Assembly: GCA_964645205.1 (NCBI GenBank)
Contig: CAZYBO010000002.1
Location: forward strand, 182,194 to 246,193
Direction of reading: 5' to 3'
DNA from: an uncultured Rickettsiales bacterium
Lineage (GTDB): Bacteria > Pseudomonadota > Alphaproteobacteria > Rickettsiales > SXRF01
DNA length: 64,000 nt
Within the stretch, counting starts at the first letter, position 1. Every line of letters starts with the position of its first letter. The notes beneath the pieces are model-generated. The model was not told the origin of the DNA, searched no databases, and saw only the letters and a list, made by a program, of their open reading frames with translations. Made by a program: the position numbers and the translations under genes. Shown here in pieces: positions 1 through 64,000 of this stretch.

Positions 1-489
1 GCCGTCATTCGTGGCTTCGATCATTAGGAATGCGCTCGCGCTTTTGCATTCCACCCGCCATTTCGCGCCGCGCGGGATGAGGATATAGTCGCCTTCGCTA
101 AACGGCATATGGCCGAAATCGCAGAAAAAATCGCCCGCGCCCGCATGGACGAACAGGAGTTCATCGCCGTCTGCGTTAGTGACGAGATGATCCATCTTGC
201 CTTGCGTATGCCACAGCCGCAGGCGCATCGAGGCGTTATGCACGATGGGCACGGCCTGCCACGGGGAAGAATGATTCGCATGCAGTTTGACAAGGTCGAA
301 CGCGCGCGGGCGCATTTCACCTTCCCACGCGCTCCAGCCGGTGGGCGGGTGGGCGTGGGTGATGTGGGTCGCCGGGCCGAAAAATCCCTCGCGCCCGAAC
401 TCGCGCTCATACGCACCATCGGGCAAATCGCAATGCGCCTGCCGCGAGGTGACGCCTTCGATGCGGGGAAAATGCAGCCAGTTTTTCAT
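1..489 (-). CDS. homogentisate 1,2-dioxygenase-family cupin protein, N-terminal 163 codons (gene continues past the left window edge)
   Basis: My own minus-strand translation from the ATG at 487-489 stays open to position 1. It is absent from the ORF track because no stop lies in the window. Sequence: MKNWLHFPRIEGVTSRQAHCDLPDGAYEREFGREGFFGP...TNADGDELLFVHAGAGDFFCDFGHMPFSEGDYILIPRGAKWRVE. The NADG-x-LL-V...G...FG...IPRG-x-x-(F/W)-R-V-E core matches my memory of HGD enzymes. hppD and phhA lie in the same window. Confidence 0.5.
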   Translation of the reverse strand, partial: MKNWLHFPRIEGVTSRQAHCDLPDGAYEREFGREGFFGPATHITHAHPPTGWSAWEGEMRPRAFDLVKLHANHSSPWQAVPIVHNASMRLRLWHTQGKMDHLVTNADGDELLFVHAGAGDFFCDFGHMPFSEGDYILIPRGAKWRVECKSASAFLMIEATNDG

Positions 490-779
490 GCGCGCCTTTC
501 AAAAAAATGCCGGTACGTCAGCAAGATTGGGATGGTAAGAATTAGCCATTGCTTTGAAATCGCTATATATTCATTGCGCTTGTGCCAAGCGGTGCCGTAG
601 GATTCCTTAACGATTTCCCACACCGGCAGTTTGGAAGACGTTCTTTCGTCGGCGCTCATTATACGCGGCCTTTCTGCCCTGCTATTGAAACTCTATACCC
701 CGAACCTATTTTCTTATCGCCAGCTTATATGCGGCATGGTATACAAGCCTTGGAAAAAATCAAGGCAACGGAGGGGTTT

Positions 780-1511
780 ATGCGTACTATTCTTTTGAGT
801 TCAGCAATGGTGGTGGCGATGTCGGCATCCGCGTTCGCGCAGGAACATCCGTCGGCCAAAACGCTTGATGAGCAATTGTCGCGTGTGCAGCAGGGCGAAC
901 CCGCCGTGTCGGGCGAGTGGAAAGAGCCCGCGAAAAAACCGATGCCGGTGAAAACCGCGCCGGGCGGAGAATGGCCTGCCGATCCCGCGCTGTCGCAACG
1001 CAAGCCGGTGAACAAACAAATGCCTGCTGCCGTTGCGCCCGCAGCTAAACCCGTAGCCGCGCAGCAACCTGCCGTTGCGCCGGTTGTAGCGCAGCCCGCG
1101 CCCGCGCCGCTTCCCATCGCGCCGGACGGACAGATTATCGATTCTGTCGGTGGCGGTGCGATCCCCGCCCTGCCATTACAGGCGCAGAAAAGCGGCGACG
1201 TCATGTACCTCACCGGCGGTATCGGTGACGAAGAAATGGCGCAACTCAAGGCCGAGGAAAATAACTACAACGTGCGTATCATGATGAGCGCTACCGGCGG
1301 CGCCTATATCGGCGACGTAATGGTGCGTGTGATCGACGATAAGGGCGCGGTAGTCGCCACGTCCGAATCGGCCGGCCCGTATTTCTACATCCAGCTTCCC
1401 GCAGGCACCTACGTAGTGGAAATGACCTCGCGCGCGGGCGGCATCAAGAAAGCCACCGTCAAAGCCCCGGCCAAGGCGTTCGTGAAGCAGAACGTGGTGT
1501 TCGCGGAGTAG
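780..1511 (+). CDS. secreted Pro/Ala-rich protein with a C-terminal carboxypeptidase-regulatory-like beta-sandwich region
   Basis: Within ORF 582..1511 the internal start MRTILLSSAMVVAMSASAFAQE is a signal peptide. An AP-rich linker follows, then the C-terminus GPYFYIQLPAGTYVVEMTSRAGG. Function not assignable. Confidence 0.55.
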   Translation: MRTILLSSAMVVAMSASAFAQEHPSAKTLDEQLSRVQQGEPAVSGEWKEPAKKPMPVKTAPGGEWPADPALSQRKPVNKQMPAAVAPAAKPVAAQQPAVAPVVAQPAPAPLPIAPDGQIIDSVGGGAIPALPLQAQKSGDVMYLTGGIGDEEMAQLKAEENNYNVRIMMSATGGAYIGDVMVRVIDDKGAVVATSESAGPYFYIQLPAGTYVVEMTSRAGGIKKATVKAPAKAFVKQNVVFAE

Positions 1512-1513
1512 TT

Positions 1514-2164
1514 TTAGGGGCGGGAGAGTCTCAGGCTGTTTTTCTTGAGCGCCATGTTCATGGCGAGTTCGGGAATGATTACCGCCGAGTCGGGAGCGGA
1601 TACAATTTTGCGCCCGTTCTCTTCCCCGAATAAAATCGCAGGGTCGGTGCCCGATACTACGTTACGCAGGATGAAGCCCGAATCCGTCGCCTCCACGGTG
1701 ACCTGCTCCAGCTCTTTCAGATTGGCGTTGCGGATGCCTTGCTGGATTTCGGTATCGATCAACTGCGTGCCAGCCGGAAAGACGGTGGCCATGATCTCAG
1801 TAGGAACCGTCCATTTTCCGGGTATATCATACCTGTCGAAATTAGTTCCCGCGAATCCGATTTCCGACAGGTGCGCGCGCTGAAATGTCTTGGGTAGCAG
1901 GATGGCGAAGGCGGGTTTCCCGTCCTTGCGCGTTACGCCCGCGCGCATAGGGATGAAAGAAAATTTCTCGTTAAACTTCGCGGTGAATCCATCGATAGCT
2001 TGTTGCTGATCGGGGGTAAACCCTTCCAGACGTATGGAATTATCGTCAGTAGTTGCGGCGGGGGCGGCAGCAACTACAGGTGTTTCCGGCCTGAAAATTC
2101 CTACGTAGGCATCTTTGGCTGCTGGTGGGGAGTCGGGTTCATTCATTAGGATGCATCCTGTCAT
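1514..2164 (-). CDS. hypothetical protein
   Basis: 216-aa ORF with protein-like composition and no family recognised. An alternative start MNEPDSPP lies 18 nt downstream. Confidence 0.5.
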   Translation of the reverse strand: MTGCILMNEPDSPPAAKDAYVGIFRPETPVVAAAPAATTDDNSIRLEGFTPDQQQAIDGFTAKFNEKFSFIPMRAGVTRKDGKPAFAILLPKTFQRAHLSEIGFAGTNFDRYDIPGKWTVPTEIMATVFPAGTQLIDTEIQQGIRNANLKELEQVTVEATDSGFILRNVVSGTDPAILFGEENGRKIVSAPDSAVIIPELAMNMALKKNSLRLSRP

Positions 2165-2246
2165 TGATCGTTATATACCGTTAAGATTACAGGAAAGCAC
2201 TTTCGCGAAGTATGAAACTTTCGTGACAATTGCGTATAAAAAATCG

Positions 2247-2807
2247 TTATTTTCCAACGCTCACAGCGCCTAACTCATGCAACAGTGCGGCGGCTCTGGC
2301 CGATAATCCAACCTCCGGAGGGTATTCGGCAGCATGTGCCTGCACCGCTACGCCCGCGCGGGTAAACAGCAAAGTGGCGCGGCGTGTATGGAAGGCGGAG
2401 GTGGTGATGATGGCGGTCTGCATGCCGTATTGCTGCATGAGCTTCGCGGAGAAGGCGGCGTTCTGGCGTGTGCTGCGCGCGCGCGGTTCCCGTATGATAG
2501 CGCCGTCAGGAACGCCTTGCGCAATGGCATAGGCGGCCATGGCGTCGGCTTCCACATGCGGGTTGGTGACTGCGCCGCCGGTGACGATGATGCGCGGTGC
2601 GTAGCCTGCTTTCCACAGCGCGATGCCGGCATCCATGCGCGAGCGCAATGTCGGCGTCAGCGTGCCGTCATCATGCACATGCGCGCCGAGGACGATGATG
2701 ACGTCGCTTTTTTGTAAGGGCTTCGTATCCAGCGGCCACCACCCTATGAGGGCGGCAACCGACGCTGCAAATAACGCGCATCCGGTGATGATGGCGAAAG
2801 TGAGCAT
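2247..2807 (-). CDS. YdcF/ElyC (DUF218) family protein
   Basis: N-terminal TM helix followed by IIVLGAHVHDDGTLTPTLRSRMDAGIALWKAGYAPRIIVTGG, typical of the DUF218 core. Confidence 0.7.
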   Translation of the reverse strand: MLTFAIITGCALFAASVAALIGWWPLDTKPLQKSDVIIVLGAHVHDDGTLTPTLRSRMDAGIALWKAGYAPRIIVTGGAVTNPHVEADAMAAYAIAQGVPDGAIIREPRARSTRQNAAFSAKLMQQYGMQTAIITTSAFHTRRATLLFTRAGVAVQAHAAEYPPEVGLSARAAALLHELGAVSVGK

Positions 2808-2827
2808 ACGCAGCGCGCGGCGCAGGC

Positions 2828-4381
2828 TTATGGCTTCACGTCCTTCTTCGCATCGGGCTTTTCATCGGGTTTGGCGTCGCTCTTCTCATCCTTTTTTTCG
2901 TCCGTGGGTAGGGTGATGAAGGCTTCGTCCTTCTCGTGCAGCACGCGCACAAGAGCGAATTTGCGGCCCGATTTCTTCGCGTTCTCGAAGGCTTTTTTCA
3001 CGTCCGCCACGGTTTTCACCGGTTCGCCGTTGATGTCGATGATGAGGTCGCCGGGGCGCAGGCCGCGCTTGGCGGCTTCCGAGCCGTTCTTGAGATCGAC
3101 GATGGCGACGCCCGTTTCTTTATCGTCAAGCCCCAACTCGTCGCGCAATGCGGGCGAAAGCGGCGCGATTTCCATGCCCATCAACGTTTCCGAACCGGGC
3201 TTCGCGCCTTTGGATTTCTTGCCGCCTTCCGCATCCGCTACGCTTTCGCCGTCGGCGTTTTCTTCCAGTTCGCCGATGGTAAGCTGCACGGTTTTAGACG
3301 CGTTCTTGCGCCAGTAAGTCACCGACGACGACTTGCCGATTTTGCTTTCAGCCACCATGCGCGGGAGGAAGCGCATTTCGGAAATTTCCTTGCCGTCGAA
3401 GGCGGTGATGATGTCGCCCGCCAGAATGCCCGCTTTTTCCGCAGGGCTGCCCTTGCTGACTTCCAGCACCAGCGCGCCCATCGGTTTGGGCAGGCCGACG
3501 CTTTCGGCCACCTCATCCGACACTTCCTGAATCTTCACGCCGAGCCAGCCGCGATGCGTGCGGCCGAATTCTTTGAGTTGTGCGAGTACGGGTTTGGCGA
3601 GCGCGGTGGGGATGGCGAAGCCGATACCGACCGAGCCGCCCGTGGGTGAGAAAATCGCGGTGTTGATGCCGATGACTTCGCCCTTGAGGTTAAACAGGGG
3701 GCCGCCGGAATTGCCGCGGTTGATCGGCGCGTCGGTCTGCAGGAAATCGTCAAAAGGCCCGGCGTTGATGCTGCGCTGGCGGGCGCTGATGATGCCCTGT
3801 GTGACGGAACCGCCGAGGCCGAACGGATTGCCGATGGCGATCACCCAGTCGCCCACGCGCATCGCGTCGGAATCGCCGAGCGTTACGAAAGGCAGGTCCT
3901 TTTTCGCTTCCACTTTCAGCAGCGCGAGGTCGGTTTTCTTGTCGCGGCCGACGATGGCGGCTTTGTATTTCGTGTTGTCGGTGAGCGTGACGGTCACTTC
4001 CTCGGCGGCTTCCACCACATGGTTATTGGTGATGACATAACCCTTGGCGTCGATGATAAAGCCCGAGCCGAGTGAATACATGTCCTGCTCCGGCTCGTCC
4101 TTGCCGGGGCGCTGGCCGAAGCGGTCGAAGAACTCACGGAACGGCTCGAATTCCGGACTGTCGGGCATATCCTGAAACGGCATGCCCATGAAGCCCTGCG
4201 CGCCTTTGACTTTCTGGGTCGAGGAAATATTGACCACCGCCGGGGAGAGTTTTTCCACGAGATCGGCGAATCCGGCCGCAGGCGGCTGTTGCGCAAAGGC
4301 AGGCGGGGTGAACGCGATGACGAAAGCCGCCATCCACAAGCGAAGGGAATTACGCGAATGTGTCATACGATGTAGCTCCAT
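2828..4381 (-). CDS. htrA: periplasmic serine endoprotease DegP/HtrA family (trypsin domain plus two PDZ)
   Basis: Signal peptide, catalytic motifs TNNHVV, DLALLKV and GNSGGPL, and two PDZ-like regions. The start could be 4366 (MTHSRNS). Confidence 0.9.
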   Translation of the reverse strand: MELHRMTHSRNSLRLWMAAFVIAFTPPAFAQQPPAAGFADLVEKLSPAVVNISSTQKVKGAQGFMGMPFQDMPDSPEFEPFREFFDRFGQRPGKDEPEQDMYSLGSGFIIDAKGYVITNNHVVEAAEEVTVTLTDNTKYKAAIVGRDKKTDLALLKVEAKKDLPFVTLGDSDAMRVGDWVIAIGNPFGLGGSVTQGIISARQRSINAGPFDDFLQTDAPINRGNSGGPLFNLKGEVIGINTAIFSPTGGSVGIGFAIPTALAKPVLAQLKEFGRTHRGWLGVKIQEVSDEVAESVGLPKPMGALVLEVSKGSPAEKAGILAGDIITAFDGKEISEMRFLPRMVAESKIGKSSSVTYWRKNASKTVQLTIGELEENADGESVADAEGGKKSKGAKPGSETLMGMEIAPLSPALRDELGLDDKETGVAIVDLKNGSEAAKRGLRPGDLIIDINGEPVKTVADVKKAFENAKKSGRKFALVRVLHEKDEAFITLPTDEKKDEKSDAKPDEKPDAKKDVKP

Positions 4382-4384
4382 GGA

Positions 4385-5269
4385 TTATCTGGATGCGTTT
4401 TCGCCCTTGCCGAACAGTTTTAGGAAATCGTTATCGGGCGAGAGCACCAAAGAGGTGTCTTTTTGCGAAAGGGTTTTGCGATAAGCCTGCATGGTGCGGT
4501 AGAACTGGAAGAATTCCTCATCCTGCCCGAACGAGTCGGCGAATATTTTGGTTGCCTTGCCTTCGCCTTCGCCGCGCAATGTTTCGGCGGTCTTGCGCGC
4601 TTCGGCGAGCAGGATCGTGCGTTCTTTATCCGCCTGCGAGCGGATTTTCTGCGCGTCCTCGGCACCTTTGGCGCGGAATTCCTTGGCTTCGCGTTCGCGT
4701 TCGGTCTGCATCCGCTTGTAGATACCTTCCGAGTTGGCAGGCGGCAGATCGGCGCGCTTGATGCGCACGTCGACTACTTCAATGCCGAAGCCGCCCGTGT
4801 CTTTGCCCATCGCCTGCTCGTTGACCAGCGTGCGGATTTTCTGCATCACTTCCGGGCGTTTTTCCGAGATCACTTCCGACAGCGGCACGCTGCCCAGCAC
4901 CTGACGCAGCGACGATTCGAGGATGGAATTGAGGCGCGAGCGCATGGTGCTTTCGTTAGCTACCGACTGCTTGAAGCGCAGCGGGTCGGTGATGCGGTAG
5001 CGCACGAACGCGTCCACGATCAGGCGCTTCTGGTCGGAGGCGATGACTTCCTTCGGCTCGGCGTCGAAATCGATCAGGCGCTTGTCGAAAAATTCGACAT
5101 TCTGGAGGAATGGCATTTTGAGTTTGAGGCCGGGCGTTTGTTCGGCGCGCACGGGCTTTCCGAATTGCAGCACCAGCGCCTGCTCGGTTTGCGAAACCAC
5201 GAACAGCGCGTTCGACAGCAGGAAAATACCCGCGATGCCTAGTGTAAAGATCAGTGTGGAACGCTTCAT
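4385..5269 (-). CDS. hflC: protease modulator HflC (SPFH domain)
   Basis: N-terminal TM plus SPFH/band-7 sequence, directly downstream of hflK with a 4-nt overlap. Confidence 0.9.
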   Translation of the reverse strand: MKRSTLIFTLGIAGIFLLSNALFVVSQTEQALVLQFGKPVRAEQTPGLKLKMPFLQNVEFFDKRLIDFDAEPKEVIASDQKRLIVDAFVRYRITDPLRFKQSVANESTMRSRLNSILESSLRQVLGSVPLSEVISEKRPEVMQKIRTLVNEQAMGKDTGGFGIEVVDVRIKRADLPPANSEGIYKRMQTEREREAKEFRAKGAEDAQKIRSQADKERTILLAEARKTAETLRGEGEGKATKIFADSFGQDEEFFQFYRTMQAYRKTLSQKDTSLVLSPDNDFLKLFGKGENASR

Positions 5270-6381
5270 TTCTTTTCCTCCTCAGCCTTGGGTTTCAGGC
5301 CGTTAAGCGGCAGGTAGGGCACGACGCCCGAGTTGCTCTTGCCGTCGATAATCACCTTGTTCATGCCCTGCAGGATTTCTTCCATCGTTTCCAGATAGAT
5401 GCGTTTCTTGGTGATGTCGCGAGCCTGCTTGAATTCGTTATACACCGATGTAAAGCGCGCCGCCTCGCCCTGCGCGCGGGCGATGACTTCCTGCTTGTAG
5501 CCCTCGGCTTCGAGCACCATCTGCTGCGCCTGGCCGCGCGCTTTGGGCAGGATGTCGTTGCGGTAGGCTTCGGCCTGGTTGCGTGCGGTTTCTAAGTCGG
5601 CGCGCGCGGTTTGCACGTCGCGGAACGAATCGATCGCTTGCGCCGGTGGGTCGGCTTTCAGCAGGTTGACGCTTACGATTTCAATGCCCGCCTTGTAATG
5701 GTCGAGCGTATCCTGAAGCAGCTTTTTCGTATTCTGCTCCACCTGCAATTTCCCTTCCGCCAGCACGGTGGCGATATTGGTCTTGCCGATGATTTCGCGC
5801 ATGGCGCTCTCGGATACGGCTTTCACCGTTTCTTCCGGGTTGCGCACGTTAAACAGGAAATCCGGCGCGCTGCTGATTTTCCACTGCACTTCAAAGGTCA
5901 CGTCCACGATGTTTTCGTCGCCGGTGAGCATCAGCCCTTCTTGCGCGGTCGGGGTGTCGCCCTTGGCACGGCCGGAACCCGAATAGTAGCCGATCTCGAC
6001 GCGGTTGACGGCGGTGACCTTAGGCGTGGCCGCCGATTCGATCGGGTAGGGTAGGTGGTAGTTCATGCCGGAAGCGGTGGTGCGGTTATAGGCGCCGAAG
6101 CGCAGCACCACGCCTTGCTCGTCGGCCTTCACGAAATAAATGCCCGACGACAGCCACAGCACAACACCCACGGCCACCACCAGCAATATTCCTTTTTTGC
6201 CGTCATTATCTCCGCCTTTGAACATGCGGTTGAGCGTGTCCTGGCCGCGCTTGACCCATTCGTCGAGGTCGGGCGGCTGCGGGGCATTGTTGCCTCCGCC
6301 GGAATTACCTCCACCGGACGGTTTCCCCCACGGACCCTGATTGTCTCCGCCTTGCCAGCCGCCTTTATCGCCCCATGCCAT
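5266..6381 (-). CDS. hflK: protease modulator HflK (SPFH domain)
   Basis: Gly-rich N-terminus (GGWQGGDNQGPWGKPSGGGNSGGGNN), a TM helix and an SPFH domain; the hflK-hflC-htrA order is conserved. Confidence 0.9.
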   Translation of the reverse strand: MAWGDKGGWQGGDNQGPWGKPSGGGNSGGGNNAPQPPDLDEWVKRGQDTLNRMFKGGDNDGKKGILLVVAVGVVLWLSSGIYFVKADEQGVVLRFGAYNRTTASGMNYHLPYPIESAATPKVTAVNRVEIGYYSGSGRAKGDTPTAQEGLMLTGDENIVDVTFEVQWKISSAPDFLFNVRNPEETVKAVSESAMREIIGKTNIATVLAEGKLQVEQNTKKLLQDTLDHYKAGIEIVSVNLLKADPPAQAIDSFRDVQTARADLETARNQAEAYRNDILPKARGQAQQMVLEAEGYKQEVIARAQGEAARFTSVYNEFKQARDITKKRIYLETMEEILQGMNKVIIDGKSNSGVVPYLPLNGLKPKAEEEKK

Positions 6382-6447
6382 AATCTACCCTTCGCGTTTG
6401 TCTGAATGTGCATTATATAGGGGCAGAGTATGGGAGATTGCAAGTAG

Positions 6448-7446
6448 ATGTCATTGGCAAAAGAACAGGTGATCGCCGCCCTGCGGACGGTAGGCGACCC
6501 CGATAGCGGGCGGGACGTGGTCGAAACCGGGCTGGTTTCGGGGATCGCCGTGAAGGACGGCAAGGTCGGCTTCATGCTGTCCATAGACCCGAAGGATAAA
6601 GGGCGCATGGAAAGGTTGCGCGCAGCATGCGAAGCGACGGTGGCTGCGCTTCCCGGCGTTACAGGCGTTACGGCGGTGTTGACTGCGCATGCGGATCAAC
6701 CCGCGGCGCAGCCGGAAGCGCGCAAGCCCGCCCAGTGGAACACTACCCCGCTTGAGTATGTAGGAAAAATCATCGCCGTGGCATCCGGCAAGGGCGGCGT
6801 CGGAAAATCCACCACTGCCGTCAACCTCGCGCTCGCCCTGCAGCGCATGGGCAAATCCGCCGGGTTGCTGGATGCGGATATTTACGGCCCTTCCGTCCCG
6901 CGCATGATGGGGCTCTCCGGCCAGCCGAACATCGCGGATGGGAAAATGGTGCCGCTGGAAAATCACGGTGTGCGCTGCATGTCGATGGGCTTCATCACCG
7001 GCGACGAGGCCGCCATTATGCGCGGCCCCATGATTAGCAAATCATTACAACAATTGTTGCGCGCCACGCGCTGGGGCACTGCGCAATCCCCGCTCGATAC
7101 GCTCTTCGTAGACATGCCGCCCGGCACCGGCGACATCCATCTTTCCATGGCGCAGCAGGTGCCGCTGTCGGGCGCGATCATCGTCACCACCCCGCAGGAA
7201 GTAGCCCTGCTCGACGCGCGCAAATGCCTCATCATGTTCCAGAAAGTGAACGTGCCGGTGCTCGGCGTCGTCGAAAACATGAGCGGCTCCATCTTCGGCG
7301 CCGGCGGCGGCAAAAAACTTGCGGATGAATTTGGTGTGCCGTTGTTAGGCACGGTGGCGATGGACGCGGCGATTTGTGCGGCGGGCGATGCGGGGGTTGG
7401 GTATGCGGCGGAGGTGTATGATAAGATAGCGCGTGTTCTAATCTAG
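6448..7446 (+). CDS. apbC: Fe-S cluster carrier ATPase Mrp/ApbC
   Basis: N-terminal DUF59-like region, then a deviant Walker A motif ASGKGGVGKST. Confidence 0.85.
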   Translation: MSLAKEQVIAALRTVGDPDSGRDVVETGLVSGIAVKDGKVGFMLSIDPKDKGRMERLRAACEATVAALPGVTGVTAVLTAHADQPAAQPEARKPAQWNTTPLEYVGKIIAVASGKGGVGKSTTAVNLALALQRMGKSAGLLDADIYGPSVPRMMGLSGQPNIADGKMVPLENHGVRCMSMGFITGDEAAIMRGPMISKSLQQLLRATRWGTAQSPLDTLFVDMPPGTGDIHLSMAQQVPLSGAIIVTTPQEVALLDARKCLIMFQKVNVPVLGVVENMSGSIFGAGGGKKLADEFGVPLLGTVAMDAAICAAGDAGVGYAAEVYDKIARVLI

Positions 7447-7534
7447 CTTGTCATGCCAGCGTAGGCTGGCATCCACGTTTATCAACTTCCGGCAACGCGT
7501 AAGGTGTGGATCCCGGCCTTCGCCGGGATGACGG

Positions 7535-8590
7535 TTACAACGTCCCCCGCCTAACCTGATCTTCCTCCATCGACTCGAACAGCGCTTTGAAATTCCCCTC
7601 GCCGAAGCCTTCGTCGCCTTTGCGTTGGATGATTTCAAAGAAGATGGGGCCGATGACGGTGGCGGTAAAGATTTGCAGCAGGATGCCGCCATTTTCGGTC
7701 GGCGCCCCATCCATCAATATCCCTAGTTTTTTGAGCTGGGCGATGCTTTCGCCGTGGCGGGGCAGGCGCGTGTCGAGCTTGTCGTAGTAGGTCGCAGGCG
7801 GCGGTTCCATGAAACGTATGCCGCGCGATTTGAGGTTCTCTACGCTTGCATAAATATCCTCGGTGGACAGCGCGATATGCTGGATGCCTTCGCCCTTATA
7901 CTCGCGCAGATATTCCTCGATCTGCGATTTGTCGTCGGCGGATTCGTTGATGGGGATGCGGATTTTCCCGCACGGGCTGGTCATCGCCTTGCTTTTCAGG
8001 CCGGTGAGCTTGCCTTCAATGTCGAAATAGCGGATTTCGCGGAAGTTGAACACGCGCTGGTAAAACCCCGCCCATTCGTCCATGTGCCCGCGATAGACGT
8101 TGTGCGTCAGGTGATCGATAGCGGCAAGCCCGCAACCCGTCGGGCGCTGGTCAACGCCGGGAAGGGGGATGAAATCCACGTCGTAAATCGAATGTTCGCC
8201 GTAGCGATCCACCAGATAGAGCAAACTGCCGCCGATGCCGCGAATCGCGGGAATGTGCAGTTCCATCGCGCCGACTTTCGATTCCACCACTTCCAGCCCG
8301 AGTTCTTTCGCGCGCTTGATAGCGGCGGAGATGTTCTTCACGCGAAACGCCATGGCGTTGGCCGATGCGCCGTGCGCGCTGTAGAAACCCTCGGCGTGGC
8401 TTTCGCGTTCGGCGTTGAGGATGAAATTAATGTCGCCCTGCCGCCAGAGCTGCACGTTTTTCGAGCGGTGATGCGCCACGCGCGAAAATCCCATCTGTGC
8501 GAACAGCGCTTCCAGCGGCGCCGGATCGAGCGCGGCGTATTCGATGAACTCGAATCCGTCCGTGCCCATGGGGTTGGTGGTGTCGCTCAT
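7535..8590 (-). CDS. hppD: 4-hydroxyphenylpyruvate dioxygenase
   Basis: Internal start [18 protein letters not shown] in ORF 7535..8728; the C-terminus [20 protein letters not shown] is typical of HPPD. Its start abuts the stop of the upstream GNAT gene. Confidence 0.9.
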
Positions 8591-9024
8591 GCCAGATCCT
8601 TGGTGAAGTGATAGCCATATATGACATAGCCTTCGCGGAAATAAAAGCGGTGCGAGGGGTAATTGTAGGTATAGCTGTCGAGCACGGCGATGGCGCATTT
8701 TTGCCGCTTGCCTTCTTTTTCCACCCACGCGACGAGTTGTTTGCCCACGCCTTTGCTGCGGACATTTTTATCGACGACGAGATTGTCGATGTCGATATAT
8801 TTGCCGCACCAGAAGCGCCAGCCGATCCAGAATCCCACCAGCCCGACCATCGCATCGTCTGCGTACGCTGCGGCGCAGCGATAGCCTTTTTCGCGCATGG
8901 CGGCGAGCGTTTCGGTAAATTCCTTGCGCGTCATTTTGGGGTTGGCCTGCTTGACGAGGCGGTACATGGAAAGCCATTCGGCGTTGGAGGTCAGTTCACG
9001 GATGAGGAGGGATTTCGAGCGCAT
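8587..9024 (-). CDS. GNAT family N-acetyltransferase
   Basis: 145 aa with the acetyl-CoA-binding-like stretch [16 protein letters not shown]; overlaps the hppD start. Confidence 0.75.
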
Positions 9025-9058
9025 GGATTTTCTATTATGGATAGGTTACAATGGGGAC

Positions 9059-9901
9059 ATGATGCGAGCAGATGTCCACCCACCCGGCATGCGTGCCGAT
9101 TATACGTTCGATTTCGACCCGGCGCAATACACGGATGCGGATCACGCGCTCTGGCACACGCTCTGCGAGCGTCAGAAGCCGTTGCTGAAGGGGCGCGCCT
9201 GCCGCGAATATCTTGAGGCGATCGACCATCTTGGCGTGTTGACGCAGGGCGGAATTCCTGATTGGCGGCGCATCTCCGACCTTCTGGAGAAGGCCACGGG
9301 CTGGCAGCTGGTGGTGGTTCCCGGCCTCGTTCCGGGGGAAATTTTCCTCACCCACCTGTCCAAGCGCCAGTTCCCGGTGACGTGGTGGATTCGCGAGGAA
9401 GCCAAGATCGATTACCTGCAAGAGCCTGATATATTTCATGATTTATTCGGCCATGTGCCGCTGCTGGCCAATCCGGTATTCGCCGATTATTTGCAGCAGT
9501 TCGGGCGCGGGGCGGTCAAAGCCGAGGGGTTAGGGGCGGGCGATCTTCTCGGGCGGCTCTACTGGTTCACGGTGGAATTCGGCCTTATCAACACCGACGA
9601 AGGCTTGCGGATTTACGGCTCAGGCATCGTGTCCTCGGCGAAGGAATCCATCTACGCGCTGGAAAGCCCAAAACCCAACCGCATCGGTTTCGACCTCATG
9701 CGCATGATGCGCAGCGACTACCGTATCGACGATGTGCAGAAAACCTATTTCGTGATCGACAGTTTCGAGCAGCTATTTGAAGAAACCCGTCCCGACTTCA
9801 CCGATTACTACGCAAAACTGAAGGGGCTGCCGCTTATTCCCGAAGGTGCGATTATCGCGACAGACCGCGTGCTTCACCGAGGAGTCCATACTTCCCTCTA
9901 G
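9059..9901 (+). CDS. phhA: phenylalanine-4-hydroxylase
   Basis: PDIFHDLFGHVPLL iron-binding motif and YWFTVEFGL. The start was chosen downstream of the divergent GNAT start (MMRADVHPPG); 9062 is equally possible. Confidence 0.85.
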   Translation: MMRADVHPPGMRADYTFDFDPAQYTDADHALWHTLCERQKPLLKGRACREYLEAIDHLGVLTQGGIPDWRRISDLLEKATGWQLVVVPGLVPGEIFLTHLSKRQFPVTWWIREEAKIDYLQEPDIFHDLFGHVPLLANPVFADYLQQFGRGAVKAEGLGAGDLLGRLYWFTVEFGLINTDEGLRIYGSGIVSSAKESIYALESPKPNRIGFDLMRMMRSDYRIDDVQKTYFVIDSFEQLFEETRPDFTDYYAKLKGLPLIPEGAIIATDRVLHRGVHTSL

Positions 9902-18644: not shown

Positions 18645-19607
18645 TGCGCTCAGATCGCAATGGTTGATGCGCGCGCTTGCCTGCGCCTGCACCACCGGCT
18701 TCGCGTGGTAAGCCACGCCTAAACCCGCTTCCAACAACATCGGCAAGTCGTTGGCACCGTCGCCGACAGCGATCACGTTTTGGGTGGAAATACCCAAATT
18801 TTTGCACGTATCCTTAAGCGTTTGCAGCTTGGCTTCCTTGCCTAAAATGGGCGGGATGACGCGGCCGGTGAGCATGCCGTTTTCGACTTCCAGCCGGTTG
18901 GAGAAATCTTCGTGGAAGCCTAATACATCGCGCACGCGGGAGGTAAAAAACGTGAACCCACCGGAAACCAGTACCGTGTATCCACCTTGTTTGCGCATCG
19001 CGGCAATCAACTCTTTCGCGCCCGGCATCATTTTTACGCGCTCGTCATAGCATTGCTGCAGCGTGGATTCGCTCAGGCCTTTGAGCAGGGCGACACGCTC
19101 GCAAAGCGCTTGTGCAAAATCTAATTCGCCGTTCATCGCGCGCTCGGTGATGCGTGCCACTTCCGCTTTCTTACCCACGAAATCGGCCATTTCGTCGATA
19201 CATTCCACGGTAATCATGGTGGAGTCCATATCGCTGATCAGGAGCTTTTTGCCATGATGTGGAGCCGCTTGTACGATGGCGTCTATGGACTGAGAACCAA
19301 TAATTTCTTGTACGATAGCATCAATAATCTCCCTCTCCCTTTCAGGGAGAGGGTTGGGGTGAGGGTTCTCTCCGCCTACTCTATCTACGTTTGTATTCGC
19401 TGAACCAACCCTCACCCTGCCCTCTCCCTGAAAGGGAGAGGGGGATTCTATTTGCAGCTCGCACGCCACCTGCGGCTTGAGCCATTTAACGCTTGCCACC
19501 GCTATGGCTTGCATGGCAAGCAGGCGCGACATAGACTCGACCGCAGCCTCGCTAAGCGGCTGCTTTTTCGGATCGGCAATCAGCGTAATGACAAAATCGG
19601 AACCCAT
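18627..19607 (-). CDS. serB: phosphoserine phosphatase SerB (with an in-frame palindromic-element insertion)
   Basis: HAD motifs [17 protein letters not shown] and [10 protein letters not shown]. The start [13 protein letters not shown] was chosen inside ORF 18627..19904; it overlaps the divergent miaA start by 20 nt. Confidence 0.8.
19329..19446. repeat. ~115-bp imperfect palindromic element (REP/RPE-like) inside the serB coding frame
   Basis: CCCTCTCCCTttcAGGGAGAGGG+TTGGGGTGAGGGTT ... AACCCTCACCCTG+CCCTCTCCCTgaaAGGGAGAGGG. The two arms are reverse complements of each other, and each arm contains its own hairpin. Confidence 0.6.
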
Positions 19608-20502
19608 AAAACCTATCGTAATCCTCGCAGGCGCCACCGCCAGCGGAAAATCGGCGTGCGCGCTTTCCATAGCGGAAAAATCGGACGGCGTCATCATCAA
19701 TGCCGATTCGCAGCAGATGTACGCGGAACTGCGCATCCTCACCGCCCGCCCTACGCTGGAAGAAGAAGCGCGCGCGCCGCACCGTTTATATGGGATTTTG
19801 CCCGCGCACGATATTTGCTCGGCTGGAAAATGGCTTAAATACGCAAAGATGGAAATCGACTGGGCGCTGTCCAACGGCCAGATGCCCATCGTCACTGGCG
19901 GCACGGGGCTTTATTTGAAGGCGTTGCTACAGGGGTTGTCCGAAATCCCTGATATCGACCCGCAGGTGCGCGAACAGGCGGTCTCCGATTACGACGCAAT
20001 GGGCAAAGAGGGGTTTTGCGAACGGCTGCGCGCGGTAGACCCGGCGTTTTTCGTGCGGCTTGCCGTCTATGACCGCCAGCGGCTCATCCGCGCTTATGAG
20101 GTATGGCTGGGGACAGGAAAGGCGCTGTCGTGGTGGCAGGATCAGCCGTCGCAACCGGCCTATCCGAGAGAGGCTTTTAGAATTTTTACGATGGATATAG
20201 ATAGGGAAACCCTCTACGCACGCTGCGACGCACGGTTTGCCGCCATGCTGAAGCAGGGGGCGGTAGAAGAGGTGAAAAATTTACTACAATTACAACTAAA
20301 AGACGAATTACCCGCGATGAAGTCCGTAGGCGTGCGGGAAATCCGCCGCATGATCGCAGGAGAGCCGCCGGAGGTCTGCATTAGTGACGCAAAGCAGGCC
20401 ACGCGCAATTTCGCCAAACGCCAATTGACATGGTTTCGCAATCAGTTACAAGAGGCGCTTCCGATTTCCGATGCAGACACGTTGTCAAAAAATCTTCTCT
20501 AA
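19588..20502 (+). CDS. miaA: tRNA dimethylallyltransferase
   Basis: Internal start [23 protein letters not shown] (P-loop), plus ADSQQMY. Confidence 0.9.
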   Translation: MTKSEPIKPIVILAGATASGKSACALSIAEKSDGVIINADSQQMYAELRILTARPTLEEEARAPHRLYGILPAHDICSAGKWLKYAKMEIDWALSNGQMPIVTGGTGLYLKALLQGLSEIPDIDPQVREQAVSDYDAMGKEGFCERLRAVDPAFFVRLAVYDRQRLIRAYEVWLGTGKALSWWQDQPSQPAYPREAFRIFTMDIDRETLYARCDARFAAMLKQGAVEEVKNLLQLQLKDELPAMKSVGVREIRRMIAGEPPEVCISDAKQATRNFAKRQLTWFRNQLQEALPISDADTLSKNLL

Positions 20503-20545
20503 ACCGTCATTATTCTTTTCGCTTCGCCTGCATTACAGTTAATAC

Positions 20546-22768
20546 ATGACAACGCATTCATCGCCCCAAAACGGCACGCACGCCCATGACACACTGATTT
20601 TCCTCAGTTCTTCGACACCGGAGAAGCTGCGCGACTACCAGATGATCTGTGAGGCGAAGAAACTGCCGATCCATTTTCTCGGTGCGCATGAATTGCTCGA
20701 TGCTATTCATTCATCAGAAGAAAATACGAAAACTTACCGCGGCAACGCGCTCGACAAGCTGAAGAACTTAAAACTGGCATTGCAGCTATTGCCTAACGGC
20801 GAAGCGATCATGCAGAAAAAATGCGAACAGTACGGGTTTACGTACAATCCGCAGAATATTTATTTTGCGACGGAAGATAGCGGATCGCATATTCCTAAAG
20901 ACATCTGGGCAAAGGTAGACAAGACCGGTATCCCTCAGAAAGCATTAAACAGTATAGACGAGAAGGGCGGGCATGGGCCCGGCGTAGAGCTTGCGCCCGT
21001 GCTCAGCAGCACGCTTGGCGCGCAGAAACTGATCGAACGGATTTACGACGCGGCGAAGCAGCTTGGATATGAAGGCAAGGATCACGTCCGTATCCTCGAA
21101 AAAGCGGTGCTGACGCTCGACCCTTTCATGACCGGTACGCAACTTCCCACGCTTATCGAAGGCAAGGGTATCAATTACCTGCATGCGCCCGATAAAAAAC
21201 CCCATCCCGGCGAGCGCGTCGGCACCTATCACTATTACCGTCCGAACGCGCATCCGGAAAAGAGTTGTGCGGAACTGGGCGAAGAATTTATCGTCAGCCA
21301 CAGCGCGCGTGCGCATGTGGTGGAAAAGCTGGCGAAGGAAACGCTGAAGATTCCCGATTATGCTCGCAAGGCGTTGCCGCTGCGCCCTGCGCCCATCGAC
21401 GATTTTTCGGTGGGATTGCTGCCGCTCACCAAAGACGCCGTGCCGCACGCCGCCATCGACGCCCTGCTCCGCCGCAGCAACGGCGCGGGTAAGCATTTCA
21501 AGGTGCGTTATCCTGAGCATGACGACTCCCCGCAGAACCGCACGTCGCGTAACTTTCTGAGCGCGGTCGACGACATCGTGCGCCATAGCGACGGGTTTAT
21601 CCTGCTGCCTGACAGCGAGCGCAAGGACACGCCGGATTCCAAATTCGAGAAATTCTACACGCTGTTTTCCCTGATGGTGGCCAAGCAGCTTGTTGCGCGC
21701 GACATGCAGAAACCTATCGTCATTTTAAATCATGACGGAAGCTGGAACGAGGCGATCGCCAACCACATGGATCTGGTGAATCTCGGCATGACCAAGGATC
21801 ACAGCATTATCGTGCACGACACTCCTGCGGGGCTTCCGCACGGCGTGCGCGTCCGCTCCAACAGCTATTTCGACGAAGTGCGCGCCGACAGCTATGACGA
21901 TGCGCTCAAGGCCGGGCTGCAGGTGCTTAATAAGCGCCGAGAACGCTATCAGCGCCGTCCGTATGCGCCGAGTGTGGAATATGAGCTGGGCGTAAAGCCC
22001 GATCCGAAGCAGTTCAAAGTGGCGATTTTCTGTTCCGCCGCCAATGAGAACGAACATCTCAACCAACAGATGGAGCGCTTAAGTTACGGGTTGTCCTCCG
22101 AAGGGTACGGCATCGTTTACGGTGCGGGTGACCGCTATACGATGGGCGCGGTGCTCAGCGGCGTTGCCAAGAACCGTAGCAGCCTTGAAATGATGAGTAT
22201 GCCCGCCGATGAATTGCATAAGAGAGCATGGATAGGCGGTTACAGCACCGAGCCGATTTTAAAATCGGAGACGGACAGGGGCACGCCTTCGCCGCTGCTC
22301 AGCTATTTTAAGCAGACCCGCAATATCTACGACCGCATGGCCGACATGCTCGATACTTGCAACGCCTTGGTCGTCGCCCCCGGCGGCGCGGGCACGGTGC
22401 AGGAATGGGTGGGGGCGCTCATGCTCAAGAAAACCGCGCCGGAATTATTTAAGAATAAACCCATAGTGATATTCAACCCGCCGTTGAACAACGAAAAAGT
22501 AAAAGTATGGGATTCCACGCTTAAAGCCCTGCTCGGCAAGGATTACGACCTGCTTACCAAAGACAAGGATAAGCTGACCACTGCGGAAGCCGAACGGCGC
22601 GAGGATCGTTGCCGTAAGCTAGGGGTTTACGTGGAAACCGACGTTCCATCGGTGGAGATGCGCATTCAGGGCTTCGCCCGGCAGTACACAACCCGTATCC
22701 AGCCTCGCTCCAGTACATGGACTGCGGATCGCAACGTCGGCAACTCGCAGGGCTATTTAGGGCTTTAA
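20546..22768 (+). CDS. 740-aa multidomain protein: N-terminal HAM1/RdgB (ITPase)-like region, a degenerate central LOG-like region, and a C-terminal LOG (TIGR00730-like) domain
   Basis: N-terminus TLIFLSSSTPEKLRDY...SEENTKTYRGNALDKL...YFATEDSGSHI...SHSARAHVVEKL parallels ITPase motifs. C-terminus VAIFCSAANEN...GYGIVYGAGDRYTMGAV...ALVVAPGGAGTVQEW...KPIVIFN parallels LOG motifs (GGGxxGxMG, PGGxGTxxE). Central GFILLPDSE...KPIVILNHDGSWN resembles the second half of a LOG fold. Confidence 0.6.
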   Translation: MTTHSSPQNGTHAHDTLIFLSSSTPEKLRDYQMICEAKKLPIHFLGAHELLDAIHSSEENTKTYRGNALDKLKNLKLALQLLPNGEAIMQKKCEQYGFTYNPQNIYFATEDSGSHIPKDIWAKVDKTGIPQKALNSIDEKGGHGPGVELAPVLSSTLGAQKLIERIYDAAKQLGYEGKDHVRILEKAVLTLDPFMTGTQLPTLIEGKGINYLHAPDKKPHPGERVGTYHYYRPNAHPEKSCAELGEEFIVSHSARAHVVEKLAKETLKIPDYARKALPLRPAPIDDFSVGLLPLTKDAVPHAAIDALLRRSNGAGKHFKVRYPEHDDSPQNRTSRNFLSAVDDIVRHSDGFILLPDSERKDTPDSKFEKFYTLFSLMVAKQLVARDMQKPIVILNHDGSWNEAIANHMDLVNLGMTKDHSIIVHDTPAGLPHGVRVRSNSYFDEVRADSYDDALKAGLQVLNKRRERYQRRPYAPSVEYELGVKPDPKQFKVAIFCSAANENEHLNQQMERLSYGLSSEGYGIVYGAGDRYTMGAVLSGVAKNRSSLEMMSMPADELHKRAWIGGYSTEPILKSETDRGTPSPLLSYFKQTRNIYDRMADMLDTCNALVVAPGGAGTVQEWVGALMLKKTAPELFKNKPIVIFNPPLNNEKVKVWDSTLKALLGKDYDLLTKDKDKLTTAEAERREDRCRKLGVYVETDVPSVEMRIQGFARQYTTRIQPRSSTWTADRNVGNSQGYLGL

Positions 22769-22788
22769 AGCAAAACCCCCGAAATTTG

Positions 22789-22817
22789 TTGACCTAAACT
22801 GGTCAAAACATTAAATT
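22789..22817 (+). promoter_or_regulatory. candidate sigma70 promoter for the ilv operon
   Basis: TTGACC, a 17-nt spacer, then TAAATT, about 35 nt upstream of the ilvI ATG. Confidence 0.35.
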
Positions 22818-22850
22818 TACTCCCTTTTCTCAAATCCTTCAGGGCGTATT

Positions 22851-24626
22851 ATGCAAAAGGCGAAAGCGGTAATTCCCGAAACCTCCGCAACCACAGAAAT
22901 GTCCGGCGCGGAAATCATCGTGCGCGCGTTGCTCGGCGAAGAGGTGGATGTGGTGTTCGGTTATCCCGGCGGTGCGGTACTGCCGGTGTATGATGCGCTG
23001 TTCAAGCAGAACCAGCTCCGCCATATTCTCGTGCGCCATGAGCAGGCGGCCACCCATGCCGCCGAAGGGTATGCGCGTTCCACCGGCAAGGTCGGCGTGG
23101 TACTGGTAACCAGCGGTCCCGGCGCGACCAACGCGGTGACGGGACTTACCGACGCGATGCTCGATTCCATCCCGCTCGTATGCATCACCGGGCAGGTGCC
23201 CACGCACCTCATCGGCTCCGATGCGTTTCAGGAAGCCGACACCACCGGCATCACGCGCTCCTGCACGAAATATAATTACCTCGTAAAAAATATCGACGAT
23301 TTGGGCGCGATCATGCATGAGGCGTTCCATGTCGCGCAAACCGGCAGGCCGGGGCCGGTGGTGATTGACATCCCGAAAAATATCATGAACCAGCTTGGTA
23401 GTTATGCGGGCAAAAAACCCGTCAACCGCCCGTCCTATCCGGCGACTGCGAAAGCCGACAGTGCGCAGGTGGAAAAAGCGGTGGCGCTCATGGCAACCGC
23501 CAAACGCCCGGTATTTTACGTCGGCGGCGGCGTGATCAATGCGGGCGCCAAGGCGTGCGCGGCGCTTACCGAACTTGTGCATATGACCGGCTTTCCCTGC
23601 ACCAACACGCTGATGGGGCTCGGCGCATTCCCCGGCACCGACAAGCAATTCATCGGCATGCTCGGCATGCACGGTTCGCTGGAAGCGAATATGTGCATGG
23701 CCGAATGCGACGTGATGATCAATATCGGCGCGCGCTTCGACGACCGTGTGACCGGCAGGCTCGATGCGTTCTCTCTCGGCTCGAAAAAAATCCATGCCGA
23801 CATCGACCCCAGCTCGATCAATAAAAACGTGCATGTGCATGTGCCCATCGTCGGCGACGCAGGTGATGTGATTGCGCAGATGACCGCGCTGTGGAAACAG
23901 AAAAACCCTAAGCCCGATCTCGCCGATTGGTGGAAAAAAATCGAAGGCTGGCGTTCGCGCAAAAGTTTCAGCTATGTGCAGGGCGAAAAAACCATCAAGC
24001 CGCAATACGCGCTGGAGCGCCTGTACGAGCTGACGAAAAATCAGGAAACCTACGTCACCACCGACGTTGGCCAGCACCAGATGTGGGCGGCGCAGTTTTT
24101 GAAATTCGATAAGCCGAACCGCTGGATGACGTCCGGCGGCTTAGGCACGATGGGCTACGGCATGCCGAGCGCGATGGGCGTGCAGATCGCGCATCCGGAT
24201 GCGCTGGTTGCATGCGTCACTGGCGAAGCCTCGCTGATGATGAATATCCAGGAACTCTCCACCATCATGCAGTACCGCTTGCCGGTGAAAGTATTCATCC
24301 TCAACAACCGCTATATGGGCATGGTGCGCCAGTGGCAGGAAATGTTCCACGGCTCGCGCTACTCCGAATCCTACATGGACAGCCTGCCCGATTTCGTGAA
24401 GCTCGCCGAAGCGTACGGCATGGTGGGCTTACGCTGCGACAAGGTGGCAGACGTCGATAAAACCATAAAAGAAATGCTCGCCGTCAAAGGCCCCGTCATC
24501 GTCGACATGCTCGTAGACCAGAACGAAAACGTCTACCCGATGATTCCTGCAGGCGCCGCGCATTACGAGCTGGTGCTCAACCCGCAGGACAAGGCTGCGG
24601 AAGTGAAAAGCAAGGATTTGCTGTAA
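22851..24626 (+). CDS. ilvI: acetolactate synthase large subunit
   Basis: ThDP enzyme. GGLGTMGYGMPSAMG and an N-terminus GAEIIVRALLGEEVDVVFGYPGGAVLPVYDAL. Confidence 0.9.
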   Translation: MQKAKAVIPETSATTEMSGAEIIVRALLGEEVDVVFGYPGGAVLPVYDALFKQNQLRHILVRHEQAATHAAEGYARSTGKVGVVLVTSGPGATNAVTGLTDAMLDSIPLVCITGQVPTHLIGSDAFQEADTTGITRSCTKYNYLVKNIDDLGAIMHEAFHVAQTGRPGPVVIDIPKNIMNQLGSYAGKKPVNRPSYPATAKADSAQVEKAVALMATAKRPVFYVGGGVINAGAKACAALTELVHMTGFPCTNTLMGLGAFPGTDKQFIGMLGMHGSLEANMCMAECDVMINIGARFDDRVTGRLDAFSLGSKKIHADIDPSSINKNVHVHVPIVGDAGDVIAQMTALWKQKNPKPDLADWWKKIEGWRSRKSFSYVQGEKTIKPQYALERLYELTKNQETYVTTDVGQHQMWAAQFLKFDKPNRWMTSGGLGTMGYGMPSAMGVQIAHPDALVACVTGEASLMMNIQELSTIMQYRLPVKVFILNNRYMGMVRQWQEMFHGSRYSESYMDSLPDFVKLAEAYGMVGLRCDKVADVDKTIKEMLAVKGPVIVDMLVDQNENVYPMIPAGAAHYELVLNPQDKAAEVKSKDLL

Positions 24627-25204
24627 TGCAAACGATCAAGGAAATCAGTCATCTTCGCAACCAGATGATCGTCAGCTTCATCCGCACCTATTCGGGTAAC
24701 GGCGCTAAATTGAAGCCGCGCGAGAAACCGCTCAGGCTGGTGGAAACGCTGAAGGAATTTTACGACCGTGGCAGCGTCGGGCCGAAGAACGCGGTCGGCG
24801 TGGTGCTGGGGCTGGATATGGAAGTCTCCGATGTGTGGCTTACGGAAGCGGCCAGCAAGATGCGCAGTTTCCTCCCGCCCGATCTGCAGGCGGCAATCGA
24901 TAAGCCCGCCGCATTCGCCGCCGTGCTGCAGAAGAGTTATGCCCCTGCGTACGAGGAATTCAAGCGCTGGGAAAAAGCGGGCAGGCAGGAGCATTTTAGC
25001 GCTGAGTTGAGTGCAAAGGCGCTGAGTACATTTCCCAAAATATGGGGTAAATATCTTATCCCTGCGCTGGAAGCGCATCATCGTAACAAGACGGCCATGA
25101 CCGGCGCGACTACCCAGCTTGCCGCCGCAATGCCGCCATCGGTCGGAAGCAAACGATTCGCCGCCGCGATGAAACCCGAAACTACATTCAACTCGCCGGA
25201 GTAA
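24626..25204 (+). CDS. hypothetical protein inserted between ilvI and ilvH
   Basis: 192-aa ORF. Its ATG overlaps the ilvI stop (TAATG) and it ends 4 nt before the ilvH GTG. Codon usage looks native. No family recognised. Confidence 0.6.
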   Translation: MQTIKEISHLRNQMIVSFIRTYSGNGAKLKPREKPLRLVETLKEFYDRGSVGPKNAVGVVLGLDMEVSDVWLTEAASKMRSFLPPDLQAAIDKPAAFAAVLQKSYAPAYEEFKRWEKAGRQEHFSAELSAKALSTFPKIWGKYLIPALEAHHRNKTAMTGATTQLAAAMPPSVGSKRFAAAMKPETTFNSPE

Positions 25205-25208
25205 ATTT

Positions 25209-25757
25209 GTGACCGAAGAAACGCTCGACATCGTCTACGACATTCCTAAAACCACGCAGGCGATCAACCGCCACACGCTTGCGGTGTTGGTGGATAACGA
25301 GTTCGGCGTGCTCGCGCGCGTGATCGGCTTGTTCTCCGGGCGCGGATACAACATTGAATCGCTTACCGTGGCGGAAGTGGAGCACGACCGCAAAATATCG
25401 CGCATCACCATTGTCACGTCTGGCACGGAAGCGGTGGTCGAGCAGATCAAAAAACTGCTGGAAAAAATGGTGCCGGTCTACAAGGTGCACGACCTCACGG
25501 TCGAAGGCGCGCATGTCGAGCGCGAGCTGGCGCTGGTGAAGGTGGGTGGAAGTGTGGAAAACCGCGTGGAGGCGCTCAAGGTCGCCGATATTTTCCGCGC
25601 GCGCGTGGTCGATTCGACGCCGGAATCGTTCGTGTTCGAGATGACCGGCGAGCTGGAAAAAATCGACGAATTTATTACTCTCATGCGCCCGCTCGGGCTG
25701 ATCGAAATCTGTCGCACCGGCATCGCCGCGATGAGCCGGGGCAAAGAGGGAGTGTAG
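25209..25757 (+). CDS. ilvH: acetolactate synthase small (regulatory) subunit
   Basis: ACT domain HTLAVLVDNEFGVLARVIGLFSGRGYNIESLTV. Confidence 0.9.
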   Translation: MTEETLDIVYDIPKTTQAINRHTLAVLVDNEFGVLARVIGLFSGRGYNIESLTVAEVEHDRKISRITIVTSGTEAVVEQIKKLLEKMVPVYKVHDLTVEGAHVERELALVKVGGSVENRVEALKVADIFRARVVDSTPESFVFEMTGELEKIDEFITLMRPLGLIEICRTGIAAMSRGKEGV

Positions 25758-25761
25758 CTTT

Positions 25762-26267
25762 ATGCACATCATCATGGGCATACTGAGCCTTGTCGTAACC
25801 GTCATGTGGATCATGTATCTCTATCAGGGGCTCAATCGCGGCAAGTGCGGCAGCCGTGGGAAATGGCATGGCATGCGCATGCGCAAGAACGCCGACTCCG
25901 ACGTCATCGAAAGCGTGTGCGACCCGCGTGAAGCCGCGATGCTGCTCATGCTCGGCATCACCGAATGCGGCGGCATGCTCACAGCTTCGCAGAAGCAGCG
26001 CATTATCGCCTCCGCCGAACAGCAGCTCGGTCTTTCTCCTACGGATGCGAATGAAATGTTTACGCTGTGCAGCTTCATGCTTGGCAAAACACCGAGCCTT
26101 GAAAAACTAGTGAAACAGTTGGCACCGGTGGTAGACGGTGCGTGCTCCGTATCCGAAAAACAGGAGCTAATCACCATGATGGTGGAAGCCGCGACCGCCG
26201 ACGGCGCAACGCTTTCGCCCGAACAGGGTGCGATGCTGGATCGTACCAAAGCATTACTGAAACTCAC

Positions 26268-26271
<4 letters not shown>
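25762..26271 (+). CDS. membrane-anchored TerB-like (DjlA N-terminal type) protein
   Basis: One N-terminal TM helix, then two helical repeats (AAMLLMLGITECGGMLTASQKQRI / ELITMMVEAATADGATLSPEQGAML) reminiscent of the TerB fold. Tentative. Confidence 0.5.
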
Positions 26272-28489
<2,218 letters not shown>

Positions 28490-28510
28490 CCGCGTACGGA
28501 TTCAGCGACT

Positions 28511-28912
28511 ATGGCAAAGACACTATTAGTCGTGGATGACGATACGAGTCTCTTGAAAGGACTTGAGAGGTACCTGCGCGAGGATGGCCATAATGTGCTG
28601 ACGGCTTCGTCCCCTGAGCTTGCATTGCAGGTGATACGGGAAAATAAAAAAGATCTCGATGGTGTCATCACCGATCTTTCGATGGGAATTCATCAGGACG
28701 CCGCTCTCAGATTGATTCGCGATATTCGCAGGCTTGGAATTTCGGCTCCTATCTTGCTGCAATCAGGTGGCGTGGATGATGAAGTGAATATGAAAAGGAT
28801 GGTTTCCACAGCGGGTGGTAATGGGTTTATTTCCAAAATAAGCCTTACCTTCTTAGAAGAGCTCCAGCAGTGGGTTGCGGCGCTTGACAAGGGGCAGGGG
28901 AAAAATCAATAG
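28511..28912 (+). CDS. single-domain response regulator (receiver only)
   Basis: LLVVDDD...VITDLSMG...LLQSGG; 133 aa with no output domain. Confidence 0.8.
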   Translation: MAKTLLVVDDDTSLLKGLERYLREDGHNVLTASSPELALQVIRENKKDLDGVITDLSMGIHQDAALRLIRDIRRLGISAPILLQSGGVDDEVNMKRMVSTAGGNGFISKISLTFLEELQQWVAALDKGQGKNQ

Positions 28913-28937
28913 TTGGTAATTGGCCTACTCTATCTCA

Positions 28938-28972
28938 TAAAAAAGCCCCCCGGTTTTTCCGGCGGGCTTTTT
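28938..28972. terminator. bidirectional rho-independent terminator
   Basis: A-run, then the hairpin AGCCCCCCGGtttttCCGGCGGGCT, then a T-run, between convergent genes. Confidence 0.6.
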
Positions 28973-28990
28973 CGTTAGCAGCGAAGCGGG

Positions 28991-29296
28991 TTACTGCGCT
29001 TTGCGTTCGTTGTGCTTCTTGTGGTAGATGTTGGCGTTCTGGCGTTTTTCCGCGTTTTTGATTTTGCGGATTTCTTTCGGGGTCATTTTGCCGTCGGCTT
29101 TGGCGGCGTCGATATCGGCTTGGATTTTGCTGTTTCTATGTTCAAGGCGTTTGGCCTCGCTGTTGGTCAATTCGCCGGATTCGACGCCCCGTTCAATGCG
29201 ACGCTCCTGATTTTCGGCGCTTCTCTGCAGGGGGCCTGCAAGTGCGGGGGTGGCGAAGGCGATGCTGGCAGCCAGCAGGACGATAGCGGTACGCAT
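28991..29296 (-). CDS. small secreted charged helical protein
   Basis: Signal peptide MRTAIVLLAASIAFATPALA followed by a K/E/R-rich sequence. Confidence 0.6.
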   Translation of the reverse strand: MRTAIVLLAASIAFATPALAGPLQRSAENQERRIERGVESGELTNSEAKRLEHRNSKIQADIDAAKADGKMTPKEIRKIKNAEKRQNANIYHKKHNERKAQ

Positions 29297-29440
29297 GGGA
29301 TGCTCTCCTAAAGTGGGTTGACGGCCTTGAGGCCTCCCTCAGCATAGCCTTGCCGCGCTAATTCGCCATTACAAATAATTTAAGTTGTACCAGCTTGTAA
29401 TTTGGGGATAATTGCCCTTCCACAGCAGGTATTTACGCAT

Positions 29441-30976
<1,536 letters not shown>

Positions 30977-30982
30977 CCGGGA

Positions 30983-31912
30983 TTATTTCTTTGCCTTAGG
31001 CGGCGGGATTTTGTGGCTGGTGTCGCCTTTGTAGAGGCGTGCGATGCGGCGCTCGGCCAACGTTTGCAGGAACTCCGCCTCGTAGTCGGGGCGGTGGCCG
31101 TTCCACAGCCCGCCTTTCTTGAAATAGTGCCACATCTTGCCTTTTTCGTCGGCGCCGAAACCAAACAGGTCGAGCGAATCGCACAGGTGAACGGCCAGCG
31201 CGATGGTGCGGAAGCCCGTGCCCGGCCATTCCTTTTCATTGAGCTTGGTCTTTGGCCTGAACCAGACTTTCTCGATATTCTCCTTGAACGCATCGGTGTA
31301 GACAACGATGCGTTGTGTCGCGGGCGATTCGACCTTCAGGCGGGTGACTTCCTTGTCCGGCGGCATCTGCCCCAGCACCTGCCTGCCCATATGCCCGATC
31401 AGCCCGCCGCCGGCGCCCCAGATGATGGCGAAATGATTCTGGCCGTAATCTCTGATCCTTCCGACCCCGGAATTGATAACGTCGAACGTCACTTTTTTGC
31501 CTACGTCGGCTTCAAATCCGTCGATCGGAGCGCTGTTCATGCGGAATACGTAATCGTGGCTGTCGATAAGCGCGCCGTAGCCCGAATTAAGCGCCGTGAC
31601 CCCGTTGGCGACCACCGCGCAGCTGATGCGCCCACGCTGCTTATGTTCGTCATGGAACGCATTAAACTCGGAGAGGTATTTGGCGAGCACGCCCCACACG
31701 TCGTCCTGCAGGTCGTCGATCTCCCCGACTTCCTTGGCTTGCAGCAGCGGCACGTCGGGGTCGTAGCGGTCGCGCAGCCACGGGTCGTATTGCTTCAGGC
31801 AGGCTAGGTCGTAGTCGCACAGGTAGCGCGGCCCATACCACCATGCGGCCGCAGCAAGGGCGGGCAGGGCGCAGGCGGCAAACGCGATAAGCAAAAACTT
31901 TTTAAGCATCAT
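30983..31912 (-). CDS. glycosyltransferase family 29 (eukaryote-type, ST3Gal-like sialyltransferase) homologue with an N-terminal signal/anchor
   Basis: Start MMLKKFLLIAFAACALPALAAAAWW. Sialyl-motif-L-like CAVVANGVTALNSGYGALIDSHDYVFRMNSAPIDGFEADVGKKVT. Motif-S-like PGTGFRTIALAVHLCDSLDLFGFG. Then WHYF...GHRPDYEAEF. The ATG overlaps the TGA of the upstream transporter. Confidence 0.8.
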   Translation of the reverse strand: MMLKKFLLIAFAACALPALAAAAWWYGPRYLCDYDLACLKQYDPWLRDRYDPDVPLLQAKEVGEIDDLQDDVWGVLAKYLSEFNAFHDEHKQRGRISCAVVANGVTALNSGYGALIDSHDYVFRMNSAPIDGFEADVGKKVTFDVINSGVGRIRDYGQNHFAIIWGAGGGLIGHMGRQVLGQMPPDKEVTRLKVESPATQRIVVYTDAFKENIEKVWFRPKTKLNEKEWPGTGFRTIALAVHLCDSLDLFGFGADEKGKMWHYFKKGGLWNGHRPDYEAEFLQTLAERRIARLYKGDTSHKIPPPKAKK

Positions 31913-41120: not shown

Positions 41121-41535
41121 TGTCGAAAAACCCAACGAAATAAAACAGATACCGGATGAAGGCTTTCGTCAGGAAAAGAAGAAAGCCGCCGGTAATACTG
41201 ACAAGCTTTCCATAGAAGAAGAAGGCGCGATTGCAGACAGAGCGCTTGATCGCATCAAAGATAGTGAGGATGAAAACGTCCTTGCCCTCCACAAAGTCTT
41301 TCGTTGGGGGATCAAATTCCTTTTCGCCATTGCTTGCGTTGCTCTGATATATATTCTGTTCATGATGTGTTACCTGATATGCAGGCACATAGGATATATT
41401 TCTGCAGATCCGGTAAAGCTAGAACAGCTATTAACAAGTGTTTGGCATGTACTTTCTGGCGCGGCAATAATTAGCTTCGTGCAGCTTCTGGGTTGGCTAT
41501 TAAAAGCTCAGCACGATAAATCAAGACGCAAATAA
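41110..41535 (+). CDS. two-TM membrane protein, candidate toxin partner of the Panacea gene
   Basis: The ATG overlaps the last 11 nt of the upstream gene. Acidic N-terminal region, then hydrophobic helices WGIKFLFAIACVALIYILFMMCYLI and VWHVLSGAAIISFVQLLGWLL, then a basic tail. Confidence 0.55.
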   Translation: MPGDVEKPNEIKQIPDEGFRQEKKKAAGNTDKLSIEEEGAIADRALDRIKDSEDENVLALHKVFRWGIKFLFAIACVALIYILFMMCYLICRHIGYISADPVKLEQLLTSVWHVLSGAAIISFVQLLGWLLKAQHDKSRRK

Positions 41536-41575
41536 TCTATTAAAACAAAAGCCACCTACGATTGCCCGTAAACTT

Positions 41576-41601
41576 CTAGGTGTGCTTGCTACATAATACC
41601 G
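41576..41601. repeat. right terminal inverted repeat
   Basis: CTAGGTGTGCTTGCTACATAATACCG. Confidence 0.8.
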
Positions 41602-41602
41602 C

Positions 41603-42019
41603 TTATTCTTCATCTATATACTGCTTTTCCAGCTTCTCGTGGCGCTCCTGCGCTTCGATGGTCATGGTGGCGATGGGGCGTGCCTGCAGGCGCTTGATGC
41701 CGATAGGGTCGCCGGTTTCTTCGCAGTAGCCGTAGGTGCCGTCGTCGATGCGCTTCAAGGCGGAGTCGATCTTGCCGATGAGTTTCAGGTAGCGGTTGCG
41801 CGTGCGCAGCTCGACGCCCGCTTCGGTTTCCAGCGACGCGCGGTCGGAAAGATCAGGCTCGCGCCAATTTTCTTCCTTCAGGTTGTTGATGGTTTCCTGC
41901 GATTCGGCGATCAGCTCTTCACGCCACGTTGTCAGCTTCTGGCGGAAATAATCCAGCTGCTTGGCGTTCATGTAAGGTTCTTTTTCGGAAGGCTGGTAAG
42001 TCTTGGACATCGTAACCAT
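41603..42019 (-). CDS. dksA: RNA polymerase-binding transcription factor DksA
   Basis: ...LDYFRQKL...DRASLETEAGVELRTRNR...YGYCEETGDPIGIKRLQARP. The start may be MSKTYQ (42010). Confidence 0.9.
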   Translation of the reverse strand: MVTMSKTYQPSEKEPYMNAKQLDYFRQKLTTWREELIAESQETINNLKEENWREPDLSDRASLETEAGVELRTRNRYLKLIGKIDSALKRIDDGTYGYCEETGDPIGIKRLQARPIATMTIEAQERHEKLEKQYIDEE

Positions 42020-42145
42020 TACTCCTCGCTGATTAAAAGTTCGGGCTGTATAGCCAAAACCCCGTAAAAAGGCAACTGTAACCTGAGTAATAACGGTTGC
42101 GCAACGGATATTTGGGTGTATCCGTGCAGGACATAAAAATAAGCA

Positions 42146-42946
42146 TTAACTTGCAATTGGTTGCATGGTGCGCGGGGGCATGCGGTGATAGCAGCCGAGC
42201 GCAATCGCAAGCGCGCCAAGCAGCAGTAATTGCAAAATAGAAATGAGCGAAATGCCAGCCTTTTCATAAGCATATGAAGGGATAGCGGGCAGGGCGGCTT
42301 CGACGCGCAATTTTTCGCGTTTGCCGACAGGTTTGGCGTCGGTGAAAGTAAACGTATGCTGATCCGACCATACGCCTGCGGCAGGACGCACCTGTTCGCC
42401 GGTTACAAGAAAACGATAGTCGCTGATATTGATCGACGCGGGAAAATGAACGCGCACCGTAGGCTTTGCGATCGGGTCGGTCCAATGATTGCTGAGTACG
42501 ATCCATGACCACGGTGAATCGTGGCGCGGAAAGTCGGTGAGGCCGGTGATACGGTAGCGCAGCGTGTAGCTGTAGCGGTAATCGTCCGACAGGGGCTTGG
42601 TGCGCTTGCCGAAAAACAGGCGTTTCTTGTCTTTGTAATATTTGACGATGTAGGGCACGCGCTCGCCCTCGCGGTCAACCTGAAGAATGTCGCTGTGCAC
42701 TCGCACCAGTCTGCCGGAAGCGTCCAGCCGGAAGGCGGGGAAATCACGGAACATGCCGGGCTCCTTAAGGCGGCCTTTATTCTCGACCACATAATGCTCA
42801 GACACGTCCATGCTTCCGTCCTCGTGCAGGGTGACATCGCTGGTGAAGGCGGTGACGGGGGCTTTTTCAGCGGCGAAAGCGGGAAGGGACATAAGAAGGA
42901 TGATCATTCCCGCGCAGGCAGGAATGTTGAACCTGCCGTCAGTCAT
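42146..42946 (-). CDS. DUF2207-like exported/membrane protein
   Basis: Signal peptide, a beta-rich domain and a C-terminal TM. Resembles the DUF2207 N-terminal region; tentative. Confidence 0.5.
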   Translation of the reverse strand: MTDGRFNIPACAGMIILLMSLPAFAAEKAPVTAFTSDVTLHEDGSMDVSEHYVVENKGRLKEPGMFRDFPAFRLDASGRLVRVHSDILQVDREGERVPYIVKYYKDKKRLFFGKRTKPLSDDYRYSYTLRYRITGLTDFPRHDSPWSWIVLSNHWTDPIAKPTVRVHFPASINISDYRFLVTGEQVRPAAGVWSDQHTFTFTDAKPVGKREKLRVEAALPAIPSYAYEKAGISLISILQLLLLGALAIALGCYHRMPPRTMQPIAS

Positions 42947-43385
42947 GGTGCGTGTCGGCGGCTTTTTGCAGCTTGGCCAGCTCGACCGCCACGCGCAGCT
43001 CGATCTCTTCGATGATGTCGATAAGTGCCGGGTCGCTCACCGTGTGTTTTTGTTGCGCAAGCTGGCGGTCGAGATCGTGCATCATATGTGCGGGGATGGC
43101 GCCGATCAAAAGCTGGCGGCGCAGTGATTCCAGCACATCGAGCATGGATTTGCCCTGCTGCGCGAGCTTTTTGCGATTGACTTCCTCGCCGGAGAGTTCC
43201 TGCAGCGCCAGCATGTTGGCGACCGAAGCGGTCTGCGCGACATCGGCGGTCTGGAGGGCGGGGGCGGTGTCATCCGCGCCGGACGCGTCGAGTATGTCGG
43301 AAAAAGACGACACGGAGCTGCTTGCGCCGCGCTTTCTGACATTGCTTGCTGGTTTGATCGGGTTGTAGCCCGTGACCTTGATCAT
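42939..43385 (-). CDS. fliX: flagellar assembly regulator FliX
   Basis: Internal start MIKVTGYNPI. ...MLALQE...MLDVLESL...IIEEIELRVAVELAKL parallels Caulobacter FliX as I recall it, and the gene is divergent from flgI as in Caulobacter. Confidence 0.7.
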   Translation of the reverse strand: MIKVTGYNPIKPASNVRKRGASSSVSSFSDILDASGADDTAPALQTADVAQTASVANMLALQELSGEEVNRKKLAQQGKSMLDVLESLRRQLLIGAIPAHMMHDLDRQLAQQKHTVSDPALIDIIEEIELRVAVELAKLQKAADTHHD

Positions 43386-43561
43386 GAACTGATTATATAG
43401 CGCAAGATTTAACGCCATGTAAACGATTGCCTGCACCGCAGATGAAAATGCGCAGGCAAAAAATGCCTAGCCAATTTTATTCCTGCTCCCGCGCGGCTGC
43501 CGACGCGGCAAATATTCGCGTAATGCGCTGAAATAACGCCGCTATTTTTGGGCACGGAAAG

Positions 43562-43577
43562 TGGCACGCAAATCGCA
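43562..43577 (+). promoter_or_regulatory. sigma54 (-24/-12) promoter candidate for flgI
   Basis: TGGCAC-gcaaa-TCGCA, about 42 nt upstream of the flgI ATG (consensus TGGCAC-N5-TTGCA). Confidence 0.55.
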
Positions 43578-43618
43578 AGGGTACCCGCATCGATATTTAG
43601 CTGTGAGGAATTTTTGTT

Positions 43619-44770
43619 ATGCGTCACCTGTCATTTACGAGCCGCGTCGGAGTGGTTGCCAGCGTATTGGCGATGGCCGCTTCCATGTTGCCGGTCTATT
43701 CCGCAGCCGCCAGTTCCGAGGCGCGCCTGAAGGACATCGTAACGTTTGAAGGCGTGCGCGAGAATATCCTGATGGGCTACGGGCTGGTCGTGGGCTTGAA
43801 CGGCACCGGCGACAAGCTGAAGAACAACGCCTTTACCGAGCAAAGCCTGATCGCGTTCTTGGAGCGTCAGGGCGTGAATACGCGCGGCACCGAACTCAAG
43901 ACCAAGAACGTCGCCGCCGTGACGATCACCGCCACCCTGCCGCCGTTTGCGCGCAGTGGCGGCCGTGTTGACGTAACGGTGAGCGCTATGGGCGATGCGA
44001 AGGATTTAACCGGCGGCATGCTGCTGGCCACGCCGCTTTACGGTGCGGACGGCGAGGTATACGCGGTTGCGCAAGGCTCGATCTCCATCGGCGGCTTCAA
44101 GGCTTCCAGCGATTCGGGATCGACCACCGTCACCAAGGGCGTACCTACCTCGGGCTTTATTTCCAACGGTGCGATTATCGAAAAAGAAATCGCCTTCGCG
44201 CTTAACGATATGCCGGAGCTTAAAATGGCGCTGCGCAATCCTGATATTTCCACCGCGCAGCATGTGGCCGAGGCGATCAACGCGCAGATCGGGCCTGGCG
44301 TGGCGTCGGTGACCGATCCCGGCACCATCGTGCTGGCCGTGCCTGCCGTATACCAGAACAACACCACGCAATTGCTTGCCGATATTGAGAAGCTGACGGT
44401 GGAAACCGATCAGGTGGCGCGCATCGTTGTGGACGAAGCGTCAGGCACCATCGTGATGGGCGAGAATGTGCGCATCGATACGGTGGCGGTGGCGCAGGGT
44501 AACCTGATCGTGCGCATCGAGGAAAAGCCGCAAGTGTCGCAGCCGCTTCCGTTCGCGCCGGAAGGAGCGGAAACCGTCACGACCACGACGACGGACGTTT
44601 CCGTGGACGAAAGCCCCGGCAAGCGCATGGCGGTGCTCGCAGGCGGCGCTACGCTGAAAGATCTGGTGGCGGGGCTCAATGCGCTGGGCGTAGGGCCGCG
44701 CGACCTCATCACCATCTTGCAAACCATCAAGGCGGCCGGCGCATTGCAGGCCGACATCCAGACCAAGTAG
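43619..44770 (+). CDS. flgI: flagellar P-ring protein FlgI
   Basis: Signal peptide, RLKDIVTFEGVRENILMGYGLVVGLNGTGD, and C-terminus LITILQTIKAAGALQADIQ. Confidence 0.9.
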   Translation: MRHLSFTSRVGVVASVLAMAASMLPVYSAAASSEARLKDIVTFEGVRENILMGYGLVVGLNGTGDKLKNNAFTEQSLIAFLERQGVNTRGTELKTKNVAAVTITATLPPFARSGGRVDVTVSAMGDAKDLTGGMLLATPLYGADGEVYAVAQGSISIGGFKASSDSGSTTVTKGVPTSGFISNGAIIEKEIAFALNDMPELKMALRNPDISTAQHVAEAINAQIGPGVASVTDPGTIVLAVPAVYQNNTTQLLADIEKLTVETDQVARIVVDEASGTIVMGENVRIDTVAVAQGNLIVRIEEKPQVSQPLPFAPEGAETVTTTTTDVSVDESPGKRMAVLAGGATLKDLVAGLNALGVGPRDLITILQTIKAAGALQADIQTK

Positions 44771-44778
44771 AGGGCATT

Positions 44779-45123
44779 ATGATCGCATCCGCTAACATTT
44801 CGGCGCTTTTCGGTTCCGCTTCGCAGGCGCCCGCCGACGCCGCCATGCGCCTGCAGGGAGCGGCGCTGTTGAACAAGCGCGCCCCGATGAGCAGCGATCA
44901 GGCGGAAGCGGCGGCCAAGGATTTCGAATCGATGTTCATCGGCCAGATGCTTGAGCAGATGTTCGGCGAATCGCAGGGCGAGGAGGCGTTCGGGGATAAG
45001 GATACGGACGAAGTCTATAAGAGCCTGATGATGGACGAATACGGCAAGCAGATCGCCAAGTCCGGTGGCATAGGAATTGCTAGTTATGTAACAAGGGAAT
45101 TGCTTAAATTACAGGAGATGTAA
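44779..45123 (+). CDS. flgJ: rod-binding protein (FlgJ N-terminal domain only)
   Basis: AAKDFESMFIGQMLEQMF rod-binding motif. 114 aa with no muramidase domain. Confidence 0.75.
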   Translation: MIASANISALFGSASQAPADAAMRLQGAALLNKRAPMSSDQAEAAAKDFESMFIGQMLEQMFGESQGEEAFGDKDTDEVYKSLMMDEYGKQIAKSGGIGIASYVTRELLKLQEM

Positions 45124-45124
45124 G

Positions 45125-45580
45125 ATGGCCAGTGAATTAAGAACTGCGGAAAATCAGCAAGTTAAGATAAAAGACGTCATGACATTGACGGCGCGTCTGG
45201 CGCAATTGCTGGCGCAGGAGGTGGATTTGCTCGCTGAAATGAAAATGAGCAAGATCGAAGCCCTACAGCAGGAAAAATTGTTCCTTATCAGCGCGCTGGA
45301 TGCGCAACGCAAGCTGGTGGCGAAAAACCCGCACGGGATGGAAACCATTCCCTCGCAGGACAAGAAGGATTTGCAGGAAGTGGTGGACGTATTCAATGAG
45401 ATTCTCGAAGAAAACCACCGCAAGCTGCTGATCGCTAAGGAAGTGAACCATAAAATCGTGCAGGCGATTACCGATGTGGTCAAAGACCATACCGTAAGCA
45501 AAGTCTATGACGGGCGCGGCACCAGCGGCATGGCGGCTCCCTACCAGACTCTGTCGGTGACGCTTGATCAGACGATCTGA
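45125..45580 (+). CDS. FlgN-like flagellar export chaperone (tentative)
   Basis: 151-aa helical protein between flgJ and flgK. LLAQEVDLLAEMKMSKIEALQQEK resembles the FlgN pattern. Confidence 0.4.
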   Translation: MASELRTAENQQVKIKDVMTLTARLAQLLAQEVDLLAEMKMSKIEALQQEKLFLISALDAQRKLVAKNPHGMETIPSQDKKDLQEVVDVFNEILEENHRKLLIAKEVNHKIVQAITDVVKDHTVSKVYDGRGTSGMAAPYQTLSVTLDQTI

Positions 45581-45596
45581 GTTTTAGGAGTACACT

Positions 45597-48314
45597 GTGA
45601 GCCTAGTCCTTGCACTGAATAACGCGCTGACGGGGATGAATATCAGCCAGCAATCGCTGGCGGTGCTCTCCCAGAATATCGCCAACGCCAACACGCAGGG
45701 TTACAGCCGCAAGGTCGTCGACCAGCAGGCGATCTATCTCGGCGGCAACGGCGCGGGCGTCAGCATCGCCGACATCACGCGCAAGGTGGACGGCTATCTG
45801 CAGAAATCCGTGCGCCTGCAATCTTCGACCAACGGCAAGGCGGAAGCGGTCAGCGACTACATGGATCGCACGCAGCTCCTGCTCGGCAAACCCGGCAGCG
45901 TCAACAACATCAACGCCTATATCGGCAATTATTTCAATTCGCTGCAATCGCTGGCGCAGACGCCGGAAAACACGACCCTGCGTGTAAACGCGGTCAATTC
46001 CGCCTCCACGATGGCGCAGCAGATCAGCCAGCTTGCAAGCGACCTTCAGGAATTGCGCTACCAGGCCGATCAGGACATCAAGCGCGCCGTGGACACCATC
46101 AACGAGAACATCGTCAACCTGCATGCGCTGAACGAAACGATCAGCAACGCGCTCGCCATCGGCAGGCCGGTCACCGAACTGCTCGACCGCCGCGATGAAT
46201 TGATGAACGACATCGCGCAGTATATCGACATCCAGACCTACGAAAAAACTAACGGCCGGATGAATATTTTTACCGCCAACGGCATAAGCCTGCTCGACGA
46301 AAGCATTTACCAACTCACCTATAATCCCGTGCCCTCAGCGGAAGCGCTGGCGGAAAACCCGGTGCTCGCGCCGGTTTTGCTCTACCGTACGGACGATAGC
46401 GGTAATCTTGTCGGCAACCCCACCCAACTGGTGACCGGCGGAAAAAGCAACACGATCGTCACTCCGCTGCAAAGCGGAAAGCTCAAGGGCATGGTGGAAA
46501 TGCGCGACCGCGACATTCCCAATATGCTGAACCAGCTCGACCAGCTCGCTGCCAATATGCGCGACCAGATCAACGCAGTGCATAATCGCGGTGTAAGTTT
46601 CCCAGGCAACCCCAGCCTTACCGGTACGCGTGCGGTCTATGCGGAGGATTTCAGCCAATGGACGGGCGAGATGCGTCTTGCGCTGCTGGGCAAGGACGGC
46701 GCGCCGATTCCTTCTCCCTACGAAGACGAAACGTCCGGCATGCGTCCGCTCACGCTCGACCTGTCCACGCTCAACACCGGCAACGGCGCGGGCTACCCGT
46801 CGGTGGAAGGCATCATCAACGAAATCAACCAGTATTACGGCATTCCGCAGAACAAGGCGGTCGTCGGCAACCTGAACAATATCCGCCTCGCCTCGAACAC
46901 GGAATCGCTTCCCGGCTCGCCGCCGCAATTCAGTTTCGACCTCGACATCGAAAATATTTCTGCCGTTCCCGCCAACGTATTCGTGACCAACGTGCAGGTG
47001 CTCGATAGCCTCGGCGCGGCGATGACTCCGCAAACCAGCGGCGTGCCCACGGTGGCGATCGACCCGAGCAGCAGTTTTGTCACCACCGCCGGCAGCAATG
47101 TCGTGACCGTCAACACCACGGCGGCGCACGGGTTCGATAACGGCGACAAAATCTATCTCTCCGATCCGGGCGCCGATGTGGACGGCATCCCGCAGGAAGA
47201 TTTCAACCGCTTCTTCACCATCGCTAACGTCACCCCCACCAGTTTCGAGATCATCGTGGACGGTGACGCCACCGCCGGCGGCACGTTCGGCGTGGCCGGG
47301 CAGACGGCGACGCCTTCTTACGTCACGGTAGAGCCGGGCGAATACGGACGCACGGGGGCGAACGGCTATATCACCACCAGCCTAGGCGATAACAGTTCCT
47401 CGCCGTACTACCTCGTCAAGGTGGATGTGGCGGTCGATGACGGCGACGGCGATTTCAGCCGCGCGCAGCTCACCTACCGCATTTTCAACAACCAGTCGAA
47501 CATGCTCAACGACCGCACCTCGGTCGAAAACGTCACCGGCAACGGACAAATGGTGCTGCCCAACACGACGCAGGCGATGGCGCGCGCCATGCTGGTGGAT
47601 GAAAACGGCGTTGAACTGCCGCGCTTCGGCGGCCAGTATACGACGCTGAAACAGGGCTACCTTAAAATTCAAACCCTCTCCGGCGACACCGTGATGGCGC
47701 TCGACAGCCTCGACAGCGTCGAGCAGGGCAAGCCGAACAGCGCGCCGCCGGTCGTAGGCACGGGGCGTGGCTTCTCGCATTTTTTCGAGCTGAACAATTT
47801 TTTTGAAACTGCCGGCACCGATGATCCTATTGCATCGGTGACCAACAGCGCGCTCAATTTGAAGGTCGAGCAGCGCCTGATCGACAATCCCAACCTGATT
47901 TCGCTCGGCACCCTCATTCGCAGTGCGGCGCCCTCCAATTCGTCGCTGCCGCCGCTTTACACCTATGAGCGTAATATCGGCGACAACAGTTTCATTCAAC
48001 AGATGGCGGCGTTTAACGGCCAGCTTGTGGATTTTCCGGCGACCGGCGGTCTCGGCCAGACGCGCCAGACCTTCAGCGGCTATGCCGGACAGATCATCGG
48101 CGCGGCCTCGACCAATGCGGCGAGCGCGCAAAGCACCAGGGAAAACGCTAAAATCCTCATGGATGGATTCGCGGCGCGCTCGGATTCGATCAGCGGCGTC
48201 AACCTCGACGAAGAGCTGGCGAACACGATTATCTACCAGAACGCGTACACGGCTTCCACGCGGGTAATCACGGTGGCCAACGAATTGTTCGATACGTTGA
48301 TTCAGGCGTTTTAG
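45597..48314 (+). CDS. flgK: flagellar hook-associated protein 1 FlgK (enlarged, 905 aa)
   Basis: GTG start. N-terminus LNNALTGMNISQQSLAVLSQNIANANTQGYSR; C-terminus VNLDEELANTIIYQNAYTASTRVI. Confidence 0.85.
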   Translation: MSLVLALNNALTGMNISQQSLAVLSQNIANANTQGYSRKVVDQQAIYLGGNGAGVSIADITRKVDGYLQKSVRLQSSTNGKAEAVSDYMDRTQLLLGKPGSVNNINAYIGNYFNSLQSLAQTPENTTLRVNAVNSASTMAQQISQLASDLQELRYQADQDIKRAVDTINENIVNLHALNETISNALAIGRPVTELLDRRDELMNDIAQYIDIQTYEKTNGRMNIFTANGISLLDESIYQLTYNPVPSAEALAENPVLAPVLLYRTDDSGNLVGNPTQLVTGGKSNTIVTPLQSGKLKGMVEMRDRDIPNMLNQLDQLAANMRDQINAVHNRGVSFPGNPSLTGTRAVYAEDFSQWTGEMRLALLGKDGAPIPSPYEDETSGMRPLTLDLSTLNTGNGAGYPSVEGIINEINQYYGIPQNKAVVGNLNNIRLASNTESLPGSPPQFSFDLDIENISAVPANVFVTNVQVLDSLGAAMTPQTSGVPTVAIDPSSSFVTTAGSNVVTVNTTAAHGFDNGDKIYLSDPGADVDGIPQEDFNRFFTIANVTPTSFEIIVDGDATAGGTFGVAGQTATPSYVTVEPGEYGRTGANGYITTSLGDNSSSPYYLVKVDVAVDDGDGDFSRAQLTYRIFNNQSNMLNDRTSVENVTGNGQMVLPNTTQAMARAMLVDENGVELPRFGGQYTTLKQGYLKIQTLSGDTVMALDSLDSVEQGKPNSAPPVVGTGRGFSHFFELNNFFETAGTDDPIASVTNSALNLKVEQRLIDNPNLISLGTLIRSAAPSNSSLPPLYTYERNIGDNSFIQQMAAFNGQLVDFPATGGLGQTRQTFSGYAGQIIGAASTNAASAQSTRENAKILMDGFAARSDSISGVNLDEELANTIIYQNAYTASTRVITVANELFDTLIQAF

Positions 48315-48337
48315 ATGAGAGAAAACAGGAGTAGCCT

Positions 48338-49249
48338 ATGACATTCGGCCGGATCAGTACCTACGCGATATTCCAGTCCACGCTTAAGGACGCAAGCCGC
48401 GTGCAGTCCGAACTTTTCAACCTTCAGACGCAGCTTTCCAGCGGGCAGAAAGCGCAGAATTTTGAGGGCATATCGGGGCAGGCCGAGCAGTTTATGGAAC
48501 TAGAGGCGAAAATTTCCAAAACCGACCTGTACGTCACCAGCAATAAAATGGTGCAATCGCGCATCGATACGACCAGTTCCGTATTGGGGCAGATCATCGA
48601 TTCCGGCACCAACCTGAAAAACATCATCCTCTCGCGCAGGAATAACCTGCAGAACGACGACGGCAATTTTAAAGAACAGCTACGCGGCCAGTGGAAAGCG
48701 CTGGTCGGTCAGCTCAATACCAATACGGAAGGCCGTTACCTGTTTTCAGGTTCACGCACCGACGTACCCGCCGTAGATGGCGAGCTTTTCCCGCAGGTTG
48801 CCGCCGACGGCCAGCCTGACGACGCCTATTATACCGGCAGCAAGCAGGATGTGACCGTGCGCGTGCAGGACGGCGTGGAGCTGATTTATAACGTGCGCGC
48901 CGACCATCCGGGATTCCAGAAGATTTTTGCAGGTCTGGCAATGGCGGACGACGGCGATAGCACCAATGACGACAGCAAGTTGGCGCAGGCTTACGATCTG
49001 GTGCAGCAGGGCGTGCAGGAAGTTACCAGCGCGCAGGCAAAGATTAACGCCGACACGGTTGCCATCGACCAGATCAACGAACGCCATAACACCCTGAAAG
49101 TCTACTGGAAGGGTGTCAAGGAGGATATCGGCAACACCGACATTGTATCGGCCTCCACGCAGGTTGCCATTAACCAAGGGATATTGACGGCGGCGTTTCA
49201 GGCCTTCGCCAAAATTAATTCCTTGAGGCTTTCAGAGTTTTTACGCTAG
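48338..49249 (+). CDS. flgL: flagellar hook-associated protein 3 FlgL
   Basis: Flagellin-like N- and C-termini, positioned after flgK. Confidence 0.8.
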   Translation: MTFGRISTYAIFQSTLKDASRVQSELFNLQTQLSSGQKAQNFEGISGQAEQFMELEAKISKTDLYVTSNKMVQSRIDTTSSVLGQIIDSGTNLKNIILSRRNNLQNDDGNFKEQLRGQWKALVGQLNTNTEGRYLFSGSRTDVPAVDGELFPQVAADGQPDDAYYTGSKQDVTVRVQDGVELIYNVRADHPGFQKIFAGLAMADDGDSTNDDSKLAQAYDLVQQGVQEVTSAQAKINADTVAIDQINERHNTLKVYWKGVKEDIGNTDIVSASTQVAINQGILTAAFQAFAKINSLRLSEFLR

Positions 49250-49266
49250 ATTAGGGAAATGATGAT

Positions 49267-49788
49267 ATGATGCATAGCAGTATCGCAGGTAAGGAACTAC
49301 CCATCCACATGGTCAACCAGTCGGCACTGATTCACGGGGCGTCCTCAGACGGCTCCAAGACGGAAACGATCACCACCCGTTTCGGTGAGGTGACGGTGGA
49401 TCTCGGCAAAGCCATCATGTTTCCGCGCGGGCTGTTGGGCATTCCCGACAAATCCCAGTTTATTCTCGCGAAGTTCCCGAGCGAGAAAATGCAGCAATTC
49501 ACCATGCTGCAATCGCTCGACGATCTGGCGCTGTCGTTCATCACCCTGCCTATCAACATGGAAAACGCCATTGTCGCCGCCAGCGACATCAAGGCGGCGT
49601 GCGCGGATCTGCAGATTGCGGAAGCCAACCTCGCCATGCTGCTGATGGTGTCGGTGCACCGCTATCCCGATCAGGTGCGCCTGTCGGTCAACGCGCGCGC
49701 GCCGATCATGATCGACGCCGAGCGCAAGCTCGCCGTGCAGTACGTGTTCCAGAACGACGCCTATAAAGTCCAGCACATGCTAGGGTAG
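49267..49788 (+). CDS. fliW: flagellar assembly factor FliW
   Basis: TRFGEVTVDLGKAIMFPRGLLGIPDKSQFIL...FTMLQSLDD. The true start may be 49309 (MVNQ). Confidence 0.8.
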   Translation: MMHSSIAGKELPIHMVNQSALIHGASSDGSKTETITTRFGEVTVDLGKAIMFPRGLLGIPDKSQFILAKFPSEKMQQFTMLQSLDDLALSFITLPINMENAIVAASDIKAACADLQIAEANLAMLLMVSVHRYPDQVRLSVNARAPIMIDAERKLAVQYVFQNDAYKVQHMLG

Positions 49789-49791
49789 GGC

Positions 49792-50973
49792 GTGCCGCAT
49801 CCCGTTTCGCGCACCCGCCTCGTTTCACAATTCACATGCCTTGGCGATAAGTGCAGCGACACGTGTTGCCAGAACTGGTCGATGCAGGTGGATGAGGCGA
49901 CGCTTGCGCGCTACCGCAAAGACGCTCCCGAATTGCTCAACGATATAGATACCGACGGCGACGATGCGCCGTGGGTGATGAAGCGCGATCCCGCCAGCGG
50001 CATGTGCGTGCGACTGGAAGGCGGATGGTGCGGACTCCACAAAAAATACGGCGACGCGTTCCTAGGCGACGCGTGCCATTTCTATCCGCGCGTGACGCGC
50101 GCGCTCGGCGATAAAACGACGATGACCGCCACCGCGTCGTGCCCGGAAATCGTACGCCTTATGTTGGAAGAAGATTCCATGTTCGGATTCGACGATGCCA
50201 GTGTCGAACGCCTGCCGCACGGCGTAAAAAATTACTTGCCCGAAGTGCTGAGCGCCGACGATGCGCTTGCCGTGCACCGCGCGTTTCTCGCCGCGGCGGA
50301 AGATCGAACCGTCACCGCCGAACAATCTTTTTTGCGCATGGCGAGCGTCAGCCGCTCGCTGGAATTGATCGACAAAAAGAGCTGGCCGCAGGCGGTTTCA
50401 TTTTACCTGCGCAACGCCGACGGGCGATTGCCGCAGGCGGAAGTTCATTCCGCCGATCCGTTCAATATTCTTCATGCGTTGTCCGGCTTGATCGTCGCGT
50501 CGCAGAAGCCGATGTCGCCGCGCCTGAAGCAAACTGTGGACGATATGGAAAAAGCGCTTTCGGTAACGCTCGATTGGCAGAACGTGCTCATCCACGTGAC
50601 GGAAGGAAGCGCGGGCGCGTACGAAAATATACGTGCGCAATGGCAGGGCGGGGCGGCGAAGCATTACGAAGAGCCGTTGCGCCGCTGGCTGCAATTGCAG
50701 CTATCGCTCGCGCTCTTCCCGTTTTCGGGACTGGGCGGGAACCTTACCGAGCGCATCACGATCATCGGCGTGCGGCTGGCCACGGTCAGGCTTGCATTGA
50801 TGTGCAGTTGTGGTATACACGGTGCCAAGCTGCCACAAGATGTGGTGGTGCGGATCATGCAAAGCCTGTCACGCTTTCTTGATCATCTTGGAAATCCAGC
50901 CTTTTCCCTGCAAATTTACGCGGAGACAGGATGGAACCGGGAGTCGAGAATGCGGGCTTTGCTGGAAAATTGA
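49792..50973 (+). CDS. fliB: flagellin lysine-N-methylase (FliB family)
   Basis: GTG start. The Cys cluster FTCLGDKCSDTCCQNWSMQVDEATLARY parallels the Salmonella FliB N-terminus as I recall it. Confidence 0.65.
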   Translation: MPHPVSRTRLVSQFTCLGDKCSDTCCQNWSMQVDEATLARYRKDAPELLNDIDTDGDDAPWVMKRDPASGMCVRLEGGWCGLHKKYGDAFLGDACHFYPRVTRALGDKTTMTATASCPEIVRLMLEEDSMFGFDDASVERLPHGVKNYLPEVLSADDALAVHRAFLAAAEDRTVTAEQSFLRMASVSRSLELIDKKSWPQAVSFYLRNADGRLPQAEVHSADPFNILHALSGLIVASQKPMSPRLKQTVDDMEKALSVTLDWQNVLIHVTEGSAGAYENIRAQWQGGAAKHYEEPLRRWLQLQLSLALFPFSGLGGNLTERITIIGVRLATVRLALMCSCGIHGAKLPQDVVVRIMQSLSRFLDHLGNPAFSLQIYAETGWNRESRMRALLEN

Positions 50974-51141
50974 ATAAAAACAATTATAAACAGGAGGTTA
51001 GCGCAGGTTATCAATTATTAGCAACTTTAATTCAATATTAACCATTATCGCTAATAATGGGTTTAATGTGGCCGTAAAAGCCGCATAAGAAGTGAAAGCA
51101 TGTAGCTTTCAGAATTATAACATCCATGTAGGAGAAGTCTT

Positions 51142-54100
51142 ATGGCCGTCAGTTCAATTAATACCAACATCGCCGCATATTACGCGCAGCTTAATATCGG
51201 CATCGCATCCAGCAACGCCTCAGCCTCAGTATCGCGCTTATCGTCCGGTAACCGCATCGTGAAATCATCCGATGACGTAGCCGCACTCTCGACCGGTACT
51301 TCGCTTCGTACCAACGTAAGCACGCTGCGCACCGCCCTCATCAACGCCTCGCAGGGAACTTCACTGCTTCAGATCGCCGATGGCGCGCTGTCGCAGATCA
51401 CCGAAATTCTCCAGCGTCAAAAAGCTATTTCGCTCCAAGCAGGTTCCGGTTCGCTCACCGATAGCGACCGCGTGTTCCTTAACCAGGAATTCCAGGCCTT
51501 GAGCCAGGAAGTAGACCGTTTGACCGGTTCTACCAACTTCAACGGCGTGAAGCTCATCAACGGTTCGCTCTCCACCTCTTCCAAAGTCAGCACCGTTTCC
51601 ACGGCTGCTGATGCTGGTAATCTCACGCTGAACTTCGGTTCCAGCAACATCCAGCTCGGTGAAGTCGTGAACATCAACGGTAGCATCCTTACTGCTGTCG
51701 CTTCCAACGCTACCGCTACCGGTCTGCAATTCAACATCGGTGCGAATATCGCGCAAACCGTTTCCAACCTCGCTGATCGCCTGAACGTGCTTGCAAGCAA
51801 CAGCAGCTACAACACCACGATCGGCGAAGCCATCTTCTCCGCGTCGGGCTCCAATCTGGTTGCAACGGCTCGTGCTGGTGGTTCGCTCAGCAACGCCTTC
51901 ACGCTGACCAATGCTCCCCCGGCATCGCAGGCGATCGCCTCTGGTGACGTTGACACCGGTGCTTCCGGCAGCACCGACGTAACGGTTACCCTTGCCAACC
52001 ATGGTTACTCAGTTGGTCAACGCGTTATCATCAATCTTGCCACCGATGCTGCAATCGCAGGTATCGCACACGAAAATCTCCGTGGCGTGATCACCTCGGT
52101 TGCGTCCGGTTCGTTCGTGTTCACCGCGCAGCAAGCCTCTACCGCTGCAACGGCTGGCAGCGCATCGGCTGCTACGGTGATCCTGGATTCGGCTAACACC
52201 TTTGACGAAGCTACAGTAGACGGCGGTTCGCAGGCTAGTTATTTCAACCTGTTTGCCACCACCACCGGCTACACCAGCCCGACTACCCAGATCTCGGCTG
52301 CGACCTCTACCGCTACCAATCCGTTCCAGAACGGTGATTCTTTCACCGCGACGATCAACGGAACCTCGCACACGTTGCATACCTTCGGTACCAACGACAC
52401 GCTGCAAGGTTTGGTGAACGGCATCAACGCCAGCTCCAACACCACCGGCTTCTCCGCCGAACTGATCATGGACAGCAACTTCCGTTACAACGTCCGTATC
52501 AAGTACGAAGGCAATGCCGGTAACATCCTCCTCAACGGCGGCACCAACTACTATGCTACCGGTGCGGCTACCAACCTGTTGACGGGTAACAACCTCTCGA
52601 CCCTCAGCACCATCGGTCACTCTGCAGCTTCCACCTTCTCGGGTAGGACGATCATCTCGACGGGTTATATCGACCTGACGGGTACTGCAGGCAGCGTCGG
52701 CATTACCGCAGCGAACCAAGCTGCAACGGTAATCGGTACGGGTGCTGCGGCTCCGTTTGAAGTGGATGACGATATTACGATCGTGATCAACGGTGAAACC
52801 AAGGTGCTGCACACGTTCGTAGCTGCGGATACGCTTGCTACGGTCATCACCAGCATCAACTCCAAGTCCGCTGACACGGGCGTGTATGCAGCTTTACTGT
52901 CGGATGCCGACGGTGTGGGTGCTTACAACATCCGTCTGTTCACCACGGTGCCCACTCCCGCTTCCGATCAGGTTCTGGTCGCTGCCGGTGACGGTATCTC
53001 CGGTGTTGCAGCCAGCACACTGACTTCGCTGACCACCACCAACGGCGGATTGTCGCAGGTTACCACCTCGACGTTCAAGGGCGGTCTGGACAACGGTATC
53101 GGTAAAGGCAGCACGTCGGTAACGGGTTCTGTCGGGGATTCGATCCTTGAAGATCTCGGCACCACCAAGGCGAATGCCTCGATCCTGTTTACCGCTATCC
53201 CGACGGCGAACGACTACATCACCGTTGGCGGTCAGGCGTTCTACTTCACCACCACCACCTCGAATGCTGCGCCGAACGAAATCTTGATCGGCGACACCAT
53301 TCAGGAAACCATCAACAATGCGGTATCCACGCTGAAAAACTACCTTGCTAACGGCCATGCCGTCGGCACTGCGGCTTTCGAGCTGAACCAGCTGGATATA
53401 ACGGCTACCAGCACGTCGCTGGTATTCACCGGCAAAGGGATGGGTACGGTGAAAACGCTTGCTGGCGGTAACGCTGCAATCTCGCAGAACCTGACCAGCG
53501 GTGCATTGGTAGGCGGTACGCTCAATAACAGCTCCACGAACTACGGGGTTGATATTACCGGCGTTACCAACGCTGCCTTCACCGGTACGATCAGTGGCTT
53601 TAAAGCAACCTACACCGGCACTGCCGATACAGTGGATTTGTCGATCAAGGTCGGCGATTTCACCTACACGGCAACGGATGTTGATGCTACCGTGACCTCC
53701 AACACCCGCGTCCGTTTCTACTCGGATACGGTCGGCGGTCAGTCCGGCGGCTTCTTCGACGTGCAGTTGCAGGCTAACGAAGTCGTTTCCTTCACCAACC
53801 AGGCAGGTGCCGACCAAGTCGCATCGCGCCTCGACGGTGCTTTCAGCAGCCTTAACTTCCTGCAAACCCGCAATCTGGCTACCTACTCCGGCACGCAGAG
53901 CATCTCTGCCGCTAACGTGGTAATCGGCTCGCTGGTAGGCAGCAAAGTTTCGGCTCAGTTTGCTGATTTCGACGGCGCTACGCTTTCTTCCGTTGAAGTT
54001 ACTGCCCCCACCGGCAGCAACACCGACGCGCAGATCACCCTCACGATCGACGGGGTGAAATACACGACGGCTTCCGGTATCGGCAGCACGCTTGGTGCGA

Positions 54101-54645
54101 ACCAGACGTACAAACTGCTGAGCGTGGAAGATCCCAACCAGTTCGTCAACTTCACGACCGGTAACTCGACCATCGACATCGGTAGCTCGGTTAAGGCTAT
54201 CGCGGTGGAAGAAGCACTGAAAGAAGCGTTCGGCGCCACCGAAGGTAGCGCGGCTCTCTCCTTCCAGATCGGTACGACATCCACCGATACCCTGGCGGTC
54301 AGCATTGGTAGTGCTACTACCGATACGCTGTTCTCTGGTGTTACGCTGGACGTGTTGACTCAGGCCAATGCCTCCGCTGCAAGCGCAGCGCTGGATGGTG
54401 CCCTCGCGACGGTAACCTCGCTGCGTGCCTCTGTGGGTGCACTGCAGTCGCGGTTTAACTTCGCATCGGCCAACATCCAGATCTCTATCCAGAACCAGGA
54501 CGCTGCTCGCGGCGAACTGCTGGATACGGATATCGCGTCCGAATCGACAAACTATGCAACCTATCAGGTCAAGCTGCAGGCAGGTATCTCGGTACTCGCC
54601 CAGGCGAACCAGCAGTTGCAGAGCTTGCTGAAGCTGATCGGCTAA
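51142..54645 (+). CDS. fliC: giant flagellin (1167 aa)
   Basis: Canonical D0/D1: N-terminus INTNIAAYYAQLNIG...RLSSGNRI...LQIADGAL; C-terminus LRASVGALQSRFNFASANIQISIQNQDAARGELLDTDIASESTNYATYQVKLQAG. About 800 aa of T/S/A/G-rich insert lie between them. Confidence 0.9.
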   Translation: MAVSSINTNIAAYYAQLNIGIASSNASASVSRLSSGNRIVKSSDDVAALSTGTSLRTNVSTLRTALINASQGTSLLQIADGALSQITEILQRQKAISLQAGSGSLTDSDRVFLNQEFQALSQEVDRLTGSTNFNGVKLINGSLSTSSKVSTVSTAADAGNLTLNFGSSNIQLGEVVNINGSILTAVASNATATGLQFNIGANIAQTVSNLADRLNVLASNSSYNTTIGEAIFSASGSNLVATARAGGSLSNAFTLTNAPPASQAIASGDVDTGASGSTDVTVTLANHGYSVGQRVIINLATDAAIAGIAHENLRGVITSVASGSFVFTAQQASTAATAGSASAATVILDSANTFDEATVDGGSQASYFNLFATTTGYTSPTTQISAATSTATNPFQNGDSFTATINGTSHTLHTFGTNDTLQGLVNGINASSNTTGFSAELIMDSNFRYNVRIKYEGNAGNILLNGGTNYYATGAATNLLTGNNLSTLSTIGHSAASTFSGRTIISTGYIDLTGTAGSVGITAANQAATVIGTGAAAPFEVDDDITIVINGETKVLHTFVAADTLATVITSINSKSADTGVYAALLSDADGVGAYNIRLFTTVPTPASDQVLVAAGDGISGVAASTLTSLTTTNGGLSQVTTSTFKGGLDNGIGKGSTSVTGSVGDSILEDLGTTKANASILFTAIPTANDYITVGGQAFYFTTTTSNAAPNEILIGDTIQETINNAVSTLKNYLANGHAVGTAAFELNQLDITATSTSLVFTGKGMGTVKTLAGGNAAISQNLTSGALVGGTLNNSSTNYGVDITGVTNAAFTGTISGFKATYTGTADTVDLSIKVGDFTYTATDVDATVTSNTRVRFYSDTVGGQSGGFFDVQLQANEVVSFTNQAGADQVASRLDGAFSSLNFLQTRNLATYSGTQSISAANVVIGSLVGSKVSAQFADFDGATLSSVEVTAPTGSNTDAQITLTIDGVKYTTASGIGSTLGANQTYKLLSVEDPNQFVNFTTGNSTIDIGSSVKAIAVEEALKEAFGATEGSAALSFQIGTTSTDTLAVSIGSATTDTLFSGVTLDVLTQANASAASAALDGALATVTSLRASVGALQSRFNFASANIQISIQNQDAARGELLDTDIASESTNYATYQVKLQAGISVLAQANQQLQSLLKLIG

Positions 54646-54663
54646 TAGGCGATTTACAGGAAA

Positions 54664-54690
54664 CCCCGGGGTGGTAACCCCGCCCCGGGG
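54664..54690 (+). terminator. stem-loop after fliC (weak terminator or attenuator)
   Basis: CCCCGGGGtggtaaccccgCCCCGGGG followed by a poor T-tract. Confidence 0.3.
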
Positions 54691-54710
54691 AATCTTGTAA
54701 GGAGGACGAC

Positions 54711-55064
54711 ATGGATGCATTAGGAATAATAAATCCCGTCAAGACGCCTTCGCTGCCTGCTCATCTCAGTCAGCCAGCGGCGCCGGTATTGCCGAAGCCC
54801 GTTTCAACCGAAGCCCTGCCCGCCATGTTCGACGTGCAGGTTGCTGAGCAGAAACGCTACGAAACGGTGCAGAGGATTGCTCAGGATATTGCCAACGTGT
54901 TTATCGTAAGCGACAAGACGTTTTCGATTTTCAAGGACAATACGGGGCAATACATCACCAGGTTTACAAGCCTGCGTGATGGTAGGGTAACTTACATACC
55001 GGAACCGCAATTGTTGCGCATGAGCCAGTCGAGCGCGCCTTCGGTATTGAAAATCAACGTTTGA
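54711..55064 (+). CDS. flaG: FlaG-like flagellar protein
   Basis: 117 aa between fliC and fliD. C-terminus FSIFKDNTGQYITRFTSLRDGRVTYIPEPQLL fits the FlaG pattern. Confidence 0.5.
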   Translation: MDALGIINPVKTPSLPAHLSQPAAPVLPKPVSTEALPAMFDVQVAEQKRYETVQRIAQDIANVFIVSDKTFSIFKDNTGQYITRFTSLRDGRVTYIPEPQLLRMSQSSAPSVLKINV

Positions 55065-55073
55065 GGCGTGCTT

Positions 55074-55089
55074 CGGCACGCTTCTTGCG
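55074..55089 (+). promoter_or_regulatory. sigma54-like -24/-12 element, alternatively part of a terminator hairpin
   Basis: CGGCAC-gcttc-TTGCG upstream of fliD. The same bases also form GCGTGCttcgGCACGC followed by a T-rich tail, so the call is ambiguous. Confidence 0.3.
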
Positions 55090-55171
55090 TAGGCTTTCAT
55101 ACGATTTGTTAGTGTTTTATTCATTTTAAACGGCTAGACTATTAAGCAATAGTCAGCACAGGGGAAACTGT

Positions 55172-56956
55172 ATGGTTTCGCAGATCCAGTTAGGGAATTT
55201 CTTCTCTGCAAACGGCAAGACCGTTCTGGGCGGCATCAGCGGTTCCGGGCTCGATACCGAGTCGCTTATCAAAGGCCTGACCGAAGCGAAAGCGCTTCCC
55301 GCCAAAGCCCTGCAGGACAAGATCGATTTGAACGACAAACGCAGCGAAGCGCTGGCCGAATTCAAGCAGCTTCTCGGCAAATTCAAGGATGCCACCAATT
55401 TCCTGCGTAATCCCCCCGGCGTCGGCAATGCCGGCGACAACGTATTCAAATATACCAGCGCCACGGTGACCTCCAACACGACCACCCCCGGCAGTTCTTA
55501 CCTGTCCGTGACGGCATCGCCCGGCACCGCGCTGCAAAGCTACACCATCAACGAAATTACCTCCATCGCGCAGGCGCGCAAGCAATCCACGGGCAACATC
55601 AATATCGCCACCGCCGATGCCGCCGCCGTATCCGATACGCCCGCAGCGGGTCAGTTCAAGACAGGCACCTTCACGCTCAAGGGCGAGGACATCACGTTCG
55701 AGGCCGGGGATTCACTTAATACAGTAGCCGCCAAGTTCAACGCGGTTAAAGACCTGACCGGCATTAGCGCTTCGATCATCAAAGTATCCACCGGCGTATA
55801 CCAGCTTTCTTTCTCCGCCACTGCCACCGGCACCGATGGCGATTTCGATTTTACCCTGCCTTCTACCCTCGTTGATCCGGACGACGTGTTCGACGTGGTG
55901 ACGATCGTTGACGGGCAACCGGCGGCCAACGCCGTGTTCAAACTGAATAACGTGGAAATCACTCGTCAGGGCAACAGCATAAACGACGTGGTAGACGGCG
56001 TGACTTTCACGCTGCTGCAAGAATTTGAAGACCCCACTTCGGTAACGGTCAGCGTGAAACCCGACGAGCAGATCGTAAAGAACGGCATCCTGAACCTCGT
56101 CAACGCCTATAACGACCTCAAGCTGTTCGCCGCCGAGCAGACGCAGCTTGCCGACGACGGCACGTTCTCGGAAGAGTCCGTCCTGTCGGGCAACCAACTG
56201 TTCCGCAATACGATCAACAGCATCAATTCCCAGCTTTCCTCAGTTGTCGCAGGTATCGCCGGCAGTAACCCCAGCCGCCTCGCTGACATCGGCATCACCT
56301 TCGCCGATCTGCCCGAAAGCAAGGACAACCCGCAGGTTCGCAATATCCTGAACGTGGATGAAGGTAAGCTCGCCTCGGCCATTTCCACCAATCCCGAAGG
56401 CGTGCGCAAGGTGTTTGAGTTCGACCTCGTGTCCGACAATTCCAACCTGCGCGTATTCTCGCGCACCAACGCCATGACTATTTCTGAATTCAGCCTGTAT
56501 ATAAATCCTTTAACCTCCACCTACGAAGCGACCTATGATAACGGCAGCGGCCCGGTCACCATCGAGCTGGACGGCGCGGCGATCACCGGCGACAATGCCG
56601 GCTATACGCTCACCGGCAGATCCGGCACGGTGCTGGAAGGGTTGGTATTGATTTACAGCGCGTCCGCCGAAGCCACCATAGAAGTGACCGCGACGCAGGG
56701 GCTTGCCGACAAGGTGTTCAACATCAGCAATAACGTGCTGAAGGAAAATACCGGCTCGCTGGCGGTGGAGCTCGAGTCGATCAAAACCAGCAACACCAAG
56801 CTCGATGAAGAAATCGCCCGCATCGACCTGATGGTAGAAAAATTCCGTGAGGAATTGTTGCGCAAATTCGGTGCGCTGGAGCAGGTGCTGTCGCGTATCA
56901 ATACGCTGCTGCAAAGCATCGACGCGCAGAATCAGGCACAATACGGCAGTGATTAG
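55172..56956 (+). CDS. fliD: flagellar filament cap protein FliD
   Basis: N-terminus ISGSGLDTESLIKGLTEAKALPAKALQDKI; C-terminal coiled coil. Contains a flagellin IN-motif-like segment (DSLNTVAAKFNAVKDLTGISASI). Confidence 0.85.
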   Translation: MVSQIQLGNFFSANGKTVLGGISGSGLDTESLIKGLTEAKALPAKALQDKIDLNDKRSEALAEFKQLLGKFKDATNFLRNPPGVGNAGDNVFKYTSATVTSNTTTPGSSYLSVTASPGTALQSYTINEITSIAQARKQSTGNINIATADAAAVSDTPAAGQFKTGTFTLKGEDITFEAGDSLNTVAAKFNAVKDLTGISASIIKVSTGVYQLSFSATATGTDGDFDFTLPSTLVDPDDVFDVVTIVDGQPAANAVFKLNNVEITRQGNSINDVVDGVTFTLLQEFEDPTSVTVSVKPDEQIVKNGILNLVNAYNDLKLFAAEQTQLADDGTFSEESVLSGNQLFRNTINSINSQLSSVVAGIAGSNPSRLADIGITFADLPESKDNPQVRNILNVDEGKLASAISTNPEGVRKVFEFDLVSDNSNLRVFSRTNAMTISEFSLYINPLTSTYEATYDNGSGPVTIELDGAAITGDNAGYTLTGRSGTVLEGLVLIYSASAEATIEVTATQGLADKVFNISNNVLKENTGSLAVELESIKTSNTKLDEEIARIDLMVEKFREELLRKFGALEQVLSRINTLLQSIDAQNQAQYGSD

Positions 56957-56960
56957 CGCT

Positions 56961-57419
56961 ATGAAACACAAATACCAGGCCTATGCCACGGCTACCCAAA
57001 CGGTCGCGAAAACCCAGCAAATCGTCATGCTCTACGATGGCGTGATCCGTTTCGTGCAGCAAGCCAAGGAAGCTATTCGCGAACGCCGCATCGAAGATCG
57101 TTATAATCTGCTTCTTAAAGCGTCTGAAGTTATCGCAGGCTTGCAGGGCTGTCTCGATTTCGAACAGGGCGGGGATGTCGCCAAGGTTCTGTATAATTTC
57201 TATTCCTCGATCGAAAGCCGCATGTTCTCCATCCATCGCTCCAACAGCCTTGAAACCTGCGATGAAATCATCGCCGACCTCAAGCAGATGCGCGATGTAT
57301 GGCAAGAGATCGATAAGAGCATGGCGCAGGACGGCAGGCAAGACGCCTCCGCCCCGCAACCGGCAGCGGAAATCCCGCCTTCGCCTGACATGCCGTCTGC
57401 GGTGACGCTCTCGGCCTAG
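56961..57419 (+). CDS. fliS: flagellar export chaperone FliS
   Basis: Internal start MKHKYQAYATATQTVAKTQQIVMLYDGVIRF. Confidence 0.85.
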   Translation: MKHKYQAYATATQTVAKTQQIVMLYDGVIRFVQQAKEAIRERRIEDRYNLLLKASEVIAGLQGCLDFEQGGDVAKVLYNFYSSIESRMFSIHRSNSLETCDEIIADLKQMRDVWQEIDKSMAQDGRQDASAPQPAAEIPPSPDMPSAVTLSA

Positions 57420-57459
57420 ACGCGTTAAAAACTCCCTTTTCATCAAGGTACTTACGGTT

Positions 57460-57475
57460 TGGCACACCCTTTGCA
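57460..57475 (+). promoter_or_regulatory. sigma54 (-24/-12) promoter for fliK-flgD-flgE
   Basis: TGGCAC-accct-TTGCA, an exact match to consensus, about 46 nt upstream of the fliK ATG. Confidence 0.7.
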
Positions 57476-57520
57476 AGGGTAAGGATAAGCTACGGCTGAA
57501 TCTTTATCACGAGGTGTGTT

Positions 57521-59449
57521 ATGCCTACCCTGCCTATATCCATACTGAGCCTACTGGCTGCCGATAAATCCGTGCAGGGCGGTAACCAGCCGCAGGAAAG
57601 CGGCGACGGTTTCCAGTCGTTGCTTGACGTTGGCGGCCGGGCAGAAGGTGGCGTACCGGATAGAAGTGAAGATATAGGTGCGGCGCGGGACGACGAAAGC
57701 GACGAACGCATGCCCGATCCCACGGCGGTAGCGGTTGAAGTGCCCACGGCTATTTTTGCCGAGCGCGACCATGGCAGGTACCGCAACGAAGAACCCGTCA
57801 AACAGCCGGAGAAAATATCGTCTGCAAACGATGCGCCCGCGCAGGACGACGTTCCCCAGAATGCCGGAAACAATATCAACGCGGCGCAAGCAGCCGAGGC
57901 AAAGCCGCAAGGCCAGCCCGAAAAAGAAACACAGGCTGCGGTCGAAGCACCTTCCGATGCGGCAGTACCGGCCGCAAACGACAATGCAGCGGCAGTGCAG
58001 GAAACCAGCGCAACGGCTGCGGTCGTCGTTGCCGCCGAAACGCCGTCCGACCCGCTTGCGGCGCAGCTTCAGGATCATATCAAGCAGTTGAGCGATGCGT
58101 TGCATGCGCTGTCCGTCATACTGCAAGGCTTAGGTGGTATCGTGCGTCAGGCGGTGGTGCAGGTATCGGTGCATCACAGCACGACGGTATCTGCCGCCAT
58201 CGCTACCACGGCTTCCGTGACGATTCCCGCGGCGACCGGCGAAGGGCAAACCCCGCAAGCCGTCACGCTGCCTTCCGTCCTCCCGCCCGGCACGCTGCTG
58301 GAAGGGCAGGATGCCGACCTCGTGCTTCCGGCATTTTCTTCCTTGCAGGAAAAAATTGCCGTACCTGAAGGCCTTGTTCAACGCCTACAGAATATGCTGC
58401 AGAAATTACAATCGGCGGGCACGGCGGTTGCCGGCGCGCAGGCGGAGATTACGCCGGATGTGGCTCTGCCTGCGGGCGAACTGCAGTCTGAGCTTTCCGA
58501 ATTGCGCAGCGACATCGGCCGCCTGCTGCTCAGCCTGAAGCCGATTGCTGCGAAGCAGACGGGGGTTTTCCAGCAGCTTGAGGCCGCCGGAAAGACGATT
58601 GACGGCACGCAAACACAGCTTGGCAAAAATATCGAAGCCTTGACCGCCGTGTTGCCGAAACTCAAGAGCCAGCAGGCACAGGCGGCTGTTTCCGCCGTGA
58701 TTGAAGGCACGAACGGCACGCCGAAAGACAATAATAACCCGGTAGTAAAACCGGAACTCGCCGCCGCTTCCGCTCTCTTGCCGCCGGTGGCCGCAAAGAC
58801 GGATGTCGCGCCCGCACAGCCGAATCAGCCTGCCGTCGTCCAACCGGTGGCCGCATCGGGCGTGCAGCCCGTGGCGGCTGAAACCAGCCCGGATACGTCC
58901 TCCGGCGGCGAACAGCGCAATCCCGACCAGAATGCGGCGCAATCCATATTCGGCATCCGCAGCGCAGGACAGGCGGTAGCAGGCAGTGAAGCCGACCGCG
59001 CAACCTTCGGTCGCATCCTGCAGCACGTGGCCAGTGCGCCGGTGCAGGAGCAGGTGACGTTCCATGTAAAAACCGCACTCGCCGACGGAAGCAGCAAAAT
59101 CCAGATCCAGCTCGACCCGGTTGAGCTTGGCAAGCTGGAGATCAAGCTCGATGTGGCAGCCGACGGTAAAACCGGTGTGACCATCACCGCCGACAACAAA
59201 TCCACGCTCGACGCGCTGCAACGCGATATGGCCGGGCTGCAACGCGCGCTTGCCGATGCCGGACTTAAAACCGACAGCGGCAGCCTGAGTTTCAACCTGC
59301 GCGGCGGGCAGCAGGAAAACCACCCGTCGTCGCATGCCGCGCAAAGCTACCGCGATGCCGCGCCCGAGGAAGAAGAAATCGTACCGCTGGCGACGCTTTC
59401 GCGCAGCTATGTGGTGAACCTGGCCGATGGGCTGGACATACGTATTTAA
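57521..59449 (+). CDS. fliK: flagellar hook-length control protein FliK
   Basis: Pro/Ala/Gln-rich ruler region. C-terminal Flg_hook-like KIQIQLDPVELGKLEIKLDVAADGKTGVTITADNKSTLDALQRDMAGLQRAL. Confidence 0.8.
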   Translation: MPTLPISILSLLAADKSVQGGNQPQESGDGFQSLLDVGGRAEGGVPDRSEDIGAARDDESDERMPDPTAVAVEVPTAIFAERDHGRYRNEEPVKQPEKISSANDAPAQDDVPQNAGNNINAAQAAEAKPQGQPEKETQAAVEAPSDAAVPAANDNAAAVQETSATAAVVVAAETPSDPLAAQLQDHIKQLSDALHALSVILQGLGGIVRQAVVQVSVHHSTTVSAAIATTASVTIPAATGEGQTPQAVTLPSVLPPGTLLEGQDADLVLPAFSSLQEKIAVPEGLVQRLQNMLQKLQSAGTAVAGAQAEITPDVALPAGELQSELSELRSDIGRLLLSLKPIAAKQTGVFQQLEAAGKTIDGTQTQLGKNIEALTAVLPKLKSQQAQAAVSAVIEGTNGTPKDNNNPVVKPELAAASALLPPVAAKTDVAPAQPNQPAVVQPVAASGVQPVAAETSPDTSSGGEQRNPDQNAAQSIFGIRSAGQAVAGSEADRATFGRILQHVASAPVQEQVTFHVKTALADGSSKIQIQLDPVELGKLEIKLDVAADGKTGVTITADNKSTLDALQRDMAGLQRALADAGLKTDSGSLSFNLRGGQQENHPSSHAAQSYRDAAPEEEEIVPLATLSRSYVVNLADGLDIRI

Positions 59450-59461
59450 CAGGAGGACGCC

Positions 59462-64000: not shown

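What the first reader, a model, noticed from the sequence alone, without database searches (positions are those of the whole stretch)
19329..19446. Palindromic repeat element sitting in frame inside serB (RPE-like coding insertion)
Seen: a ~115-bp imperfect palindrome lies inside the serB ORF. Its structure is hairpin CCCTCTCCCT-ttc-AGGGAGAGGG plus TTGGGGTGAGGGTT, then a centre, then AACCCTCACCCTG plus hairpin CCCTCTCCCT-gaa-AGGGAGAGGG. It is translated as [40 protein letters not shown]. This stretch falls between the small N-terminal domain and the HAD core ([11 protein letters not shown]). Established: peptides like PLPxGERE and SPxxGEGxxV are the translation signature of GC-rich REP/MITE-type repeats. 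Rickettsia palindromic elements are the classic case of such repeats inserting in frame into genes. Inference: a mobile or recombinogenic repeat has been accommodated as a surface loop of an essential enzyme.
Basis: partly seen in the sequence, partly recalled or inferred. Interest (0 to 1): 0.55.

Follow-up and report, generated by a model that had tools for sequence, protein, structure and literature searches.

The report
BoxC triplex-motif palindrome translated inside serB
An inverted pair of a known, very widespread bacterial repeat (BoxC, also called PIT or TMECO) sits in frame inside the essential serB gene and most likely encodes a floppy surface loop; related uncultured alphaproteobacteria carry the same repeat in frame in many housekeeping genes, although in E. 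coli it is reported only between genes.

Summary
Window 19326-19447 is a 122-nt imperfect palindrome (RNA fold -82.7 kcal/mol, z -10.3). It lies in frame in serB (minus strand, 18627-19607) and encodes residues 55-93.

All 27 full-length orthologues aligned lack the segment. AlphaFold2 models it as an unstructured loop.

The element is not RPE and not a new family. Each arm is a BoxC/PIT/TMECO "intrastrand triplex motif" (Holder et al. 2015, PMC4666352). One arm fits the published pattern exactly and is up to 97% identical to E. coli copies. The exact arm also occurs in genomes of at least eight phyla.

The location is what is unusual. In E. coli K-12 the motif is reported as always intergenic. 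In related alphaproteobacterial metagenome-assembled genomes (MAGs) the same arms sit in frame in GpmI, CoaBC, RibD, TruA, GltX, an RlmI-like methyltransferase and others. They usually encode the same peptide, NPHPxPLPERER[G/E].

My verdict is a tolerated, translated passenger insertion. This is RPE-like behaviour by a different, known repeat family.

Not testable here: the copy number in the source genome (the window holds one copy), the insertion mechanism, and translation itself.

The parts
18627..19607 (-). serB coding sequence (326 codons plus stop), the host gene. Catalytic DxDST begins at residue 126.
   Evidence: ORF. TIGR00338 SerB scores 230.5 bits against a cut-off of 144. 60-69% identity to orthologues, and every column that is invariant across the alignment, including D126 and D128, is by construction also kept in the query. 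The model matches Brucella SerB 7qpl, TM-score 0.79/0.86.
19326..19447 (.). Whole imperfect palindrome (122 nt), including the AATC/GATT outer pairs.
   Evidence: 33-nt arms 91% complementary; -82.7 kcal/mol; z -10.3.
19331..19365 (+). Arm 1: BoxC/TMECO motif CCCTCTCCC-TTTCA-GGGAGAGGG-TTG-GGGTGAGGG. It fits the published pattern exactly. Read on the coding strand it gives [13 protein letters not shown].
   Evidence: Pattern from PMC4666352. Up to 97.4% identity to E. coli copies.
19366..19408 (.). 43-nt centre, 49% G+C over 19368-19406, not shared with other copies of the family. It encodes roughly [13 protein letters not shown].
   Evidence: Centres of 6-98 nt differ between loci.
19409..19442 (-). 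Arm 2: CCCTCTCCC-TTTCA-GGGAGAGGG-CA-GGGTGAGGG. Its second loop is 2 nt instead of 3. Read on the coding strand it gives [12 protein letters not shown].
19329..19445 (-). Codons 55-93 of SerB (SPSPF...ERERE), the inserted peptide. Orthologues have only 1-2 residues aligned to positions 55-90.
   Evidence: no secondary structure at 55-86; pLDDT below 50 at 68-85; the helix starts at L87 inside the element-coded LPERERE.
19588..20502 (+). miaA, divergent neighbour. Its likely start overlaps the serB start by about 20 nt. Context only.
   Evidence: PF01715 IPPT.

Best explanation
The feature is an inverted pair of BoxC/PIT/TMECO 'triplex-motif' repeats. Each arm is a 9-bp C-stem/G-stem hairpin followed by a third G-stem. 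The two arms flank a 43-nt non-conserved centre.

The pair was inserted into the part of serB that encodes a loop of the N-terminal ACT-like domain. The mechanism is unknown and apparently does not involve a transposase.

It survives for three reasons. Its length is a multiple of three. It lies in the single stop-free frame of that orientation. The encoded peptide is rich in Pro, Gly and charged residues and is a disordered surface loop away from the HAD active site. Its last residues (LPERERE) stand in for the start of the following helix.

It is most likely a tolerated, translated passenger with no dedicated function in SerB.

Shown: the family identity, the insertion relative to orthologues, the open frame, the intact catalytic residues and the recurrence in frame in other genes. 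Inferred: translation, neutrality and how it got there.
For: Family:
- One arm fits CCCTCNCCC-N3-6-GGGNGAGGG-N3-GGGNGAGGG exactly.
- Both arms together are 89.5% identical to the E. coli gldA-yijF copy, which has the same double-arm layout. A single arm is up to 97.4% identical.
- The exact arm occurs in 80 loci from Alpha- and Gammaproteobacteria, Planctomycetota, Chloroflexota, Zixibacteria, Acidobacteriota, Rokubacteria, a CPR genome and others.

Insertion:
- All 27 full-length orthologues aligned lack it.

Tolerance:
- Every column that is invariant across the alignment is kept in the query.
- The AlphaFold2 model has mean pLDDT 88, with residues 55-86 unstructured.
- The fold matches Brucella SerB.
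- Another orthologue (P0054) has a different insertion in the same loop.

Frame filter:
- Only 2 of the 6 frames are stop-free.

It must be translated to give an active enzyme:
- The first in-frame ATG after the insert is M127. That is after the nucleophile D126 (HAD DxDxT chemistry is established knowledge).

Recurrence:
- In MAG RE-15aug16-6, 9 of 12 sites lie inside Pfam-supported genes. MAGs bins.290 and SRP278252 also have genic copies.
- Ten of 14 reverse-orientation arms encode NPHPxPLPERER[G/E], the same phase as in SerB.
- The window is syntenic with RE-15aug16-6 at 62-77% amino-acid identity.
Against: - There is only one copy in the 64-kb window, even allowing 5 mismatches.
- The source genome was not in the genome collection, so multi-copy status in this organism is untested.
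- No target-site duplication and no conserved core were found. Published work found no associated transposase or integrase. 'Insertion' therefore rests on comparison alone.
- No close relative (above 62% identity) was available to show an empty site.
- The N-terminal domain is somewhat more diverged than in orthologue pairs of equal HAD divergence: ratio 0.58 against 0.69 +/- 0.10. This could mean relaxed constraint.
- There are no expression or proteomic data.
Confidence: 0.78

Rival explanations
1. The insertion has been exapted. Either the loop changes the ACT-like regulatory or dimerisation domain of SerB, or the very stable hairpin in the mRNA or DNA tunes serB expression (translation pausing, RNase III cleavage) or blocks antisense read-through from thyX.
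For: The hairpin is extremely stable. One hairpin plus GGATTCTATT scores as terminator-like on the + strand. The same peptide phase recurs in many proteins. The element-coded LPERERE is modelled as part of a helix.
Against: The terminator-like count is not above shuffles: 4 against 2.5 +/- 1.5. Published tests found no promoter or terminator activity for these motifs (PMC4666352). The host genes and sites are unrelated in function. The peptide is modelled as disordered. The phase preference is explained by stop codons in the other frames.
Confidence: 0.1
2. serB is damaged. The N-terminal part is no longer used, or the gene is decaying, and the cell relies on another phosphoserine phosphatase. 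The public gene call of 200 aa starting at MDSTMI would then be closer to the truth.
For: The public collection holds a 200-aa call for this gene. The N-terminal domain is slightly more diverged than expected.
Against: The frame is open through the insert and the whole N-terminal domain. A product starting at M127 lacks the nucleophile Asp126. The HAD part is 73-81% identical to orthologues and keeps every column that is invariant across the alignment. Another gene caller called the full frame (P0121). The model of the N-terminal domain is confident, pLDDT 86-97.
Confidence: 0.07
3. The element is present in the gene but not in the protein. It would be skipped by ribosomal bypassing or removed at the RNA level, as with the GC-rich 'byp' inserts of yeast mitochondria or T4 gene 60 (comparison from my own knowledge).
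For: It is a compact, very stable GC-rich hairpin inside a coding region. Nothing here measures translation.
Against: If the element were skipped there would be no need for a length of 3n or a stop-free frame. Yet 19 further copies examined inside long open frames, most with Pfam-supported domains, are open and in phase, with a strong phase preference. This set was selected by requiring an open frame, so it is biased. The other 3 sites in RE-15aug16-6 do not interrupt a gene: two lie between ORFs and one is near the N-terminus of a Band_7 gene, with its position relative to the true start unresolved.
Confidence: 0.03
4. It is a chance or native palindrome, or an assembly artefact, and not a repeat-family member.
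For: There is a single copy in the window.
Against: Shuffle controls. Near-identity to thousands of copies in other genomes. Absence from orthologues. Identical sequence in four separate read-set assemblies.
Confidence: 0.02

Closest known systems
BoxC / PIT (potential intrastrand triplex) element / TMECO triplex motif of E. coli and other bacteria (Holder et al. 2015, PMC4666352; BoxC listed as 56 bp and 32 copies in PMC2267715)
   Same: The three-stem pattern and near-identical sequence. Occurrence as inverted pairs (5 pairs in K-12). GC-rich, with no associated mobility gene. Wide distribution with very high sequence conservation.
   Different: Reported as always intergenic in E. coli K-12, and all 40 sampled E. 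coli places are intergenic. Here it is inside an essential gene and read in frame. The second loop of one arm is 2 nt rather than 3. Here the hairpins face outward, the layout seen in 12 pairs, whereas enterobacterial pairs mostly have them inward (27 pairs).
Rickettsia palindromic elements (RPE; Ogata et al. 2000, as reviewed in PMC10969869 and PMC3184786)
   Same: Palindromic repeats that insert in frame into unrelated housekeeping genes, add a conserved peptide and are compatible with the host fold. The relatives of this organism show the same habit with this element.
   Different: I found no sequence relationship. The insert matches no NCBIfam or Pfam model at E <= 1, but I did not confirm that those libraries hold RPE models and made no direct comparison with RPE sequences. 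RPEs are about 105-150 bp with a family-specific core, and they are restricted to Rickettsia and AT-rich (the last two points from my own knowledge). This element is two 35-nt GC-rich modules with a variable centre and occurs across phyla.
Other repeats found inside protein genes: BRE of Betaproteobacteria, intragenic ERIC, pneumococcal BOX/RUP/SPRITE (PMC3184786)
   Same: Small non-coding-type repeats that are sometimes fused internally and in frame to genes.
   Different: Different sequences and structures. None is the triplex motif.
MITEs
   Same: Terminal inverted repeats, small size, no coding capacity of their own.
   Different: No target-site duplication, no conserved internal sequence and no parent insertion sequence were found.

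Membership tests
BoxC / PIT / TMECO triplex motif | Pattern CCCTCNCCC N3-6 GGGNGAGGG N3 GGGNGAGGG (one mismatched triplet allowed) | tested here: met
   Arm 19331-19365(+) fits with 0 mismatches. Arm 19409-19442(-) fits except that the second loop is 2 nt. Pattern quoted from PMC4666352.
BoxC / PIT / TMECO triplex motif | Sequence similarity to the E. coli copies | tested here: met
   89.5% over both arms. Up to 97.4% over 39 nt of one arm. Matches in 4892 of 5426 E. coli genomes, median 10-11 places per genome. The K-12 copy upstream of fabI also fits the pattern.
BoxC / PIT / TMECO triplex motif | Occurs singly or as closely spaced inverted pairs | tested here: met
   The paper reports 5 inverted pairs in K-12. 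The L001 gldA-yijF pair and 11 other outward-hairpin pairs in fetched loci have centres of 6-98 nt.
BoxC / PIT / TMECO triplex motif | Dispersed multi-copy family within the same genome | not testable with these tools
   Only 1 copy in the 64-kb window. The source genome was not among the genome-scan hits and is not on record for contig look-ups. Related MAGs have at least 8-11 contigs each with the exact arm.
BoxC / PIT / TMECO triplex motif | Intergenic location (a described property in E. coli K-12, not part of the pattern) | tested here: not met
   It lies inside serB codons 55-93.
BoxC / PIT / TMECO triplex motif | The single strand forms an intrastrand triplex in vitro | not testable with these tools
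   This needs CD or NMR. Only hairpin folding was computed.
Rickettsia palindromic elements (RPE) | Homology to an RPE family consensus or RPE peptide domain | tested here: inconclusive
   The insert has no NCBIfam or Pfam match at E <= 1. I did not confirm that those libraries hold RPE models, and no RPE consensus sequences were on hand for a direct comparison. The DNA matches BoxC instead.
Rickettsia palindromic elements (RPE) | In-frame insertion into unrelated housekeeping genes with a conserved encoded peptide | tested here: met
   SerB here. GpmI, CoaBC, RibD, TruA, SpoU, AIRS-family, CN-hydrolase, RlmI-like, GltX and MutL in other genomes. The peptide NPHPxPLPERER[G/E] recurs.
MITE | Target-site duplication flanking terminal inverted repeats | tested here: not met
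   No direct repeat at the serB flanks. The nearby 19-nt direct repeat is ancestral coding sequence. Filled-versus-empty comparison of the RlmI-like and GpmI sites shows no duplication.
MITE | Conserved internal sequence, or a parent IS with the same ends | tested here: not met
   Centres differ between loci. The paper found no transposase or integrase remnants near TMECO sites. I did not search for a parent IS.

The most novel reading that the evidence does not exclude
In one clade of uncultured alphaproteobacteria, which includes this organism, the pan-bacterial BoxC/TMECO triplex motif has become a coloniser of coding regions in the manner of RPEs. It adds the same short peptide modules (PSPFQGEG.., TLSPxGRGQGEG, NPHPxPLPERERx) to many essential enzymes. 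Sites are gained or lost between genomes that are only about 8-9% apart at the protein level. This would be a second, independent case of the Rickettsia phenomenon, produced by a repeat shared across phyla with no known transposase. It would give a comparative system for working out how these 30-year-old orphan repeats spread.
Probability: 0.5. Interest if true: 0.7.

Novelty: new variant of a known kind. Interest (0 to 1): 0.55.

Why it matters
BoxC/PIT/TMECO motifs have been known since the 1990s, but their function and means of spread are not known. The main study describes them as always intergenic in E. coli K-12.

Finding them translated inside essential genes matters in three ways:
- It shows that the repeat can be absorbed into proteins as surface loops.
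- It links the repeat to the RPE type of protein evolution.
- It offers filled and empty sites in closely related genomes from which an insertion mechanism could be inferred.

There is also a practical point. Such inserts mislead gene callers: the public call for this serB is truncated and lacks its catalytic Asp.

For serB itself the likely effect is neutral.

Tried and rejected
- Rfam: only sub-threshold hits. V_AS5 scored 35.5 bits against a gathering score of 96, and several miRNA hairpin families also hit. I treat these as generic long-hairpin matches.
- Window-wide search for further copies, exact and with up to 5 mismatches: none.
It returned 80 loci but not the source, since none came from a 438,414-bp contig.
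- Exact-protein look-ups of the truncated SerB call and of ThyX: not on record. The two-piece tmRNA shows it is an alphaproteobacterium.
- The IDAIVQ...IDAIVQ direct repeat next to the element was considered as a target duplication and rejected. Orthologues have the same LDxxVQ...DAVVQ layout.
- I first looked for BoxC downstream of K-12 fabI and found none. A copy lies upstream instead.
- A full-text search for GGGTGAGGG was swamped by telomere primers. A search for the peptide words found no paper.
- The first DNA alignment of the RlmI-like site used wrong coordinates and was redone.
- Long open frames spanning the motif in Enterobacteriaceae and several other phyla had no Pfam support, so I treat them as spurious.

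Full report
**1. The observation**

serB lies on the minus strand. Its stop codon is at 18627-18629 and its likely start is the ATG at 19607-19605 ([13 protein letters not shown]..., 326 residues). miaA diverges from about 19588, and thyX converges on the serB stop.

Window 19326-19447 is an imperfect palindrome:
- Outer arms 19326-19358 and 19415-19447: 33 nt, 91% complementary.
- Inner arms GGGTGAGGGTT (19357-19367) and AACCCTCACCC (19407-19417): 100% complementary.
- A perfect 10-bp hairpin with a 3-nt loop at each end (19331-19353 and 19420-19442).

The hairpin pattern occurs twice, against 0.00 expected in shuffles. As RNA the region folds at -82.7 kcal/mol, against -41.1 +/- 4.1 for shuffles, z = -10.3.

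The minus-strand reading [40 protein letters not shown] is correct and in frame.

Four contigs assembled from separate sequencing runs are 100% identical to window 18012-22697. The insert is therefore not an assembly artefact. These contigs are evidently the same strain, so they say nothing about population variation.

**2. It is an insertion, and where it sits**

The protein is SerB. It scores 230.5 bits against TIGR00338, whose cut-off is 144.

A search of 5.8 billion proteins found nothing closer than about 62% identity, apart from two calls of this same gene. I aligned the query with 27 full-length orthologues. None has the segment, and only 1-2 of their residues align to query positions 55-90. 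Every column that is invariant across the alignment is by construction also kept in the query, including D126 and D128 of the DxDST motif. The HAD part is 73-81% identical to the orthologues.

An AlphaFold2 model (mean pLDDT 88.3, pTM 0.85) shows the following:
- strand 48-54;
- no secondary structure at 55-86, with pLDDT below 50 at 68-85;
- helix 87-103;
- strand 108-114;
- the HAD core from about residue 121.

The model superposes on Brucella melitensis SerB 7qpl, with TM-scores 0.79 and 0.86.

The insert is therefore a loop inside the N-terminal ACT-like domain, not at the domain junction. The helix begins inside the element-coded LPERERE. This fits the fact that the protein without the insert would be a few residues short at this point compared with its orthologues.

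One orthologue (P0054) has a different, hydrophobic insertion of about 65 residues in the same loop, so the loop tolerates insertions. The 19-nt direct repeat beside the element (IDAIVQ...IDAIVQ) matches the ancestral LDxxVQ...DAVVQ layout and is not a target duplication.

**3. What the element is**

The 131-nt region matched 4892 of 5426 complete E. coli genomes, with a median of 11 places per genome.

The best match lies between gldA and yijF. It has the same layout as the serB element: a hairpin, then GGGGTGAGGG, a centre, CCCTCACCC and a second hairpin. Its arms are 89.5% identical to those in serB. A single arm reaches 97.4% identity (38 of 39 nt). All 40 sampled E. coli places are intergenic.

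The literature identifies this repeat as BoxC, also called the PIT element or the TMECO intrastrand triplex motif (Holder et al. 2015, PMC4666352). BoxC is also listed as a 56-bp, 32-copy E. coli family in PMC2267715.

The published pattern is CCCTCNCCC-N3-6-GGGNGAGGG-N3-GGGNGAGGG. Arm 19331-19365(+) fits it with no mismatch. Arm 19409-19442(-) fits except that its second loop is 2 nt. The K-12 copy upstream of fabI also fits the pattern.

The paper reports the following:
- 23 copies in MG1655, always intergenic, five of them as inverted pairs.
- 3610 copies in 262 proteobacterial genomes.
- Triplex formation by the single strand in vitro, but no triplex signal in duplex DNA and no protection in in vivo footprinting.
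- No promoter or terminator activity.
- Raised local instability.
- No transposase or integrase nearby.

My scans extend the known distribution:
- The exact arm of this window hit 80 loci in species-representative genomes. These include alphaproteobacterial MAGs, Enterobacteriaceae, Planctomycetota, Chloroflexota, Zixibacteria, Acidobacteriota, Rokubacteria, Binatia and a CPR genome.

Across loci the centres of inverted pairs are 6-98 nt long and unrelated to one another. The unit is therefore the 35-nt arm, not a MITE with a conserved core.

The insert matches no NCBIfam or Pfam model, so I found no RPE match. I did not confirm that those libraries hold RPE models. Rfam gives only sub-threshold hairpin matches.

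**4. The unexpected part: the same repeat is read in frame in many genes of related genomes**

I looked for stop-free frames spanning the motif in the fetched loci and scanned them against Pfam.

In MAG RE-15aug16-6 (labelled 'Rickettsiales bacterium'), 9 of 12 motif sites lie inside genes with domain support around the site:
- GpmI
- CoaBC (in the linker)
- RibD
- TruA
- a SpoU methylase
- an AIRS-family enzyme
- a CN-hydrolase
- an RlmI-like PUA-methyltransferase
- a MacB periplasmic domain (weaker support, below Pfam's gathering score)

Two further sites lie between ORFs, and one is near an N-terminus. Compared with 0 of 23 genic copies in E. coli K-12, this gives a Fisher exact p of 3e-6. 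A caveat is that these loci were selected by an exact match to this window's arm.

Other genomes also have genic copies:
- MAG bins.290: GpmI, RlmI-like, CoaBC and the AIRS-family enzyme.
- MAG SRP278252: the GltX linker.
- Phycisphaerae genomes: the MutL linker and a MacB domain.
- A viral contig: a portal-MuF protein.

Enterobacterial candidate frames had no Pfam support.

RE-15aug16-6 and bins.290 are about 91-92% identical in these proteins. They share some insert sites and differ at others. The GpmI site holds the pair in one MAG and a different palindromic repeat in the other. One extra arm in the RlmI-like gene is present in one MAG and absent in the other. Neither difference shows a target duplication.

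The encoded peptides recur. Ten of 14 reverse-orientation arms read NPHPxPLPERER[G/E]. The SerB version, [13 protein letters not shown], is identical to those in TruA and MacB. Forward-orientation arms read PSPFQGEG.. or TLSPxGRGQGEG.

The window is syntenic with an RE-15aug16-6 contig at 62-77% amino-acid identity over window 4388-9898, and it carries a two-piece alphaproteobacterial tmRNA. The organism therefore belongs to the same broad group.

**5. How it most likely works**

Only 2 of the 6 frames of the element are free of stop codons. These are the two symmetric frames, and serB uses one of them. An insertion into an essential gene can persist only in that phase and with a length of 3n.

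The first in-frame ATG after the insert is M127, which lies after the nucleophile Asp126. A product that starts downstream would therefore be inactive (HAD chemistry is established knowledge). The 200-aa public gene call is an artefact. Another gene caller called the full frame.

My best explanation, at confidence about 0.78, is a translated and tolerated passenger loop.

The rivals are exaptation or RNA-level regulation (0.10), a crippled gene (0.07), translational bypass or removal (0.03), and chance or artefact (0.02). The terminator-like match at one hairpin is not above shuffle expectation.

A weak sign of relaxed constraint is that the N-terminal domain is about one standard deviation more diverged than in orthologue pairs of equal HAD divergence.

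**6. Limits**

- The window holds one copy, and the source genome could not be searched.
- No close relative shows an empty serB site.
- Neither translation nor the insertion mechanism is shown.
- The census of genic copies rests on loci chosen by an exact arm match and on MAG assemblies.

**7. Novelty**

The repeat family is known. In-frame repeats in genes are known as well, for example RPE, BRE and ERIC (PMC10969869, PMC3184786).

What I did not find described is this family inside coding regions. Still less did I find it described as a common habit of a lineage. I therefore rate the finding as a new variant of a known kind, with interest 0.55.

Noticed in passing
window 16277-16752 (-): A two-piece (permuted) alphaproteobacterial tmRNA (RF01849, 188 bits). 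ARAGORN predicts an unusually long tag, ANDNQAFVAANDNTVVEVRAAA, with ANDN occurring twice. The match spans 453 nt for a 355-position model.
   Followed up: no
window 37994-38047 and 41548-41601, with ORFs 39332-40294(-) and 40668-41120(+): 54-nt inverted repeats (85% complementary) flank 3.5 kb. Inside are a 320-aa ORF that looks like an IS1595-type transposase (my reading, not scanned) and a 150-aa passenger ORF. This is probably an insertion element carrying cargo.
   Followed up: partly
P0054 (SerB orthologue, 364 aa): It carries a different, hydrophobic insertion of about 65 residues in exactly the same loop of the N-terminal domain, so this loop tolerates insertions repeatedly.
   Followed up: partly
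L141, about 5330-5440 (GpmI of MAG bins.290), compared with L160 2459-2572: A second, unrelated palindromic repeat (GTCATCCTGAGCGAAGCG...GCTCGGGATGAC, peptide ..SVILSEALAKSKDPKIPRQARDD..) occupies the same GpmI site where the sister MAG has the BoxC/TMECO pair. The same peptide motif appears upstream of CoaBC in L167. It is absent from the window.
   Followed up: partly
L137 2593-3170 (uncultured Planctomycetaceae): A tandem array of 181-bp units. Each unit is a triplex-motif pair with a conserved 98-nt centre, unlike the variable centres seen elsewhere.
   Followed up: no
window 18627-19229 (P0001): The public protein collection holds this serB as a 200-aa product starting at MDSTMI. It lacks the nucleophile Asp and the whole N-terminal domain. 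This is most likely a gene-calling error, perhaps caused by the repeat.
   Followed up: yes
window 19588-19607: The likely start codons of the divergent genes serB and miaA overlap by about 20 nt. The frame antisense to the miaA P-loop region stays open upstream of serB here and in many orthologues, which explains their over-long gene calls.
   Followed up: partly
L006 2890-2920 (E. coli K-12, 3' end of ycjD): A BoxC-like hairpin overlaps the last few codons of ycjD (DUF559). 'Always intergenic' in K-12 may therefore have a marginal exception.
   Followed up: no
window 45900-63200: Several families of long, diverged direct repeats (for example 60985-61179 / 61204-61398 and 61348-61409 / 62200-62261) lie within what appear to be very large repetitive genes.
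   Followed up: no
window 19331-19442 against Rfam RF02818 (V_AS5): A full-length but sub-threshold match (35.5 bits against a gathering score of 96) to a Vibrio 'antisense RNA' family. That family may itself be built on a similar palindromic repeat, or the match may be a generic hairpin match, since microRNA precursor families matched as well.
   Followed up: no
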